A DNA stretch of 64,000 nucleotides from Lachnospiraceae bacterium. GTDB lineage: Bacteria; Bacillota; Clostridia; Lachnospirales; Lachnospiraceae. Below the pieces are notes generated by a model, which worked only from the letters and a program-made list of their open reading frames with translations, did not search any database and was not told where the DNA came from. Within the stretch, counting starts at the first letter, position 1. Each line of letters starts with the position of its first letter. Shown here in pieces: positions 1 through 64,000 of the stretch. The DNA is taken from contig JAZUIN010000024.1 of the NCBI GenBank assembly GCA_045642225.1, positions 28,984 to 92,983 of the forward strand, read 5' to 3'. The translations under genes were made by a program, and so were the position numbers.

Positions 1-114
1 ATCAGACAAAGCCTGCATAGCAGGTCTTAACGCTTCTATTTTATCAACTATTGGCGTAATCCTTTTTATTTCTCTACTACTATGTGTTCCAAATATACTA
101 TCTATAATTCCCAT
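1..114 (-). CDS. secA: Preprotein translocase ATPase SecA, N-terminal 38 codons only (the gene runs off the left edge)
   Basis: Reverse-strand translation from the ATG at 114..112 gives [38 protein letters not shown], which matches the conserved clostridial SecA N-terminus. A GGAG Shine-Dalgarno lies 8 nt upstream. It is truncated, so it is absent from the ORF track. Confidence 0.75.
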
Positions 115-145
115 ATCTAAATCTCCTTTTTATATATCAAGGTAT

Positions 146-154
146 ATTATAACA
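146..154 (-). promoter_or_regulatory. Candidate extended -10 promoter (TGTTATAAT) for secA
   Basis: The minus strand reads TGT-TATAAT about 30 nt upstream of the secA start. No good -35 was seen. Confidence 0.4.
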
Positions 155-216
155 CATTTAACGACTTAGAGAAATACTACCACTGCATCAATCCAAATAC
201 ACAAATGCTATTTCTC

Positions 217-274
217 TATAAAATAGAGCGGATACCTTATCGACTTTCTCGTCATCGAGTAAGATATCCGCTCT
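217..274 (-). terminator. Long hairpin with a U-rich tail (intrinsic terminator-like) ending the ORF-free unit upstream of secA
   Basis: AGAGCGGATA (225..234) pairs with TATCCGCTCT (265..274), with further inner pairing. On the minus strand it is followed by ATTTTAT. Confidence 0.55.
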
Positions 275-927
275 AATTAGATTCTTCGCTTTCGTTGTAC
301 AATGGACTGTACCACCTTTCCTATATTTTGTTTTATCTATGTGATTGTATTTTTTTATTAACAATCTTTTGATCTATTAAATTTTCATCTATAATCGTTC
401 TTCTCTAGGGTATTATCCGATTCATCGATTTCATTTTTCGATCTATCTTTACACTTACTCAATTTATCTGACTTTCATTCCTTTGTCTTTTTACTCTTCT
501 CTTTCGCTTTACCGCTTAGCTTAAATAGCTTCTATTTAAAAGTTGGATTCTCGTCCAAATCGAATAAGGTCTCAACATATACCAGTTGAGTCTGGTTCCG
601 TTCTTCAATTAATTATGCTGGTGGTCCGTACCCCCTTTCTTTAGAAATCTCATTATATATTCTCTCCTCTGAGAGTCTTGGTGCTTTATCAATGACCTGC
701 CGACCTAAAGTTCCACTTCTATGGTAACTATTCTTTTCTCTTCTCCCGATAGTCACACCTTTTATATTCGACTTAACTTTTTCTTTCCTAGTGTAACTTC
801 AGGTCAACCAACCAGTCATCTTTTATTAAAAAGTATTGTCCACGATATCCTTTCTTCATCGCTGGTAAAAACCTATCTTACAATACTTTTAAATATCTTA
901 TTTTGTTTCCGTGTTGTTTATGAGATA

Positions 928-956
928 AATATACACTCTATTCCTTCTTTTGTCAA
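928..956 (-). promoter_or_regulatory. Near-consensus sigma-A type promoter pointing into the ORF-free region
   Basis: Minus strand: TTGACA (956..951), a 17 nt spacer, then TATATT (933..928). Confidence 0.55.
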
Positions 957-1054
957 CAACTTTTTGCAAAATTTTTTATTTTTTCTTAAATTGTCTGAAT
1001 TTTGTACAAAACTCTATGTATTTTTACACAACTCTACGTCATTTTGCTATACAT

Positions 1055-1084
1055 AAAAAAACTTGGTAGCTATTAGCTACCAAG
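1055..1084 (-). terminator. Intrinsic terminator of map (the stem overlaps the stop codon)
   Basis: CTTGGTAGC/GCTACCAAG stem (1062..1070 / 1076..1084), followed on the minus strand by TTTTTTT. Confidence 0.7.
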
Positions 1085-1946
1085 AAATCATTTCATATCC
1101 ATCTTCAGTTACTAAGATCTGATATTCCCATTGTGCCGATGGCAATCCATCAAGCGTAGATACTTCCCATCCATTTTCTACATCAGTTTTAATAGAATGC
1201 TTACCCATATTAATCATCGGCTCTATCGTAAACATCATTCCAGGAACCATAAGCATTCCTTCTCCCGGATCACTAACGAAGCTAACCCAAGGTTCTTCAT
1301 GAAACTCTAGTCCAACACCGTGTCCACCAATTTCGCGAACAACAGTATATCCATTATCATGAGCATGTTTTTTAACTGCTGCACCTACATTTCCAATTGG
1401 CTCCCAAGGAACTACGTGCTTCAAACCAATATCACAGCACTCCTTTGTCACTTCAACTAATTTCTTAACTTCAGGCTTAACATCGCCTATCATAAACATT
1501 CTTGATGAATCTGAAAAATATCCATCTAATATAGTTGAACAATCAACATTTACAATATCTCCAGATTTAAGAACAACATCCTTAGATGGAAACCCGTGAC
1601 ATACTTGATCATTTACAGAAGTACATACCGAAAATGGAAATCCCTCATAGTTAAGAGGTGCAGGAATTCCGCCCATCTTAGTTGTAACATCATAAACTAA
1701 ATCATTTATCTCTAAAGTATTCATTCCTTCGTGAATATTTTCTTCGATAGCATCAAGGCAAGCCATATTTATTTTGGCACTTTCTTTGATTTTCTCTACT
1801 TCACAAGGAACCTTTATCAAATCATGATCTGGAACTTCAAACCCTTGATTATACATGCTCAACAGCTTTCTATCAAAAGCCTCATGACACTGTTTATATT
1901 TTTTCCCGCTAAGACACCAACATGGTGAATTTCTTCCGATTTTCAT
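1077..1946 (-). CDS. map: Type I methionine aminopeptidase with an N-terminal SEC-C zinc motif
   Basis: N-terminal NSPCWCLSGKKYKQCH (SEC-C motif). M24A core motifs are present, including the HGxG/EPM-type metal-ligand regions (GGHGVG, FTIEPM). Confidence 0.9.
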   Translation of the reverse strand: MKIGRNSPCWCLSGKKYKQCHEAFDRKLLSMYNQGFEVPDHDLIKVPCEVEKIKESAKINMACLDAIEENIHEGMNTLEINDLVYDVTTKMGGIPAPLNYEGFPFSVCTSVNDQVCHGFPSKDVVLKSGDIVNVDCSTILDGYFSDSSRMFMIGDVKPEVKKLVEVTKECCDIGLKHVVPWEPIGNVGAAVKKHAHDNGYTVVREIGGHGVGLEFHEEPWVSFVSDPGEGMLMVPGMMFTIEPMINMGKHSIKTDVENGWEVSTLDGLPSAQWEYQILVTEDGYEMISW

Positions 1947-1967
1947 TTGTAAAATGTAAATCCCTTC

Positions 1968-2723
1968 CTATTTTTTCGAATTTAATGCTTCTTTCATCTG
2001 ATCTGTAAGACCATTTATATAATTTACTTTATCATGCTTTAATGTAATATCTCCAAAAGTTACTTTCTTCCACAAATCTTCATTTACTTCTATTTTGTAA
2101 TCCTTTTCGAGCATCTCTTTATACATATTTCCATCAAAGTTGTATTCAAAATAATTTACATCTTTTTCTTTGGTAAGCTTCTCTTGATATTTCTCACCTA
2201 ATGCAATTTCTTCCATTGTTGCATTGATATACTCTTTGCTTGTTGGCAAATGACTTAATTGATAATCAAACAAATCCTCCCAAAAATCTTTCTGTTTGTT
2301 CGCAAGAATAGTTCTTTCTTCTTCAGTAAGAGTCATATTATTCTTTGAAGCAAGATTATACATTATCCTATCGTGAATTGCCATTTGCAACGCACTATCC
2401 TTTGCAGAATCAGACACAAAATGTCCGTTAAGATGTAGATTCCAATAATCCTTTGTAGACTCTGAATTATACACTTTGGCTTCCTTCTCAACTACATTTT
2501 CTTCATATAAGACATAAAATGACAAATCTTCAAAGGTTAGTATTTCGCCGTTAATCTTAACTACTGTATCTTCCAAATGGTCCGCAAAAACGAACTTCTC
2601 TCTGTTAAGAATTGTCTTATACGCAACAACTGAGAGTATTGCGAAAAGCACCACAAGAGCTATTATAGTTATTATTATATTTTTCTTCTTACTTACAGGT
2701 TTATTTTTTTGTTTATCTGACAT
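1968..2723 (-). CDS. Membrane-anchored hypothetical protein
   Basis: ORF 1968..2750. The most likely start is the ATG at 2723 (MSDKQK...), preceded by AAGGAAG. The ORF-track start at 2750 is a TTG. A Lys-rich N-terminus is followed by one TM helix (IIITIIALVVLFAILSVVAY). No family was recognised. Confidence 0.6.
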   Translation of the reverse strand: MSDKQKNKPVSKKKNIIITIIALVVLFAILSVVAYKTILNREKFVFADHLEDTVVKINGEILTFEDLSFYVLYEENVVEKEAKVYNSESTKDYWNLHLNGHFVSDSAKDSALQMAIHDRIMYNLASKNNMTLTEEERTILANKQKDFWEDLFDYQLSHLPTSKEYINATMEEIALGEKYQEKLTKEKDVNYFEYNFDGNMYKEMLEKDYKIEVNEDLWKKVTFGDITLKHDKVNYINGLTDQMKEALNSKK

Positions 2724-2782
2724 AGCACTTCCTTTGGTTATTTGTTCCAAATCAAGTTATTTATACAACTAGCTCAAAAAGA

Positions 2783-3886
2783 CTATACATATCTTCTTAT
2801 ACCAAGAATTGTCTTACAGTTAACTGGTCTATCATGAGTAATACCGCAACGACTATTCTTAGCTTCAACAATCATCCCCGCTCCGTCATATATTGCAACG
2901 TGATTTGGATATACAACAACATCACCCGCTTGCATACATTCGTAACTTACTTCTTGACCGCCACTCAAGAAAGCGTCAGACTGTCTTGGTGAACTTATTC
3001 CAAAATGTTGTAATACCAAATGTACAAATCCTGAACAGTCACAACCCTCTGTAAGAGAATTTCCTCCCCATACATATGGATTACCAACAAACTGACATGC
3101 ATAGCTTACAATAGCTCCACCACCAGTACCAGTAACTCCGCCAGGATTCTTTCCGCCACCTGATACAGAAGATGAATTACTTTTCTGAGTTGCTGTCTGT
3201 CCAGCCGCTCTACTTGCTGCAGCTTGTTGAGCTGCAAGTTGTTTTGCTTTAGCTAATTGCTGGTCAAAATCTTTAACTTGTGTTTTCTTAGTTGCAATCA
3301 TTGAATCAAGAGACTTCTTCTGGGCTGCAAGCCTATTCTGTTGAGATTGTAAATTAGTCTTCTCTCGCTCTAAATTAGCCTTCATACTCTTAATTTCTTC
3401 TACTAGAGATTGATATGTCTCTAGCTGCTCTCTATCATAAGTATACACAGTATTTGCATACTCTACTCTATTGACAAATTCAGAAATAGTACCCGACTCT
3501 AAAAATATGGTAACTACACTATCGTCACCCTTCTCGTACATATACTTCATACGTACTTTCATATCGTCATACTTCTTATCTGCCGCCTTTTGAGCATCTG
3601 CCATATCTTGCTGGGCATCTTTAATTTCTTGATTAGTCTCTGCAATATCAGCTTCTAATTCATTAATGCTAGAAAGCACTCCTACTAATTCTGAATCTAA
3701 AGCTTTTATTTCTTGTTGTAGCTTCTCTTTCTCAGATGTAAGCTGACTTACAGACTTTGCAGCTTGTGATACTATTGTACCTGTCATTAGCATAGTAAAT
3801 ACAACTGCTATAGCAGCAACTCTTTCCATTGTTTTTCTTTTAAAATGTATTTTTTTACCCTTAAAGAACTTCCAACTCTTTTTCAT
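2783..3886 (-). CDS. Secreted NlpC/P60 peptidoglycan endopeptidase with an N-terminal coiled-coil region (CwlO-like architecture)
   Basis: A signal/TM segment is followed by long Q/E/K-rich heptad-like sequence and a Gly/Ser linker. The C-terminal motif YVWGG...CDCSGF...H is typical of the NlpC/P60 Cys-His catalytic core. Confidence 0.85.
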   Translation of the reverse strand: MKKSWKFFKGKKIHFKRKTMERVAAIAVVFTMLMTGTIVSQAAKSVSQLTSEKEKLQQEIKALDSELVGVLSSINELEADIAETNQEIKDAQQDMADAQKAADKKYDDMKVRMKYMYEKGDDSVVTIFLESGTISEFVNRVEYANTVYTYDREQLETYQSLVEEIKSMKANLEREKTNLQSQQNRLAAQKKSLDSMIATKKTQVKDFDQQLAKAKQLAAQQAAASRAAGQTATQKSNSSSVSGGGKNPGGVTGTGGGAIVSYACQFVGNPYVWGGNSLTEGCDCSGFVHLVLQHFGISSPRQSDAFLSGGQEVSYECMQAGDVVVYPNHVAIYDGAGMIVEAKNSRCGITHDRPVNCKTILGIRRYV

Positions 3887-3974
3887 ATTTTCTCCTTAAG
3901 CCGTACAATAAATATTAACCTCTATAGTAAGCTCGAATAACTATTTTATCCAACGCTTTAATACAATGTATCTC

Positions 3975-5879
3975 TTAGTTTCTATTCTCCAATAAAAAGC
4001 TTACAAAATCATCTCTTTTAATAGGTTTAGAAAAATAATATCCTTGGATATAGTCACAACCAATTTCTTTTAACTTCTCATATTGCTCTTTTGTCTCGAC
4101 ACCCTCAGCTACAACTTTTGCATCTATAGAATGAATTACATTTTGCATTTTCTCAAACAACACTTGATGCTTCTCTTCACCGTTAGAATATTGAGTCATT
4201 TCTTTGTCGAACTTAACGATCCTAAATTCTGACTCTACCATTCTCTCAATATTAGCATAACCAGAACCGAAATCATCAAGCGCCAAAGTATATCCCATAT
4301 CCCCTAAAGTCTCCAAATTTCGTTTGAATACTGCTGGCGAATAATTAGATGCCGTTTCAGTGACCTCTAAGCATAGGTACTTTGGATCAATATTATGCTT
4401 TTTAACAATTGCATCAACAGTTTCTATGAAATCTTTTTGTAAGCACTGAATCACAGAAAGATTCAATTCGATATAATGAAGCCCTAATTCATCCATATCA
4501 TTTTTTTCGATAAAATCACATACACTATCTAATACAAAATTACCTATTTGGACAATGGAGCCACACTCTTCTGCTATAGGAATAAATTCTGCTGGAGAAA
4601 TAGGTCCAAGCTCTGGATCCGTTAATCTTAGTAACGCCTCAGCAGTTACAAATTCTTCACTTTCTAAGAGCTTAATAGGTTGATACACAACTTCAAAATT
4701 ATTGTTTCTTAATCCGTCGTTAATTGCATTTTCAACTTGCTTCTTTCGAATATATTCATTAATGTTCAAATCTTCTATTGGAACATATCCCTTACTTCCT
4801 TTTGTCATCTGTACGAAATGTCTCAAGTAGGAATTACATGTTTCAATATTTTTGACATGATTTGGATATATTATGCACGAAACTAGAATATCACAATAAA
4901 TCTCTATTCCATCCAACTCCCAAGTTTTATCAAGCTCTTTAAACAATTCTTCGGACATTCGTTCTACATTTTTAACATCTAATGTAGATATTGCTATTGT
5001 AGATTCTGATATACGAAATGCTGTTCCAAACTTATATTTATGACCAATATATGTGGCAACACGTTCACCTAATCGCTTAATATTTCGACTTCCAAAAATG
5101 TCGCATAAGCCTCCATAATTTGATATCTTAACCAAAATCAAAGCTATAGGCATCTTGTTACGAATACTACGACTAGTCTGCTCATACAAATAATTATCTT
5201 CAACTAATCTAGTTTCTTCTTCAACTCTAATTCTATTATGTTCATCAAAGAAGAACATAACTATTGCTGACAACGACAACATGTATCCTCTCACCAAACA
5301 ATGCGAATTAAAATACTGGAATACAATCGCCGCAGTATTAAGAACAACAACAAAGATTATCATTCTAATAAATTGTTGCTTAAACCATTTTCGATTTTTT
5401 AAAATGTAAATTACTGCCCACAAAAAATATGCTAGTGGTGTAACAAAAATCACACCATACAAAAACCCTCTTTGAAACCCACTTTCACGTGTATATGTAA
5501 ATACAGTTCCCAATAAAGGATTCATTAATATAATCACCAACACCAAAAGAATTGGCGCATATATAGCTACCCTCTTGGCAACAGCTTGCTTACTTCGCAT
5601 TTCAACTTGTGAAATAACATACACTAAGAATACAAATGTTGTTATAACATGCGAAATGTAATATGCCATATTAGAAACCATAATCATATTTACACTAGCA
5701 TTTCTCTCAATAGCAATTGTCCCCCACAAATCAGTAATAGGTACAAGCGCTGCTGAAACAGTCAATATCATTAACTGAATAAAGGTTTCATCAAATATAT
5801 GTTTTCTAGCTAAGACAAAGCACATAAGCACGGCAAATGCAATCAATGCTGCTATATCATAGTGAAAAATATATGACAT
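3975..5879 (-). CDS. Integral-membrane c-di-GMP phosphodiesterase (multi-TM N-terminus, degenerate GGDEF-like middle, EAL domain)
   Basis: EAL-domain motifs: YQPI, EALLR, DDFGSGY, KFDK, AEGVET, QGYYFSKP. The N-terminal ~220 aa are strongly hydrophobic. Confidence 0.85.
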   Translation of the reverse strand: MSYIFHYDIAALIAFAVLMCFVLARKHIFDETFIQLMILTVSAALVPITDLWGTIAIERNASVNMIMVSNMAYYISHVITTFVFLVYVISQVEMRSKQAVAKRVAIYAPILLVLVIILMNPLLGTVFTYTRESGFQRGFLYGVIFVTPLAYFLWAVIYILKNRKWFKQQFIRMIIFVVVLNTAAIVFQYFNSHCLVRGYMLSLSAIVMFFFDEHNRIRVEEETRLVEDNYLYEQTSRSIRNKMPIALILVKISNYGGLCDIFGSRNIKRLGERVATYIGHKYKFGTAFRISESTIAISTLDVKNVERMSEELFKELDKTWELDGIEIYCDILVSCIIYPNHVKNIETCNSYLRHFVQMTKGSKGYVPIEDLNINEYIRKKQVENAINDGLRNNNFEVVYQPIKLLESEEFVTAEALLRLTDPELGPISPAEFIPIAEECGSIVQIGNFVLDSVCDFIEKNDMDELGLHYIELNLSVIQCLQKDFIETVDAIVKKHNIDPKYLCLEVTETASNYSPAVFKRNLETLGDMGYTLALDDFGSGYANIERMVESEFRIVKFDKEMTQYSNGEEKHQVLFEKMQNVIHSIDAKVVAEGVETKEQYEKLKEIGCDYIQGYYFSKPIKRDDFVSFLLENRN

Positions 5880-5897
5880 ATATAGTCCCCCTTCAAA

Positions 5898-7064
5898 TTA
5901 TCTTGACTGATTTTCAATGAAATCTGTAATCTCTTCTCTTGCTTTGCAATTAATCTTCTGGCGCTGAACACGTCTCATCTCATTACGGTTCTCTTTGAGA
6001 AGTAATCGATTAATTGCCGGAATAAGTTCCTTAGATATATTCTTTACATATTTACTTATTCCATTTTCATTAAAATATTTAACATTATAGGACTCACATC
6101 CTGGTATTGGCGAAATATGTATTAATGGCACATTTGCAACTGCTGCCTCAGTTGATGACAATCCACCTGGCTTAGATATCACAATATCACTAGCCTTCAT
6201 ATAATTGCCAATCAATGGTGTCGACGTAATGATATCCACATTATCTGAATACTTCTTACATAAAGTTGTATACAAAGATTTATTGTTACCGCAAATGACT
6301 ATTGCCTTAAGTCGTTTTCCTCTACCTTCACCAACAACCTTGTCATTATATCGTCTACAATATTCTACTAACATATCATATACGCGATTTATATCGCCGG
6401 CGCCAACACTTCCTCCAGCCACAAGAATATATCTACAATTCTTGTCAAGTCCTAACACCTCTTTGTTATCATTCTTCTCTATCTCGTAGGCTTTACCATT
6501 TATACAATGTCTGTCAAATGCTTCTCTAACCGGAATTCCAAGCGGAACAAGCTTCAAAGGATCTGCTTTCTTCTTAACAAAATCTTGTATTTGATCTTCT
6601 CCTGGTACGAAGAAATAATCAGGCTCAGTCTCTGAAGTAAATGGAATACATACATAATCCGTTGCAATGTGGTATACCTTAGGGAGCTTAATACCTCTAT
6701 TTCTAAGCATCGTTAGCATTTCCCCTGGGTAAATGTGTGACGTAATAATTCCATCAAAATCATTTTCTAATAAATAATCTCTAAGTCTTAAAGTAGCTCT
6801 GAAATTAGCAAAATATACAGGCGACTTAAAAGGCAACATACTTACTTTCTCGCCTGCGCGATAAAGCCCACCAAAAACCTTAGGCATAACCTGCACTAAC
6901 TTAACATAAGCTCCTCCAACTGCTTCACTAGTAATATCACTTATAAGAGTGTATGGGTCCATAAATACAACTTCATGTCCTCTTTTCTCTAACTCTTCCT
7001 TGATAGCGAGTGCAGCCGTATTATGACCGCCACCTGTGCTACAAGACATTATTAAATATCTCAC
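5898..7064 (-). CDS. MGDG-synthase-family (GT28-like) diacylglycerol glycosyltransferase
   Basis: The N-terminal STGGGHN motif and overall length are typical of UgtP/MGDG synthase-type enzymes. The GTG start overlaps the plsY stop (GTGA). Confidence 0.7.
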   Translation of the reverse strand: MRYLIMSCSTGGGHNTAALAIKEELEKRGHEVVFMDPYTLISDITSEAVGGAYVKLVQVMPKVFGGLYRAGEKVSMLPFKSPVYFANFRATLRLRDYLLENDFDGIITSHIYPGEMLTMLRNRGIKLPKVYHIATDYVCIPFTSETEPDYFFVPGEDQIQDFVKKKADPLKLVPLGIPVREAFDRHCINGKAYEIEKNDNKEVLGLDKNCRYILVAGGSVGAGDINRVYDMLVEYCRRYNDKVVGEGRGKRLKAIVICGNNKSLYTTLCKKYSDNVDIITSTPLIGNYMKASDIVISKPGGLSSTEAAVANVPLIHISPIPGCESYNVKYFNENGISKYVKNISKELIPAINRLLLKENRNEMRRVQRQKINCKAREEITDFIENQSR

Positions 7065-7738
7065 TCTTCAATCTCTTCCTTTCGGTAATTATATACTTGC
7101 CACTTAAATATACTTACAGAAACATTATTTCTTTCTTCTTTGCTATAGGCAAGTCGTACGCACACCATAACAGTTGTTATAGCGTAAAATAGTATCACTG
7201 CAGTTCTCTGCCCCATGAAAAACACTGCTATACTTGCTGCAATATATGTTGCAATCGTCTTATAGAAGTCAGGCATAATAACAATTATTGCTGAAAATGC
7301 AATAAATGTAACTGCTAGTATCAATGCTGGCCTAAGATCAGGTAAAAAGCCTAGCAAAACACCAAAGCTTGTTGCTATACCTTTACCGCCTTGAAATTTA
7401 CTGTATAGCGGTAATATATGACCAATCACTGGCATAACCATAACAACGCCCATTAATATTTCATCATGAAATCTACCATCAACAAACATCAAACAAAAGA
7501 ACACTGGCAAGAACCCTTTTGCAAGGTCACATATAACAGTCAAACTTCCACATATAAATCCGCCCTTTTGAAATGCGTTAAAGGTACCTGGATTATTATC
7601 TACAGTATCTTTCGTTATGTCTTTCTTACTAATTAATCGACCCCATACTTTCGCAAACAATATGCTTCCTAGCAAATATCCAATTGCCGCAAATATCAAA
7701 TAACTAGCATATTTATTTTCTGCCAAAATATCAATCAT
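7061..7738 (-). CDS. plsY: Glycerol-3-phosphate acyltransferase PlsY (acyl-phosphate dependent)
   Basis: Motifs GYLLGSI, NPGTFNAF, DxxKGxxPV and GGKG, plus multiple TM helices. The likely start is the ATG at 7738 (MIDILAEN), preceded by GAGGA. The ORF track extends to 7786. Confidence 0.8.
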   Translation of the reverse strand: MIDILAENKYASYLIFAAIGYLLGSILFAKVWGRLISKKDITKDTVDNNPGTFNAFQKGGFICGSLTVICDLAKGFLPVFFCLMFVDGRFHDEILMGVVMVMPVIGHILPLYSKFQGGKGIATSFGVLLGFLPDLRPALILAVTFIAFSAIIVIMPDFYKTIATYIAASIAVFFMGQRTAVILFYAITTVMVCVRLAYSKEERNNVSVSIFKWQVYNYRKEEIEE

Positions 7739-7834
7739 AACTCTATCCTCGTAAATTAATGTATAGTTATAGATATTAATATACATTCTATTCTATTATA
7801 CAAGTTTTATACAACAATTATCAAGTTGAATATT

Positions 7835-7861
7835 AAAAAAGCGAGGCTAAATTGCCTCGCT
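7835..7861 (-). terminator. Intrinsic terminator downstream of the MCP gene
   Basis: AGCGAGGC/GCCTCGCT stem followed by TTTTTT on the minus strand. Confidence 0.75.
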
Positions 7862-7883
7862 CAAATGTAAATTCTTAAGATAA

Positions 7884-9623
7884 CTAAACTTTATATTTAC
7901 TAATATTATCATCCATTCCATATACTGCGTCTAACGTTGCCTTCGTTGTTTCTTGCTCTTCAATCATCAATGTTCTCAAATCGCCAAGAACTTCGTTAAC
8001 CTCATTAACTTCATGGTTACTTGATTCAGACTCATCTTTAATCTTCTCCATAGCCGTCTGAATCTTTTCAACAGACTTGTAGAATTCATTAATAACAGTA
8101 GTTAGCTCATTCATATTGTCACTCATTTTAACTGTGTTATCACTAACTTCTCCACTAATTTCAGCAAAGCTTTCATAATCAGCTACAACTTTATTTCCAA
8201 GCAAATCCAACATCTTCTTAGAAACATCTGACAATCCTTTAATTGCTTCCATAACATCTGTTGACACTTGTTGAATCTCATTTGCGGCAGCATTCGTATC
8301 CGCAGCCAAAGAACTGATTTCTGATGCAACTACAGCAAATCCTCTTCCAGCTTCTCCAGCTCTTGCCGCTTCAATAGATGCGTTGAGTGCAAGCAAATTC
8401 GTCTGATCTGAAATGCTAAGAATAGCATCCGAAAGATTATGAATTTGTTCAACAGCTTTAGACTTTTCTTGCTCAACTTCAAGCTGTTCACGCATTTCAT
8501 TAAGATTATTGTGAATGCTACTTGTTGCCTTTCTAGCAACCTCAGATAACTCTCTTACATTATTCTTGCTAGAAGAAATCTGATTAGTATTTTCTTTGGT
8601 TATTTCAACAATATGTTCTGCATTATGAATTACGTCATCTGTTACCGTCTTCGTCTCCGCGATAGATTGAGAAATGTTCTCACTAGATATAACCATGCTG
8701 TCCATAGTTGTCGATAACTCATCTAACTGTTCACCTGATGTAGACATGCTTGTATTAATCTGCGTCACATCCTGTTTAACCTTATTGCTTCCGTTTGAAA
8801 CTTCTCCAATCGTCTTATGAGTCTTCTCTAACAACTTGTTAAAATCAGTTGCAATAATCTCAAACTCATCACCTGTTTTAATAGTAATTCTCTTAGTTAA
8901 ATCACCGTTATCTTTTGCAACTTCATTAATAGCTTCATCAAGCTTCTTGAAATTTCTTTTAATCGTTTTAGAGAACAACAAGCTGATTACTGTAGCAATA
9001 ATTACGGCTACAACAACACTAATTAAAATGTTTATTGCCAAACTAAAATACGTTCCATCAAGTACAGTTGCATCATAATCAAGACCAACAATTGCAACTA
9101 CTTCGCCGTTACTTGTTTTAATAGGAGCATACGCTGTATAAAATGTTCCAAATTCATCTTCAGTTTGATTTTTATTAACTGCCGCAGTTCCTGACCACGC
9201 GCTTTCCATCTCTTCTTCTGTATCGATTTCTTCGCCATAAGGTACAGGATTTTCTTTATCAGTATCTAAAATGTAATGGAATTTTCCATCTTCTAGCTTT
9301 GCCAACGCATAGATAAACTTAACTTTACCTGAATCAAGAAATGTAGATAGGAAGCTGTCTAAATTCTTATAATACTTTGACGCTTCTCCTTTTTCCTTTG
9401 CATCTACCACCTGTTCAGGTGTAATGCATTCGCTCGCCACGCCGTCATTAACCAACTTTGCAACATTCTCTGCTTGTCTTAAAGTTTGGTCTTTGGTTGT
9501 TGCCAACACCTGCGAACGCATAGTCATAAAACTTACAAAACCAACTAGGATTGTAGTTATAATAACCATTGCTATTGTAACGATGAAAATCCGATTAGAA
9601 ATACTAATTTTTCTTGTCTTCAT
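7884..9623 (-). CDS. Methyl-accepting chemotaxis protein (periplasmic Cache-like sensor, HAMP, MA signalling domain)
   Basis: Two TM segments flank a ~170 aa ectodomain. The conserved MCP hairpin motif [27 protein letters not shown] is present. Confidence 0.9.
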
Positions 9624-9649
9624 ACAATCATATCCCCCTAGATATAAGC

Positions 9650-10537
9650 TTAGTCTTCTCTCTTATCTCCCCAGAAGAATAAAGCAACTGTTCCTGGACC
9701 TGTATGACTACCAATTGTAGTACCAATATAAAAGATCTCAACCTTGCCATTCATCTTAGTAAATGTTTCTTCTACTAAGTCTGCTACAGCTCTTGCATCT
9801 TCTTCACACGCTGAATGAGAAATGAAAACTTTACCAGTATAGTTCTCTCCATCAACAGCATGCTCAACCATACGTTGAACAGTCTCTTTATATGCTTTCT
9901 TTTTTGTTCTAATTTTGAAACGAGGAATCAATCTTCCCAAGTAATCCATATTAAGTAATGGACAAATATTTAACATTTGACCAACGAAGCCCGATGTCTT
10001 AGATACTCTTCCTCCCTTAATGTAAAATGTTAAATCTGTAGAGAAGAACCAGTGATGTAATCTAAGTCTGTTCTCTTCAGCCCAGTCTCTTAACTCATCA
10101 ATTCCCATTCCTTCTTTCTTCTTTGTAGCAAGAGTATCCATCAAAAGACCGTAACCTGATGATGCACCCAATGAATCTACAATGTAAATCTTTCTATCTG
10201 GATAATCTTCTTCTAGCATTTGCTTTGCAACATTTGCAGAATTAAACGAACCTGACAAACCTGTTGAAAGTGTAACATGTAAAATGTCCTTACCTTCTTT
10301 TAAGAATGGTTCAAAATATTCTACATACTCTTCCACATTAACTTGTGAAGTCTTTGTATCTGAACCATTTGCCATTCTTTGATAAAAATCTTCAAACTTA
10401 ATTGTTTGTCCCAAATCATCTGGATAGCTTACTCCGTCTAACTCATAATGAAAAAATACACATTTAACATCGATTTTTTCAAAGTACTCCTTTGTTAAAT
10501 CTGCAGTTGAACAACAGCTCAATACATAATCACTCAT
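9650..10537 (-). CDS. DegV family fatty-acid-binding protein (FakB-like)
   Basis: Typical DegV length and motifs (CCSTADL, SLSGSxN-like [19 protein letters not shown]). AAGGAG Shine-Dalgarno. Confidence 0.85.
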
Positions 10538-10680
10538 TTTAATGACTCCTTTTTATTAGTTTCTTTTATTAGTATTTTAAATTCCCATTTTATTTCTATC
10601 TCAATGTATAAATCCCATTAAATCATTATAGCTTAAAATAGCTATCTAATAAACAAAAATTTTCAAATTATATCTACAAT

Positions 10681-11880
10681 CTACTTCAAAGCTTCTGGAT
10701 ATTCATTCTTGACAAATTCTCTAAATGCCGGCAAAGCTCTTTCGACCTTTTGAGTGTCTATACAATATGCAATTCTAAAGAAACCAGGACATCCAAATGC
10801 TTCCCCAGGAACAAGCACCAAATCATATTTTTTCGCCTTCTCACAGAATGCTTGCGAATCTTCTTCTAATGCTTTAGGGAACATATAAAATGTTCCATCT
10901 GGTTCTGTCATTTCAAATCCAAGTGCCTTTAATTCTTTACACAAAATCTCTTTGTTAACTTCATACACATGCAAATCAGAAGTATCTTCTAGATGCTCAG
11001 CAACTGCAAGCATAATAAGTGCAGACGGACAGTTATGTCCCAAGCCTCTTGAAATTTGCACACACATATTTACAATTTTTTCAGCATCCTTACATGCTGG
11101 ATTAATAGCCAAATATCCTATTCTCTCACCAGGAATCGACAACGATTTTGAGAACGAATAACACATAATTGTTTTCTCATAATATTGCATAATAGCTGGT
11201 GCTTCTTTTCCGCCAAAAACAATCTCTCTATATGGTTCATCCGATACAATAAAAATATCGTGTCCATACTTTTCTTCCATCTCTTTAACAACAGAGACCA
11301 ATTCTTTCAAAGTATTTTCAGAATACACAACTCCTGTTGGATTGTTAGGTGTATTAATTAATATAGCGGCTGTTTTCTCGTTAAATGTTTTTCTAAATTC
11401 TTCAAAATTTATTTGAAAGCTTTCTGTGTCCGCAGGAACAATCCTTAGCTTTGCTCCGCTATCTTCAACATATGGAATATACTCTCCAAAATATGGTGCA
11501 AATGTTATTACTTCTTCTCCCGGATTTGTGACAGCTCTAATTGCATGAGTCACCGCACCTGCACATCCACTAACCATAAAAACATTATTAATTGAAAATG
11601 GAATATTATATTTCTTAGCTAAATACTCTGCTACCTTAGTTCTTGCGGAAGGATTTCCTGGGCCAGGATTATAAGAATGCAATTTCATCGAATCCATTTC
11701 TTCTACAATTTTGACCAAAGTATTATTGAATTCTTCTGGCGCTGGCACAGAAGGATTTCCTAGACTAAAGTCAAATACATTATCGTATCCGATTTCTTCT
11801 CCCCTTTGCATAGCATAAGTAAATGCATCTCTTATCTTGGATGTTTCTCCTAACATTTTCTCATATCTTGTTGATATCAT
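10681..11880 (-). CDS. Class I/II PLP-dependent aminotransferase (AspC/AlaT-like)
   Basis: NPxNPTG motif (NTPNNPTG) and the PLP-lysine motif SFSKSLSIPGERIGY. Confidence 0.85.
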   Translation of the reverse strand: MISTRYEKMLGETSKIRDAFTYAMQRGEEIGYDNVFDFSLGNPSVPAPEEFNNTLVKIVEEMDSMKLHSYNPGPGNPSARTKVAEYLAKKYNIPFSINNVFMVSGCAGAVTHAIRAVTNPGEEVITFAPYFGEYIPYVEDSGAKLRIVPADTESFQINFEEFRKTFNEKTAAILINTPNNPTGVVYSENTLKELVSVVKEMEEKYGHDIFIVSDEPYREIVFGGKEAPAIMQYYEKTIMCYSFSKSLSIPGERIGYLAINPACKDAEKIVNMCVQISRGLGHNCPSALIMLAVAEHLEDTSDLHVYEVNKEILCKELKALGFEMTEPDGTFYMFPKALEEDSQAFCEKAKKYDLVLVPGEAFGCPGFFRIAYCIDTQKVERALPAFREFVKNEYPEALK

Positions 11881-11924
11881 ATGCCTTACCTCTCAAAATT
11901 TCTCACTGTAAGATATAATAACAC

Positions 11925-11950
11925 AAAAAGAGGCATTATAGCCTCTTTTT
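11925..11950 (-). terminator. Bidirectional-looking intrinsic terminator after the GPH transporter gene
   Basis: AAAAGAGGC-loop-GCCTCTTTT hairpin flanked by A and T runs. Confidence 0.75.
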
Positions 11951-11996
11951 ATGCGATATTTTCGTATTCTTTTTAATGCACATTATAATTCAAAAC

Positions 11997-13508
11997 TTAT
12001 TTTATGCTTTTCATTGCTTCTTCCATAGTCATACCATTATCAATAGCTTCTTTACGTTTTGCATTAACTTCTTGAATCTCTTTCATCTTGTCACCTGTAA
12101 GAATATACCCCTTCATAGCAATAAGAGTAAGTGCCCAAGATATCATAGGTATAATACAAAATAGCACAATTACTACTACATTCATTCCTGCACTATAAGG
12201 TGTATCTCCACCCGGCAATGTCTTTAGTCCAATAATAGCAACTGCTCCACCAACAACAGTAGATGCAAGTGATGAAACCAACTTATCTACTAACGAGAAC
12301 AATGTACCAATAATACCTGGAACATATTTACCCGAACGATAAGTCTCGTAATCTGAACAATCTGCAACCATAGGTATTGGCATATCTGCAGTAGCATAAT
12401 ATGCACCATATCCGATCCCAAAAAATACTATAAATAATATTGTATACAAATTAATAGTAATTGATCCATTTGCAAATAATGTCAAATTAAATGCTGGGTC
12501 TCCATACTTCCACATCAACAATACTACAAGAACGCCAACATACATGATAAGTGCAATAGCTACATATCTCATCAAGGATGCCTTCTGGCCCTTCTTCTGA
12601 GATGTACGAACTGTAAGTGCAAAAAATGGAGCCGAAAAGACATATCCAATAATCATCATTGGAAGATATAATCCATCATAATCTCCCATCATACAGCCAT
12701 ACAACATACAAAGAACTGTACCGTTAGTCGCAATAGCGAGTGCTAATTTACAACCAGCACCTGCAACCATAAGTCTCTTAAGTGGACCGTTCTCTTTTAT
12801 AATAATTAAGTACTCCTTGAGGGATACCTTCTGTGTGGTAGTGCTAATACCAAAATACTTAGGCTGATCCTTCTCCCATATACCTATAACTGCTAGTAAA
12901 GTTAATACTGCAGATATAACAATAGAAATCGGAATCACATAATCAAAGAATTCTGCTGTAGTATAATCACCCACATTAGCTCTAATAATTGGCGCTAAGA
13001 TTTGGATTGAGCCCATTCCAATCATTGATGCAACCAAATTAAACACTGTAAAAAGTGGTCTTTGATTAGGATCATTTGTTAGAACTGTCTGACCAGATCT
13101 TGTACAACTCGTTTGAAATGTATAGCCAATAACATATATCATATACGCCACGACAAACGCAACATAACGCGCTGGCATCATCGTATCAGGAATCAACCTT
13201 GTACAAAAGTACAACAAGATTGACGAAACAGCCATTATGCCATTTCCCAAAATCATATAAGGCCTAAACTTACCAAAACGTCCGTTAGTCTTATCTATCA
13301 GCGCTCCAATAATGGGATCTGTCACTGCGTCAAAAAGACGCATGACAGTAACCATTGTTGTTGCAAACATTAAAGCTAGAGCAAGTACTCCATTACCGTA
13401 ATAAGCAATGTAAGTAATCGTCAAAATATAATATACATTTGTCGCCCCATTATTAAACGGAAATAATATCAACTGATAGGGCTTTGCTCTATTTATACCA
13501 TTTTCCAT
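11997..13508 (-). CDS. Glycoside-pentoside-hexuronide (GPH):cation symporter family transporter
   Basis: About 12 TM helices. GPH signature DAVTDPIIGALIDKTNGRFGKFRPY. Confidence 0.85.
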   Translation of the reverse strand: MENGINRAKPYQLILFPFNNGATNVYYILTITYIAYYGNGVLALALMFATTMVTVMRLFDAVTDPIIGALIDKTNGRFGKFRPYMILGNGIMAVSSILLYFCTRLIPDTMMPARYVAFVVAYMIYVIGYTFQTSCTRSGQTVLTNDPNQRPLFTVFNLVASMIGMGSIQILAPIIRANVGDYTTAEFFDYVIPISIVISAVLTLLAVIGIWEKDQPKYFGISTTTQKVSLKEYLIIIKENGPLKRLMVAGAGCKLALAIATNGTVLCMLYGCMMGDYDGLYLPMMIIGYVFSAPFFALTVRTSQKKGQKASLMRYVAIALIMYVGVLVVLLMWKYGDPAFNLTLFANGSITINLYTILFIVFFGIGYGAYYATADMPIPMVADCSDYETYRSGKYVPGIIGTLFSLVDKLVSSLASTVVGGAVAIIGLKTLPGGDTPYSAGMNVVVIVLFCIIPMISWALTLIAMKGYILTGDKMKEIQEVNAKRKEAIDNGMTMEEAMKSIK

Positions 13509-13522
13509 AAATCCTCTCCTGT

Positions 13523-16468
13523 CTAGAAATTCTTAGGATTCTCCTTCTTGAACTTACGTGTTCTTAGAATTGACATTACTAAGCAAAGTATCCACAATGC
13601 CATGAAAATAATCATAAGCGTTGTAACTATCTTAAGTAACGATGGACTTGTCTTAGTTATAACAGTGTCTGCAGTAATTTTGTTCATTGCTTGAGAGTTT
13701 GCAATTGCATATAAATTATGGTGACATGCCTCTCTCATAGCCGTTACAATAACAGGATCATTCTTATATTTTGGCAATTGACTTGTTACGTACCAAAGCA
13801 TAGCATCAAAGCACGATACACCGCCTGCCATAAGTCCATCAACACCATTTACATATTGTGTCAAAACATTATCTGTAATAGTTAACCCCTTAGAGCCCCA
13901 TTCTTCACGCATTATGTTTGTCATCAAACCACGATTTGCACCTGACCAAGTTGTACCCCATCTTGTGTAAGCAACCATTGTACCACCGGCATTACCTTCT
14001 ACGAATGGTGCCTCAAAGGCTTTCAAATACAACTCTCTTGCAGCCTGCTCTGTCAACCATACACCAAGACCTATTCTGTCTTGCTCACTATCGTTAAGTG
14101 CAAAATGTTTCATTGCAACGTGAACGCCCTTCTTCTCTATTTCTGCAACCTCTGGTGTACATATAGCTCCTGAAAGGAATCCATCTTCTGAATAATACTC
14201 AAAGTTTCTTCCACCATATGGTGTTCTATGAATGTTATTACCCGGTCCATAAAGAATTGTTATTCCTGCTGATAAGCAGTTATTTCCAATAACTTTACCA
14301 ACCTTAGCCATTAATTCTGTGTTAAATGTTGCTGCCATAACATCTTCTGATGTAAATGCTGTTGCTTTCATTTGAGATGAATCTGCTCCAAATAAGGATG
14401 CTGTTAGACCTTGTGGTCCATTCTCATCTCTTGTCTGTGGTGCTTGCACAGATTCTACTGGCATTGTCCAGTGGAATGCATCACCAATAAATGCAACCAT
14501 TTCATCAAATGTTAATTGGTCAAGTAACTTCTCCCACTTAGGATCGTCATATGGCAATCCAATCATTTCCGCTAGCTTAATTCCATTCTTTGCACCTAAT
14601 GTAGGCATTGTTACTTTGGAATTTTCGTCTGTTTTATATTTTACTAGCTGTAAATCTTCAATCATCTTATCTGTTAACTCTAATTGAACAGTTTTTGGCC
14701 ATGTACCATTCCAATCACTTCGTGACAAATAAGTAACCTTTTGACCACCTGCTCCTGAATACGTATTTATATCAGACTCTGAAAGTTGATTTGTTATTGG
14801 TGTACCATTCTTAGACTTAGAATATGTTGTTGTATCTAAGTTAGCTTCTTTGAAATTGTATACTAATGACTTATTACCATCAGCATCCATTCTATTATTT
14901 GTGCTTGATACTGTATAGCCCTTAGCCGCTAAAACATTATTTACAGCATCATGACTTGATTTGGCTGCTGTCAAATAATAATCTCCAGCATCTAAAATAT
15001 AAGTCTTAGCTCCGTTAGAATCATATGACGCCAAATCTTTTTTGTTAACATTTACCGTAATAGTTTCTGATTGTCCAGCTTCGATTATATTAGTCTTACC
15101 AAAACCAACCAAATTCACTGAAGCTTTCTCAATTCCATTTGCCTTGTCATAATCTGTATAAGGAGTACTTGAATAAATCTGCACTGTTTCCTTACCCGCT
15201 TTATTTCCAGTATTAGTTACTTTGAGTGTAACCTTATAAGAATCTGTTGCAGCATCATATACAGTATTCATATCAGAATATTTGAAATCTGTATAGCTTA
15301 ATCCATGACCAAATGCATATGCAACAATGTCATTATAATTGTATTCTCCAGCATTACCCTTTTGCATTACATAATCTTCATAACGAGTCTCATAATATTT
15401 GTATCCTACGTAAATGCCCTCTTGATACAACATATATGTTTTTGCCGTATCTGGAATCTTAGTTATATCTCCGCTATAAGTAACTGGTGTAAAGTTAGCC
15501 ATAGCTGGTGAAGAGTAGTTGTCATAGCAATATGTATCTACCAATCTACCAGATGGATTTACTTTACCCGCAAGAATTTCTCCTATAGCATCAACACCAC
15601 TAATACCAACATCGCCAATCCAAAGCGCAGCATCAACACCATATTCATTATTCTTCAAGAAATCTACTTGTAGTGGATTTGCCGAGTTAATCAAGATAAC
15701 AACCTTCTTAATCTCGCCATTTGCTTTCATATTAGCAATGTTTTTCATCATCTCTTTTTCATCATCATTTAATGACAAATAATTGCTTGTATTATATGTA
15801 CAGTCAGCTCCTTCTCCACCAACACGTGAGAATACAACAACTGCTGCATCAGAATAATCCTTTACAGAATCCAAAGCATCTTTCGTGTATACATTCCATG
15901 GACATTCCGAAATTACGGCTGCATCCAAGCTTACTGTTCCACCAACTTTTCTTGCATATTTTTGTGCTTCCTTAGAATTATAGAAATCCCACATCGTTGG
16001 ATTAACTGTAATTCCTGCTGCTTCTAACGACTGCTTCAAGTTCTTAGCTGAGCTTGCATCAACATTTCCCGAACCTGTTCCACCATAAACTAAATTAGTA
16101 CTAGAATTAGAGAATAGTGTGACTTTAGCTCCTTCTAGTGGAAGTGCATTGTTATCGTTCTTAAGCAAAGCTGCACCTTCTGCTTCGACTTGCTTACATA
16201 CGTCCAATCCGTCTTGAACCATATCCTCTACAGAATTATAATCAGACGCATATCTGATAGCATTTTCATCCTCTCCCTTAATATTGTTAAATGTGCCACT
16301 TGAAAATGCTGCAATAGTATTATCAAACAATGTCAAAAATACAACCGCAACAACTAACACCCATGCTATAATTCCAAAGACTATAGTCAACGGGCCAAAT
16401 GGTCTTTTAGCTTTTCTTTTGGCTTTTCTATAAGCCTTTTTCTTTTGTTTTAGCTCCTTATTATCCAT
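13523..16468 (-). CDS. Glycoside hydrolase family 3 (beta-glucosidase/xylosidase-like), domain-permuted, with N- and C-terminal TM anchors
   Basis: The GH3 alpha/beta-sandwich and Fn3-like parts come first (ALLKNDNNALPL...). The TIM-barrel part is C-terminal (RTPYGGRNFEYYSEDG, KHFALND, GLTITD). There are hydrophobic segments at both ends. Confidence 0.85.
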   Translation of the reverse strand: MDNKELKQKKKAYRKAKRKAKRPFGPLTIVFGIIAWVLVVAVVFLTLFDNTIAAFSSGTFNNIKGEDENAIRYASDYNSVEDMVQDGLDVCKQVEAEGAALLKNDNNALPLEGAKVTLFSNSSTNLVYGGTGSGNVDASSAKNLKQSLEAAGITVNPTMWDFYNSKEAQKYARKVGGTVSLDAAVISECPWNVYTKDALDSVKDYSDAAVVVFSRVGGEGADCTYNTSNYLSLNDDEKEMMKNIANMKANGEIKKVVILINSANPLQVDFLKNNEYGVDAALWIGDVGISGVDAIGEILAGKVNPSGRLVDTYCYDNYSSPAMANFTPVTYSGDITKIPDTAKTYMLYQEGIYVGYKYYETRYEDYVMQKGNAGEYNYNDIVAYAFGHGLSYTDFKYSDMNTVYDAATDSYKVTLKVTNTGNKAGKETVQIYSSTPYTDYDKANGIEKASVNLVGFGKTNIIEAGQSETITVNVNKKDLASYDSNGAKTYILDAGDYYLTAAKSSHDAVNNVLAAKGYTVSSTNNRMDADGNKSLVYNFKEANLDTTTYSKSKNGTPITNQLSESDINTYSGAGGQKVTYLSRSDWNGTWPKTVQLELTDKMIEDLQLVKYKTDENSKVTMPTLGAKNGIKLAEMIGLPYDDPKWEKLLDQLTFDEMVAFIGDAFHWTMPVESVQAPQTRDENGPQGLTASLFGADSSQMKATAFTSEDVMAATFNTELMAKVGKVIGNNCLSAGITILYGPGNNIHRTPYGGRNFEYYSEDGFLSGAICTPEVAEIEKKGVHVAMKHFALNDSEQDRIGLGVWLTEQAARELYLKAFEAPFVEGNAGGTMVAYTRWGTTWSGANRGLMTNIMREEWGSKGLTITDNVLTQYVNGVDGLMAGGVSCFDAMLWYVTSQLPKYKNDPVIVTAMREACHHNLYAIANSQAMNKITADTVITKTSPSLLKIVTTLMIIFMALWILCLVMSILRTRKFKKENPKNF

Positions 16469-16483
16469 CGATACCTCCTTTTC

Positions 16484-18493
16484 TTATACCCAATTCATTG
16501 CGTTTCCCTTAGGTGTTTTATATTTATCCAAAAGCTTATCCGTCTTGACAATAACGGTTTCATCCACAAACTCGTTACCATCTTTATCTCGTGCAATTAC
16601 CTTTATCTTATTCTCTGGTTTAGAATCAAGTGCAAACGTGAAAGTACGCTCACCACACTGCGTCTCAAGCTCTTCACCATTCTGATAAATAGTAACCACA
16701 GGAAGATTTGAATAAACCTTTATCTTTAACTTTTTACCAGGTCTTGCTTCAAACTTCTTTCCACATATATGAACAAATTTCTCTTCGGACCAGGCTGCCT
16801 TGTATGCATAGAAGCTATCCTTTTTCACCTTCCTGTCAAAAGTAACTAACCCCTTGTGATTCATTCCTGGCTCGCCACCTTGATCTCTAGCATCTGCTGC
16901 AAAGTCGAACATATTCCATACATAACTTCCCCAGATAAATTTATGCCTCTCAAAACACTTAATCATATATTCATGATAAATAGCTTGATAGTCTTCCGTC
17001 TGATCTCCTCTACGAGGTCTAATGGAATGAAGATTTGGCATTCCCTCAGCACCATATTCAGAATATCCTAACGGTTTCTTTGGATGGAAAATGCGATACC
17101 AATACATAAACAAATCGTTCATGAATAGCCCCGGAAAATACCAACCATAATAATTATTCCAAGCTATGATATCGCTTATATATGTTATTGGATGAAATGG
17201 CGTACACATCGAGAAGCATGCCATTGTAGTCAATCTTGTTGGATCTAACTTCTTAATAAGCTTCTGCAATTTCTTATGATTCTTGATACAATCACCAAAA
17301 GAATTCTTCCAAGAAATTGTTATCTCATTTGAAATCCCCCACATAACTATTGACGGGTGGTTATAGTTTTGAACTACTAACTCTTTCATTTGAAAATGTG
17401 TATTATCATTTCCACTCTTCATATGCATTGAAATGTAAGGAATCTCTGCCCAAACAATCATTCCATATTTGTCACACAAATCATAAAAATATTGATTATG
17501 CTGATAATGCGCAAGCCTTATAGAATTTGTTCCCATTTCACGAATCAAATCCATATCTTCTTCCATCATTTCATAAGTGATGGCATTACCTATTCCTTTA
17601 CGGTCCTGATGTCTAGATACCCCTTTAAGCGGAAAGCTTCTTCCATTCAAGAAGAAACCTCTGCTTGGGTCTACACTAAAGAATCTAAAGCCAGTATACT
17701 CGACAACTTCATCAACAACCTCTTCTCCTTTGACTAAGGTGGTTACGAACTTATACCTATACGGATTATCTATGCCATCCCAAAGAATTGCATCCTTTAT
17801 ATCAAATGTTAATTTTGCTTTTGCATTTGAATTAACACCTTTATCTGCTTCATAAACTAACTTTTCATCTTCGTCAAATACTTTAAGCTTTACCGAAAAT
17901 TTTTCTTCCGACGATATAGTAAAATATGTCTTAACTTCAACATTTACATTTGCTCTTCTTAGAACTCCTAAAGCATTATCACTAGACTCCTTTTCTTGCA
18001 ATGTATCTTCAAAAACCTTTGATGTGATTTGAACTCCTTTGCTCCCATAGAAATCCAAATCAAATCTATCCTTCGGAACAATTAAGATTTTGACATCCCT
18101 ATATATTCCTCCATAAAATGTAAAATCTGCTCGCTGTGGATAAACCTTATCATTAACACTATTATCTACTTTAACAACAAGCTCATTTTCCTCGTCAAGA
18201 TACGGCGTTACATTTACACGAAATGTGCTATAACCATTATGATGCTCGCACAATTCTTTACCATTAAACACAACAAAAGCACTCGCATTTACACCAAGAA
18301 ATTCTAGGTACACCTCTTGAGTACTTTCATCATACTCAATAGCACCTAGTTTCTTCTTGTAAATACAAGTGCCTCTGTAATAATCATTCCCTCCATCTTG
18401 GCCATCAATATTGTTCCAAGTATGCGGCAAATCAACACAAGACAGTTCATCCTCTTTAACAAACTGCCATCCATCCATTATTAATTTCTCCAT
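16484..18493 (-). CDS. Glycoside hydrolase family 2 (beta-galactosidase/beta-glucuronidase-like)
   Basis: N-terminal sugar-binding region (DLPHTWN), the acid/base region WGISNE, and the nucleophile region SEYGAEG. Confidence 0.85.
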   Translation of the reverse strand: MEKLIMDGWQFVKEDELSCVDLPHTWNNIDGQDGGNDYYRGTCIYKKKLGAIEYDESTQEVYLEFLGVNASAFVVFNGKELCEHHNGYSTFRVNVTPYLDEENELVVKVDNSVNDKVYPQRADFTFYGGIYRDVKILIVPKDRFDLDFYGSKGVQITSKVFEDTLQEKESSDNALGVLRRANVNVEVKTYFTISSEEKFSVKLKVFDEDEKLVYEADKGVNSNAKAKLTFDIKDAILWDGIDNPYRYKFVTTLVKGEEVVDEVVEYTGFRFFSVDPSRGFFLNGRSFPLKGVSRHQDRKGIGNAITYEMMEEDMDLIREMGTNSIRLAHYQHNQYFYDLCDKYGMIVWAEIPYISMHMKSGNDNTHFQMKELVVQNYNHPSIVMWGISNEITISWKNSFGDCIKNHKKLQKLIKKLDPTRLTTMACFSMCTPFHPITYISDIIAWNNYYGWYFPGLFMNDLFMYWYRIFHPKKPLGYSEYGAEGMPNLHSIRPRRGDQTEDYQAIYHEYMIKCFERHKFIWGSYVWNMFDFAADARDQGGEPGMNHKGLVTFDRKVKKDSFYAYKAAWSEEKFVHICGKKFEARPGKKLKIKVYSNLPVVTIYQNGEELETQCGERTFTFALDSKPENKIKVIARDKDGNEFVDETVIVKTDKLLDKYKTPKGNAMNWV

Positions 18494-18583
18494 ATATTAT
18501 ACCCCATAGTAAAAATAGTTCCCTAGAAAAGTATAACATATAAGTGTTTTTGTGGTAAAGAATTTTTTTAGTTTCCAAACTCT

Positions 18584-19030
18584 TTATTCTTTATCCTCCT
18601 CAAGAATTGATGTACAGCATGGACATCTAGTTGCTTCAATATCAATTATACTCTTGCAATAAGGACATGTTTTTTCTGTATCAGGTTCAACTTCTTCCTT
18701 CTTCAAAGTCTTTAACCTATCTCCAACTCTATTTAGCGCTCTAATTATTAAGAAAATAATCAACGCTGTTATCAAGAAATTTAGAACTGCTGTAATGAAA
18801 TTACCATAGCTTAAGACTGGTGCATTTTCACCACTTCCCAACTTAACTACTAAATAAGAGAAATCTGTTCCACCAAACAAACCTATTATTGGTGTTAAAA
18901 TGTCCTTATTAAGCGATGTGACAATTGCCGTAAATGCGCCACCTACGATAACACCGACAGCCATGTCCATTACATTTCCTCTCATTATGAATTTCTTAAA
19001 CTCACTAAAAAAACCGTTTTTCTTACTCAT
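18584..19030 (-). CDS. mscL: Large-conductance mechanosensitive channel MscL with a C-terminal CxxC...CxCC zinc-ribbon-like extension
   Basis: N-terminal [23 protein letters not shown] is the MscL signature. The C-terminus reads [18 protein letters not shown]. Confidence 0.9.
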
Positions 19031-19103
19031 CTTTCTCTTCTATAATTCAACTTTTGTAAAAATTGAATTCCCCTTCCTTTAATGTTTTTCCTAAACAATT
19101 ATA

Positions 19104-20294
19104 TCAAATTTTGTGGATTATCTCATCTAAAATTCTTTGCGCTACAGCTTCCTTTGACATTTTCTGAAGCTGAATCTCGTCTTGCTTTGTTATTATTGTA
19201 ACAACATTTGTATCGACACCAAAGCCTGCTCCTTCTACCTTCAAATTATTAGCAACAATCATATCTATATTTTTCTTCGCAAGCTTCTTTCTAGAATTTT
19301 CCAGCATATTTTCTGTTTCCATAGAAAATCCACAAATGAACTGTCCCTCTTTACGATTGTTACCAAGCTCAGCTAAAATGTCTTTTGTTCTAACCAAAGG
19401 AATCGTCATATCATCATCTGACTTTTTCATCTTCTCGTCACTTACTTCTGCAGGAGTATAATCAGCAACTGCTGCCGATTTAATAATAATGTCATTTTCA
19501 GCCTGTCGCTTTGTTACTTCCTGATACATTTCCTCGGCACTTTCTACCGAAACCAGATTCACAAATGCAGGTGATTCTATTGATACTGCTCCGCTCACCA
19601 AAGTAACCTCGGCTCCACGAAGTGCAGCTATTTTTGCAATTGCATATCCCATTTTCCCAGTAGAATGGTTTGTAATAAATCTTACGGGGTCTATTGCTTC
19701 TCTTGTTGGCCCTGCTGTAACAAGGATCTTTTTCCCTAGCAAATCCTTCTCAAAAGCAACTTCCTTCAAAATATAATTCAACAAAACTTCCGGCTCAGGC
19801 ATTTTACCCGCACCAGTATCTCCACACGCTAAGTATCCGCTTGCTGGTGTAATTACTTCCATTCCATAATGCTTAAGCTTTGCTATATTATCTTGCAAAA
19901 TTAGATTCTCATACATATTAGTATTCATTGCAGGTGCAACTATTTTCTTACACTTACATGCCATAATAGTAGTTGTAAGCATGTCATCTGCGATTCCATT
20001 TGCTATTTTACCAATAACATTTGCAGTTGCAGGCGCAACGAGAACAACGTCAGCTTTCTTCGCAATAGATACATGCTCCACTTGAAAATCAAAATCTCTG
20101 TCGAAGGTCTCTACAAGACATTTATTTCCAGTTAACGACTCAAATGTAATTGGTGTTATAAACTGTGTCGCATTCTTTGTCATTATAACTTCCACATTAG
20201 CATGCAGCTTTTTTAACATGCTAGCTAACGATGCTATCTTGTATGCTGCAATGCTTCCACTCACACCTAGCACAATGCACTTTCCTTGTAACAT
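19104..20294 (-). CDS. coaBC: Bifunctional phosphopantothenoylcysteine decarboxylase / phosphopantothenate-cysteine ligase
   Basis: An N-terminal flavoprotein domain (GVSGSIAAYK) and a C-terminal CoaB domain (GPTREAIDPVRFITNHSTGKMG). Confidence 0.9.
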   Translation of the reverse strand: MLQGKCIVLGVSGSIAAYKIASLASMLKKLHANVEVIMTKNATQFITPITFESLTGNKCLVETFDRDFDFQVEHVSIAKKADVVLVAPATANVIGKIANGIADDMLTTTIMACKCKKIVAPAMNTNMYENLILQDNIAKLKHYGMEVITPASGYLACGDTGAGKMPEPEVLLNYILKEVAFEKDLLGKKILVTAGPTREAIDPVRFITNHSTGKMGYAIAKIAALRGAEVTLVSGAVSIESPAFVNLVSVESAEEMYQEVTKRQAENDIIIKSAAVADYTPAEVSDEKMKKSDDDMTIPLVRTKDILAELGNNRKEGQFICGFSMETENMLENSRKKLAKKNIDMIVANNLKVEGAGFGVDTNVVTIITKQDEIQLQKMSKEAVAQRILDEIIHKI

Positions 20295-20322
20295 ATTTTT
20301 CCCTCTTTTATCAAATCAAAAA

Positions 20323-20721
20323 CTACTTAGTAAAATCTTCTGTTAACAAGCCATGTTTTTCATAACGTGATGTACTAACAACCTTGTTATCGTCATCAAC
20401 AAATACTACGTATGGTTTGTGCTCTCTTGCTTCCTCTTCGCTCATCTGTGCGTAACTCATAATAATGACATGATCTCCTAATGCAACCTGTCTTGCCGCT
20501 GCACCATTCAAACAAATCATTCCACTTCCAGCTTCACCTGCGATAGTATAAGTTTCAAAACGATTACCATTCTCAACATCAACCACTTGTACATACTCAT
20601 ATTCAAGAATCCCTGCAGCGTCAAGCAACTCGCTATCCACCGTAATACTTCCTACATAATTTAATTCTGCTTGTGTAACAATTGCACGATGAATTTTTCC
20701 TTTTAACATTGTAATGTTCAT
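20323..20721 (-). CDS. panD: Aspartate 1-decarboxylase (pyruvoyl-dependent)
   Basis: [25 protein letters not shown] contains the G-S self-cleavage site. The start was chosen at the ATG at 20721 (MNITML), 6 nt after a GGAGG. The ORF track extends to 20748. Confidence 0.9.
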
Positions 20722-20722
20722 C

Positions 20723-21568
20723 TTATGCCTCCACGATAAAATTATCAATCAATCTAGTTGTTCCGATGTAAACAGCGATGGCTACAAGTGTTGTTCCCTC
20801 AATTTTTTGAATTGGCTTAATATAATCAAAATCAACAACATCTACATAGTCAACTTTCGCCAACGGTTCTGTTTCGATGTTATCATAAATTGCTTTCTTT
20901 ATAGCTTCTGCATCTTTTTCACCTTGCTCAATTAGTTCTTTTCCAACCTTTAAGCTTTGGCTCAAAATCAATGCAGCTTTGCGCTCTTCTTCATTCAAAT
21001 AAGTGTTACGAGAACTCTTAGCAAGTCCATCTTCTTCACGAATGATTGGGCATCCTTTTATCTTTACACCTACATTTAAGTCTGTTACCATTCGCTTAAT
21101 AACAGCAAGCTGTTGCGCATCCTTTTGACCGAAATATGCATTATCTGGTGTAACAATATTGAATAATTTCAACACAACCGTTTGTACACCTCTGAAATGT
21201 GTAGGACGAGTTTTACCACATAACTCTGTTGTCAAGCCATTCATATCAACGTAGGAACAAAAGCCTTCTTTGTACATTTCTTCTGGCTCTGGATGAAAAA
21301 TCAAATCTACTCCTACACCTTCGCAAAGAGCAGCATCCTTCTCTAAATCTCTTGGATAACTTTCTAAATCCTCTGATGGTCCAAACTGCATCGGATTAAC
21401 GAAAATGCTAACAACAACCTTGTCATTTTCTCTTCTAGCCGCTTCCATCAAACTACGATGTCCCTCATGCAAATATCCCATTGTTGGCACAAATCCAACC
21501 GTCAAGCCTTCCCTTTTCCATGCCAAAACTTCCTCTCGTACTTCTTCAACTGTATTACATATTTTCAT
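20723..21568 (-). CDS. panC: Pantoate-beta-alanine ligase
   Basis: [14 protein letters not shown] and FVNPxQF motifs. ATG at 21568 after AGAGGTG. The track start at 21577 is a GTG. Confidence 0.9.
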
Positions 21569-21622
21569 CACAATCACCTCTTAAATATAAGTATGGACTA
21601 ACTTATGTTAGTACTATTTATC

Positions 21623-22450
21623 TTAGTATAACTTCTCTATAATTCCATCTTCCATTTTATATGTATGCTCTTCTGCCGGAAATGTTCCATTTTTCACTTC
21701 TTCATCATACTGCTTAAATGCTTGCGTCATAATTTCTCCAACATTTGCAAAATGCTTTACAAATTTGGGCTTGAAATCTGTAAACATACCCAACATATCT
21801 TGATAAACAAGTACTTGTCCGTCACAACCTGCTCCTGCGCCAATACCAATTGTCGGAATAGAAATAGTCTCGCTCACTTTCTTAGCCAATGCCGCCGGTA
21901 CACATTCAAGAACAACTGCAAATGCTCCCGCACGCTCCACAGCTCTTGCATCATCCAAAAGCTTCTGCGCCGCTTGTTCGCCTTTACCTTGCACCTTAAA
22001 TCCACCAAATGCATTTATAGATTGCGGAGTCAAACCGATATGTCCACACACTGGAATCGACGCATCTACTATCGCTTTTATCGTCTCTTCCACTTCAACG
22101 CCACCTTCTAATTTAACGGCTTGTGCACGTCCCTCTTTCATTAATCTACCTGCATTAACTACTGCATCATATACGGATGTTTGATATGACATAAAAGGCA
22201 TATCACAAATTATCAACGCGTTCTTTGCACCTCGCGCAACTGCACTACAGTGATGAATCATGTCTTCCATAGTAACCGATATTGTATCTTCATATCCTAA
22301 CATTACATTTCCCAAAGAATCGCCTACTAGAATAGAATTGATTCCTGCTGCGTCAATAATTTTTGCTGTCGAATAATCATATGCTGTAAGCATAGTTAAC
22401 TTATCCCCAGAAGCTTTTGCTTCCTTAAATGTTACTGCTGTATTTTTCAT
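21623..22450 (-). CDS. panB: 3-methyl-2-oxobutanoate hydroxymethyltransferase
   Basis: LTAYDY, VGDSLG and KLEGG motifs. ATG at 22450 after AAGGAGAAGG. The track start is at 22483. Confidence 0.9.
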
Positions 22451-22836
22451 TCGCCTTCTCCTTATCTTATTATTTACTTCCAAAAAAGGATTATTTAATT
22501 ACATATACACTGATTGTATCTAGCTGAGCGCTAATAATGATGGTTATGTGAAAACACAACAGATTCTAAGCCACCGAAATGACTTACTAGATTTTTAGAA
22601 TACTACTTACGTCGATTCAACTTACGATAAGGCTCCACGATGGATACCTTTCATTTGTGAAATGCAAGTATATTTTCTCGTATTATATTTGACTATCATC
22701 TGATGTAGTTTCATTACAAATACCGCTCAATGATACTACCATAAATCTATCACAGATTAACTAATAAAACAATCATATCTTACAGATATATTCGTGGCAA
22801 ACACGATTCCAAGACACGAAAAAATCATAGATTTTA

Positions 22837-22865
22837 TTGCAATACGAACACACGTTTGATATAAT
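22837..22865 (+). promoter_or_regulatory. Near-consensus promoter of the small toxin-like mRNA
   Basis: TTGCAA (22837..22842), a 17 nt spacer, then TATAAT (22860..22865). The predicted start is near A22872. Confidence 0.7.
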
Positions 22866-22955
22866 GTTTTCAGGCAATACTATTAGTATGGTAGGTGGTT
22901 TCGCCCTCACTTCAGAGGGCTATGCCCTCTGGACGAAAGAAAGGAGGGATAGCTT

Positions 22956-23042
22956 ATGGTTAATTTTGCAGACTTAATACAGTTTTGTATTCTAATCGTT
23001 GCTATTGTTAGTCTTGTTTACAAGATTTCGCACAAAAAATAA
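22956..23042 (+). CDS. 28-aa hydrophobic peptide MVNFADLIQFCILIVAIVSLVYKISHKK, a candidate type I toxin (holin-like small-toxin class)
   Basis: ATG at 22956 lies 7 nt after AAGGAGGG. There is a single predicted TM helix with a basic C-terminal tail. The ORF sits in a ~245 nt transcript whose 5' and 3' ends are complementary. It is below the ORF-track length cutoff. Confidence 0.65.
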   Translation: MVNFADLIQFCILIVAIVSLVYKISHKK

Positions 23043-23118
23043 CCGCCTCTCGACCAAAGAATGCGGTTACAAAAACTAAAACTTTAGGGCGAACCATCTA
23101 TCGGTATTGCCTTTTTGT
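23031..23118 (-). ncRNA. Candidate antisense antitoxin sRNA (~85 nt), convergent with the 3' end of the toxin mRNA and overlapping it
   Basis: Own promoter (see 23125..23152). Its terminator is AACCGC-16 nt-GCGGTT (23068..23041) followed by ATTTTTTGTG on the minus strand. The body is fully complementary to the toxin mRNA 3' arm. Confidence 0.6.
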
Positions 23119-23124
23119 ATCTTT

Positions 23125-23152
23125 ATTATAACATCTGAGAAAAATTTGTCAA
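23125..23152 (-). promoter_or_regulatory. Consensus promoter of the antisense sRNA
   Basis: Minus strand: TTGACA (23152..23147), a 16 nt spacer, then TATAAT (23130..23125). Confidence 0.7.
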
Positions 23153-23210
23153 ACAGCGAAAAAGCCCTCTATAACATTATTAATTATTGACTTTACACTC
23201 CCCTATATTC

Positions 23211-23238
23211 TTGCAAATAACTTCTAATTCCATATAAT
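23211..23238 (+). promoter_or_regulatory. Candidate promoter of the hybrid histidine kinase operon
   Basis: TTGCAA (23211..23216), a 16 nt spacer, then TATAAT (23233..23238). Confidence 0.55.
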
Positions 23239-23259
23239 ATTAATTAGGAAGGTTTTTAT

Positions 23260-26151
23260 TTGCAGCAATTATATGGGGGAATGTCTATGAGATATATTTT
23301 TGCTACAATTCTTTTTGTATTTACAATAATCGCATTTTTCTATGCAACAAGAATTTTATACAACAAAAACTTCAAAACAAAAACATTTATACTTCTAACC
23401 TTTTTGTCAATCGCGAGTGCGCTATGGGGATTAGGTTATGGAATAACGCTTATTTCTAGTAGTGAGAGTTTAAGCTTTATTTTCACGCTTATCAGCTTAC
23501 TCGGTTTCATTTTATTCATAATTGCGAATCAAACAACCATTTGCATTTTCCAGAAAACTAAGTCTGCCCTCAAAACTCTTTGCACACTTCTTGCCGTCGA
23601 ATTAAGTACGGGCATAATCTTGTTCTGTGTTTTATCCACCAAGACAAACCACCAATTTAGTTACACAAATAATGAACTACACATATCATTTTCTCCGCTA
23701 GCGAATATTATATTATCAATATATATTATTGGAATTGTTGTTGCACTACTCGTCATGTCTATTAACTTGCTTTCTAAAAAATATTCAAAACGTTTTAACG
23801 CTTTAGGCAAGGCTATATTAGTTGTTATTGGCTTAATCGTTATTGGTGTAATTTCAGACATACTTATTTCTATTATTGAACCAAGCTACAATTTATCTAT
23901 CTGCACATTACTTCAATTTGTGGGCCTAGAAATTATGTATCACGCTCTACACAAATTTGGTCAAAATGCTATTCGTCTTGAAAATGTTGCTAACTACATT
24001 TTCGATAATTACGACGTTCCATTTTTCGTATTTGATGACAAACACTCACTTAAATTCATGAATAATTCTGCCATAAATAATGTTGGCTCTAACTGCAATG
24101 TCGGTGATAACGAAAAGGACGTTTGGGAAAATATATTCCACCAGTCAGTACCTGAAGACATTAATGAAAAATGCTGTGAGCTGCCACTAGTTCTTGAAAC
24201 TTCTAACGAAACAAAGCACTTCATACTTACAACAAATCCATTCTTCAACGAATATGAAGATTTTATCGGATACATTGTAACTGCGACAAATATTACATCT
24301 CAAATTGAGTCGGCAAAACACGAGGAAGCGGCTGCTATAAAAACACAATTTCTTGCAAATATGTCCCACGAAATAAGGACTCCGCTCAACTCAATTTTAG
24401 GATTTAATGATGCAATTATTCAAAACCCTGCGGACACTAACAAGGTGAAAGTTTATTCAAATAACATCCATGAAGCAGGTGAAAACTTAAAGGATATCAT
24501 CAATTCAATTCTTGACATTTCCAAGATAGAAATGGGGCAGCTAGAAATCGTATCAAAAGAATACAACTTTGTGGAGTTACTAGATAATCTTGTTAGTATG
24601 TTTGAACTTCTATCATCTAAAAAAGGCTTAGAATTCAACACCAAAATCGATTCTTCATTGCCTCAATGGATGATTGGCGATGAACGTCATTTGCGCCAAG
24701 TTCTAACAAACATTTTGAGCAACGCTGTCAAATACACTGACAAAGGTTCTATAACACTAGAAATAAAAGTACTAGATAAAAAGCCACCTTTGAACAACAT
24801 ACTATTTGCCGTTACTGATACAGGTAAAGGAATCAAGGAAGAAGATCAGGCTAAACTTTATGAAAAATTCCAACGACTAGACACAGAACATTTCAAACAT
24901 GTCGAAGGTTCAGGGCTTGGTATGAGTATTGTTCAAATGACTCTAAAAGCAATGAATAGTAAAATACAACTAAATAGCACATATAATGAAGGCTCTACAT
25001 TTTACTTTGAACTAGAGCAACTCTCTATGAAGGAAGAGACCATTGGAAATTTCCAAATACGTCGTCAAGAAAATGCTAATAAAGAATTTCAAAGTATTAA
25101 TTTCAGAGCACCTGAGGCTAAGATTCTTATTGTAGATGACGTCGAGATGAATATAGATGCTACTATTGCTCTTCTCGAATTTACAAACATGAATTTAGAT
25201 AAAGCACTTTCTGGCAAAGAAGCAATCGATAAAATCAAGCAAGAAAAATATGACATTATTTTTATGGATCATATGATGCCAGACCTAGATGGTATAGAAA
25301 CTACAAAAGCAATTCGTAACCTTTCTATCGAATACAATGATGCATATTACGCAAGTGTTCCTATTGTTGCGCTTACAGCTAATGCTATTGTAGGCATGAA
25401 GGAAATGTATCAAAATGCAAGTATGCAAGACTTTATAAGTAAACCAATTGAAATATCTTCCATTATATCTGTAATCAAACGTTGGTTACCTGAAGATAAG
25501 ATTATGGAAGCGAGCGAAGAAGAGTTGAAAACTGCCGCTTTAGCTAAATCTGGACATCTAGATTCTAGCGAAATTGTTATGCCAGACGCTTGGCCTACCG
25601 ATATAAAAGATATAGACATTACGCTAGCAAAAAAATACAACGCTAATCCAATAGGCTTAGAAAAAAATATGAAAAGCTTTGTCAATGCTTATGAAAAAAA
25701 CAAGCAAGACATTTCTAGCTTCTTTGAATCAAACGACATTAAAAATTATGTTATAAAGGTTCATGGCTTGAAAAGCACTTCAAAAATGATTGGTGCTATC
25801 GAGTTATCAGACAAAGCAAAGCACAATGAAGACATGGGCAACCAAAATGTAATGACGCAAGAAGATTTTGATGAATTAATGTCTTTGTACGATACATGCG
25901 TATCAAATATAAAAGAATATTATGATATTGATGACTTCAACACTTTACCTTCTATAAACGAAGCCGAATACAATAATATTCTTGCAGAGATAAAATCTGC
26001 TGCCGACACATTTGACGCTACAAAATTTATGGAACTAGAAGAAAGAATATCTAATCTTAGTGTTCCACCAAACTACCAAACAAAATTCGACGAAATAAAA
26101 CAGTTAGTATCAAACCTTTCTTTTACAAAAGTATCAGAAATGATTAACTAA
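23260..26151 (+). CDS. Hybrid sensor histidine kinase (multi-TM sensor, HisKA, HATPase_c, REC, C-terminal HPt)
   Basis: H-box FLANMSHEIRTPLNSILGF, N/G boxes (NAVKYT, DTGKGI, GSGLGMS), a REC domain (ILIVDDVEMN...FMDHMMPDLDG) and an HPt His in VHGLKSTSKMIGA. The track start is a TTG. The ATG at 23287 after GGGGGA is an alternative start. Confidence 0.85.
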   Translation: MQQLYGGMSMRYIFATILFVFTIIAFFYATRILYNKNFKTKTFILLTFLSIASALWGLGYGITLISSSESLSFIFTLISLLGFILFIIANQTTICIFQKTKSALKTLCTLLAVELSTGIILFCVLSTKTNHQFSYTNNELHISFSPLANIILSIYIIGIVVALLVMSINLLSKKYSKRFNALGKAILVVIGLIVIGVISDILISIIEPSYNLSICTLLQFVGLEIMYHALHKFGQNAIRLENVANYIFDNYDVPFFVFDDKHSLKFMNNSAINNVGSNCNVGDNEKDVWENIFHQSVPEDINEKCCELPLVLETSNETKHFILTTNPFFNEYEDFIGYIVTATNITSQIESAKHEEAAAIKTQFLANMSHEIRTPLNSILGFNDAIIQNPADTNKVKVYSNNIHEAGENLKDIINSILDISKIEMGQLEIVSKEYNFVELLDNLVSMFELLSSKKGLEFNTKIDSSLPQWMIGDERHLRQVLTNILSNAVKYTDKGSITLEIKVLDKKPPLNNILFAVTDTGKGIKEEDQAKLYEKFQRLDTEHFKHVEGSGLGMSIVQMTLKAMNSKIQLNSTYNEGSTFYFELEQLSMKEETIGNFQIRRQENANKEFQSINFRAPEAKILIVDDVEMNIDATIALLEFTNMNLDKALSGKEAIDKIKQEKYDIIFMDHMMPDLDGIETTKAIRNLSIEYNDAYYASVPIVALTANAIVGMKEMYQNASMQDFISKPIEISSIISVIKRWLPEDKIMEASEEELKTAALAKSGHLDSSEIVMPDAWPTDIKDIDITLAKKYNANPIGLEKNMKSFVNAYEKNKQDISSFFESNDIKNYVIKVHGLKSTSKMIGAIELSDKAKHNEDMGNQNVMTQEDFDELMSLYDTCVSNIKEYYDIDDFNTLPSINEAEYNNILAEIKSAADTFDATKFMELEERISNLSVPPNYQTKFDEIKQLVSNLSFTKVSEMIN

Positions 26152-26162
26152 GGAGAGTTGTT

Positions 26163-27737
26163 ATGAATGGTGAATTACATATAGAAATTGCCGTTGATAT
26201 GATGAGCGCTAGAGCTTGTATATTTCCTGGCGATAATGAAATAACTGAAGACTATGTACGAAGAACCATCTACGAAGCAGGGGTTACTATGGGTGTCAAT
26301 GAAGATAGCATTTTAGCCTTGATTAATGCTACGGAATATGAGAAATGGGTTGACATTGCTGTCGGTCGTGAAGCTGGCGAAACCACTCCTGGTTACTTTG
26401 AATATTTCTTCGAACAAGTCGACAATACTGCACGCACAATTATTGACGAAAAAGGAAATGTTAATTACGGCAAAAAACGTGTAATGGTCTACAAAGGCGA
26501 TAAGCTTGCAACTTACCATAGAAGTGTAGCTGGAACTTTCGGCTATACTGTTCTTTCTACCGTAATTGCATCAAAGCCTGTAAAAAACTACACTCTAAAA
26601 TGTAGAGAAGGCGTAGAACAAATCGAAAATGACTTCTACGCTACTCAAGATGGCGAAGTCATTCTTAAAAGAGATAGCATCTCAGTTAGCAACCTACTTG
26701 TTATTGAAGGCAATGCTAAATTTGGGTATGATTCTAACACCAACTTCGTTGGTAACGTTCTTATAAAAGGCGACGTCCTTAAAGGCGTAACTATTGAAGC
26801 AGCTGGAAATGTAGAAATACTAGGAACACTTGAAGCAAACAATATATTTGCAGGTAAAGATATTATTGTACACGGCGGTATCAAGGGTGATTCTAACGAC
26901 CAAATCAAAGCTGGTGGTTCTATAATATGTCCATATGTAGAAAATGCCACTCTGATTGCAGATGGAAATATAGAAGTTGATACTGTAATGCATTCTCATT
27001 TAAAAGCCGGAGACAGCATTAGAGTTCACGGGAGACGTGGGGTAATCATTGGTGGTGATGCCACTGCGAAGAATACTATTGAAATCGACCATGCTGGCAA
27101 CAACAAAGATGTTGGAACAAAACTCTATATCGCTAATGACGATCATCAAAGCTTACAGTTTAGCAAAATTATTGTTCATGATGTATGTAATGAATATGTA
27201 AATCTTGCTATAAACGACAGAAAATACTGCGCAGAAATTCTTGAAAATATGGAATACCACTATGTAAATAGTAGATTTGTAGTATGCAAAATCGGACAAT
27301 ATGTTCCAGAAAAAGAAATTGATTCACCTGAAGAGAAACCTGTTAAGAAAACAGTGCTACTCGTCGACGATGAACCAATGATTCTCAAAACATATTATGG
27401 TTTCTTAAAAGACAAATACGATGTGCTCCTTGCAAGTTCTGCAAAAGACGCTCTTGCCATATTAGAAAAAGGAGCTAAGAAACCTGATTTAATTCTATTA
27501 GATTATGTTATGCCAGAAATTAACGGTGCACAATTCTTATCTGCTATAAGAAAAACTACTTGGAAAGACTACTCTAGCCTACCTGTTATTTTCGTTACAG
27601 CAATGAGTGACAAGTCCATAATCGTAAAATGTCTAAGTCTATATCCACAAGGTTATTTAATAAAACCTATTGGTCAAGAAGACTTAATTCGTGCTGTCGA
27701 TAACTATTTTGCTAGTGAAAAAGAAACTGATTTATAG
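26163..27737 (+). CDS. FapA/DUF342-family protein fused to a C-terminal response-regulator receiver domain
   Basis: The N-terminal ~390 aa look like DUF342 (beta-helix-like repeats GNVEILGTL..., GDSIRVHGRRGVIIGG). The C-terminal REC reads VLLVDDEPM...LILLDYVMPEING...VIFVTA...KP. AAGGAGAG Shine-Dalgarno. Confidence 0.75.
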   Translation: MNGELHIEIAVDMMSARACIFPGDNEITEDYVRRTIYEAGVTMGVNEDSILALINATEYEKWVDIAVGREAGETTPGYFEYFFEQVDNTARTIIDEKGNVNYGKKRVMVYKGDKLATYHRSVAGTFGYTVLSTVIASKPVKNYTLKCREGVEQIENDFYATQDGEVILKRDSISVSNLLVIEGNAKFGYDSNTNFVGNVLIKGDVLKGVTIEAAGNVEILGTLEANNIFAGKDIIVHGGIKGDSNDQIKAGGSIICPYVENATLIADGNIEVDTVMHSHLKAGDSIRVHGRRGVIIGGDATAKNTIEIDHAGNNKDVGTKLYIANDDHQSLQFSKIIVHDVCNEYVNLAINDRKYCAEILENMEYHYVNSRFVVCKIGQYVPEKEIDSPEEKPVKKTVLLVDDEPMILKTYYGFLKDKYDVLLASSAKDALAILEKGAKKPDLILLDYVMPEINGAQFLSAIRKTTWKDYSSLPVIFVTAMSDKSIIVKCLSLYPQGYLIKPIGQEDLIRAVDNYFASEKETDL

Positions 27738-27739
27738 TA

Positions 27740-29524
27740 TTATCCTTTTACACTTTCTATAGGTCTAATTTTGCCCTCATCGATTAATCTTAAGAATATC
27801 TCTGCAAGACGAGGGTCAAATTGAGTGCCAGCACAATTTCTAATTTCTTCATACACAACATCATCTTCTAAACGTTTTCTATAGACACGGTCTGTTGTCA
27901 TTGCATCGTAACAATCTGCAATACAAAGAATTCGTGCAACTAATGGTATCTCTTCGCCCTTGAGACCATCTGGATACCCATTTCCATCATAACGCTCATG
28001 ATGATGACGTACACCATCCTCTAAACCATTTATATTATCAATAAAACGCAAAACCTCTGTACCAGAAGAAGTATGTGTTTTCATAAGAGAATACTCTTCG
28101 TCTGTAAGTTTTCCTTGCTTATTAAGCACTTTATCTGGCACTGCAATTTTGCCAATATCATGTAGTGTTCCAATATAACGAATTCTATTTGAATCGTCTT
28201 GTGTAAAACCATATTCATCCATAAGTGCTTCACAAAGAATTCTAGAATATTCTCCTACACGCTCAGAATGTCCACCAGTATATGAATCCTTAGCATCGAT
28301 TGTGTTAGCTATTGTTTTAATCGTCTTCATCTTCTGGTCTTCTGCTACAATCCTACCCTTCTCAGCGGTAAGAATTGCATCCAATATAACCTGACACAAA
28401 GTACAAACTAGTAACGCTACAAATCCTATTGCAAGGAAGGTTCCCATAATATATGCACTAGCAAAATAGAAGAATACTAATTCTGCAAAACCAGCAGCAA
28501 TTGTTATAAATATACCTATAGCAATTATCTTGTAATTTCTTGCATATCCCTTTTTCAAATCTATTATCAAGATTACAACAGATGTCACTAATGCAAGTGC
28601 TGATAATACATGTGAAACATTTAATGTCTGACCAAAATTTAACACTCCAGCATAATTAAGAATCACATTTAAGAGAATCTGCCCTGTCATTACAGCACAC
28701 ATAATTGTGTAAACTTTGGTATATCTATGATTCTGAACATCATCGAAGAATATTGCCGCAAGAATTGCAATAGAACTTACCAATACAGATGCGTACAACG
28801 CAACATATGTTGGGTTATTCATAAACAACTGTCTCAACTTCGACTCAGACAACATCCATAATCCTAATGTCATAGTCAAGATTGCTATTCGAGGCAAAGC
28901 TGTTGATACATTAATCTTTCTACGAAAAACCAATGAAATAATTAATATAGCAAGACCAAATGCAACAAGTAATACAGCCAATATCATAAATAGTATATTC
29001 GTATGTATAATACCGAACCACACATTATTGCCTGCTCCGTATGTAACAGCATTAAATTTACCATTTCCATCATTGCATGCCGTAAATTCAATCTTCATTT
29101 CCTTGCCTGAATCCGAAGCATTAACTGGTACTACAATATAAGCACTAGCTAAATTTTCGCCAACAACAGGAAAATCTGAAGATTCGTATTTATTCACTAC
29201 TCTGCCATCTATACTTATAACAACATTTTGCGCTGAAGATCGCATCATCATAGACATGTTATCGTTTATACCTTCTGGCAACTTCTTAGTCATTACAACT
29301 TTGTCCCCTTTAGACTCTGCCACTCTAAACGGTAATGTTACGACCTTACTTTCTTCTCCATTGTATGAAAATGTCCAATTCTCACTGTAATCTTCTGCTT
29401 CAAAATTACCTATACTTGGCTCTCCCTTACCCTTTGGTAAAAACATTGCTAACAAATATGCCAACGCAGAAAAAATTAATATAATACTTAATACAATTTC
29501 AATAGCTATCTTAAGCTTTTTCAT
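27740..29524 (-). CDS. Membrane sensor HD-GYP domain protein (c-di-GMP phosphodiesterase class) with an extracytoplasmic domain and a 7TM region
   Basis: HDIGKIAVPD...HHERYDGNGYP...ADCYDAMTTDRVYR. The N-terminus has a signal anchor, a ~150 aa ectodomain and about 7 TM helices. Confidence 0.85.
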   Translation of the reverse strand: MKKLKIAIEIVLSIILIFSALAYLLAMFLPKGKGEPSIGNFEAEDYSENWTFSYNGEESKVVTLPFRVAESKGDKVVMTKKLPEGINDNMSMMMRSSAQNVVISIDGRVVNKYESSDFPVVGENLASAYIVVPVNASDSGKEMKIEFTACNDGNGKFNAVTYGAGNNVWFGIIHTNILFMILAVLLVAFGLAILIISLVFRRKINVSTALPRIAILTMTLGLWMLSESKLRQLFMNNPTYVALYASVLVSSIAILAAIFFDDVQNHRYTKVYTIMCAVMTGQILLNVILNYAGVLNFGQTLNVSHVLSALALVTSVVILIIDLKKGYARNYKIIAIGIFITIAAGFAELVFFYFASAYIMGTFLAIGFVALLVCTLCQVILDAILTAEKGRIVAEDQKMKTIKTIANTIDAKDSYTGGHSERVGEYSRILCEALMDEYGFTQDDSNRIRYIGTLHDIGKIAVPDKVLNKQGKLTDEEYSLMKTHTSSGTEVLRFIDNINGLEDGVRHHHERYDGNGYPDGLKGEEIPLVARILCIADCYDAMTTDRVYRKRLEDDVVYEEIRNCAGTQFDPRLAEIFLRLIDEGKIRPIESVKG

Positions 29525-29627
29525 TATATAAACCCCTTATTCCCCCCGAATCGAAATTACAACATTATGTAAAATACTTATTGTAATTCTAACAATATTT
29601 TTGTCACTTTTCAATATCTTTGGATAA

Positions 29628-29657
29628 TAAAAAAAGATGCTCCATTTCTGGAGCACC
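29628..29657 (-). terminator. Intrinsic terminator of adhE
   Basis: GGTGCTCCA-GAAA-TGGAGCATC followed by TTTTTTT on the minus strand. Confidence 0.75.
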
Positions 29658-29705
29658 TTTCATCATTAATGAACTTATATTAAGTCTCAAAAAACTCGTT
29701 TTATA

Positions 29706-32330
29706 TTACTTTTCGTACGGATTCTTATAGTCATATGTTACTTCAAGAATCTTCTCCATATCTGCAATCATTGGCATACGTGGATTAGCTGGTGTACATT
29801 GATCTTCGTATGCATTCATAGCCATTCTATGCTTAGCTTCATCCCATGCTTCCTTAGTAATATTTTGTGACTTAAAGTTTGTTGCAAGTCCAACCTCTAC
29901 TAGAAGTTTCTCACAAGCATCAGCAAACATTTCAACACCTTCCTTAGTATCCTTTGGATTACATCCAATAAGTCTAGCTAATTCAGTATATTTCTCGTCT
30001 GCTTTGTAATGCTCAATCTTAGGCCATACGTTTAACTTAGTAGGAACAGTTCCATTATATCTAATTACATGTGGAAGTAAAATTCCGTTTGTTCTACCAT
30101 GTGGCACATGGAATTCACCACCAATCTTATGTGCAAGAGAGTGATTCATTCCCAAGAATGCATTTGCAAATGCCATACCTGCAATTGTTGCAGCGTTATG
30201 CATTTTCTCTCTAGCTTCTGGGTCTGCTGCCCCATTCTTAACAGAACGTGGAAGATAATCAAATACCATCTTAACTGCTTGCTTTGCCCAACCATCTGTA
30301 AAGTCACTAGCCAAAATTGAAACGTAAGCTTCAATTGCGTGTGTCAATACATCGATACCTGTATCTGCTGCAATGCTTCCAGGAAGTGTCATTGTAAGTT
30401 CTGGATCTACAATAGCAACTGTTGGTGTCAAAGCATAATCTGTTAGTGGATATTTCTTATTAGCATCTGTATCTGTAATTACCGCAAATGGAGTTACTTC
30501 AGAACCTGTTCCTGATGTTGTAGGAATACAAATCAAGCTTGCTTGCTTTCCTAATTCTGGGAACTTAAATGCTCTCTTTCTAATATCCATAAACTTCTGC
30601 TTAATATCATCAAAGTTTACTTCTGGATGCTCGTACATTAACCACATTACCTTAGCTGAATCCATTGCAGAACCACCGCCAAGAGCAATTATTGTATCAG
30701 GCTTGAAGTTCTTCATGATCTCAAGACCTCTCTTAACTGTATTCAAGCTTGGATCAGGCTCAACCTCACAGAACATCTCGATGTCAACTTGATTTCTTCT
30801 TTCAAGAATTACATTTTCAATCTTAGATACAAAACCTAATTGATACATGCCTCTATCAGTAATAATCATGACACGCTCCATTGTCTTCATATCCTTTAAG
30901 TACTTAATTGCATTACGCTCGAAATATACCTTTGGTGGTAGCTTAATCCATTGCATATTATTATTCCTCCTGCCGATTCTCTTAATATTAAGTAAGTTAA
31001 CTGCGCTTACGTTGTTTGATACTGAATTGTGTCCATAAGATCCACAACCAAGTGTAAGCGAAGGAATAAATTCATTATATACGCCACCGATTCCACCAAA
31101 TGTAGAAGGTGCATTTTCAATAATTCTGCAAGCCTTACAAGCTTTACCAAATTCTAGAATTACAGCATCATCTTGTGAATGAATACATGCTGAATGTCCT
31201 AAACCATTAAACTCTACCATTTCGCTAGCTTTCTTAATTCCGTCTTTGGTATCCTTTGCTTTGAGAATTGCAAGTACTGGACTTAATTTCTCGCGAGTAA
31301 GTGGTTCGTCAACACCAACATGATCACATTCTGCAAGAAGAACTTGTACGTCATCGTCAACCTTGAAACCAGCTTGTTCTGCAATCCAAGCTGCTGACTT
31401 ACCTACAACAATAGGTAATACACCCTTGTCTTTATCTGGGAACATATACTTCTCTAACATCTTCTTCTCTTTGGCATTAACAAGATATGTCTTAAATCTA
31501 GTTATCTCTGCAATAAAGTCATCGTAAATCTCAGCATCTACAATAGCAGCTTGTTCCGATGCACAAATCATACCATTATCAAAAGACTTACTTAATACTA
31601 TATCGTTAACAGCACGTTTAAGTACGCAAGTCTTTTCAACATAAGCAGGCACATTTCCGGCACCTACACCAAGTGCAGGCTTGCCACAGCTATAGGCTGC
31701 TCTAACCATTGCATTTCCACCTGTTGCAAGAATTGTTGCAACTACTTCATGGTTCATCAAAGCATTTGTAGCATACATTGCGCACTCGCCTCTAACCTCT
31801 AACCATTGAATACAATTCTTAGGTGCTCCTGCTGCCTCTGCCGCTTCTCTAATTATCTCTGCTGCCATCTTACTAGACTCATAAGCTGATGGATGGAATG
31901 AGAAAATAATTGGATTACGAGTCTTTAAAGCAATCAACGACTTAAAGATTACAGTTGATGTTGGGTTAGTTGTTGGAATAATTCCGCATACAACACCAAC
32001 CGGTTCTGCAATTTCTCTAATTCCTGTAATTGGATCTTCATTGATAATACCAACTGTCTTAAGATGTCTCATATTACTTGTTACATATTCACAAGCAAAC
32101 AAGTTCTTAACAGCTTTATCTTCAAAAATTCCACGTCCAGTTTCATTTACTGCAGCTTCTGCTAATACTCCATGCTTATCTAATCCAGCAACAGAACACT
32201 TTGCAACAATATAATCTACAGCTTCTTGATCAAGCTTCAAGAATTCATTAAGAGCTGCTGCACCTTTGTCAGTCAACTCTGCTACATGTTTATCTACTAA
32301 TTCATTTGTCCATTCTTTAACTTTCTTCAT
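29706..32330 (-). CDS. adhE: Bifunctional acetaldehyde-CoA / alcohol dehydrogenase
   Basis: 874 aa. N-terminal ALDH domain (catalytic Cys context NGMICASEQ) and a C-terminal Fe-ADH domain (GGGSAMD, His-rich metal site). Confidence 0.95.
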   Translation of the reverse strand: MKKVKEWTNELVDKHVAELTDKGAAALNEFLKLDQEAVDYIVAKCSVAGLDKHGVLAEAAVNETGRGIFEDKAVKNLFACEYVTSNMRHLKTVGIINEDPITGIREIAEPVGVVCGIIPTTNPTSTVIFKSLIALKTRNPIIFSFHPSAYESSKMAAEIIREAAEAAGAPKNCIQWLEVRGECAMYATNALMNHEVVATILATGGNAMVRAAYSCGKPALGVGAGNVPAYVEKTCVLKRAVNDIVLSKSFDNGMICASEQAAIVDAEIYDDFIAEITRFKTYLVNAKEKKMLEKYMFPDKDKGVLPIVVGKSAAWIAEQAGFKVDDDVQVLLAECDHVGVDEPLTREKLSPVLAILKAKDTKDGIKKASEMVEFNGLGHSACIHSQDDAVILEFGKACKACRIIENAPSTFGGIGGVYNEFIPSLTLGCGSYGHNSVSNNVSAVNLLNIKRIGRRNNNMQWIKLPPKVYFERNAIKYLKDMKTMERVMIITDRGMYQLGFVSKIENVILERRNQVDIEMFCEVEPDPSLNTVKRGLEIMKNFKPDTIIALGGGSAMDSAKVMWLMYEHPEVNFDDIKQKFMDIRKRAFKFPELGKQASLICIPTTSGTGSEVTPFAVITDTDANKKYPLTDYALTPTVAIVDPELTMTLPGSIAADTGIDVLTHAIEAYVSILASDFTDGWAKQAVKMVFDYLPRSVKNGAADPEAREKMHNAATIAGMAFANAFLGMNHSLAHKIGGEFHVPHGRTNGILLPHVIRYNGTVPTKLNVWPKIEHYKADEKYTELARLIGCNPKDTKEGVEMFADACEKLLVEVGLATNFKSQNITKEAWDEAKHRMAMNAYEDQCTPANPRMPMIADMEKILEVTYDYKNPYEK

Positions 32331-32517
32331 AATAAATAATCCTCCATTATGTCTCGTTTGTTTATATCAGACATAATAGAGGATTGTTAATTTTTTGTCA
32401 ATCTCATTTTGATACTTTGTTAAAATTTTGTCAAAGTTGTACATTTTCATTTTTCTACTTTTGTATGTGTTGCACAACATGATATTTTACATTTTGTATA
32501 AAATGTATTTGTATTCT

Positions 32518-33798
32518 CTAGATTGCTGCGAAACCTTTCTCCAAATCAGCAACAATATCATCAATATGCTCTGTACCAATTGAAAGTCTAATTGTACTTT
32601 GAGTAATTCCTTGATCTTCTAATTCTTCATCTGTAAGCTGTGAATGTGTTGTACTTGCTGGATGAATCACAAGACTCTTAACATCAGCTACATTTGCAAG
32701 AAGAGAGAATATTTCTAGATTGTCTATAAACTTCCAAGCTTCTTCCTTACCGCCTTTGATTTCAAATGTAAATATACTTGCACCACCGTTAGGGAAGTAT
32801 TTCTTATACAATTCGTGGTCTGGATGATCTTCTAAGGATGGATGATTAACCTTTGCAACCTTTGGATGATTCTTAAGGAATTCTACAACCTTCTTAGTAT
32901 TTTCGGCATGTCTATCAAGACGAAGAGACAATGTCTCTGTTCCTTGAAGTAGTAAGAATGCGTTAAATGGTGAAATTGTAGCGCCTGTGTCACGAAGCAA
33001 AATAGCTCTTATATATGTTACAAATGCTGCTGGACCAACTGCATCATAGAAGCTTACTCCATGGTAACTTGGGTTTGGAGCTGCTATATTGTCATATTTA
33101 CCACTTGCTTTCCAATCAAATTTACCCGATTCAACAATAACGCCTCCTAATGTAGTACCATGTCCACCAATAAACTTTGTTGCAGAATGAACTACAATAT
33201 CTGCACCGTGCTCAATTGGTCTAAAAAGGTAAGGTGTTCCAAATGTATTATCTACAACTACTGGAAGACCTTCAGCGTGTGCTAACTCTACAATTGCGTC
33301 AATATCTGGAATATCTGAGTTAGGATTTCCCAAAGTCTCAAGATATACTGCTCTTGTATTAGGCTTAATTGCTGCCTTAATTTCTTCTAAATTGTGTGCA
33401 TCTACAAATGTAGCTTCGATACCGTATTGTGTTAATGTATGAGCTAACAAATTATAGCTTCCACCATAAATAGTTTTTTGAGCCACGATATGACCACCAT
33501 TAGCTGCTAAAGCTTGAATTGTATATGTGATTGCTGCTGCACCACTTGCAACTGCTAATGCCGCAGAGCCACCTTCTAAAGCTGCTATTCTATCTTCAAA
33601 TACTCCTTGAGTTGAGTTAGTTAATCTTCCGTAAATGTTACCAGCATCAGCAAGACCAAATCTATCTGCCGCGTGTTGTGAATCTCTAAATACATAAGAT
33701 GTTGTCTGATAAATTGGTACTGCTCTAGCATCTGTTGCTGGATCTGGATTTTCTTGTCCTACGTGTAATTGTAATGTCTCAAATTTATAGTTACTCAT
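32518..33798 (-). CDS. metY: O-acetylhomoserine (thiol)-lyase / sulfhydrylase (PLP, Cys/Met metabolism family)
   Basis: N-terminal FETLQLHVGQ and the PLP-lysine context HSATKFIGGHG. Confidence 0.85.
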   Translation of the reverse strand: MSNYKFETLQLHVGQENPDPATDARAVPIYQTTSYVFRDSQHAADRFGLADAGNIYGRLTNSTQGVFEDRIAALEGGSAALAVASGAAAITYTIQALAANGGHIVAQKTIYGGSYNLLAHTLTQYGIEATFVDAHNLEEIKAAIKPNTRAVYLETLGNPNSDIPDIDAIVELAHAEGLPVVVDNTFGTPYLFRPIEHGADIVVHSATKFIGGHGTTLGGVIVESGKFDWKASGKYDNIAAPNPSYHGVSFYDAVGPAAFVTYIRAILLRDTGATISPFNAFLLLQGTETLSLRLDRHAENTKKVVEFLKNHPKVAKVNHPSLEDHPDHELYKKYFPNGGASIFTFEIKGGKEEAWKFIDNLEIFSLLANVADVKSLVIHPASTTHSQLTDEELEDQGITQSTIRLSIGTEHIDDIVADLEKGFAAI

Positions 33799-33838
33799 TT
33801 TTATTTTCCTCCATTAATAAATCATTTCTTTCTAAATT

Positions 33839-34774
33839 CTATTCGCTAAATAATGCTGTTGATAAATATCTATCACCTGAATCTGGTAAAACAACTACAA
33901 TATTTTTACCAGCATTTTCTGGACGTTCTGCTAAAATAGCTGCTGCTTTAAGTGCTGCACCAGACGAAATACCAACTAGCACGCCCTCTGCTCTTGCAAA
34001 AACTCTTCCTTCTGCAAATGCATCTTCATTCTCTATCGTAATAACTTCATCATATACTTTTGTATCAAGTGTATCTGGAACAAATCCTGCACCAATTCCT
34101 TGAATCTTGTGTGGACCAGCTTCGCCCTTAGAAAGTACTGGGCTAGTTGCTGGCTCAACAGCTACAACTTGCACATCTGGATTTTTCTCTTTCAAATATT
34201 CTCCTACACCCGTAACTGTTCCGCCTGTACCTACACCTGCTACGAATATATCAACCTTACCATCTGTTTGCTCCCAAATCTCAGGACCTGTTGTAGCTTT
34301 GTGTACTGCTGGGTTAGCAGGGTTAACAAACTGTCCTAAAATGATAGAATCTTCAATCTCTTTGTTTAATTCGTCTGCTTTAGCAATCGCACCCTTCATA
34401 CCCTTTGCACCATCAGTTAGTACAAGTTCAGCGCCATACGCTTTAAGTAAATTTCTTCTTTCAACTGACATTGTATCTGGCAAAGTAAGAATTGTTTTAT
34501 ATCCTTTTGCTGCTGCAACTGCTGCAAGACCAATTCCTGTGTTACCACTTGTTGGCTCTATAATTGTAGCTCCAGGCTTTAACAAGCCTTTTTCTTCTGC
34601 ATCAAGAATCATTGCATTTGCAACTCTATCCTTAACAGATCCTGCTGGGTTAAGATATTCAAGCTTTGCAAGTATTGTTGCATTTTTGATATCTCTCTTA
34701 CTACTATAATTATTTAACTTCAAAAGTGGTGTTTTACCTATTAACTCAATTGCGCTTTCTTTAATATCTGACAT
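33839..34774 (-). CDS. cysK: Cysteine synthase A (O-acetylserine sulfhydrylase)
   Basis: NPAGSVKDR, the TSGNTG loop and GTGGT motifs. Confidence 0.9.
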
Positions 34775-34823
34775 TTATATTTCCTCCATCTATTTATTAA
34801 ATATATTATACATAAAATCCTCT

Positions 34824-34883
34824 TTATTTACACATTCGACAACAAGAAGTCATTGTCATCCTTTCATAACAATTATTCATCAT
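34824..34883 (-). CDS. Cys/Met-rich upstream ORF in the cysK-metY leader: M(M)NNCYERMTMTSCCRMCK
   Basis: AAAGGAG (34894..34888) lies 4 and 7 nt upstream of tandem ATGs (34883, 34880). The ORF has 4 Cys and 5 Met among 19 codons and a TAA stop at 34826..34824. It is below the ORF-track cutoff. Confidence 0.45.
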   Translation of the reverse strand: MMNNCYERMTMTSCCRMCK

Positions 34884-34923
34884 CAGTCTCCTTTCGCTTA
34901 CCTTTTCAGTAGGTTATGAACAA

Positions 34924-34952
34924 ATTATAAAATGTCTTCAACAACTTGTCTA
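34924..34952 (-). promoter_or_regulatory. Candidate promoter upstream of the cysK leader and uORF
   Basis: Minus strand: TAGACA, 17 nt spacer, TATAAT. A second possible extended -10 (TGTATAAT, 34812..34805) lies between the uORF and cysK. Confidence 0.4.
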
Positions 34953-34957
34953 TAATC

Positions 34958-35000
34958 TAAAAATTAGAGCTGGTTATAACCTCTACTTATAACCAGCTCT
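34958..35000 (-). terminator. Strong intrinsic terminator after metH
   Basis: AGAGCTGGTTATAA (35000..34987) pairs with TTATAACCAGCTCT (34979..34966). It is followed by AATTTTT on the minus strand. Confidence 0.85.
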
Positions 35001-35004
35001 CTTA

Positions 35005-37422
35005 TTAATCATTTTCAACTTGTTCCATCGAATATCTAACTGTCGCCATAGCATCCTTAGCATAATAATCTGCTCCGATACTATCTGCATATTCTTGAGT
35101 AAGCACTGCTCCTCCAACAACTACCTTTGCCCAAGGTGCATCCTTACGAAGAAGCTTAATAGTTGCTTCCATAGCTGGAACAGTTGTTGTCATTAACGCA
35201 CTCAATCCAACCAATGGCGCTTTGGTTTCTACAACCTTAGCAACTACCTCTTCAGGTGGTACATCCTTACCCAGATCATAAACATCAAATCCATAGTTCT
35301 CCATGATAAGCTTCACTATGTTCTTACCAATATCATGAATATCACCGTGAACTGTTGCGATTACAAATTTACCACGACTTACATTTTCAGTCGAAGATTC
35401 TTGCATCTTATTCTTTATCTGTTCAAATGCAAATTGCGACGCTTCTGCACTCATCAAAAGCTGTGGCAAATACATAGTCTTCTTCTCAAAACCTTTTCCA
35501 ACGATATCAAGCGCCGGAATAATTTGCTCAGTCACTATGTCGAGTGGCTCAACCGTCTTAAGTAGCTCTACTGTAATATTGGCGGCCTGCTCCTTTAATC
35601 CTTTAACTATTGCTCTTTGCAAATCGCTATCAAATTCTTGACTATTACCTTCAGTAGTTGTCGATGCTGAAGCATTTTGTGTTGGTGCAACTGAAATATA
35701 TTTACCAATATTTTCAATATAATCTGTGCAATTATCATCTATTCCATGAAGCGCTCTAAATGAAAAATAACTCTTCATCATCTCAGCAGAATTAGGATTC
35801 ATAATCGCAGCCGACAAACCGTTCTCCATTGCGAGTGAGAAGAACGATGCTGTAATAACATCACGATTTGGCAAACCAAAAGATACATTTGAAACACCAA
35901 GAGATGTATGACATCCAATTTCATTTTTGATGGTATTTAAAGATTGAAGTGTTGCAAGTGCAGCATTACTATCGGCACTAACCGTCATTGCTAATGTATC
36001 AAATATCAAGTCCTTCTTATCAATTCCATACTCCGCCGCTTTTTTAATAATTTTCTTGGCAATTGCTACACGTCCCTCTGCAGTCTCTGGGATTCCGTCT
36101 TCATCTAACGTTAGACACACCACTAAGCCACCGTATTTGTGCACTAATGGAAAAATCTCTTCCATCACTTCTTCTTTGCCATTCACAGAATTAATCATTG
36201 CTTTTCCATTATAACGACGAAGGGCTGCCTCCATAGCAACAGTATCTGTCGTATCAATTTGAAGTGGCAAATCAATAATTGCTTGAAGCTCAAAGGATAC
36301 TGTTTTAAGCATCTCTACTTCATCGATTTCAGGAAGGCCTACATTTACATCAAGCACATGTACGCCTTTTTCTTGTTGTGTCAAGCCTTCTCCTAAAATA
36401 TAATCAATATCATTATTTCTAAGAGCTTCTTTAAACTTTTTCTTACCAGTTGGGTTAATTCTTTCACCTATCAAAATAGGCGAATCCTTAAATTCAACCG
36501 CATGTGTATACGAACTTATAAGTGTTTTATTCTTCTCAGTTATAGGTTGAGGCTTCATATCTTCTGTTTTATCTACAACAGCTTTAATATAATCTGGAGT
36601 AGTGCCACAACAACCACCTGCAATTCGAATTCCTGCCTTCATGTATTCACATACATCATCAGAGAATTCATCTGGGAAAACATCATATACAGTTTTGCCG
36701 TTCTCGCTTCTAGGAAGTCCCGCGTTAGGCTTGAGTAAAACTGGAACTGATGCATATTCAACATATTCTTCTACTACAGACTTAAGCTGCTTTGGTCCTA
36801 ACGAACAGTTTGCACCTATTGCATCTGCATGCATACCTTCGAGCATTGCAACCATAGCTGAAGGCGTTGCTCCTGTCATAAGCTTTCCATCTTCACCATA
36901 AGCATTTGACACAAATACAGGAAGATCACTATTTTCCTTCGCAGCAAGAAGCGCAGCCTTAGTATCTAAGCTGTCATTCATTGTCTCAATGAATATTAAA
37001 TCTACTCCATGCTTTACACCTATTTGCACAGTTTTAGCGTATACTGCTACAGCATCATCAAAAGCAAAATCTCCATATGGCTCTAATAATTTGCCCATTG
37101 GTCCAATATCAAGCGCAACAAATTTCTCTTGTGTTCCTGTACTTAACTCTCTAGCTTTCTTAGCATTATCTATAGCTGCATTAATGATACTAATTAACTC
37201 TTCTTCATCAAATTTAAGAGAGTTTGCACCAAATGTATTTGTACAAATGATATTAGATCCCGCATCATAATATGACTTTTGAATATCGACAATCACATCA
37301 CTATGAGAAATGTTCCACCTCTCAGGAAGCTCTCCTGGCTTAAGACCTTGCTTCTGAAGAAGTGTGCCCATACCGCCATCTAAATATACATAATTTTCTT
37401 TTAAATAATCTAAAACATTCAT
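35005..37422 (-). CDS. metH: Cobalamin-dependent methionine synthase, short form (Hcy S-methyltransferase, pterin-binding and B12-binding domains; no AdoMet activation domain)
   Basis: The Hcy domain has the GGCCGT zinc site. The B12-binding motif is DIHDIGKN (DxHxxG), with SALMTTT. Confidence 0.9.
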   Translation of the reverse strand: MNVLDYLKENYVYLDGGMGTLLQKQGLKPGELPERWNISHSDVIVDIQKSYYDAGSNIICTNTFGANSLKFDEEELISIINAAIDNAKKARELSTGTQEKFVALDIGPMGKLLEPYGDFAFDDAVAVYAKTVQIGVKHGVDLIFIETMNDSLDTKAALLAAKENSDLPVFVSNAYGEDGKLMTGATPSAMVAMLEGMHADAIGANCSLGPKQLKSVVEEYVEYASVPVLLKPNAGLPRSENGKTVYDVFPDEFSDDVCEYMKAGIRIAGGCCGTTPDYIKAVVDKTEDMKPQPITEKNKTLISSYTHAVEFKDSPILIGERINPTGKKKFKEALRNNDIDYILGEGLTQQEKGVHVLDVNVGLPEIDEVEMLKTVSFELQAIIDLPLQIDTTDTVAMEAALRRYNGKAMINSVNGKEEVMEEIFPLVHKYGGLVVCLTLDEDGIPETAEGRVAIAKKIIKKAAEYGIDKKDLIFDTLAMTVSADSNAALATLQSLNTIKNEIGCHTSLGVSNVSFGLPNRDVITASFFSLAMENGLSAAIMNPNSAEMMKSYFSFRALHGIDDNCTDYIENIGKYISVAPTQNASASTTTEGNSQEFDSDLQRAIVKGLKEQAANITVELLKTVEPLDIVTEQIIPALDIVGKGFEKKTMYLPQLLMSAEASQFAFEQIKNKMQESSTENVSRGKFVIATVHGDIHDIGKNIVKLIMENYGFDVYDLGKDVPPEEVVAKVVETKAPLVGLSALMTTTVPAMEATIKLLRKDAPWAKVVVGGAVLTQEYADSIGADYYAKDAMATVRYSMEQVEND

Positions 37423-38114
37423 TATTTTCTGTACTCACAATCTAAATTATCACAGGTGTCACATTTGTGTTCTCTTTGTTTACACACATTTTCACCAACA
37501 CCAAAAATTGCTGTAACTGACTTTGATGGCGACATAAGCAAGCTATCATTAAGTGAAATACCTATTTGCTTACTGCAATCTAATAGTCTAAAAAAATCCT
37601 TTTGTGTATCTATTGGCAAATCACCATATCCCGGAGAAAAGCGTGCGCTGCATTTCTTATTCTCTGCTAACATTTCTTGCTCTATATCTTGGCAAAATTT
37701 ATTACATAAGCATTCTACTCGCTCCGCTCCGTATGCTTGCATAAGCAAAGCTTTAGTAGGTTGAAATCTCTGATACTTAGCTATAAGCCTATCAATTCCT
37801 ATACCTACTGTCGCAGCAAAAATGATGACCTCATCACTCCCTTTTAAGCATTTCGCCAAATTCAGTGACTCTGAATCAAAAGGAAGCTTTGGCATATCTT
37901 CTTTCCAAGAAATATTCATTCTTCGATAACAAACCTTGTAAGAAAATACACCCTTAAGCTCTTCTTTCACTTCTTCTAACAAACTAAGTAACTCAGCATC
38001 TTGTTCACTAGGCAAACCTAAGTATCCTGAATATCTCCAAATCTCATGTTCGTTAATTATTAAATCATCATTTTCTTCATCGTATACATTTACAAAAATT
38101 GTATTTTCATTCAT
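37422..38114 (-). CDS. Stand-alone methionine synthase activation (reactivation) domain protein with a C-terminal Cys cluster
   Basis: The RFSPGYGD motif and overall similarity match the MetH C-terminal activation module. The C-terminus reads CKQREHKCDTCDNLDC. There is a 1 nt overlap with the metH start. Confidence 0.7.
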   Translation of the reverse strand: MNENTIFVNVYDEENDDLIINEHEIWRYSGYLGLPSEQDAELLSLLEEVKEELKGVFSYKVCYRRMNISWKEDMPKLPFDSESLNLAKCLKGSDEVIIFAATVGIGIDRLIAKYQRFQPTKALLMQAYGAERVECLCNKFCQDIEQEMLAENKKCSARFSPGYGDLPIDTQKDFFRLLDCSKQIGISLNDSLLMSPSKSVTAIFGVGENVCKQREHKCDTCDNLDCEYRK

Positions 38115-38119
38115 TAATA

Positions 38120-39007
38120 TTACTCCAAGAAGCTATTTCCTAGAATATCAGAAAGGTTATTATTAATACCCTGAGCAATGCTAGGCTTATTCATTGAATA
38201 CACATGAACATTTGTAATACCATTAGCATATAAATCAATGATTTGGTCTGTAGCATAAGCTATACCTGCTTGACGCATTGCATCTGGATTATTTCCAAAT
38301 TTATCTACCATAGCCTTAAATCTTTGAGGCATAAATGCTCCCGATAATTTAATAGCACGCTCAACTTGATTACCATTAGTAATAGGCATAATACCAGGAA
38401 GAACTGGGACAGTTATTCCCGCTTCACGTATCTTATACAAGAAATTAAAAAACAAATTATTATCAAATACCATCTGTGTTGTCAAAAAGTCAGCTCCCGC
38501 ATCAACCTTTTCCTTAAGATGCTTAATATCTTCTCTCTGGTTCGCGCTTTCTGGATGAACTTCTGGATAACAAGCTGCTCCTATGCAGAAATTGCCATCT
38601 TTCTTCAATTCTTCAATAAGTTCAACGGCATATCTGTAATCCCATTTACTTCTATCTGTCTTCTCTAACTCAGGTGTTAAGTCACCTCTTAAAGCCATAA
38701 CATTTGTGATGCCTGCTGCCTTCATATCTGCAATGCGTTGTGCAACAGTTTCTTTATCGGAAGAAACACATGTTAAATGTGCAAGCATTGGCACATCATA
38801 TTTCTCCTTGATATTTTTTGCAACAGCCAAAGTATATTCACTTGTACCACCGCCGGCTCCATACGTCACACTCATAAAAGCTGGATTAAGCGCTGCGATA
38901 TCCTCCGTTGCCTTCTTTACACTATCAAATGAAGTCTCCTGCTTTGGTGGAAATACTTCATAAGACAATGACATTTTCTCATCATTTAAAATGTCGACTA
39001 TTCTCAT
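38120..39007 (-). CDS. metF: 5,10-methylenetetrahydrofolate reductase
   Basis: Begins SLSYEVFPPK, followed by SVTYGAGG, LTCV and ALRGD motifs. Confidence 0.9.
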   Translation of the reverse strand: MRIVDILNDEKMSLSYEVFPPKQETSFDSVKKATEDIAALNPAFMSVTYGAGGGTSEYTLAVAKNIKEKYDVPMLAHLTCVSSDKETVAQRIADMKAAGITNVMALRGDLTPELEKTDRSKWDYRYAVELIEELKKDGNFCIGAACYPEVHPESANQREDIKHLKEKVDAGADFLTTQMVFDNNLFFNFLYKIREAGITVPVLPGIMPITNGNQVERAIKLSGAFMPQRFKAMVDKFGNNPDAMRQAGIAYATDQIIDLYANGITNVHVYSMNKPSIAQGINNNLSDILGNSFLE

Positions 39008-39033
39008 CGCTACTCCTTTGCCTCATATAATAA

Positions 39034-41493
39034 TTAGTCAATTGAAATAACTGTGTATCCCTTAGATTCTACAGTTGCTTTTAATGTCTCATCTGACACT
39101 TCTTTATCTAAGGTTAACTCTGCTGTCTTTTTCTCATGACTGCAAACCGCTGTACTTACTCCATCAAGTGCTTCAAGTGCTTCTTTAACATTTGCCTCAC
39201 AATGTGGACACATCATACCTTCAATATTAATTGTCTTAGTCATTCTAAATTCCTCCTTCGTCTTTACAATTCTATCACTTTTCTTATTGTAAATGTTAAT
39301 TAAATTTAATCTTAGAGCATTCATAACTACACAAAAGCTAGATAAACTCATTGCTGCTGCCGCAAACATAGGATTAAGCGTTAATCCAAAGAACGGATAT
39401 AAAACACCTGCTGCAAGCGGAATTCCTATAATATTATATATAAATGCCCAGAACAAATTCTGTTTGATGTTAGTTAACGTCCCTCTACTTAATCTAATGG
39501 CCGCAACCACATCTTCTAATTTGTTCTTCATCAGAACTATGTCTGCTGCATCTACTGCAACATCAGTTCCACTTCCTATTGCAATTCCAACATCCGCAGT
39601 CATAAGAGCAGGTGCATCATTTATTCCGTCTCCTACCATTATAAGCTTACCAGTTTTCATCAACCGCTTAACATTTTCCATCTTCTCATCTGGAAGAACT
39701 TCAGCAATAACTTCATCTATTCCAGCCTGTGCCCCGATTGCTTGTGCAGTTCGCTTATTATCACCTGTCAACATTACAACACGAAGCCCCATCTTCTTAA
39801 GGCACGAAACTGCAGATACTGCATCTTCTTTCATAGTATCAGCAACCGCTATCAAACCTATACATTTACCATTATAAGCAAATAGCATAGGTGTCTTACC
39901 TTCTTTTGACAACTCATCAATTTGATCTTTATAATCGGTTGCAAATTCATTCATAAATTTAACAGAACCACCTTTAATCTCTTTCGAATCTAAGGTCGCT
40001 CCCAAACCACTTCCCGTATAGGTTGTAAAATCAGACACCTCTTTAATTTCTTTATTCTTAGCATATTCAACAATTGCTTTACCTAGAGGATGTTCACTTT
40101 TACTTTCTAGCGCTGCTGCAAGCTTGATTAATTCTGCTTCATCAACACCACTTGCAGGAATAACATCTGTAACCTTAGGTGTTCCCTCTGTAATAGTTCC
40201 TGTCTTGTCAAATACCACTATCTGAGACTTTGTTGCATTTTCTAATGCTGTAGCATTTTTGAACAAAATTCCGTTTCTCGCACCAACTCCATTTCCAACC
40301 ATAATTGCAACTGGCGTAGCAAGTCCTAGCGCACAAGGACAGCTAATTACTAACACCGAAATTGCTCTCTCTAGAACAAATGTGATTTCACTTCCTGTAA
40401 GTAACCATATGATAAATGTTAATGCTGAGATTCCCAAAACTGTTGGTACAAAAACTGCTGCAACCTTATCTGCAATACGTGCTATCGGAGCTTTGGTCGC
40501 AGATGCATCACTAACCATTTTTATAATGTTCGCAAGCGCTGTATCTTCTCCTACGCGAGTAGCCCTACATTTCAAAAATCCTGATGTATTAACTGTTGCT
40601 GTCGACACTTTATCTCCAATAGCTTTATCAACAAGAACGCTTTCTCCTGTTAGCGCAGCTTCATTCACCGCACTTTCTCCTTCTACAACAACACCATCTA
40701 CAGGAATACTTTCACCAGGTCTTACTAGAAATATATCACCAACAATAACATCTGATACATCTACTATCATCTCTTTGCCATCACGAACAATAGTTGCCCT
40801 CTCTGGCGACAATTTAAGAAGTGCATCAAGTGCATTCTTTGTTTTTCCTTTGGAAAATTCTTCAAGAGTTTTTCCTACTGTAATAAGTGTAAGAATTGTT
40901 GCTGCCGACTCAAAATAAAACTCATCCATGTATTTCATAACAAGAGTTTCATTTGCATACATTACTGCAGAAGTCATTGCAAATAATGCGTATACACTCC
41001 AAGCAAAAGACGCTGCCGCACCAAGTGCTACTAATGTATCCATATTAGGAGCTTTGTTAATCAGTGCTTTTGTGCCACTTATAAAATACTTCTGATTAAT
41101 AACCATTATTATTACAGTTAACAATAGCTGTAATAATCCCATTGCAACATGATTACCTTCGAGAAATGTTGGTAGTGGCCACCCAAACATCATGTGCCCC
41201 ATTGAAAAATACATAAGTATCAACCAGACAACTAGCGACGAAATTAGTCTCGTCAACATTTTATTGTTTCTTGTCTCTTTTTTATTTTGAACTTTTTCTC
41301 CAGGAAGGCTCGCTTCGTAACCCGCTTTTTCTACTGCATAAATTATGTCTTGTGGTTGTGCATTTCCTTCCACATTCATAGAATTCGTGAGCAAATTAAC
41401 TTGCACAGAATCTACTCCTAAAACTCCTGCGACAGCCTTCTCTACACGAGCAGAACACGCCGCACAAGTCATTCCTTTCACGTCATATTTCAT
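39034..41493 (-). CDS. copA: Copper-translocating P1B-type ATPase with N-terminal and C-terminal heavy-metal-associated domains
   Basis: GMTCAACSARVE (N-terminal HMA), TGES, CPCALGLATP, DKTGTIT, GDGINDAP, and the C-terminal HMA GMMCPHCEANV. Confidence 0.9.
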   Translation of the reverse strand: MKYDVKGMTCAACSARVEKAVAGVLGVDSVQVNLLTNSMNVEGNAQPQDIIYAVEKAGYEASLPGEKVQNKKETRNNKMLTRLISSLVVWLILMYFSMGHMMFGWPLPTFLEGNHVAMGLLQLLLTVIIMVINQKYFISGTKALINKAPNMDTLVALGAAASFAWSVYALFAMTSAVMYANETLVMKYMDEFYFESAATILTLITVGKTLEEFSKGKTKNALDALLKLSPERATIVRDGKEMIVDVSDVIVGDIFLVRPGESIPVDGVVVEGESAVNEAALTGESVLVDKAIGDKVSTATVNTSGFLKCRATRVGEDTALANIIKMVSDASATKAPIARIADKVAAVFVPTVLGISALTFIIWLLTGSEITFVLERAISVLVISCPCALGLATPVAIMVGNGVGARNGILFKNATALENATKSQIVVFDKTGTITEGTPKVTDVIPASGVDEAELIKLAAALESKSEHPLGKAIVEYAKNKEIKEVSDFTTYTGSGLGATLDSKEIKGGSVKFMNEFATDYKDQIDELSKEGKTPMLFAYNGKCIGLIAVADTMKEDAVSAVSCLKKMGLRVVMLTGDNKRTAQAIGAQAGIDEVIAEVLPDEKMENVKRLMKTGKLIMVGDGINDAPALMTADVGIAIGSGTDVAVDAADIVLMKNKLEDVVAAIRLSRGTLTNIKQNLFWAFIYNIIGIPLAAGVLYPFFGLTLNPMFAAAAMSLSSFCVVMNALRLNLINIYNKKSDRIVKTKEEFRMTKTINIEGMMCPHCEANVKEALEALDGVSTAVCSHEKKTAELTLDKEVSDETLKATVESKGYTVISID

Positions 41494-41505
41494 TATATTA
41501 TTCCC

Positions 41506-42660
41506 TTAATTCTCTAATAGTTCGTCTGCTAATATATCAATAGATGCTAATGTATCCTCGTTCATAGCTGACTTGATCGTAACAACCTCGTTGCAAATTG
41601 TAATATCTTTGCAACCTTCCAATCTTGCTTTAATGTTTCTTGCCGCTATAGGCGCCCAAGTACCATTTTCGATAATAGCAATCTTACGGTTTTGATATTT
41701 TCTCTCTACTAAGTCATCTATAAAATGTCTCATAAATGGGAATATATCTCCGTTATATGTAGTTGTTGCAAGAACAAGCCTATCATGTCTAAATGCATCC
41801 TCAACACATTCTGCCATATCATCTCTCGCAAGATCAGCAATTACAACTCTTTCACAACCTTTATCTTCTAAACGCTTCTTTAGAGTTTCAGCTGCTTTTT
41901 TTGTATTACCATATACAGATGTGTATGCAATAAATACCCCTTTTGTCTCGGCTTTATACGATGACCAAGTATCATATTGCTCAATATAATGCTCTAAATT
42001 CTCTGTTAGAATTGGACCATGTAACGGACATATTTTTTCTATTTCAAGACTTGCTACGGTCTTTAGAAGTTTCTGTACCATTGTGCCATACATTCCAACT
42101 ATTCCAATATAATATCTTCTAGCTTCACAATCCCAAGGTTCATCAACATCTAATGCTCCAAACTTGCCAAACCCATCAGCAGAGAACAAAACTTTATCCT
42201 TTGAATCATATGTAACCATAACCTCTGGCCAATGAACCATTGGTGCAAATACAAAGGTAAGAGTATGACTACCTAGCTCTAATACACCCTTGTCTTCTAC
42301 AACAAGCTTGTTAATATCTCCTAATGCATAAAACTGCTGCATATAAGTAAATGTCTTGTCATTACCAACAATAACTGCATCTGGATACTTTTCAACAAAT
42401 GCTTTAATATTTGCTGAATGGTCTGGTTCCATATGTTGAACAACTAGATAATCTGGTTTTCTATCACCAATTACCTCAGCAATATTCTCTAACCATTCAT
42501 CGCCGAAACGAACCTCAACGGTATCCATAACGGCAATTTTTTCGTCTAATATTACATATGAATTATAAGCCATTCCATTTGGCACATCGTATTGTCCCTC
42601 AAACAAATCTATCTCATGATCATTTACACCAACATATTTAATATCAGTTGTTATTACCAT
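41506..42660 (-). CDS. Flavodiiron protein (FprA-type O2/NO reductase: metallo-beta-lactamase-like domain plus flavodoxin domain)
   Basis: HMEPDHS diiron motif. The C-terminal flavodoxin-like segment reads VFIAYTSVYGNTKK. Confidence 0.85.
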   Translation of the reverse strand: MVITTDIKYVGVNDHEIDLFEGQYDVPNGMAYNSYVILDEKIAVMDTVEVRFGDEWLENIAEVIGDRKPDYLVVQHMEPDHSANIKAFVEKYPDAVIVGNDKTFTYMQQFYALGDINKLVVEDKGVLELGSHTLTFVFAPMVHWPEVMVTYDSKDKVLFSADGFGKFGALDVDEPWDCEARRYYIGIVGMYGTMVQKLLKTVASLEIEKICPLHGPILTENLEHYIEQYDTWSSYKAETKGVFIAYTSVYGNTKKAAETLKKRLEDKGCERVVIADLARDDMAECVEDAFRHDRLVLATTTYNGDIFPFMRHFIDDLVERKYQNRKIAIIENGTWAPIAARNIKARLEGCKDITICNEVVTIKSAMNEDTLASIDILADELLEN

Positions 42661-42681
42661 ACTAATTTCTCCTTTCTATTT

Positions 42682-42717
42682 AAATAAAAGAGGATATCCC
42701 TTAACGAGCTATCCTCT
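42682..42717 (-). terminator. Hairpin with a U-tract after the reverse-rubrerythrin gene (possibly a partial terminator)
   Basis: AGAGGAT/ATCCTCT stem with a 15 nt loop, then TTTTATTT on the minus strand. Confidence 0.5.
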
Positions 42718-42756
42718 AAACACAAATCTCTTTATAAAACAAAAGATAAACAATAT

Positions 42757-43344
42757 TTAACCAAAATATCTCTTAAGCATTCCTTCGAGTGCTTTACCAT
42801 GTCTAGCCTCGTCTCTAGCCATCTCATGAATTGTATCATGTAACGCATCCAAGTTATTCTTCTTACAGCAATCTGCAAGATCTACCTTACCTTGTGTTGC
42901 ACCAAATTCACAGTCTACTCTCCATGCCAAATTATCTTTAGTTGTCGCCTTCATATTAGGCTCTAAATCTTCACCTAATAATTCAGCAAATTTAGCAGCA
43001 TGTTCTGCTTCTTCGTAAGCAGCTTTCTCCCAATATAAACCAATCTCAGGATATCCTTCACGATGAGCAATTCTAGCCATACATAGATACATACCAACTT
43101 CCGAACACTCACCTTGGAAATTAGCCATTAATTGTTCAAAAATATATTTCTTATCTTCTGCACTAATTGCATCATTATTCTTTACAGTCTTAGCATAAAC
43201 TCCGTATTCATGCTCTGCTGCTAATGTCATCTCGCCTTCAACTTCCTTAAACTTGTCAGCTCCTACATGACATACTGGACATTCTTCTGGCGCAGAATCT
43301 CCTTCATGAACATAACCACATACACTACATACAAACTTTGACAT
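42757..43344 (-). CDS. Reverse rubrerythrin (N-terminal rubredoxin-like domain, C-terminal diiron four-helix bundle)
   Basis: N-terminal CSVCGY...CPVC, followed by ferritin-like ExxH motifs ([17 protein letters not shown]). Confidence 0.85.
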
Positions 43345-43416
43345 TGTTATTTCCTCCTTGAACTATTATGTATCATATATTATATACATTTTCTGCAAAT
43401 ATTTCATTAACGAATT

Positions 43417-44598
43417 CTAATAATTCTCTTTCTTAACTTCAAAATATGCTTGTGAATGCTTACATACTGGACATTCATCTGGAGCTTCAACACCAACCAC
43501 AACATGTCCACAGTTTCGACATTCCCACATTGTCACACCACTCTTCTTGAAAACTTCCATCTCTTCAATATTTTTAAGCAACGCACGATATCTTTCTTCA
43601 TGCATTTTCTCAATCGCAGCAACACCTCTAAATTGTTCTGCTAATTCCATAAAGCCTTCTTCTTCAGCATCTTTTGCCATTCTATCATACATATCTGTCC
43701 ACTCTGCATTTTCACCCTCTGCTGCATGAAGAAGATTTGTTGGCGTATCATCTAATTCTCCTAACGCTTTAAACCAAAGCTTAGCATGTTCTTTTTCATT
43801 ATTAGCAGTCTCTAAAAACAATGCTGCGATTTGCTCATATCCAGCCTTCTTTGCTACAGACGCAAAATATGTATATTTATTTCTTGCTTGGGATTCACCT
43901 GCAAAAGCTTCCCATAAATTCTTCTCTGTTTTTGTTCCTTCGTATATGTTTTTTCCCATTGTATTACCTCCTCTAGTCTCTGTTACTTTCTCAAAATCGG
44001 ATGCTGGATGTTTGCATATCGGACAAATATAATCCTCTGGTATTTCCTCTCCAACATATTCAAAGCCACAAATTCTACAACGCCAAATAGTTTGTCCGTT
44101 GTCAGTCTTTCCTACCTTCTGTGGCTTTGGTTTAATATTCTCCATATAATACTCATATGTTACAGATGGCATATCACTCAACACTTCCATATCTGTAACT
44201 TCACCAATAAACATAGTATGTGAGCCCAAATCTGATGTCAAAGTAACCTTTACTGATATATATGCATTGGTTCCCTTTGTGATATAGTAAATGTTATTGC
44301 TCCCCTTCTTGCAATCCTTATAGTCTTCAAACTTATCTACATCTTTCCCACTTTGGAAACCAAAATGCTTAAACAAATCAAACGTTACGTCTTTGGCAAT
44401 TATCGAGATATTAAATTCTCTTGTCTTCATTATCATATCATGTGTATAATTTGCCTTATTTACACAGACGCTAATCTGATTAGGCGTTGCCGCCGCTTGA
44501 ATAGCTGTATTAATAATACATCCATTATCTTTCTCTCCGGCTCTCGCCGTCAATACAAATAAACCATAACTTAGTTTATACATAGCTTTCTTATCCAT
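43417..44598 (-). CDS. Three-module fusion: flavin-reductase-like FMN domain, rubredoxin, then rubrerythrin (diiron domain plus C-terminal rubredoxin-like site)
   Basis: Residues 1-150 look like a flavin reductase fold (YGLFVLTA...GCIINT). Then CRICGF...CPICKH. Then ESQARNKY...EKEHAKLW...EKMHEERY, ending CRNCGH...CPVCKH. Confidence 0.8.
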
Positions 44599-44769
44599 TT
44601 AACATTCTCCTTTCAATATAGGTTCTCGCTGCTTTCGCAAGTACCACTAAAAAGAATATCAAATTCAAGAAGTTTGAAATCCCCAACGCTTCACACGTAA
44701 AACATAATAATGGTCTTCTATTGTAAAATTAATTTTAGCTTCCTTATACTATAAATATTTCTGTTAATT

Positions 44770-46443
44770 CTATTCTTCAAACTCAATAATAATCTTCTCA
44801 ACCTGAGGTCTCAACTCGATAAATACTTGTGCAATATCTGGATCAAAATGACTTCCCTTCGAGTCTTCAATTATCTCATAGGCTTCATCTAACGAGAATG
44901 CATCCTTGTATTGTCTCTTAGATATTAGAGCATCGAATACATCCGCAACTGCCATAATTCTTGCAGAAATTGGAATTTCTTCGCCCTTCAATCCACTTGG
45001 ATATCCATTTCCATCCCACTTCTCATGGTGGAACATAGCCATTCTTTTGGCTTCACTTAAATAATCATTATTTCCTACTTCCATCAAGATCTCATCAATC
45101 ATCTTACTACCGATTTCTGAGTGAGTCTTAATGATCTCAAACTCATCGTCTGTTAACCTAGCTGGCTTTTGTAAGATTATATCCGAGATTGCAATTTTAC
45201 CAATATCGTGAAGGGCTGCAGCAGAAACCATTCGAGCTGCATTTTCCTCATTCAACTCATCAGCATACATTCCACGAGCTAACAACTCATCAACTAGAAC
45301 TCTAACATATTCTGTCGTTCTTTTAACATGTTGACCAGTCATGTCATCACGCATTTCAATCATATTAGCAAATGAATACAAAACCTGATGCTGAATACGC
45401 TCTATCTCATTAGCTTTAAGTGCCACTTCATCTTTGAGTTCACCTGCATAATGAACAAGCTCTGTGACATCAGAAAATACCATTGTAAAACCGTAGAATT
45501 TTCTGCGATTATATACTTTATTAGTCTGAAGCTTATAGGTTCGACCATTTCGCTCATATTGCTCGACTGTAAATCGACACATATCCATTAAGAATCCATA
45601 GTCACCATCAAAACTAATATCACCAAATAAGGCTTCCGCCTTCTTGTTCATATACAATAACTGCATATCCTTATCAAGAATAACTACAGCATCTGTCAAG
45701 TCAGATAAAAGCTTATCTTGAGCAACCTCTAAGGTGTCAAATAAGTGAACTCGAACAACCAAGAAATATGCTACCAAAGTTGAGCCCGCTATGAATAGTG
45801 GTGTCCAGTCATATATTCCTGAAATGCCCGTAGCCATAAAGAAATATCCTAATGCAGGAAGCATAGCACAAATTATAATATGTATTGCACCCCATCGCTC
45901 TTTTGATTTCTTATTTTCAACGAAATGCTTAATACAAATTACAACTATTGCAATTACATAAATTGCACTTAACGCTCTATTAACATAATTAACTGGCCCC
46001 GGTGTTGAAATAATTCTACCAATTCCATTCGTTCTAACATATTCTAAAGATGTGTATATAAGATTATTCTTATCACAAGACATTTCTATGATTAGTACGA
46101 CAAAATTAAGTCCAAGTAGCGAATACGTAATAATTCCTTCCGCCCTTTTTCTAAAGAAGAGCAAAACAAAAATAAGCAAAAACCACTCTGTAAAACAATT
46201 TCCAATAAAGCTTATTTTTCTACCTACAATTGCTTCTTGAATGTTTACAGAATTTATCTCAAACATATTTCCCATGACAATAAAGCCTGCAAACAGCATC
46301 ACCATGATAAATACGAATTGCTCTTTCGAAGAAGTATTCTTTCCCAAATATAGACACATAAAAAATAGTAGCGTCATTGTAGCAATATAAATAACATTTA
46401 ACCCTGTTAGTGTCATCCCCCAACTCCTTTGAAATCCGAACAA
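44770..46443 (-). CDS. Membrane sensor HD-GYP domain protein (c-di-GMP phosphodiesterase class)
   Basis: About 6-7 N-terminal TM helices and a PAS-like middle. HDIGKIAISD...HHEKWDGNGYP...ADVFDALISKRQYK. Confidence 0.85.
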   Translation of the reverse strand: MFGFQRSWGMTLTGLNVIYIATMTLLFFMCLYLGKNTSSKEQFVFIMVMLFAGFIVMGNMFEINSVNIQEAIVGRKISFIGNCFTEWFLLIFVLLFFRKRAEGIITYSLLGLNFVVLIIEMSCDKNNLIYTSLEYVRTNGIGRIISTPGPVNYVNRALSAIYVIAIVVICIKHFVENKKSKERWGAIHIIICAMLPALGYFFMATGISGIYDWTPLFIAGSTLVAYFLVVRVHLFDTLEVAQDKLLSDLTDAVVILDKDMQLLYMNKKAEALFGDISFDGDYGFLMDMCRFTVEQYERNGRTYKLQTNKVYNRRKFYGFTMVFSDVTELVHYAGELKDEVALKANEIERIQHQVLYSFANMIEMRDDMTGQHVKRTTEYVRVLVDELLARGMYADELNEENAARMVSAAALHDIGKIAISDIILQKPARLTDDEFEIIKTHSEIGSKMIDEILMEVGNNDYLSEAKRMAMFHHEKWDGNGYPSGLKGEEIPISARIMAVADVFDALISKRQYKDAFSLDEAYEIIEDSKGSHFDPDIAQVFIELRPQVEKIIIEFEE

Positions 46444-46500
46444 AAATATTACAGATAGTATATCATAATTTTTTTATAAAAAATAGGGCAAGATAATCAT

Positions 46501-46950
46501 TTACATTTCACTTATTAATCTATTCAACTCTTCCTTTAGGTATTCATACCTTAATCGTTTCTCTTCCTTTGCAAAATGAGCGTCACGACTTTGGATTGGG
46601 TTATTCTCATAAGACAAAACCTCGTCACAAAACTGCTCGCTCGTAAGGTCAAATACCCTATCACCAACCACATTGTAGCAATGATAATTTCCACCACTTC
46701 TTAGAATTCCATACACCTCTCCGCCGAAGATATCCTGTGCAAGAAATGCTGTAATAGAGCACTGTCCCATTGTCATATTCTCTTTCGTCCACTTGTCTCT
46801 CATTCTAGGTGCACAAGTATCAGCACACCAAATATTTGATAGTAGATCATATAAATGTTTTGGATCTTTTATCTTTTTGTACTCTTCATTTACCGCAGGA
46901 ACGTCTGCAGTTTGCCAACCGTAAAATTTATATTCTTTCATTGATTGCAC
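46501..46950 (-). CDS. Small cytoplasmic protein, probably YunG-like
   Basis: The W(T)KEN...GQCSITAFLAQDIFGG motif resembles my recollection of the Bacillus YunG family. This is unverified. Confidence 0.4.
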   Translation of the reverse strand: MQSMKEYKFYGWQTADVPAVNEEYKKIKDPKHLYDLLSNIWCADTCAPRMRDKWTKENMTMGQCSITAFLAQDIFGGEVYGILRSGGNYHCYNVVGDRVFDLTSEQFCDEVLSYENNPIQSRDAHFAKEEKRLRYEYLKEELNRLISEM

Positions 46951-47211
46951 CTCTATAAATTAAATAAGGGAGCACATAGCTCCCTTGAGTTTAAAATCTT
47001 CCACTTTATGGTAGGAACTCTCCCGAAGATAGTTTCCTATTCTAAAGATAGTATATCATGATTTCTTCAAAATACAAGTCCTATCTAAGCTGCATACTAT
47101 AACATTATTATATGACACAAATAACATATTTGTTGTTACATCCAACTTTAGTTTTAATTAATATTTGTTTTTACTTATAGGTGGGCAAACATACCTGTAG
47201 CCAAATTGTAG

Positions 47212-47248
47212 CCAAGGAGTATATTTCTCCTTGGTTATTTTTAATTTT
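47212..47248 (+). terminator. Orphan plus-strand intrinsic terminator with no plus-strand ORF upstream
   Basis: CCAAGGAG (47212..47219), a 7 nt loop, CTCCTTGG (47227..47234), then TTATTTTTAATTTT. Confidence 0.5.
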
Positions 47249-47400
47249 GCACACAAAAGTAGAATCCCATCGCAAATAATCCTTATTAAATATATTCCAA
47301 TTAATACTATTTATCTTATTTTTTTTGATAAACCATTCGATATACAATCATCTATATACCTCTGAACAACCACAACTTATAGCACATACATTACTCCGTC

Positions 47401-47431
47401 ATAATTCGCTCATTATAAATGAGCGAATTAT
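47401..47431. repeat. Perfect 13 bp inverted repeat (ATAATTCGCTCAT / ATGAGCGAATTAT) directly after the stop codon. The same 13-mer recurs inside the gene at 47640..47652, and a 12/13 copy at 47617..47629.
   Basis: Read directly from the sequence. Confidence 0.8.
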
Positions 47432-48809
47432 CTAAATTTTTACATATACATTTCCCTTAGTAGTTCGTGTACCTTTTATCATTCCTAAATCGCATAATAA
47501 CTTCAAATATCTTCTTACCTGTGCCTCTGATTTTCCTGTGATTTCCATACCTTTTGCAGTAGTAATCTCTTCATTTCCCTTTAAATAATTTATTATTTTT
47601 ATAATTGGTTCTTTCTTTAATTCGCTCATTTTTTTGCTCATAATTCGCTCATCAGAAATGATTGAATCGACTTTTTCTTTTGCTGATAACAATTCTAAAT
47701 ATCTGTCACAAGCCTTGCATAGCACCATTATTCCAGATTCATTAATTTCATACTCTGGCAATGGACCATCATACGTTTCGCATGCTTCTTTAATCTTCTC
47801 AAAGCCCCTTCCCCAAGCCTCAATCATACCACTTTTGAAGAAAACATTAGCAAGTTTTGGATTATATGGCTTAGAAGAATGTTTCATGAACAGCTTATCT
47901 GTAGAATCCAAATTTGATGGCATTTCTCCATCATTCCAAATATATATTTTGTCCTCATAAACACTAATTTGAATAGGGTTACAACTACTATAATCTTTAT
48001 GAACAACAGCATTCAGCAAAATTTCTCGAAATGCATCTATATGAAACATAAACTGCTCTACTCTCTGAATTCCTTCATATGAAATCAAAGCCTTTAAATA
48101 CTTTGTGTAGACCAAATCAACTGTCTTGTCCACCTGCTCTACTAGTGGTCCATGTACCTCATCCTGATACACCAAATCTGAATCAGATTTCCCAAAATAG
48201 CCGATCTTAATATAAGAACCTGTTACCCATTTTTCTGGATCTTTATAAAATGCAAGCATCGCCGCTCTAATCAAATATCCATCTTCATCAATTAGATGCA
48301 AATTATCCATCAGAATAGAATCCTGTACGCTTACTTCTTCCTTTGTAAGTCTACCTCTTTTAACGGCCTTGTCCTTAAACAACTGTATTGCATCCGATTT
48401 TAAATCCGCCACAGTAAATTTAGGTAAAGGTACTCCATCCCATGTTCTACCCTGAGTTTTTAACAATGTCCTTTCCAGTAATTTCACGCATAGTACTTCC
48501 AGAACGATAATAATATTTTCCACGTAAACTAATTAAAGATGGGTACTTATCAACTACAATCTGCAAATACTCCATTTCATCTTTATATAAAAGGTTGACA
48601 TCCGCAATAATTCCCATTGTATCTGTAATTTTATTAGGGATTCTCTCCAATAAGTCTTTTGCGTTGTCAATTCCAACAATATTCCCATCATCGTCAGCAC
48701 CTATATATATTATTCCACCATAAGCATTTGCATATCCACAAATCCATTTTAAATATTCATCTTGCCAAGATTCTTTCCACTCTATTGATTGATGTTCTTT
48801 TTCCTGCAT
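47432..48809 (-). pseudogene. AlbA_2 (Schlafen-like) / HATPase_c_4 'RecG-like' putative transcriptional regulator, split by a frameshift
   Basis: Two overlapping ORFs (48447..48809 and 47432..48523) together form one typical protein. It has an N-terminal AlbA_2 DNA-binding domain (EWKESW...GGIIYIGADDDGNIVG), then LNAVVHKDY...IWNDG, then a C-terminal wHTH. The frames join near 48480..48490 at GAAATT. Confidence 0.75.
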
Positions 48810-49240
48810 ATAATCACCAACTTTCTTGATTACCTTTTATCTAAAACATACTCTTTCGTATTTGTTAAAAAATATACTTATTTTATTATATATACTATAC
48901 CAACATATATCAACGGCAATAATATTTAATTAAAAACATATAACATTTGATTAATAGCGATATTTTTATATCAAATAATCAAAAAGAAAAACGAACACGG
49001 CCTTTTCCAACACTTCTTGACGACAAAACGACGACACCTCGTATTTCACCCATCTCCCAAATCGCATATTTACACACAAAAAAGGGTTCCAAGGAAAACC
49101 TCGGAAGTAAGCAAGCGCACCTCCATTCTGCTTCGCTTCATGTCGGTCACGGCATTCGCTAAATGCCTAAGCAACAAAAGCCCATTCTTAACTGCTTCGC
49201 AGTTATTTCATCGCGGCAGTCGCCGCTTATAAATAAGCAT

Positions 49241-49276
49241 AAAAAAGCCCGAGAGAGAATAAATTCTCCTCGGGCT
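49241..49276 (-). terminator. Intrinsic terminator of tuf
   Basis: GCCCGAGGAGAA-TTTA-TTCTCTCTCGGGC followed by TTTTTT on the minus strand. The flanking AAGCATAA/TTATGCTT extends the stem. Confidence 0.85.
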
Positions 49277-49315
49277 TATTATGCTTATTTAAGCTTCTCG
49301 TTGCTTACGCGCAGA

Positions 49316-50503
49316 TTACTCGATGATTGTTGCAACTCTACCAGAACCTACTGTACGTCCACCTTCACGGATAGCAAATGTTAAACCTTGCTCCATAGCG
49401 ATTGGGTGAATAAGTTCGATAGTCATTTCTACGTTATCACCAGGCATGCACATTTCTGTACCATCAGGTAAGTTACATACACCTGTTACGTCTGTTGTTC
49501 TGAAGTAGAACTGTGGACGATAGTTATTGAAGAAAGGTGTATGACGTCCACCTTCATCCTTTGTTAATACGTATACTTGAGCTGTGAACTTTGTATGGCA
49601 AGTTACTGAACCAGGAACTGCTAATACTTGTCCTCTTTGGATTTGATCTCTGTTGATACCACGAAGAAGAGCACCAATGTTATCACCAGCTTGAGCCTCG
49701 TCAAGAAGCTTTCTGAACATTTCGATACCAGTAATAACTGTCTTTTGAACGTCTTCTCTAACACCAATGATTTCAACTTCATCGTTAAGGTGAAGTGTAC
49801 CACGCTCTACTCTACCAGTTGCAACAGTACCACGACCTGTGATTGTGAATACGTCTTCTACTGGCATTAAGAATGGTTGATCTGTAGCACGTTGTGGATC
49901 TGGAATGTAAGAATCAACTGTTTCCATAAGTTCCATAATCTTGTCGCCCCACTCACCATTAGGATCTTCAAGAGCCTTAAGAGCAGAACCCTTAACGATT
50001 GGGCAATCTGTGAAGTCATATTCTTCTAATTGCTCTGTGATTTCCATCTCTACTAATTCTAATAATTCTTCATCGTCAACCATGTCACACTTATTCATGA
50101 ATACTACGATATAAGGTACACCTACCTGACGTGAAAGAAGGATATGCTCCTTAGTTTGAGCCATAACACCATCAGTAGCAGCAACTACAAGGATAGCACC
50201 GTCCATTTGAGCAGCACCTGTAATCATGTTCTTTACATAATCGGCGTGGCCTGGGCAGTCTACGTGAGCGTAGTGACGGTTAGCTGTCTCATACTCAACG
50301 TGAGCTGTAGAAATTGTGATACCTCTTTCTCTCTCTTCTGGAGCCTTATCGATATTCTCAAAATCTACTGCGTCGTTACCATCTACTCTTTCAGAAAGAG
50401 TCTTTGTGATAGCAGCTGTTAATGTTGTCTTACCATGATCTACGTGACCAATAGTACCAATGTTACAGTGTGGTTTGTTTCTCTCGAATTTTTCTTTAGC
50501 CAT
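49316..50503 (-). CDS. tuf: Elongation factor Tu
   Basis: [28 protein letters not shown], with full-length conservation. Confidence 0.98.
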
Positions 50504-50590
50504 TTTAAAATTCTCCCTTTCAAATTAATATTCTTAATATAATAGCCCTCCTGCCAAATCCTTGACAGGAAAGGCGCTCGGTTATCTCTG

Positions 50591-50619
50591 ATTATATAAG
50601 AAATTCCCGATATTTTCAA
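50591..50619 (-). promoter_or_regulatory. Internal promoter in front of tuf
   Basis: Minus strand: TTGAAA (50619..50614), 17 nt spacer, TATAAT (50596..50591). It is followed by a ~10 bp leader hairpin. Confidence 0.55.
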
Positions 50620-50631
50620 CACCTAAATGTC

Positions 50632-52749
50632 TTATTTTTCTTTATTAGCAATAAGCTTGTCTTGTACAGACTTAGGTACTGGTTCATACTTCTCGAAGAA
50701 CATAGAATAGTTACCACGTCCTTGAGTTCTAGAACGAAGGTCTGTTGAATAACCAAACATTTCAGCTAGTGGAACAAAACCACGAACGATCTTACCACCG
50801 CCTAAGTCATCCATACCTTCGATACGACCACGTCTAGCATTAATATCACCAATAACGTCGCCCATGTATTCTTCTGGCATAGTAACTTCAACCTTCATGA
50901 TAGGCTCTAGTAATACAGGATCTGCCTTAGCCATAGCTTCCTTGAAACACATACTACCTGCAATATGGAAAGCCATTTCTGATGAATCGACTTCATGGTA
51001 AGAACCATCATATACAGTAGCAGAAATACCAAGTACAGGGAATCCACAAAGGATACCAGCCTTAGCAGCTTCTTCAATACCTTCACCAACTGATGGGATA
51101 TATTCCTAAGGAATAGAACCACCAACTACAGTTGATTCAAACTTAAATACTTCTTCAGCATTTGCATCCATAGGCTCAAACTTAACCTTACAATGTCCAT
51201 ACTGACCACGACCACCGGATTGCTTAGCATACTTGTATTCTTGGTCAACAGCCTTTGTAAATGTTTCTTTGTATGCAACTTGAGGTGCACCAACATTTGC
51301 TTCAACCTTGAATTCACGAAGTAATCTATCAACGATGATCTCTAAGTGTAACTCACCCATACCAGCGATGATTGTCTGACCTGTTTCTTGATCAGTGTGA
51401 GCTCTAAATGTAGGATCTTCTTCAGCAAGCTTAGCTAAAGCTTCACCCATCTTTTGTTGTCCAGCTTTAGTCTTAGGCTCAATAGCAAGCTCGATAACTG
51501 GCTCTGGGAATTCCATAGACTCTAGGATAACTGGATGTTGCTCATCACAGATTGTATCACCAGTTGAAGTAACCTTAAATCCAACTGCTGCAGCAATATC
51601 ACCAGAATATACCTTGTCTAATTCTTCTCTCTTGTTAGCATGCATTTGTAGGATACGTCCTACTCTTTCCTTCTTATCCTTAGTAGCATTAAGTACATAA
51701 GAACCTGAATTCATTGTACCTGAATATACACGGAAGAATGCTAACTTACCTACGAATGGGTCTGTCATAATCTTAAATGCTAATGCTGAGAATGGCTCTT
51801 CATCAGAAGAGTGTCTCTCAACTTCATTACCATCCATATCAACACCCTTAATAGCTGGGATGTCAATTGGAGAAGGCATGAATTCGATAACAGCATCAAG
51901 AAGCTTTTGTACACCCTTATTTCTGTAAGCTGTACCACAACATACAGGAACTGCTGTACATTCACAAGTACCCTTTCTTAAAGCGGCTTTAAGGTCATCA
52001 ACTGCAACCTCTTCACCTTCTAAGTATTGCATCATTAGATCATCATCTAATTCACAAATCTTCTCGATTAATTCTGTACGATAAAGTTCTGCATCATCTT
52101 TCATATCATCAGGGATGTCTACGATTGAGATGTCATCACCCTTATCATCATTATAGATGTAAGCCTTCATTTCGAATAGGTCTACAATACCCTTGAAATC
52201 ATCTTCTTTACCGATTGGTAATTGAAGAACGATAGCATTCTTACCTAGACGATTACGGATTTGATCTACAGCTCCGTAAAAGTCTGCGCCTAAGATATCC
52301 ATCTTGTTGATGAATGCCATACGAGGTACGTTATATGTATCAGCTTGACGCCATACATTTTCAGACTGAGGCTCAACACCACCCTTAGCACAGAATACAC
52401 CTACAGCACCGTCAAGTACACGAAGTGATCTCTCAACTTCAACTGTAAAGTCAACGTGTCCTGGAGTATCAATAATATTGATACGATGCTCTTCTGCACC
52501 AGCCTTTGGCTTGTTTTGCTCTTGAAGTGTCCAGTGACAAGTTGTAGCAGCAGAAGTAATTGTAATACCTCTTTCTTGTTCCTGCTCCATCCAGTCCATT
52601 GTTGCTGAACCATCATGAGTTTCGCCGATTTTATAATTTACACCAGTATAATATAGAATACGCTCAGTTGTTGTTGTCTTACCAGCATCAATATGAGCCA
52701 TGATTCCGATATTTCTAGTTCTCTCTAACGGATATTCTCTTCCAGCCAA
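50632..52749 (-). pseudogene. fusA: Elongation factor G, full length and in frame but interrupted by one TAG codon (51108..51106) at the conserved IP[K/R]EYIP position
   Basis: The TTG start at 52749 lies 8 nt after AAGGAGG. The sequence reads [14 protein letters not shown]...[32 protein letters not shown]...[11 protein letters not shown]... and continues in the same frame to 50632. Confidence 0.85.
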
Positions 52750-52824
52750 GATTTTTTCCTCCTTGTTTTAATATGGTAAATATGCATCTCCTATGCAGCT
52801 CTAACATTTCCAATATAGAAATAA

Positions 52825-53382
<558 letters not shown>

Positions 53383-53423
53383 TCAACATTTTATACCGTT
53401 TCGCTTGTACAATTTGTTAACTC

Positions 53424-53843
53424 TTATTTAGCGTCCTTTGGTCTCTTAGCACCATACTTAGAACGAGCTTGCTTTCTGTTAGCAACACCTGCTGTATCAA
53501 GTGTACCTCTAATTACGTGATAACGTGTACCAGGTAAATCCTTTACTCTACCACCACGAATAAGAACAACACTATGCTCTTGCAAGTTGTGACCCTCGCC
53601 TGGAATGTAACTTGTTACTTCGATTCCGTTTGAAAGACGTACTCTGGCGATCTTTCTAAGAGCTGAGTTAGGCTTCTTAGGAGTTGCAGTCTTAACAGCT
53701 GTACAAACACCTCTCTTCTGTGGAGAAGGATTGTCTGTTGGCTTCTTTCTTAAAGAGTTGTAACCCTTTTGAAGAGCTGGAGCTGTAGACTTCTTAACAG
53801 AAGTTGAACGTCCTTTTCTTACTAACTGGTTAAATGTTGGCAT
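53424..53843 (-). CDS. rpsL: 30S ribosomal protein S12
   Basis: [12 protein letters not shown]... starts at the ATG at 53843, after AAGGAGGTG. The ORF track extends to 53876. Confidence 0.97.
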
Positions 53844-53900
53844 TATTTTCACCTCCTTATACATAAAATCTAGCATACGCCCAGTCGCGCACGCTAGATA

Positions 53901-53929
53901 ATTATAGTGAGTTTATATTGATTTGTCAA
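53901..53929 (-). promoter_or_regulatory. Consensus promoter of the str operon
   Basis: Minus strand: TTGACA (53929..53924), 17 nt spacer, TATAAT (53906..53901). Confidence 0.7.
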
Positions 53930-54039
53930 TACTTTTCTTAATTCCAAGACATCTTTTTTTAGCATTCTTTCTCCAGAGCCTAGAAACATCTTTTCTAAAA
54001 TTTTTTGTTATATGATATAATTACTTCGGAGGAAAGATT

Positions 54040-54531
54040 ATGAAAAACAAGATTAAATTTACAGCCCTAATCCTTTGCTTGCTTATAATTGCAACCTTAT
54101 GCGGATGCTCCAAAGGATTATCACCTATATCATCTAAAGATTTTGAAAAAACAATCGGAAGCAACTTTGAGTTTAAGGATGTTACTTCTCAGGTAAAAAG
54201 GAACACCGCTTCCGTTACAGAAGTAATACATGCCACAGATTCTGACGGCTTAGAAATAGAATATTGGAAATTTGAATCTGACCAAAAGGCCTCTATCGAA
54301 TTTCACAACAAGCGTTCACGAATTTCTACATTATGCCCTAACGATAACAATTGGTATCAAGATGGTTATGAAAACATGGTCTGTACAGGTTCTAATGGCA
54401 AAATGTATTTCCATCTAGTGCGTATCGACGACACATTTATATATTCTGCTGTTGAGATTAATAACAAAAACAAATGCTTATCTTTATTCCAATCACTCGG
54501 CTATGTAATAGAGAAAAAATCTGTAAAATAA
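54040..54531 (+). CDS. Small lipoprotein of unknown function
   Basis: Signal peptide with the lipobox LCGC (LLIIATLCGCSKG). GGAGG Shine-Dalgarno. An extended -10 (TGATATAAT) lies upstream. Confidence 0.7.
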   Translation: MKNKIKFTALILCLLIIATLCGCSKGLSPISSKDFEKTIGSNFEFKDVTSQVKRNTASVTEVIHATDSDGLEIEYWKFESDQKASIEFHNKRSRISTLCPNDNNWYQDGYENMVCTGSNGKMYFHLVRIDDTFIYSAVEINNKNKCLSLFQSLGYVIEKKSVK

Positions 54532-54534
54532 GAA

Positions 54535-54580
54535 AACCTTGAGGGTTAACATTTGTCAACTCTCAAGGTTCTTTTTTTTA
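54535..54580 (+). terminator. Intrinsic (bidirectional) terminator between the convergent genes
   Basis: AACCTTGAG (54535..54543) pairs with CTCAAGGTT (54562..54570), followed by CTTTTTTTT. Confidence 0.8.
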
Positions 54581-54591
54581 ATAAATTCGAT

Positions 54592-55008
54592 TTAGTAGTA
54601 TGCTGCTGAAAGACATCCTACGCAACCAATTCCCAATACAACAATTGTCCAAATAGCTACTGACACAATACCAACAATCATACCGATCATACCAGTAATT
54701 TTACCAGCCTTAACTTGACCAGATTGTGGAAGTCCTGCTGCTACATACTTATTAGCCTTAGAAATTGCAATTGCACCTAAAACGATTGATGCAATATTTC
54801 CACCAATCCACCAGCATAGTACAACTGAAATAATACCTAAAACCATAGTTGTTGTTGGGCTTGGAGCCTCTACTGTTGCATATGTGTTATTATTTGATGA
54901 TGTATCATCAGCTTTCTCGTAGTATGCTTTCTCCTCTTCCTGAGTTTCCTCAACTGGAGTTACTACAGCATCTTCTACTGTTTCATTTACATTTTGATTC
55001 TCATCCAT
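54592..55008 (-). CDS. DUF4190-like small membrane protein with an acidic N-terminal tail
   Basis: Two TM hairpin segments contain LGIISVVLCW...SIVLGAIAISKA, which is typical of the DUF4190 family. Confidence 0.6.
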   Translation of the reverse strand: MDENQNVNETVEDAVVTPVEETQEEEKAYYEKADDTSSNNNTYATVEAPSPTTTMVLGIISVVLCWWIGGNIASIVLGAIAISKANKYVAAGLPQSGQVKAGKITGMIGMIVGIVSVAIWTIVVLGIGCVGCLSAAYY

Positions 55009-55183
55009 ATCTTTTTCTCCTTTATAATTTATTTATAAATGCTTTTACACATTTATATTCTAGTGTGTCATTGTAACACAATTTGCAAACACTGTAAACA
55101 TACATGCTCATGCTCTTATATTTCGCAAATTCTTATTACCTTGAACACGCCACATCGTATACAATACCACTCAAATACTAACG

Positions 55184-56137
55184 TTATACTAACTCTTCCA
55201 AAAAATTCTTAATAGCATTATCATATTGCTCTTCATATGTATATCTACTTCTAGAATGTGCAGACTCGTTAAACCACTCTATCCTTTTAGGTGCACTACA
55301 TTTATTATATATTTTCTCAGCCCAAACAGCCGTAGAAAATATATCTGCTCTACTATGCAAGAACAAAATCGGTCTGTCCATTTTGCCAATTTCATAAAAT
55401 GGGCCCTGATCATATATATCCACCTTAGACAACTTACGCGTCCAAAATATAATCGTAGAAAAAAACGGAAATAACGGTCTATTTTCTGCAATCATATGCG
55501 TCTTTATAGATTCTGCAAATGTAGCATACATTCCTTCTGCTGCCATTCCCACAACATAATCTGGAGCATTTCCTCTAGTAAATGCGTATAAGGCATTTGC
55601 GCTTCCGACACATACTCCATGTAAAAATATTGTTTTATTTCCCAATTCGTCATGAAGTAGCTCGCACCACTTTATAACATCTACGTATTCTCTTTGGCCT
55701 ACAGCGAAATATTTACCCTCTGACAAACCATGACATCTATTATCAATAACCAAAATGTTATATCCCATTTCTTCGTAAGGGTTAGCAAAGAAATACGAAT
55801 ACAAAACTGTTTCAGGACGTCCCGAAATAATAAATGCACATTTATCAGCGCCAAAATCAAAATATTCTCCGGCTAGCTTAAACCCATCACTTTCAACTTC
55901 TACCGGTGTCATTTTATCCTTGTGCTCTTCAAACCACTCTCCGGCTTTCGCAAACATTTGTGAATATTCATAATCATCTGGCCAATTACTACCACGCTTC
56001 CATTTGTCTTTGCTTGTGCGAACCAACAAATTTCTATAAACTCTATACCCCACAACAAATGCTGGAAGTGCGAATAGTAGCAAAGCCGCCAGTATTACTA
56101 CTCCAATAATTATTAATGCAATTTTCATATATATCAC
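55184..56137 (-). CDS. Membrane-anchored alpha/beta-fold hydrolase with a G-x-C-x-G nucleophile elbow
   Basis: N-terminal TM helix. The motif is HGVCVGS in place of GxSxG. Downstream are Asp (HSRADIF) and His (NESAHS) candidates for the triad. Confidence 0.7.
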   Translation of the reverse strand: MIYMKIALIIIGVVILAALLLFALPAFVVGYRVYRNLLVRTSKDKWKRGSNWPDDYEYSQMFAKAGEWFEEHKDKMTPVEVESDGFKLAGEYFDFGADKCAFIISGRPETVLYSYFFANPYEEMGYNILVIDNRCHGLSEGKYFAVGQREYVDVIKWCELLHDELGNKTIFLHGVCVGSANALYAFTRGNAPDYVVGMAAEGMYATFAESIKTHMIAENRPLFPFFSTIIFWTRKLSKVDIYDQGPFYEIGKMDRPILFLHSRADIFSTAVWAEKIYNKCSAPKRIEWFNESAHSRSRYTYEEQYDNAIKNFLEELV

Positions 56138-56140
56138 CTT

Positions 56141-57688
56141 CTACATTATCCCCACGATTATTTGGCTATCTTCCTGCTTTCCATTAAAGAATTGCATCTC
56201 TAAATAAGGAAACATCTCTTGAAGCTCACTCTTAATAGTTATCTGCGCATCCACGTCAACATTCTTACCAAAGAATAGCGTTAGACAATCTCTTTCCTCT
56301 AAATCTTCTAGATCCTCCAAAGCATTATAAACCTTTGTTACCAAATCATTATTCGACTTAAATACTAGGCAATCAATATCTTCTGCTCCATATTTAATTT
56401 GAGAAACTCTCTCTTCAAATGTCTCATCTGGCATATTCATGTTAAGCGCGAAATAACCTTCTGCCATATTCTTAGTGTTAACCATTTTGATTGTCTTATC
56501 CGAGTATCCTTCGATAAACTCTTCTAAGTCTTGCTGTTCCTCTACATTAGGAATAAAAATAATTTGCGAGGATTCAATAAATTCTAATTGATGCTTTAGC
56601 TGCTTTAAAACATTAGCGTCACTATCAAGCACGACATCCGCGCCAAGTTCCTCATATATTTCTACAAAGCCTTCGCCCGTAGCTGCTGCAACAACCACTA
56701 CATCCTTCTTAATAATCTTCTTTTTATTCTCAACATTTTTGCGGATAAATTTGTTATATTGCACCTGCATATTATCCATTTTAAATGTAATGAATTCGCC
56801 ATAGCTTTGTGAAATATTTAGAACCTCTCCAGGTGTAAATGTATGAATATGCACTTTCACTCTTTTGTTGCCAGCTTCTGTTACTACTAAAGAGTCTCCT
56901 AACTTCTTAAGCTGTTCGATGTATTTATCCACGTTAAACTCATCAGCGTGCTTTGAATTAAGTAGCTGCAAGACATACTCCAAGCAATAACATTTTTCAA
57001 AGGCTGAATCTTCATTAAATATCTCATGCGTGACATTCAACGTAGCTTCATTATCCTTGTGAAAGGACATTTCCCCTTCAAGGTCTTCACCCATAAGCGA
57101 CTTAAACATTCCTTCAAAAATTGTAATGTAACCAACGCCGCCGCTATCAACTACATCATTTTCATTCAAGATAGGTAACATATCTGGCGTCTCTGCTAAT
57201 GTAGCATTCATCTCATCAATATATGCTTTAAATGTTTCTTCTATAGAACTACCATCTATATGTCCTTTTATTCTCTCTGCACCCTGACGACAAACTGTAA
57301 GTATTGTTCCTTCAACAGGATTAACAACTGATGCATAGCCCGTCTTATACGCTGAGACAAATGCTCTTTGCAAAAGTCTCGAATCTGCACGCTTAACCTC
57401 TGCCATTTCAAGATATAATCCTCTGAAAAGCTGCGAGAGAATCGTTCCTGAATTTCCTCTTGCGCCAAGAAGCATTCCTTCCGTAAGTTGATTTAGATAC
57501 TCTCCTAAATTTGTCGTAGATTTTGCTGAATTTATACCATTTTCTAAAGTAATTCTCATGTTATAGCCCGTATCGCCATCAGACACCGGGAACACATTCA
57601 TACAGTTAATTTCTGTCTCTTGACTCTTTATATTAGCAAGACCATTTCTTACCATTTTTTCAAATATTAAGCCATCAATTTCTGTCAT
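56141..57688 (-). CDS. DAK2-domain protein of the YloV/FakA (fatty acid kinase) type
   Basis: N-terminal NVFPVSDGDTGYNM ... GARGNSGTILSQLFRG is the Dak2 nucleotide-binding signature of FakA/YloV proteins. The length of 515 aa is similar. Confidence 0.75.
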   Translation of the reverse strand: MTEIDGLIFEKMVRNGLANIKSQETEINCMNVFPVSDGDTGYNMRITLENGINSAKSTTNLGEYLNQLTEGMLLGARGNSGTILSQLFRGLYLEMAEVKRADSRLLQRAFVSAYKTGYASVVNPVEGTILTVCRQGAERIKGHIDGSSIEETFKAYIDEMNATLAETPDMLPILNENDVVDSGGVGYITIFEGMFKSLMGEDLEGEMSFHKDNEATLNVTHEIFNEDSAFEKCYCLEYVLQLLNSKHADEFNVDKYIEQLKKLGDSLVVTEAGNKRVKVHIHTFTPGEVLNISQSYGEFITFKMDNMQVQYNKFIRKNVENKKKIIKKDVVVVAAATGEGFVEIYEELGADVVLDSDANVLKQLKHQLEFIESSQIIFIPNVEEQQDLEEFIEGYSDKTIKMVNTKNMAEGYFALNMNMPDETFEERVSQIKYGAEDIDCLVFKSNNDLVTKVYNALEDLEDLEERDCLTLFFGKNVDVDAQITIKSELQEMFPYLEMQFFNGKQEDSQIIVGIM

Positions 57689-57733
57689 TTTAATTCCTTC
57701 TACGTTCTTCTTTCATCAACATTTCATATATCA

Positions 57734-59074
57734 TTACTTCTTACCTAACTCATTAAGGTACTTAGGCAAAAATACTGTTAATATCAATGAAATAATTACA
57801 GCAATCGCACTAATCAATGTAAGATACCACATTGGGCTAACTACTCCATCAGCATAAGCTTCACTGCCCTTCTTCAATGCTGTAAGTACTAAACCAGTCG
57901 CAATACCAGATGATACACCTGCAAACAAGCCTTGTACTGCAAAATACATTGCGCCTCTACTTCTTCCAGTCTCTTCCTCCTCTTTGGCCGCAAGCTGCGA
58001 TGGCACAGAATAAGCCACAGAAAACATTGCGCCTATTCCAAAAGAAGTAACTATTCCAGAAAGAATAGCAACTACCGTTTTAAGTGTTCCACTTTCCATA
58101 AAGGATATTCCAAATAACGCGCCCATACCAAATATAAAGAAAACTAGTGTATACCTAAAGGCAAAGCCAAAGCCTTTCTTATTAAATATCTTGGCATATA
58201 TTACAAGCGTTAATGGAACTGGTGCAAATGCTGAAATCGCAACCATCATCATACTTATATTTACCGTTGAAAAATATTCATTTATCCCGCCCAAAAATAG
58301 CTGCACTCCAAAGGTCATAAATGAATAAATTATCATCCATATAATAAATGTTTTATTCTTAAATGTATATGCAAGTGACGCAATCATCTTAGGTTGTTTT
58401 TCTACCGAAATCTCTTTGTCGAGGTTGCTTTCTTCCTTAATCATAAAAAACGGAATTAGCATCGTTAATACTAATGGCAACACAAGTAATGCTACCATTC
58501 TAATATTCATAGAATTAAGCATACTTCTAACCACAACATAGCCTAATACAAAATATACAATGTCAAAGAAAGACTTTACATTTGAAATTACATTTCTCTC
58601 TTGTTCGGTCTCAACAATTTCAGTAAATGTTGCGTAATAGGTAACCATTGTCAAAGTATATGATGTATAGAAAATGCATAGAAGTACACCATAATAAATG
58701 GTATTTAAAAGACTCACTCCACTTGGGTTAGGCACAACTAAAAATAGTAAGTATGCTAAAACCATAGGAACAAAACCTATCAACAACGATGGACGTCTTC
58801 TTCCCCATTTCGATCTAAATCTATCTGTCAATGAAGCCATAGGTATATCAATAACTCCATCTATAATTCTTGCGACAACAACAAATACAGCCCAAATTGC
58901 AGCTATAACCAAATCTTGTCCAACATAAGTCTGAAAAGGTTTAGCCTTATCACTAAACCCTCCAGCTATAAGCGCCGAGCACAAATATGAATTCATCATC
59001 AAGCTAATCATATTTACTCCAAGACCTGACGCTGCATATAAAAATAATTGCCACTTTTTAGTTAATTTCTTCAT
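57734..59074 (-). CDS. MFS transporter of the GPH/MelB-like type
   Basis: 12 TM helices. The loop 2-3 motif is DGVIDIPMASLTDRFRSKWGRRRP. Confidence 0.8.
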   Translation of the reverse strand: MKKLTKKWQLFLYAASGLGVNMISLMMNSYLCSALIAGGFSDKAKPFQTYVGQDLVIAAIWAVFVVVARIIDGVIDIPMASLTDRFRSKWGRRRPSLLIGFVPMVLAYLLFLVVPNPSGVSLLNTIYYGVLLCIFYTSYTLTMVTYYATFTEIVETEQERNVISNVKSFFDIVYFVLGYVVVRSMLNSMNIRMVALLVLPLVLTMLIPFFMIKEESNLDKEISVEKQPKMIASLAYTFKNKTFIIWMIIYSFMTFGVQLFLGGINEYFSTVNISMMMVAISAFAPVPLTLVIYAKIFNKKGFGFAFRYTLVFFIFGMGALFGISFMESGTLKTVVAILSGIVTSFGIGAMFSVAYSVPSQLAAKEEEETGRSRGAMYFAVQGLFAGVSSGIATGLVLTALKKGSEAYADGVVSPMWYLTLISAIAVIISLILTVFLPKYLNELGKK

Positions 59075-59099
59075 GACTCTTCCTTATTACTAGAAATAA

Positions 59100-60035
59100 T
59101 TATTTATTCTTCTCAATTATTTCTTCAAATGCTTTCTTTTCTTCTGACAAATCCTCACTGATTGGCTTACCCACATAGTATGCTGCCATAAGACCTGGGC
59201 CAACATTTACAGCATTTACCATTGTAAGCTCAATAATATGAACTGCTTTAGGATTAAATCTTTCTTCAATCATTTCTTTATATTTCTCAGCTTGTGGTCC
59301 TCTTTGAGAATGTGCAATAAAAATCTCTTGCTCAGTAGGATTTTCGATTTCGCGCTCCATATAATCTAGAAGCACTTTATATGCCATCTTAGCACCTTTA
59401 ACCTTAGCAAGTACAGTTGTCAAACCATTGTAATCAAACTCACCTAATGGTTTTACACCTGCTAATGTTCCAAAGAAAGCCTTAGCATTTGTTAATCTCC
59501 CCTTCTTTGCAACAAATGACAAATCATCTAACCAACCTGTTTGATGATATCTATTCTTATTTTCTTCCAAATAAGAAACAACTTCATCTATTGTTTTTCC
59601 TTCATCACGAAGCTTAGCCGCATGAACAACCATAAGACCATATCCCGGTCCAAAACGCAAAGAATCTATTACATGAATTTTTACGTCTGGATACTTCGCT
59701 TCGACTTGCTCTTTAGCCTTCACTTCAAAATTATATGCACCACTAATTCCAGAAGAAAGCGTTACTGACAAAATATCCTTTCCCTCTTTGGCATATCCCT
59801 CGAAAATCTCCGCTATCTCTTCTACATTTGCTGGTGAAGTTGAATACGACATTGGATCCTTTTTAAGCTTTGTATAGAAACTATCCTTATCATAATCAAG
59901 CCAACTCGTACCAACTACAATCTCTTTCCTGTCTGGGAATTGCACATGTCCTGGGTTGATAGCAATATTATATTTATCCATATATTCTTGATTTAAGTCA
60001 CTACCTGCTCCTGCCAATATAACAAACTCACTCAT
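59100..60035 (-). CDS. DegV family fatty-acid-binding protein (FakB-like)
   Basis: DegV length and motifs (LSSGISGAYN, VGPGLMAAYY). Confidence 0.85.
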   Translation of the reverse strand: MSEFVILAGAGSDLNQEYMDKYNIAINPGHVQFPDRKEIVVGTSWLDYDKDSFYTKLKKDPMSYSTSPANVEEIAEIFEGYAKEGKDILSVTLSSGISGAYNFEVKAKEQVEAKYPDVKIHVIDSLRFGPGYGLMVVHAAKLRDEGKTIDEVVSYLEENKNRYHQTGWLDDLSFVAKKGRLTNAKAFFGTLAGVKPLGEFDYNGLTTVLAKVKGAKMAYKVLLDYMEREIENPTEQEIFIAHSQRGPQAEKYKEMIEERFNPKAVHIIELTMVNAVNVGPGLMAAYYVGKPISEDLSEEKKAFEEIIEKNK

Positions 60036-60051
60036 CTCATATCTCCTTAAA

Positions 60052-60315
60052 TTATTTATTATTTAATTTATCTTCTATAAAAGAAACTACATCTCCTAGC
60101 GTCTTAAAATCTGAAACGCCAACATCTCCAAACTCAATATCAAATTCTTCTTCTATCGTTATTACAAGGTACAACATATCTATTGACATCAGTCCCAAAT
60201 CCGTTGACAAATTTGATGCTTCTGTTGCCGCTTCATATTTATCTTTATTTCTATCATCTGACTGAATCAGATTGTCTTTTAGCTTTCTAGCTATTTCTTC
60301 TCTACTTATTGTCAT
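60052..60315 (-). CDS. Acyl carrier protein (stand-alone, operon-specific)
   Basis: 87 aa, acidic. The phosphopantetheine site context is DLGLMSIDML. Confidence 0.75.
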   Translation of the reverse strand: MTISREEIARKLKDNLIQSDDRNKDKYEAATEASNLSTDLGLMSIDMLYLVITIEEEFDIEFGDVGVSDFKTLGDVVSFIEDKLNNK

Positions 60316-61786
60316 TTTGGTATCTCACAATCTTCATACTTGGTGTTCTTTCAAAATCACTATCGCGTATAATAATATCATTCACTCTCTGGAAAGGTTG
60401 TAATTCGAGATTCTTTTCTTGAAGCTTTTTAAGCATTTCTGCTTCTATATCTTCTTCGCCAAAATCCTTCAACTCTGTTGCTCTTGGATAAATCTCCAAT
60501 GCTAGTTTCCTATCTTTGTCTTCATAAACCTGACAATCTTGCACAAAATCAAGCTCATTAAACTTAGCCTCTAATTCCTGTGGAGAAATGTTTTCGCCAC
60601 TTGGAAGAACTATCACTTCTTTTATTCTTCCTACGATATACATATATCCTTGTACATCAAACTTGACTAAGTCTCCTGTTCTAAACCAACCATCTGTGAA
60701 GCTCTCCTCTTCGCCAATATAGCCATCCATTATGTTTTTGCCTTTGAGCCAAAGTTCTCCATCTACAACCTTGTACTCTTGATTAGGATACAATATTCCA
60801 ACAGAATCTGGCTTTGATAAGCTTTCTGGATTTCCCGAAACAAGATTTGCTGATTCCGTCAAACCATATCCTGGCAATAGCTTAATTCCTAATGCTTGAT
60901 ATTCTCTTACAAGATAAGGGCTAACTGCTGCAGCTCCTGCAATTATTGTTTTAACGCTATCTCCTAACATATTTCGTTTAAATTTCGTAGACAACTGTAG
61001 TGCAAGTTCAGCAAGTGCCGGAACAAGCACAAGAATAGTTGGTCTAAACACTGCAATATCCTTGAACATATCTTTATTATTTTTACAAATGTAAAGCATA
61101 CTTCCTGTGTATAGACTCGTCATAAGATTTCTAATTAATCCAAACACATGTGTCAAAGGAATCACAAGTAAATATCTTTGATTAAATACATTTTCATAGC
61201 CATAGCAACCATTGATAGTTCCTTGCATTACGGCCTCATTACTTAACAAAACGGCTTTGCTTCCACCTGTCGTACCACCAGTAAACATTATTACTGCAGG
61301 TTCTTTTCCGTCAACTTTGGCAATACCTTCTTCTCGCCCGTTGTCATTAACCGACAGCTTGCACACACTAGTATCGACTAGCTTAACCTTATCTTCTAAA
61401 GCCTCTTCATAAATAATTGCATCCGCCCCTAGTTTCAAGCAACACCCCATTACCGCCTTTTCATCTAAAGTTGCTGGAAGAATAATCGCTGTATTGCCTG
61501 ATGTAACAACTGCAAGATATGCTTTAACAAAGTCGATGCTATTAGTTGCCAAAATTGCAATTCTATCATTATCTTTATTTACATTCTGCTTTATCGCACC
61601 TCTTAAAGCTGATGCTTTCTTCTCTAATTGAGAAAATGTATACTCTTTTCCACCTTCAACAACAGCCGTCAACGAGGCATATTTAGATACGCAGTTCTCC
61701 CACATTTCACTCACAGTATCATATTCAACAATTTGTGCGAAAGTAGCTGGAGAAGTATATTTTGCAAATATCTCTTTATTTATCAT
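60302..61786 (-). CDS. AMP-dependent synthetase/ligase (acyl-AMP forming; probable fatty acyl-ACP/CoA ligase)
   Basis: AMP-binding motifs FTGGTTGGSKAV, GYGLTE, TGD and a C-terminal K. ATGA overlap with the upstream gene. Confidence 0.85.
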   Translation of the reverse strand: MINKEIFAKYTSPATFAQIVEYDTVSEMWENCVSKYASLTAVVEGGKEYTFSQLEKKASALRGAIKQNVNKDNDRIAILATNSIDFVKAYLAVVTSGNTAIILPATLDEKAVMGCCLKLGADAIIYEEALEDKVKLVDTSVCKLSVNDNGREEGIAKVDGKEPAVIMFTGGTTGGSKAVLLSNEAVMQGTINGCYGYENVFNQRYLLVIPLTHVFGLIRNLMTSLYTGSMLYICKNNKDMFKDIAVFRPTILVLVPALAELALQLSTKFKRNMLGDSVKTIIAGAAAVSPYLVREYQALGIKLLPGYGLTESANLVSGNPESLSKPDSVGILYPNQEYKVVDGELWLKGKNIMDGYIGEEESFTDGWFRTGDLVKFDVQGYMYIVGRIKEVIVLPSGENISPQELEAKFNELDFVQDCQVYEDKDRKLALEIYPRATELKDFGEEDIEAEMLKKLQEKNLELQPFQRVNDIIIRDSDFERTPSMKIVRYQNDNK

Positions 61787-62418
61787 CGTTTGTCTCCTAA
61801 TATCTTTTCTAATTCTATTTCTTTCTGGAAAATGTGCTCTGTAATCTTTTCAATTTCTTGCTTTGTAGGTCGATTCCCATACATTTCCCATACCTTTATA
61901 GGCTCTCCTATCACACATCTGTACCGCTTCCAAATATTTTTTCGTTTCTCAATATATACTGGAATAATCGGTTTCTTCGCAGAAAGACTCATTAGTACCA
62001 TTCCCGATTTAAAGCTATCTAATATTTCATCTGTAGTATTAATATGGCCTTCAGGAAAAATAGTTATAAGTTCTTCATTTTTAAGTCCAGATACTATTTC
62101 TTTGAATGTTGCCATACTAAAATCATCCCTATCAATAGGAATACATCTAAATCCCTTGAACACAAATCCATATGCTTTTTCAAAAATATCTTTGATGCAT
62201 ACAAATCTGTGTCTTCTATTCCAAATTGAAAGCATAATAATAAAAGGATCTGCAAATGTACTATGATTAGCACAAATCAATGCGCCTCCTTCTATCTTAT
62301 ATCTGTGCGCTGCATAATACACCTTTGGTCTAAAATAAAGCCAGCAAGGTGCACCTGTAACTCTCACAAAATCCCAAAACAAATATTTAATTCCAAATTT
62401 AACTTTGGCATTTTTCAT
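61783..62418 (-). CDS. PlsC/LPLAT-family acyltransferase (copy B)
   Basis: The HX4D motif is NHSTFADP. Block III is FPEGH. Confidence 0.8.
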   Translation of the reverse strand: MKNAKVKFGIKYLFWDFVRVTGAPCWLYFRPKVYYAAHRYKIEGGALICANHSTFADPFIIMLSIWNRRHRFVCIKDIFEKAYGFVFKGFRCIPIDRDDFSMATFKEIVSGLKNEELITIFPEGHINTTDEILDSFKSGMVLMSLSAKKPIIPVYIEKRKNIWKRYRCVIGEPIKVWEMYGNRPTKQEIEKITEHIFQKEIELEKILGDKR

Positions 62419-63049
62419 CTAATAAATCTCCGAGTCTTATTATTTCTTGTCGTAAATCTTCTGAAATCTTTCGAATATTTTTATTCCTACTGAGTCTTGG
62501 ATCAATATAATCATTTACATCTATTGGCTTACCAATAATCATCTTGGCACTTTTCTTAAAATATCCACCCTTAGTATAAATAGGAATAATAGGAACATTA
62601 CTATCCATTGCAATCATTGCTGTACTTGGAACAAATGGAAGTGGCGTCTCTTCACCCTTTTCTGCAAGTCTTGCTTCCGGAAAAATTCCTACTACACCAT
62701 TATTTCTTAAAATTTCTTCAGATTCTCTAATAAAATTAGCATTTATCGCTTTTCTATTTACATATATTCCGCCAAGATTACTAAGAAACCATCCAAGGAC
62801 AGGCTTCTCGAAAAGCACTTCTGCCATCTGATATCTTAGAGTTCTACCTATAATTACAAAAAATATTAATGCATAATCGTATACCGATGTATGATTAGAA
62901 ATTATTATTGCTGGACCATATATTGTTCTACCTTGTATACGTTTGTCTTCATAATAAACCTTAGGTCTTAATGCTAGAATCCAAAAAGGATACGCTGTAA
63001 TCTTTACAAATGCATTAAAAAATTTTATCTTTAAATCTTTAAGTTTCAT
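62399..63049 (-). CDS. PlsC/LPLAT-family acyltransferase (copy A)
   Basis: The HX4D motif is NHTSVYDY. Block III is FPEARL. Confidence 0.8.
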   Translation of the reverse strand: MKLKDLKIKFFNAFVKITAYPFWILALRPKVYYEDKRIQGRTIYGPAIIISNHTSVYDYALIFFVIIGRTLRYQMAEVLFEKPVLGWFLSNLGGIYVNRKAINANFIRESEEILRNNGVVGIFPEARLAEKGEETPLPFVPSTAMIAMDSNVPIIPIYTKGGYFKKSAKMIIGKPIDVNDYIDPRLSRNKNIRKISEDLRQEIIRLGDLLDEKCQS

Positions 63050-63824
63050 TTCCTTTAGCCTTCTTATCTACTACCTTTGTTACAACAATCAAAATTATAC
63101 CTAGAATAAATAAACCTATACTAATCCACTGTGAAGTATACAAATCCAAGAACTTACCTCGATATTCATCATACCTAAACATTTCTAGAACAAATCTAAC
63201 TACCGCATATAACATTAAATATATAGAAATGCTATATTTCAAACCACCCTTCATACTATAAATAAATAGCACCAAAGCTATCATCATCAAGCAAATAGCT
63301 TCCACAAGCTGTACAGGAAACAAGCTTATTCCTGCTGGCGCAATAGATCCTTTCGGAAATACCACAGCAAAAGGACCATCATAAGGCTTTCCATAACAGC
63401 ATCCTGCCAAGAAGCATCCTATTCGTCCGAAGGCATGCGCAAATGGTATGGCAAATGTATATTTTCTAACAAAAAACCACGCATCTATTTTATGAGCAAT
63501 TCCCGCTATAATAACACATAAAAGACCGCCAATTAATCCTCCATAAAATACAAATCCACCGCCAATTATTGTTCCTAAGTAATTAAAATCTGTAAGACGG
63601 TCCCATTCAATCATATCAAATGACACAATTATATATAATATTTTAGCACCTAAAAATCCCCCCAACAATCCGTATGCTTCTATAATGATAAGATCTAGTA
63701 TATCCTTCTTATCCCTTTTTATAACCATCCAGCCGACAATCAAATTGGCCAAGATAGCGCCTATTGTAATCATCAAACCGTATCCGGGCACTTTAAACCC
63801 GAAAATATTTAAATAAATGCTCAT
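63039..63824 (-). CDS. lgt: Prolipoprotein diacylglyceryl transferase
   Basis: Polytopic membrane protein. The Lgt signature is GRIGCFLAGCCYGKP. Confidence 0.85.
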   Translation of the reverse strand: MSIYLNIFGFKVPGYGLMITIGAILANLIVGWMVIKRDKKDILDLIIIEAYGLLGGFLGAKILYIIVSFDMIEWDRLTDFNYLGTIIGGGFVFYGGLIGGLLCVIIAGIAHKIDAWFFVRKYTFAIPFAHAFGRIGCFLAGCCYGKPYDGPFAVVFPKGSIAPAGISLFPVQLVEAICLMMIALVLFIYSMKGGLKYSISIYLMLYAVVRFVLEMFRYDEYRGKFLDLYTSQWISIGLFILGIILIVVTKVVDKKAKGNET

Positions 63825-63913
63825 ATTATTTTCCCTTTTATTCCCTTTATAGCAAACAATATTCTATCCCATTTTACTAAATTCTATATATAAATACAAA
63901 TAAAAATGACAAC

Positions 63914-63943
63914 AAAAAAGCGTCTGTCATAAGACAAACGCTT
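63914..63943 (-). terminator. Intrinsic terminator of the truncated upstream gene
   Basis: AAGCGTTTGTC-loop-GACAGACGCTT followed by TTTTTT on the minus strand. Confidence 0.7.
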
Positions 63944-63963
63944 AGTCAAACTCAGTATATAAA

Positions 63964-64000
63964 TTATTGTTGAGCTTGTGCTTCTGCAACTACTTCGTTA
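63964..64000 (-). CDS. 3' end of an unidentified gene (...NEVVAEAQAQQ-stop); the rest lies outside the window
   Basis: The frame is open to the window edge. A TAA stop at 63966..63964 is followed by a terminator. Confidence 0.4.
   Translation of the reverse strand, partial: NEVVAEAQAQQ

Follow-up and report, generated by a model that had tools for sequence, protein, structure and literature searches.

A putative type I toxin-antitoxin-like module of the TxpA/BsrG/SprG family in Lachnospiraceae with a predicted Shine-Dalgarno switch

In the bsrG mRNA, nucleotides 1–35 at the 5′ end pair with nucleotides 232–262 at the 3′ end to form a long helix (P1), the Shine-Dalgarno (SD) sequence lies in a short helix, and the antitoxin SR4 is transcribed convergently and overlaps the 3′ part of the message (PMC3834814). 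Structure probing of this pair showed that, on SR4 binding, the 5′ strand of P1 becomes unpaired and the SD helix grows from 4 bp to 8 bp, with RNase III decay as the next step, while binding of RatA leaves a 5-bp SD helix unchanged and acts through decay only (PMC3834814). The antitoxin SprF1 works in cis through its overlap with the 3′ end of its target, leading to decay and a block of translation (PMC8309996). Fozo et al. equated the “holin-like toxins” with TxpA in 2010, reported TxpA-like ORFs in Clostridiales, and described for EF3263 of E. faecalis an antisense RNA of ~110 nt over the 3′ UTR (PMC2887945).

Here we analyze a locus between panB and a hybrid (histidine) kinase gene in a 64-kb stretch of DNA from a Lachnospiraceae bacterium (hereafter the window). 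Its parts span 22837–23152 (Table 1), and they very probably make up a complete type I toxin-antitoxin-like module that belongs to the TxpA/BsrG/SprG (Pfam Hol_Tox) family and has bsrG/SR4-like regulation. That family is already known and the kind of system is not new; the Lachnospiraceae branch is. A first-pass annotation of the same DNA had assigned the locus an architecture of the hok/Sok, TxpA/RatA and BsrG/SR4 type. The type I core, with a fold-back mRNA and a convergent antisense RNA, stands up to closer analysis, while the likeness to hok/Sok is limited to the fold-back. The novelty claimed for such modules was overstated in view of the 2010 report on Clostridiales; a literature search for type I systems of Lachnospiraceae found nothing specific.

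Table 1. Features of the module, with positions in the window.
Feature	Position	Strand	Details
Toxin promoter	22837-22865	+	TTGCAA 22837-22842, 17-nt spacer, TG-extended TATAAT 22860-22865; 10/12
Predicted toxin mRNA, ~246 nt	22872-23117	+	5′/3′ helix closes the ends; U-tract at the end; ends predicted
5′ arm of closing helix	22872-22908	+	Outer part 22872-22881, inner part 22890-22907
seg1, GCCCTC	22903-22908	+	CCCUC 22904-22908 ends the 5′ arm; also anti-SD
seg2:seg3 hairpin, UUCAGAGGGC / GCCCUCUGGA	22911-22933	+	RNAfold, explicit structures
seg2, GAGGGC	22915-22920	+	SD mimic
seg3, GCCCTC	22924-22929	+	Second anti-SD
Shine-Dalgarno, AAGGAGGG	22941-22948	+	Column identity 0.92 over 69 loci
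GGAGGG of the SD	22943-22948	+	Sequence
28-codon ORF	22956-23042	+	Translates to MVNFADLIQFCILIVAIVSLVYKISHKK; one TM helix, Lys tail; Hol_Tox family
Small hairpin within the ORF, AGUCUUG UUUA CAAGAUU	23010-23027	+	RNAfold
Predicted antisense RNA, ~88 nt	23031-23118	-	Ends predicted from promoter and terminator
Post-stop hairpin, AACCGC...GCGGUU	23041-23068	both	Minus strand: antisense intrinsic terminator; plus strand: exposed stem-loop (predicted)
3′ arm of closing helix	23086-23112	+	Followed by UUUUUG 23113-23118; AGGGC captures seg1
Antitoxin promoter	23152-23125	-	TTGACA 23152-23147, 16-nt spacer, TG-extended TATAAT 23130-23125; 12/12

The peptide and its family

The 28-codon ORF with a strong SD that had been picked out at first pass was confirmed. 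Its 28-aa product has the hydrophobic core LIQFCILIVAIVSLVY and a C-terminal tail ending in KISHKK. A hydrophobic helix followed by a cationic C-terminus, in fewer than 60 aa, is the layout common to ~100 relatives, and identities of 0.81/0.94/0.69 at the three codon positions across relatives give the ORF a coding signature. The first-pass suggestion that the peptide resembles the holin-like toxins held up well at the level of the family: Hol_Tox (PF16935) was matched by 50/50 members examined, with a best E of 2.4e-9. The window peptide alone scored 23.2 bits against a gathering cut-off of 23.3 (E 6.3e-5), with residues 7–28 aligned to positions 10–33 of the 34 in the profile, and Hol_Tox was its sole Pfam match. 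Scores on the same profile were 34.5 bits for validated BsrG and 29.1 bits for the fragment of SprG1.

A profile of the family matched the validated S. aureus peptide SprG1-31 (PDB 7NS1) over residues 1–23 (E 5.7e-6), with MITISTMLQFGLFLIALIGLVIK aligned to MVTYsDLIQFciLIVAlvGLvYK; direct profile-sequence similarity of the family to BsrG was not significant. The NCBIfam model PepG1, which represents a type I toxin, was matched by 37/50 members. The window peptide scored 67 bits on the family profile, a value to be read in light of its own inclusion in that profile, and carries F where the family has a near-invariant Y.

Homologues were sought with the 28-aa peptide duplicated head-to-tail as the query. 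The family holds more than 100 distinct peptides of 27–35 aa, nearly confined to Lachnospiraceae and carried on chromosomes, on islands and on one common human-gut prophage. The prophage-borne version is present in hundreds of human-gut assemblies, where it is placed between early genes and the terminase, and some Oribacterium genomes contain several copies of the module. No second copy was found within the 64-kb window. In the sister species no module lies within 6 kb of the pan region, and the module is not syntenic; the pan region there is ordered differently, which left no comparable junction for an empty-site comparison.

Searches of dedicated resources returned little. PADLOC gave no match, and plasmid and phage sequences searched by tblastn with the peptide as query also gave none, probably owing to the low-complexity filter acting on a TM peptide. 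Rfam 15, searched over 22400–23500 at E up to 10, returned nothing credible (best overlap rli28, E 4.5), and the loci of seven relatives gave no match on the module at Rfam gathering thresholds; the RNA family is absent from Rfam. The statement that gene callers miss such ORFs went too far, as many family ORFs are called, often with wrong starts.

Convergent transcription units and a covarying closing helix

Both promoters proposed at first pass are present. The toxin promoter matches the consensus at 10 of 12 positions, and transcription would start near A22872. Across 86 representative loci the best toxin -10 box ends a median of 88 nt upstream of the ATG and is TG-extended in 73%. The opposite-strand promoter is a perfect 12/12 match, of which the 64-kb window contains 3 against 0.17 expected. 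In the 86 loci the antisense -10 box ends a median of 90 nt past the toxin stop, and nearly all have a TTGnnn -35 box at 17-nt spacing; 79% are TG-extended.

The predicted antisense RNA would be fully complementary to the 3′ arm, the spacer, the post-stop hairpin and the last codons of the toxin mRNA. The U-tract of its terminator, AUUUUUUG, is encoded by the toxin Lys-Lys-stop codons (23031–23040). This AACCGC/GCGGTT terminator, with a U-tract laid over the last toxin codons, had also been recognized at first pass and is borne out by its relatives: the hairpin covaries (GC:41/AU:28 and CG:58/UA:6), and the A-run that precedes it on the plus strand, equivalent to the antisense U-tract, was found in 67/69 loci. 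A simple terminator scan made no call on the hairpin, whose loop is longer than 8 nt. On the plus strand, by analogy with SR4/bsrG, the post-stop stem-loop is the likely first-contact site for the antisense RNA.

Two further candidates on this strand were rejected. A 29-aa ORF within the antitoxin (23008–23097) is not conserved, with an ORF of at least 20 aa in just 20/86 loci. The antisense promoter is a poor candidate for the promoter of panB, since its transcript has its own terminator, it is kept with the module in unrelated contexts, and a separate panB promoter candidate lies at 22800..22772.

Folding of 22872–23117 with RNAfold closed the ends of the putative toxin mRNA over 27 bp with an MFE of -85.5 kcal/mol. 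Dinucleotide shuffles (n = 200) averaged -54.5 +/- 4.5 kcal/mol, giving a z of -6.88, and none was as good. Both of the helices anticipated at first pass are present, although together they extend over ~27 bp and not the ~24 bp first estimated. In the outer helix, AGGCAATAC (22872–22880) is the exact complement of GTATTGCCT (23104–23112), which is followed by TTTTT; in the inner helix, 22890–22907 pairs with 23086–23103. No separate terminator hairpin was found 3′ of the closing helix, whose end at 23112 abuts UUUUUG. With no other terminator after it, the closing helix and its U-tract may terminate the toxin mRNA, although intrinsic termination is an unusual role for a long-range helix. In 63/69 relatives, at least four of the 8 nt that follow the helix are U. 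In 24/29 A-type relatives a plus-strand T-run directly follows the post-stop hairpin, where it would truncate the mRNA before the 3′ arm; the window has no such T-run.

Both promoters, the SD, the ORF, the post-stop hairpin and the 5′/3′ closing helix are conserved over 69 diverged loci, in keeping with the first-pass expectation for the ORF and the paired arms. The closing helix was recovered unguided by RNAalifold. Its cells were paired in 94.4% of cases versus 81.9% in shuffles, and its covariation of 0.50 (0.27 shuffled) was reached by 0/500 shuffles; slid helix registers gave 0.04–0.18. Cognate arms paired at -42.6 kcal/mol versus -28.6 kcal/mol for non-cognate arms (p 2e-37), a test run on trimmed arms since the complementary -10 boxes of the promoters inflate an untrimmed duplex scan. 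The helix contains ~110 G.U cells versus 11 A.C cells, an excess that points to selection on the plus-strand RNA. The small hairpin within the ORF also shows paired changes (consensus columns 226/233, UA:37 GC:21), which may reflect just two clades.

The predicted switch and its alternatives

The four short segments named at first pass all lie at the positions given for them. The combined 1:2 and 3:4 pairing that had been proposed to hide the SD is, at -27.1 kcal/mol, an almost isoenergetic alternative to the predicted MFE of the SD-occluded state, in which a seg1:SD helix encloses the seg2:seg3 hairpin (-28.0 kcal/mol). The RNAalifold family consensus includes a seg3:SD helix (columns 118–122:150–154). 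Because the MAFFT alignment of this region is offset by one base from one subtype to another, seg1, seg2 and seg3 were assessed by per-sequence folding.

In the window, the computed probability that the SD is unpaired was 0.08 in the nascent RNA, 0.65 at full length and 0.07 with the 3′ arm blocked, and seg1 swaps its partner from the SD to 23086–23090. The corresponding medians among relatives were 0.01, 0.18 and 0.01 (69 loci). Accessibility of the SD at full length exceeded that in the blocked state in 60/69 loci (p 8e-10) and increased from nascent to full length in 57/69. In the nascent state 66/69 MFEs had the SD paired with seg1 or seg3 and none left it free, and it was still paired with seg3 in 29/69 full-length MFEs. 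A subtype with a short UTR follows the same switch logic, and there the anti-SD is itself a direct partner of the 3′ arm. Together, these folds with and without the 3′ arm support, in silico, a family-wide SD switch in the direction predicted at first pass, in which an antitoxin bound to the 3′ arm would re-occlude the SD; the analogous mechanism has been probed for bsrG/SR4 (PMC3834814). The full-length “ON” state is a relative one, because the SD is mostly paired in the full-length RNA of many relatives, and translation of the free mRNA may be no more than weak, as it is for bsrG.

A mechanism can be proposed from these elements. The plus strand would yield the ~246-nt mRNA for a single-helix membrane peptide, and the minus strand, from its consensus promoter, the ~88-nt antisense RNA ending at the hairpin with the Lys-Lys-stop-encoded U-tract. 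In the 5′ UTR two CCCUC motifs (seg1 and seg3) face two GAGGG motifs (seg2 and the SD). As long as the 3′ arm is missing or blocked, including during transcription, both GAGGG motifs would be paired and the SD buried. Once made, the 3′ arm would form the 27-bp helix with the 5′ end and remove seg1, so that seg2 and the SD would compete for one remaining CCCUC and the SD would become partly exposed. Pairing of the antisense RNA with the 3′ arm would release the 5′ arm and restore full occlusion, and would produce a long (~88-bp perfect) duplex that RNase III could cleave.

Read jointly, the parts allow a more ambitious proposal, which we offer as possible and tentative. The closing helix would be an intrinsic terminator, and its 3′ arm, in contrast to hok, would activate translation as an anti-anti-SD, such that the mRNA would be translatable only on completion; the antisense RNA would reset the switch by strand displacement; the Lys-Lys-stop codons would serve as the antitoxin U-tract; and the duplicated CCCUC/GAGGG relay would amount to a three-against-two competition that can be tuned and that has been conserved in Lachnospiraceae and their prophages. 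A somewhat doubtful alternative retains the logic of hok itself. The end-closed full-length mRNA would then be inert and stable and would need 3′ or 5′ processing, the antisense RNA would work chiefly through decay that depends on RNase III, and stability and termination, in place of SD release, would be the functions of the closing helix. The RNAalifold consensus, which holds the seg3:SD helix together with the closing helix, fits this logic, as do the seg3-paired SD in 29 full-length MFEs and the low median accessibility, and there is precedent in txpA/RatA, which works by decay only, and in the inhibitory fbi of hok (PMC3834814). The direction of the accessibility changes, up on completion of the RNA in 57 loci and down on blocking in 60, argues against it, as do the largely unpaired full-length SD of the window, which seg1 leaves for 23086–23090, and the direct pairing of 3′ arm and anti-SD in the short-UTR subtype. 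That the complementary ends are instead a DNA-level inverted repeat, whether the termini of some small mobile element or gene-converted mirrored promoters, is very improbable: the arms do lie just inside two convergent promoters with mutually complementary -10 boxes, in a module that is not syntenic, but the preponderance of G.U over A.C cells is sensible only for a plus-strand RNA, the arms start at the predicted +1 and finish at the U-tract, and seg1 has a second, mutually exclusive partner inside the 5′ UTR.

Other alternatives concern the putative toxin peptide. It is unlikely to be a small membrane regulator under antisense control, such as a ComI-like inhibitor, with no toxic role in its host. 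The NCBIfam model ComI was matched by 30/50 members at sub-threshold scores, BsrG disturbs envelope synthesis and does not permeabilize the membrane, and in the work of Fozo et al. YhzE-2 was not toxic and the toxicity of TxpA depended on the host (PMC2887945). ComI, like YhzE-2, is thus a relative in the family with no obvious toxicity. However, the ComI scores (~22–30 bits) fall far under the equivalog cut-off of 55, the PepG1 toxin model was matched by more members, and toxic genes typically show what is seen here, namely a double translation lock, a multi-copy patchy spread and a place on prophages and islands. A phage-type holin or the remnant of a lysis cassette is a highly improbable identity. 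The Pfam name “holin-like toxin”, matches of relatives to the PHROG family phrog_3488 “holin” (E 3e-5) and the one prophage-borne subfamily would favor it, but the window peptide has no PHROG match, its neighbors are panB and the kinase gene with no endolysin or lysis cassette adjoining, and the prophage copy lies between early genes and the terminase. No holin is known to combine an SD-sequestering fold-back with an antisense RNA transcribed convergently, which also counts against this identity.

Comparison with known systems

Read as a type I toxin-antitoxin-like module, the locus gives the Lachnospiraceae, major commensals of gut and rumen for which genetic tools are scarce, a well-defined family of such modules, whose genes current annotation mostly misses or provides with wrong starts and whose RNAs have no Rfam model. 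The covariation is independent phylogenetic support for an antitoxin-driven SD switch, which has been shown experimentally just for bsrG/SR4, and suggests that the switch is ancient and common to the TxpA/BsrG/SprG superfamily in general. By analogy with the type I systems of C. difficile, the modules could serve as counter-selection markers or stabilization cassettes in gut anaerobes.

With bsrG/SR4 of the B. subtilis SPbeta prophage, the module shares its topology, its Pfam family and, in silico, its switch. The two differ at the 3′ end, where bsrG has a terminator stem-loop (SL4) after P1 whereas the closing helix of the module runs into a U-tract. The predicted antitoxin is also shorter (~88 versus 180 nt) and would terminate at the post-stop hairpin, the peptide has 28 aa against 38 aa for BsrG, and no counterpart of the duplicated CCCUC/GAGGG relay has been described in bsrG. 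By profile, the closest validated peptide is SprG1 of the S. aureus sprG1/SprF1 system (PepG1; a TxpA/RatA homologue). In contrast to the single start of the module, a single frame of sprG1 yields both a 44-aa and a 31-aa peptide, and the ribosome-binding, purine-rich 5′ end of SprF1 has no evident counterpart here. The antisense RNA of EF3263 resembles the predicted one in size and position. The txpA/RatA pair of the B. subtilis skin element represents the founding family of the peptide, although TxpA has 59 aa and no 5′/3′ switch has been reported for txpA.

The resemblance to hok/Sok of plasmid R1 in enterobacteria lies in the RNA: in both, a 5′–3′ fold-back of the mRNA governs the SD (for the module, by prediction), and co-transcriptional translation is avoided. 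The peptide families are unrelated, the sole Pfam match of the module being Hol_Tox. Sok overlaps the 5′ leader (mok), whereas the antisense promoter of the module lies 3′ of the ORF. Finally, the closed hok mRNA is inert until its 3′ end is trimmed, whereas the closing helix of the module is predicted to open the SD.

Sequence elements and conservation of the module RNA

Every element that the first-pass annotation had assigned to the module was found in place in the sequence of 22600-23400 and the ORF listing (Table), the claimed antisense consensus promoter included. Its observation is confirmed and its interpretation supported. The proposed end-to-end closure of the RNA was likewise recovered, with 27 bp closing the ends of the predicted 246-nt toxin RNA and a minimum free energy of -85.5 kcal/mol versus -54.5 +/- 4.5 kcal/mol in shuffles (z -6.88). 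Perfect consensus promoters (TTGACA-N16-18-TATAAT) occur three times in the window versus 0.17 expected; the other two lie at 39906-39935 (+) and 53901-53929 (-). The sequence features of the module are beyond chance. The post-stop hairpin is missed by a simple terminator scan because its loop exceeds 8 nt.

Table. Features of the module in window coordinates
Feature	Position	Strand	Remark
Toxin promoter TTGCAA-17-TATAAT	22837..22865	+	read from sequence
Outer 5' arm AGGCAATAC	22872-22880	+	exact complement of GTATTGCCT, 23104-23112
Inner helix	22890-22907 with 23086-23103	+	read from sequence
Segments 1, 2, 3 and Shine-Dalgarno (SD) segment	22903, 22915, 22924, 22943	+	read from sequence
SD AAGGAGGG	upstream of 28-codon ORF	+	read from sequence
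28-codon ORF	22956-23042	+	ORF listing
Post-stop hairpin AACCGC...GCGGTT	23041-23068	-	predicted antisense terminator on this strand; read from sequence
Outer 3' arm GTATTGCCT	23104-23112	+	followed by TTTTT
Antisense promoter TTGACA-16-TATAAT	23152..23125	-	perfect and TG-extended; promoter scan

Sixty-nine diverged loci were aligned by sequence only. The two arms line up, and so do the SD, ORF, post-stop hairpin and downstream minus-strand -10 box; unguided RNAalifold returned four helices: the long-range 5'/3' helix, segment 3:SD, a small in-ORF helix and the post-stop hairpin. One pair of the long-range helix is CG in 38 and UA in 27 loci, two others take five pair types each, and the post-stop hairpin varies similarly (GC:41/AU:28). 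In the long-range helix 94.4% of cells are paired versus 81.9% in shuffles, with a covariation score of 0.50 versus 0.27 (reached by 0/500 shuffles); slid-register controls fell to 0.04-0.18. Independently of the alignment, 5' arms pair better with their own 3' arm than with others (-42.6 vs -28.6 kcal/mol, p 2e-37), the own arm ranking within the top 10% for 52/69 loci. The roughly 110 G.U cells versus 11 A.C cells in this helix point to selection on the plus-strand RNA and rule out a DNA inverted repeat as the source of the complementarity. The median distance from the end of the toxin -10 box to the ATG is 88 nt, and from the stop to the end of the antisense -10 box 90 nt (79% of the latter boxes TG-extended). 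C-terminal Lys codons encode the antisense terminator U-tract in 67/69 loci, and a U-rich tract follows the closing helix in 63/69. The whole predicted RNA architecture is conserved, and the ORF and paired arms are kept as the first-pass reading anticipated.

A plus-strand T-run follows the post-stop hairpin in 24/29 A-type relatives but in 3/40 B-type loci (alignment columns 298-310); the window copy has TACAAAAACT there instead (23069-23078). In those A-type relatives the hairpin would act as a bidirectional terminator, ending the toxin mRNA before the covarying 3' arm. Within the in-ORF hairpin (window 23010-23027, columns 221-238), one pair is UA in 37 and GC in 21 loci; there a Leu codon alternates synonymously between CUU and CUG in step with a Lys/Gln exchange (AAG/CAG). 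This may reflect an RNA-level constraint on protein sequence, or just two clades.

Predicted occlusion and release of the Shine-Dalgarno sequence

The 5' UTR carries two CCCUC elements (segments 1 and 3) and two GAGGG elements (segment 2 and the SD). Occlusion had been attributed to pairing of 1:2 plus 3:SD; this fold is nearly isoenergetic (-27.1 kcal/mol), but the best fold of the window RNA lacking the 3' arm instead places segment 1:SD around a segment 2:3 hairpin (-28.0 kcal/mol). About 2 kcal/mol is needed to open the SD. The companion claim, that capture of segment 1 by the 3' arm frees the SD, agrees with the full-length fold, where segment 1 is paired to 23086-90, leaving the SD largely free. 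Across the 69 loci, the median SD unpaired probability is 0.01 in the nascent RNA (0.08 in the window), 0.18 at full length (0.65) and 0.01 with the 3' arm blocked (0.07). Accessibility is greater at full length than in the nascent state in 57/69 loci (p 8e-9) and than in the blocked state in 60/69 (p 8e-10). In a short-UTR subtype, prophage copies included, the 3' arm pairs directly with the anti-SD in the fold, and this predicted route reaches the same outcome more simply.

These folds suggest a switch in which the SD would be buried by segment 1 or 3 until the 3' arm is made, whereupon the closing helix would take segment 1 and, in the window copy, largely release the SD. Perfect complementarity links the predicted antisense RNA to the 3' arm, spacer, post-stop hairpin and last codons, so that it would push the 5' arm aside, reinstate occlusion and form an RNase III substrate with the mRNA. 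We infer the transcripts, toxicity, RNase III dependence and a terminator role for the closing helix; the switch is a computational prediction. In many relatives the SD stays mostly paired even at full length; a hok-like variant may apply, with free full-length mRNA weakly translatable or in need of processing. The peptide could also have a non-lethal membrane role, for which ComI and YhzE-2 are precedents.

The peptide family, its hosts and its genomic setting

A tandem duplicate of the 28-aa peptide used as query recovered 43 relatives sharing the core MV[TS]Y.[DE]L[IF]QF[CG][IL]LIVA..[SG]L.YKI..KK. In many the annotated start is wrong and the reading frame extends back through the SD, or the call overruns the stop, a first hint of conserved flanking RNA sequence. 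False N-terminal extensions through the 5' UTR and SD are frequent, and frameshifted copies acquire C-terminal extensions through the 3' arm (miscalled proteins P0003, P0005, P0006, P0010, P0024, P0027 and P0038); a 28-31-aa peptide thus appears in public sets as 39-89-aa 'hypothetical proteins'. ORF identity by codon position (0.81, 0.94 and 0.69) indicates coding constraint. The suggested holin-like kinship was borne out, Hol_Tox being matched by 50/50 members tested, with the window peptide alone 0.1 bit under threshold; the same model gives 34.5 bits to validated BsrG, aligned along its full length, and 29.1 bits to a SprG1 fragment. NCBIfam 'type I toxin-antitoxin system toxin PepG1' is matched by 37/50 members, and ComI, below threshold, by 30/50. 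The family profile also matches S. aureus SprG1-31 (PDB 7NS1) across the whole N-terminal helix (E 5.7e-6).

A scan of one genome per species, degenerate at the peptide level only, gave at least 119 matching stretches. Among the matches listed there are at least about 100 distinct peptides of 27-35 aa, and hosts are nearly all Lachnospiraceae (Oribacterium, Roseburia, Dorea, Butyrivibrio, Blautia, Enterocloster, Extibacter, Waltera, Acetivibrio ethanolgignens and many MAGs). Loci lie in housekeeping intergenic regions, variable islands and prophage, one such prophage being found in hundreds of human-gut assemblies. Several genomes hold multiple copies, as is typical of type I systems. Oribacterium sp. 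NK2B42 has at least five (L035, L037, L063, L070, L080), loci L042, L091 and L115 are also multi-copy, and some contigs carry two tandem copies ~0.4-1.5 kb apart. The human-gut prophage also encodes a type II hammerhead ribozyme amid small early genes, ~560 nt upstream of its Hol_Tox ORF (L009:4370-4438, -; RF02276, 62.9 bits, E 1e-10). One module copy in Oribacterium sp. WCC10 has a Clostridiales-1 RNA ~4 kb away (RF01699, L100:2711-2851, +), which at 48.9 bits just passes its gathering score of 48.

The window holds one copy only, flanked on the minus strand by panD, panC and panB and on the plus strand by the gene for a 963-aa hybrid histidine kinase. The source organism is a Lachnospiraceae, and its PanC shares 84-86% identity with proteins that carry the label 'MAG: Lachnospiraceae bacterium'. 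Sister species lack the module in their pan region. In these (L142-L147, PanC 83-86% identical) a DUF2520/ketopantoate-reductase-like gene lies upstream of panB, and in one case a hybrid kinase and response regulator share the direction of the pan genes. The window has panB as the leading gene and a divergently transcribed kinase gene, so this region was rearranged. Upstream of panB are a candidate promoter (TTGCCA-17-TATGAT, 22800..22772) and a weak hit to part of the Rfam 'pan motif' (RF01749, 22647-22729, -; 22.5 bits vs gathering score 36.2, E 0.33), with the first hairpin alone aligned.

Comparison with known type I systems

The module is well formed and apparently intact, and adds a new member, from a new host clade, to the TxpA/BsrG/SprG type I family. 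Its RNA family is undescribed but bsrG-like: an Rfam search on the locus and relatives gave no family covering the module RNAs, and in the type I literature we found no paper describing Lachnospiraceae members. Fozo et al. (2010, PMC2887945) had earlier identified 'holin-like toxins' with the TxpA family, noted TxpA-like ORFs in Clostridiales and detected a ~110-nt antisense RNA over the 3' UTR of the E. faecalis member EF3263. The module would be unsurprising to a specialist; its value lies in annotation and in the phylogenetic backing that it gives to a known mechanism.

The architecture had been likened to hok/Sok, TxpA/RatA and BsrG/SR4. The likeness to hok/Sok is limited to the fold-back idea, while bsrG/SR4 is the closest mechanistic match and SprG1/PepG1 the closest peptide. 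In bsrG, probing paired 5' nt 1-35 with 3' nt 232-262; SR4 binding turned the 5' strand single-stranded and lengthened the SD helix from 4 to 8 bp, inhibiting translation on top of decay (PMC3834814). The window module differs from bsrG/SR4 in its shorter peptide, its duplicated anti-SD/SD-mimic relay in the 5' UTR, the lack of a separate terminator after the closing helix and its antitoxin, which is much shorter and stops at the post-stop hairpin.

Follow-up and report, generated by a model that had tools for sequence, protein, structure and literature searches.

Organization of the nine-gene unit

An ORF check of the window (the whole 64,000-nucleotide stretch analyzed here) recovered nine genes on the minus strand, as the first-pass annotation had placed them (Table 1). 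From lgt to the gene for Hyd2 the successive junctions are −11, −20, −4, −14, +16, +25, +45, and +3 nt (negative values are overlaps), in agreement with the earlier description of packed genes with overlaps or gaps of 45 nt or less. Most of the nine genes have a recognizable ribosome-binding site; that of the ACP gene is weak. The intrinsic terminator of the preceding gene marks the upstream boundary, no convincing terminator was found within the nine-gene unit, and a promoter-like site (10/12, at 55098-55070) lies ahead of the next downstream gene, which encodes a 138-aa membrane protein. The nine genes are almost certainly one transcription unit, though a local fusion, as described below. 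The 11-nt overlap couples lgt translationally to the gene for ATa, and the ligase and ACP genes are also translationally coupled. A frameshift interrupts the nearby fusA, which means that there are lesions in either the assembly or the genome.

Table 1. Features in and around the nine-gene unit, numbered from the first nucleotide of the window.
Feature	Position	Strand	Length (aa)	Evidence
Intrinsic terminator of preceding gene; upstream boundary of operon	63918..63943	-		11-bp stem, 5 G-C pairs, then T-run
lgt, clostridial short 'CC-variant' Lgt	63039..63824	-	261	Pfam LGT 7e-40, full length
ATa, PlsC-type acyltransferase paralog A, no TM segment	62399..63049	-	216	PF01553 1.6e-20
ATb, acyltransferase paralog B	61783..62418	-	211	PF01553 2.3e-18
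Lig, class-I adenylate-forming ligase	60302..61786	-	494	AMP-binding 2.6e-53
Dedicated acyl carrier protein (ACP)	60052..60315	-	87	PP-binding 3e-4
DegV / FakB-like fatty-acid-binding protein	59100..60035	-	311	PF02645 2e-58; TIGR00762 206 bits, cutoff 99.7
MFS_2 transporter, MFSD2A-like cation symporter	57734..59074	-	446	MFS_2 3e-31
FakA-like kinase, C-terminal domain internally deleted	56141..57688	-	515	Dak2 + FakA_M + FakA_C
Hyd2, membrane-anchored alpha/beta-fold enzyme, Cys-Asp-His triad	55184..56137	-	317	Weak Pfam hydrolase matches
Small DUF4190/'CCC-motif' membrane protein	54592..55008	-	138	NF040945 4e-7, under cutoff
Predicted lipoprotein, convergent; synteny marker of ancestral lgt locus	54040..54531	+	163	L174_172, L177_170 homology

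Properties of the encoded proteins

A Pfam search upheld all of the domain calls, though the PP-binding match barely exceeds its gathering score and the hydrolase match of Hyd2 falls slightly under it. Transmembrane (TM) segments occur in the nine-gene unit only in Lgt, the MFS protein, and Hyd2. The best NCBIfam match of ATa is PlsC (TIGR00530). For ATb it is the acyltransferase domain of PRK08633 (75 bits vs 52 for PlsC), a fused MFS-acyltransferase-ligase enzyme of the Aas type annotated as acyl-[ACP]--phospholipid O-acyltransferase, and the same domain is the best match for an ATb ortholog. The acyltransferase motifs noticed earlier, NHTSVYDY and NHSTFADP, are real. NHTSVYD begins at residue 52 of ATa, where N52-H53-x4-D58 and F-P-E are invariant across orthologs, and NHSTFAD begins at residue 51 of ATb, with an equally invariant HX4D. 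The ligase, which has more than 120 orthologs at 57-64% identity, scores under every NCBIfam cutoff (best matches, MenE and FadD) and is a putative acyl-ACP synthetase. The ACP matches NCBIfam ACP models at up to 6.5e-12, yet under their cutoffs, and its Ser44 is invariant in 16 orthologs. Because the ligase, both acyltransferases, the ACP, and Lgt fall under every NCBIfam equivalog cutoff, the substrates given below for these proteins are presumptive and are taken from family membership. A cytoplasmic location is predicted for ATa, ATb, the ligase, and the ACP.

The FakA-like kinase retains the DGDTG and GARGNSG motifs. Relative to seven orthologs it has a 28-aa internal deletion in the C-terminal domain, and it scores 383 bits against the YloV model (cutoff 396), compared with 457-494 for the orthologs. 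The C-terminal domain of FakA is where FakB docks, and the window protein may be impaired through this deletion. A search for second housekeeping genes, covering the window, found another DegV gene (9650-10537, 33% identity to the cluster DegV) and plsY, and no second fakA, acpP, plsC, plsX, or fab gene.

The proposed link between the MFS protein and the lysolipid transporter Mfsd2a was strengthened by structure comparison. When an AF2 model (pLDDT 77.7) was compared with the PDB using Foldseek, the top four matches were MFSD2A (7e-11 to 2e-8), followed by MelB (4e-8 or weaker). Residues D72 and D76 align with D88 and D92 of chicken MFSD2A, which correspond to D93 and D97 of the Na+ site in the human protein, and this conservation suggests symport and therefore import. 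MFSD2A is the closest fold, but at an identity of only about 15% and with a modest lead over MelB, and the profile evidence is weak and alignment-dependent (1e-4 with one profile, no match with a narrower one). Since the sugar transporter MelB also has the Asp pair, a glycoside is a possible alternative substrate.

Hyd2 is most similar in the PDB to an archaeal esterase (4e-10). Its nucleophile is a Cys rather than a Ser, and G-x-C176-x-G, D265, and H294 are kept in all orthologs; the family of a second cluster hydrolase found in relatives (Hyd1) has Ser at the nucleophile position. Behind a single TM segment at the N-terminus comes a strongly basic stretch, and this arrangement would leave the catalytic domain in the cytoplasm.

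A conserved cluster in rumen and gut Clostridia

The first-pass annotation had suggested testing whether a core of lgt, two PlsC-like genes, ligase, and ACP is conserved across Clostridia. Neighborhood comparison showed conservation with the exception of lgt: the cluster order is conserved in about 90 loci of rumen and gut Clostridia (loci with the same order are L001-L015, 80 metagenome loci, and L179-L181). The full cluster comprises about 11-13 genes in the order AmpPP - ATa - ATb - ligase - ACP - LRAT-like thiol acyltransferase - Ser hydrolase (Hyd1) - DegV - MFS - FakA - Cys hydrolase (Hyd2) - small membrane protein. AmpPP is a fusion of AMP-binding and PP-binding (adenylation-carrier) domains, and the LRAT-like gene is often fused to an Sfp-type PPTase. 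ATa comes after AmpPP in the relatives, and among the 60 loci of relatives with sequence upstream of ATa, 59 have AmpPP as head gene; 'lgt-headed' is thus not a property of the system, since lgt heads the cluster in no locus except the window. This cluster appears to be uncharacterized, though it is widely conserved.

The window copy is a reduced derivative of this cluster, a point missed in the first pass: its eight genes from ATa to Hyd2 lack AmpPP, the LRAT/PPTase gene, and Hyd1. These losses, the shortened FakA with its score under the YloV cutoff, and the broken fusA nearby would suit a remnant in decay, almost or wholly without function, that is carried along in the transcription unit of lgt. 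We regard decay as very unlikely, given eight intact ORFs, a recognizable ribosome-binding site in front of most of them, and the conservation of every catalytic motif checked. LRAT and Hyd1 are also missing from the otherwise complete clusters L009, L128, and L140, so that their absence is a natural variant, and the one relative without AmpPP at its head (L133) shares that loss with the window.

Other loci lack MFS, or LRAT and Hyd1, and a short form in L012 and L165 dispenses with the Fak genes (AmpPP - long MFS - ATa - ATb - Lig - ACP - LRAT-PPTase). Because the short form keeps MFS, this gene is a member of the acyltransferase/ligase/carrier module, just as LplT goes together with Aas. The same variation bears on whether phospholipid acylation in this organism runs mainly through the cluster, as might be so in an auxotroph for fatty acids, with ACP, acyltransferases, and FakA as housekeeping proteins and lgt as part of a general membrane-lipid operon. 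The gene content of the window (plsY and another FakB, with no second fakA, acpP, plsC, plsX, or fab) would fit such a role, as would FakA orthologs that exceed the YloV cutoff over their full length and the position of lgt beside plsY and a glycolipid synthase in L177. We nevertheless consider it improbable: parts of the cluster are evidently dispensable and modular, its ACP and acyltransferases score far under housekeeping model cutoffs, and the closest lgt relatives have no cluster at the syntenic site. PlsC usually has a membrane anchor, which both ATa and ATb lack. The missing paralogs say little, as they concern only 64 kb of the genome.

lgt and its probable ancestral locus

The window Lgt is a known 'CC' motif variant that keeps 11 of 13 Lgt-motif residues, and the motif GRIGCFLAGCCYG is invariant across its subfamily. 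Its nearest homologs (63% and 55% identity) are encoded at cluster-free loci with the same flanking genes: the orders are lgt - 143aa - 137aa - CYTH - <172aa in L174, rpoB - rpoC - ... - lgt - <170aa - plsY - MGDG synthase in L177, and lgt - [8 genes] - 138aa - <163aa - rpsL - rpsG - fusA in the window. The 163-aa protein, whose N-terminus reads as a signal peptide ending in L-C-G-C, matches L174_172 at 56.5% identity (6e-63) and L177_170 at 42%; each of these is encoded just downstream of lgt. The 138-aa protein is 41% identical (1e-21) to the product of the second gene after lgt in L174 and has a C-x-x-C motif typical of lgt-adjacent copies; a small membrane protein of this type also comes after Hyd2 in 27 of 34 loci. 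Its gene, with a promoter-like site of its own, is the tail gene of the cluster and/or an ancestral lgt neighbor. Because the closest homologs share these flanking genes without the cluster, the window lgt is probably the resident housekeeping copy, beside which the cluster landed. Lying directly behind lgt, the cluster would therefore now be read from the lgt promoter.

These observations weigh against the earlier suggestion that the operon is an unrecognized route by which a Firmicute lacking Lnt acylates its lipoproteins further once Lgt has acted, giving N-acyl, lyso, or similar forms. In its favor are the translational coupling of lgt to ATa and the finding that, in at least three distinct lineages and in differing arrangements, lgt lies no further than 3 kb from the cluster. 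The relatives also encode an LRAT-family Cys/His acyltransferase of the same broad permuted NlpC/P60 class as LnsA of Staphylococcus aureus. LnsA is secreted, however, whereas the cluster LRAT proteins have neither signal peptide nor TM segment and are often fused to the cytoplasmic PPTase, and the window has no LRAT gene. Lipoprotein N-acylation takes place on the outer face of the membrane; apart from Lgt, the enzymes of the unit are predicted to be cytoplasmic or, like Hyd2, to face the cytoplasm. The Pfam search detected no Lnt, Lit, or Lns-type protein (including the LnsB-type domain). In addition, 33 of the 36 loci that could be judged upstream of the cluster have no lgt there (it lies within 3 kb in the other three), and downstream the same is true of 10 of 11. 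We therefore hold a lipoprotein acylation route to be extremely unlikely. The tie that had been drawn between lgt and the cluster looks mostly like an accident of position, although the proximity exceeds chance and some loose association remains, a recurrence for which the salvage model below does not account.

Proposed function

The view of the locus as a disassembled Aas/LplT-like module joined to a Fak pair and a lipase-like enzyme fits the domain evidence. By analogy with LplT/Aas plus Fak, the cluster may be a cytoplasmic-face system that salvages and re-acylates lysolipids and exogenous fatty acids, a reading we consider evenly balanced between right and wrong. The MFSD2A-like, cation-coupled MFS protein would carry a lysophospholipid or similar single-chain amphiphile to the cytoplasmic leaflet. 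Free fatty acid would be adenylated by the ligase and loaded on the dedicated ACP, from which ATb (Aas-like) and ATa (PlsC-like) would move acyl groups onto the lyso-lipid or lysophosphatidate. In parallel, DegV (as FakB) and FakA would turn free fatty acid into acyl-phosphate for PlsY. The cytoplasm-facing Cys-Asp-His site of Hyd2 could act as a thioesterase, transacylase, or lysophospholipase, and Lgt would be linked only loosely, via its use of phosphatidylglycerol.

Some features sit poorly with salvage. That one cluster should hold three separate systems for activating fatty acids is a redundancy that salvage does not explain, and the AmpPP and Sfp-type PPTase of the relatives hint at a specialized product. 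The full cluster could instead be a biosynthetic pathway for a specialized, possibly exported, acylated lipid, in which ATa and ATb join two carrier-bound acids to a backbone, the hydrolases release or edit the product, and MFS moves it. The adenylation-carrier head protein, the second ligase with its ACP, and the Sfp/AcpT-type PPTase fused to an LRAT-like thiol enzyme are all reminiscent of secondary metabolism. The adenylation domain of AmpPP is nearer aryl-acid ligases (MenE, 4-chlorobenzoate ligase) than fatty-acid ligases, and no enzyme meets a housekeeping equivalog cutoff. On the other hand, the gene order persists in many genera of both Oscillospirales and Lachnospirales, a pattern that resembles core physiology, FakA and DegV serve free fatty acids specifically, and MFS carries the signature of cation symport (import), with a lysolipid importer as its nearest match. 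The window copy, moreover, has lost the A-T protein and PPTase with all its other genes intact. We judge a specialized-lipid pathway unlikely, though far from negligible.

If the salvage reading is correct, exogenous fatty acids and lysolipids would be recovered and phospholipase-damaged membrane repaired. FakAB is known to scavenge host fatty acids (PMC10848957), and LplT/Aas gives protection against phospholipase attack (PMC11416262). The proposed system would thus combine Fak with a Gram-positive counterpart of LplT/Aas.

Operon structure and domain content

All nine minus-strand ORFs that the first-pass annotation had described as a single lgt-headed operon were found in place in an ORF listing: lgt, the PlsC-type acyltransferase paralogs ATa and ATb, a ligase, an acyl carrier protein (ACP), DegV, an MFS transporter, a FakA-like protein and the Cys-type alpha/beta hydrolase Hyd2. 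The operon observation is thus confirmed. In this order, the genes are joined by overlaps of 11, 20, 4 and 14 nt and then separated by gaps of 16, 25, 45 and 3 nt. Shine-Dalgarno-like sequences precede most of them, the one ahead of the ACP gene being weak. A strong terminator with an 11-bp stem lies between the operon and the preceding gene, no convincing internal terminator was seen across the nine genes, and a promoter-like site (10/12) stands ahead of the next gene downstream of Hyd2. An Rfam scan of window positions 1-64000, which included the 93-nt leader from the upstream terminator to lgt, returned no family at the gathering score. Coordinates are collected in the table below.

Coordinates of features in the window and in loci of relatives
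Feature	Sequence	Positions	Strand
MGDG-synthase-like glycosyltransferase	Window	5898-7064	
plsY	Window	7061-7786	
Second DegV/FakB	Window	9650-10537	
MFS_2/GPH transporter (503 aa) beside GH3 and GH2 glycosidases	Window	11997-18493	
Split fusA (EF-G), whole	Window	50632-52749	-
Split fusA, C-terminal 114 aa	Window	50632-50976	-
Split fusA, 547-aa ORF	Window	51106-52749	-
163-aa ORF	Window	54040-54531	+
138-aa ORF	Window	54592-55008	
Nine-gene operon	Window	55184-63824	-
Hyd2	Window	55184-56137	-
FakA-like protein	Window	56141-57688	-
Terminator ahead of operon	Window	63943-63918	
LRAT-PPTase fusion	L007	9291-10316	
GNAT, ligase, thioesterase, DUF4190 genes	L092	6633-10792	
LRAT-PPTase fusion	L179	7060-8127	

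Pfam supports each of the domain assignments made earlier, and NCBIfam concurs at the family level, with nearly all of the operon proteins scoring below the curated equivalog cutoffs. The HX4D motifs quoted for the two acyltransferases are real; N-H-x4-D and F-P-E are invariant in ATa and ATb (20 sequences). The two proteins score 73.7 and 66.7 bits against PF01553 (cutoff 23), fall below the cutoff of TIGR00530, and have no hydrophobic segment. The best family match of ATa is PlsC. For ATb it lies in PRK08633, a fused MFS-acyltransferase-ligase annotated as acyl-[ACP]--phospholipid O-acyltransferase, whose acyltransferase domain gives 75 bits (PlsC, 52); an ortholog of each protein gave the same result. 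The best NCBIfam matches of the ligase are MenE and FadD-type models. The ACP passes PF00550 marginally (21.3 bits versus a cutoff of 20.8) and is below cutoff for all NCBIfam ACP equivalog models, and its Ser44 is invariant across orthologs. The single pointer to the ligase working on this ACP is the 14-nt overlap of their genes, from which we infer the pairing. DegV scores 206 bits against TIGR00762 (cutoff 99.7) and 132 against the FakB1 equivalog (cutoff 350).

Hyd2 carries a G-x-C176-x-G elbow with D265 and H294, all conserved in 6/6 orthologs, and the family motif in alignment A3 is H-G-x-C-x-G-S/A with conserved Asp and His. Hyd1, the related hydrolase of relatives' clusters, has Ser at the nucleophile position. 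Cys nucleophiles of a similar kind occur in PHA synthases and dienelactone hydrolases. The residue pattern suggests that Hyd2 performs acyl-thioester chemistry rather than acting as a simple lipase. Behind its one TM segment, which is N-terminal, comes a very basic stretch; by the positive-inside rule, this would place the catalytic domain in the cytoplasm. PDB sequence searches gave weak matches alone for ATb and Hyd2 and nothing for the transporter.

Elsewhere in the window, a housekeeping-looking plsY lies beside an MGDG-synthase-like glycosyltransferase gene, and the same pair adjoins lgt in the relative's locus L177. The second DegV/FakB gene is two genes away from this pair, with an MCP gene between. 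We judge it improbable that the cluster, by which we mean the acyl-handling genes ATa to Hyd2, is the housekeeping acylation route of a fatty-acid auxotroph.

A conserved cluster in relatives, reduced in the window

Loci of relatives were pooled from context look-ups, five genome-scan loci and 80 metagenome-scan loci. The metagenome scan was queried with a family-specific sub-region of the ligase alignment, the full alignment having drawn generic AMP-binding matches in the genome scan. The metagenome loci were not dereplicated, and linkage fractions are therefore approximate. More than 120 ligase orthologs with 57-64% identity were found in MAGs labelled Ruminococcus, Oscillospiraceae, Acutalibacteraceae, Lachnospiraceae and Clostridia, and the taxonomic picture for the MFS homologs is similar.

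Gene-neighbourhood searches, proposed earlier as a check on whether the core is conserved, gave a positive answer: about 90 rumen, gut and related metagenome and MAG loci share one gene order. It begins with AmpPP - ATa - ATb - ligase - ACP - LRAT, then Hyd1, and continues with DegV - MFS - FakA - Hyd2. AmpPP is a fusion of AMP-binding and PP-binding domains of about 645 aa, found in 59 of the 89 annotated loci and additionally in L179; where it is missing the locus is cut by a contig end, L133 being the single exception. The closest matches of the adenylation domain are MenE and 4-chlorobenzoate ligases, and those of the carrier domain are ACPs. We consider it unlikely that the cluster carries out specialised lipid biosynthesis. 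After Hyd2, a DUF4190/Zn-ribbon small membrane protein is encoded in 27/34 loci that reach far enough.

The LRAT-family protein of relatives either stands alone or, frequently, is joined to a phosphopantetheinyl transferase (PPTase) of Sfp/AcpT type, the fusion being present in L007, L179 and more than 30 further loci. The LRAT proteins have the hallmark H23 and an N-C106-E-H-F motif, with no signal peptide and no TM segment. Fusion to a PPTase implies that the LRAT domain may act on carrier-bound acyl groups in the cytoplasm. We know of no earlier description of an LRAT/PLAAT-family domain fused to an Sfp/AcpT-type 4'-phosphopantetheinyl transferase.

A short form of the cluster reads AmpPP - long MFS - ATa - ATb - ligase - ACP - LRAT(-PPTase). 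The long MFS_2 protein between AmpPP and ATa (635-650 aa, of which about 190 aa form an additional membrane region at the C-terminus) is found in L012, L014, L015, L149, L160 and L165; in L012 and L165, where the sequence runs past the LRAT gene, DegV, FakA and the hydrolases are absent. The short form, which keeps the transporter without the Fak genes, shows that the functional partners of the transporter are the acyltransferase, ligase and carrier genes. More distant ligase-ACP pairs (L016 and L017; Bacteroidales and other Clostridia) stand in unrelated contexts and were set aside as giving no functional lead.

The copy in the window is reduced. Homologs of AmpPP, LRAT and PPTase were not found by tblastn within the 64 kb, and a Hyd1 query over the same stretch matched Hyd2 only. 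Combined loss of LRAT and Hyd1 is also seen in the otherwise complete clusters L009, L128 and L140. The FakA-like protein has the Dak2, FakA_M and FakA_C domains and scores 383.3 against the YloV model (cutoff 396.1; orthologs 457-494). It is without 28 residues of the C-terminal domain (A10 columns ~467-494) that are found in 7/7 aligned orthologs; in S. aureus FakA, this domain reportedly docks FakB. We regard it as quite improbable that the window copy, short of these genes and residues, is a decaying remnant; FakA retains the DGDTG and GARGNSG nucleotide-site motifs and the Cys/His residues of the middle domain.

The transporter resembles MFSD2A in fold

The best Pfam family of the transporter is MFS_2/GPH (PF13347, 108.8 bits versus a cutoff of 27), not an MFS_1 type. 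An AlphaFold model (pLDDT 77.7, pTM 0.79) was compared with the PDB using Foldseek. The four best matches were MFSD2A structures (E-values 6.8e-11 to 1.7e-8); MelB came next (3.6e-8 and weaker), and no LplT-like match ranked highly. The TM-score of the model with MFSD2A is about 0.73-0.75 at about 15% identity. At the sequence level, a profile that included the long-MFS variants (A5) matched MFSD2A first (1.2e-4), and a narrower profile (A7) did not match it. The sequence-level link to MFSD2A is therefore fragile, and the case for a likeness is carried by the fold search with the predicted model.

An invariant K69-x2-D72-x3-D76 of the transporter aligns with R85/D88/D92 of chicken MFSD2A, equivalent to human R90/D93/D97. 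In human MFSD2A these residues form the sodium site, and the MelB equivalents are R52/D55/D59 (PMC10013850). The Asp pair in TM2 argues for cation-coupled import and is compatible with either a lipid or a sugar substrate. The other MFS_2/GPH transporter in the window lies in what resembles an ordinary glycoside-uptake locus and has no similarity to the cluster transporter detectable by tblastn.

Linkage of the cluster to lgt

The description of the system as lgt-headed did not extend to relatives, as no locus besides the window is headed by lgt. The gene lies within 3 kb upstream of AmpPP in 3/36 loci having at least 3 kb of flank there, arranged as lgt - NTP-transferase - AmpPP in L007 and L127 and as lgt - hydrolase - AmpPP in L170. 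Downstream of Hyd2, it is within 3 kb in one (L009) of 11 loci with at least 3 kb of flank. L179, a close relative by its transporter (67% identity), has a readable head that is not lgt; L180 and L181 (69% MFS identity) are cut within the ligase gene, and their heads are not visible. The conserved unit does not include lgt, and the lgt-headed arrangement is a one-off.

The window Lgt is one of a large Clostridial subfamily whose members measure about 258 aa. Among its homologs with a readable context, the two closest (L174 and L177) both come from cluster-free loci.

Gene order around lgt in the window and in the two cluster-free loci
Locus	Gene order
Window	lgt - [eight cluster genes] - 138aa - <163aa - rpsL - rpsG - fusA
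L174 (63% Lgt identity)	141aa - lgt - 143aa - 137aa - CYTH - <172aa
L177 (55% Lgt identity; Lachnospiraceae MAG)	rpoB - rpoC - 134aa - 191aa - lgt - <170aa - plsY - MGDG synthase

The 138-aa ORF of the window is homologous to the 137-aa protein of L174 (41% identity, 1e-21), and the 163-aa ORF is homologous to the 172-aa protein of L174 (56.5%, 6e-63) and to the 170-aa protein of L177. Because these flanking genes are shared with cluster-free loci, we place the cluster beside a resident lgt. The synteny suggests that the window lgt is the resident copy, and the simplest reading is that a headless cluster would have been inserted between it and its old neighbours. The 163-aa ORF, which is convergent with the operon, encodes a predicted lipoprotein with a signal peptide ending in L-C-G-C (lipobox). 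Further along, fusA is split: its 547-aa ORF stops early and the C-terminal part runs on in another frame, related EF-G proteins being 705 aa. This is an assembly indel or a pseudogene, and the assembly may hold indel errors.

On a rough ligase tree, the lgt-linked clusters fall at three or more separate positions, each with lgt-less, amply flanked sisters; because of this scatter, the linkage appears patchy and recurrent. The lgt-linked loci are a minority and vary in geometry. By a rough estimate, a single-copy gene would be expected so close in about 0.2-0.3% of cases, and the observed frequency is above chance. A non-functional cause of the linkage is possible, since lgt and the cluster both habitually adjoin paralogous DUF4190-type genes.

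The Lgt subfamily regularly adjoins genes for DUF4190/Zn-ribbon small membrane proteins (the 138-aa ORF of the window, L174, L177, L009, L091, L092 and L007). In the lgt-adjacent proteins a hydrophobic helix ends in [IVF]-[GA]-C-x-[AG]-C, like lipobox positions -2, -1 and +1; the equivalent tail proteins of lgt-less clusters are mostly without these cysteines. That the Cys-motif proteins might be partners or substrates of Lgt is pure speculation. L092 offers a second, different instance of lgt beside acyl-activating genes, with GNAT, an AMP-binding ligase (469 aa), a thioesterase and DUF4190 followed by an Lgt of the same subfamily.

The window Lgt covers profile positions 2-240 of 240 of PF01790 (137 bits versus a cutoff of 24.9) and is below cutoff for all NCBIfam equivalog models (best 186.7 versus 334). 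A 13-residue motif has been described for Lgt (Y26, H103, G104, G142, R143, G145, N146, E151, G154, Y235, R239, E243 and R246 in E. coli numbering; bioRxiv 10.1101/2025.03.27.645668), of which 11 are kept. Compared with E. coli Lgt (5AZB), Y26, G104, G142, R143, G145, G154, Y235, R239, E243 and R246 are retained, H103 is replaced by Tyr, N146 by C137 and E151 by C142. The resulting G-R-x-G-C...G-C-C-x-G is invariant in 13 members of the subfamily. Tyr in place of H103 in Firmicutes, and 'CC' or 'CD' in place of N146/E151 in Lgt proteins that are more distant, have been reported; for an N146C paralog in M. smegmatis, low activity is presumed (bioRxiv 10.1101/2025.03.27.645668). We considered the 'CC' motif as a sign of a neofunctionalised paralog and rejected this, since it does not vary within a large Clostridial subfamily and has been reported as a naturally occurring variant. 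Judged by its sequence, the motif is compatible with both a primary and a non-primary Lgt and proves neither.

Proposed function

We hold with about even confidence that the cluster works like LplT/Aas combined with Fak. This reading builds on the observed gene order, domains, conservation, catalytic residues, fold neighbours and synteny, from which we infer the substrates and the direction of flux. The MFSD2A-like transporter would act as a cation-coupled importer that brings lysolipid to the inner leaflet. The ligase would charge the private ACP with free fatty acid, and ATb and ATa would re-acylate the lyso-lipid or LPA. FakA and DegV would supply acyl-phosphate for PlsY, and Hyd2 may serve in editing or transacylation.

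The first-pass annotation had also raised a route for further acylation of lipoproteins, from the coupling of the operon to lgt. We find this very improbable: lgt is usually absent from the neighbourhood of the cluster, the acyl-handling enzymes are predicted to work at the cytoplasmic face, the window has no LRAT gene, and no protein of the Lnt, Lit or Lns type was detected among the nine. In Pfam and NCBIfam searches, none of the nine proteins matched CN-hydrolase Lnt, Lit, secreted NlpC/P60 LnsA or CPBP LnsB. The LRAT protein of relatives was considered as an LnsA analogue and rejected, being cytoplasmic and having no copy in the window. Accordingly, the lgt linkage in the window should not be counted as a new lipoprotein-tailoring pathway.

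A broader extension of the LplT/Aas-plus-Fak reading is tentative and, taken jointly in all its parts, somewhat doubtful. It sees the cluster as a hitherto unrecognised Gram-positive counterpart of LplT/Aas, made up of a cation-coupled, MFSD2A-like lysolipid importer, split and duplicated Aas-type modules of ligase, private carrier and acyltransferase, a Fak pair and Cys-based transacylases (LRAT-PPTase and Hyd2). With it, Clostridia of the gut and rumen would take up lysolipids and fatty acids from host or diet and mend membranes attacked by secreted phospholipase A2. The recurrent proximity of lgt and the Cys-motif proteins would then reflect a real coupling of phosphatidylglycerol recycling with lipoprotein lipidation.

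Full-text literature searches turned up no account of this cluster, nor of any LplT/Aas counterpart in Gram-positives. The cluster comprises familiar families in an undescribed yet widely conserved arrangement, joining three fatty-acid activation chemistries to a transporter that is nearest, among solved structures, to the animal lysolipid importer MFSD2A. In Gram-negatives, the recycling of lysophospholipids by LplT/Aas is well described; to our knowledge, LpgD of S. aureus, a different route, is the only one known in Gram-positives. Should the salvage and repair function be correct, lipid transport of the MFSD2A type would gain a bacterial model that is tractable, and the cluster would be a candidate factor in determining the membrane composition of major commensals and their use of host lipids; the LRAT-PPTase fusion and the Cys-nucleophile alpha/beta hydrolase would add new enzymology.

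Comparison with known systems

The likeness to the lipoprotein-modifying proteins LnsA/LnsB of S. aureus, Lit and Lnt lies in the cluster adjoining lgt in a few genomes and in the LRAT-class Cys/His acyltransferase of relatives, a class distantly related to LnsA. In contrast to LnsA, which has a signal peptide, the LRAT proteins of the cluster are cytoplasmic, and their gene is absent from the window. S. aureus clears lysophosphatidylglycerol through LpgD (PMC10404611), which yields LPA for PlsC. The physiological problem is the same, but the enzymology is entirely different, and no phospholipase-D-type enzyme is present in the cluster.

A separate, non-housekeeping ACP that would serve exogenous acyl chains recalls the auxiliary-ACP and acyl-ACP synthetase routes of other bacteria, namely AcpB with PlsX in E. 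faecalis and AasS in Vibrio; the auxiliary ACP through which E. faecalis handles exogenous fatty acids has been described (PMC6509188). The cluster ACP is instead paired with its own adenylating ligase and acyltransferases, not with PlsX. Orthology to AcpB or AasS was not detectable, the NCBIfam matches being generic.

The best fold matches are to MFSD2A, a Na+-dependent symporter/flippase by which eukaryotes move lysophosphatidylcholine, and K/R-x2-D-x3-D of TM2 aligns with its sodium-site residues. The identity is about 15%, however, MelB is nearly as close and shares the Asp pair, and a lysolipid substrate is a prediction only. With FakA/FakB of Firmicutes (S. aureus, streptococci and E. 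faecalis), the cluster shares the Dak2, FakA_M and FakA_C architecture and that of DegV, and plsY, the acyl-phosphate consumer, is present in the window. It differs in that the pair is embedded in a larger acyl-ACP/acyltransferase cluster, that the window FakA has the 28-aa deletion in its C-terminal domain, and that scores are far below the FakA and FakB1 equivalog cutoffs.

LplT/Aas of E. coli, described as a Gram-negative system (PMC11416262), and the fused forms PRK08633 and PRK06814 combine the same MFS, HX4D acyltransferase, adenylate-forming ligase and ACP. Matches to PRK08043, PRK08633 and PRK06814 are at the domain level only (16-108 bits versus cutoffs of 886-1349). Given that the separate genes stay below cutoff and that the transporter is in a different branch, the cluster is not a member of the Aas or LplT families. 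Compared with Aas, its parts are split and duplicated, the full form having acyltransferase, ligase and carrier in two copies each; compared with LplT, its transporter is in the MFS_2/GPH-MFSD2A branch, and the cluster brings its own ACP.
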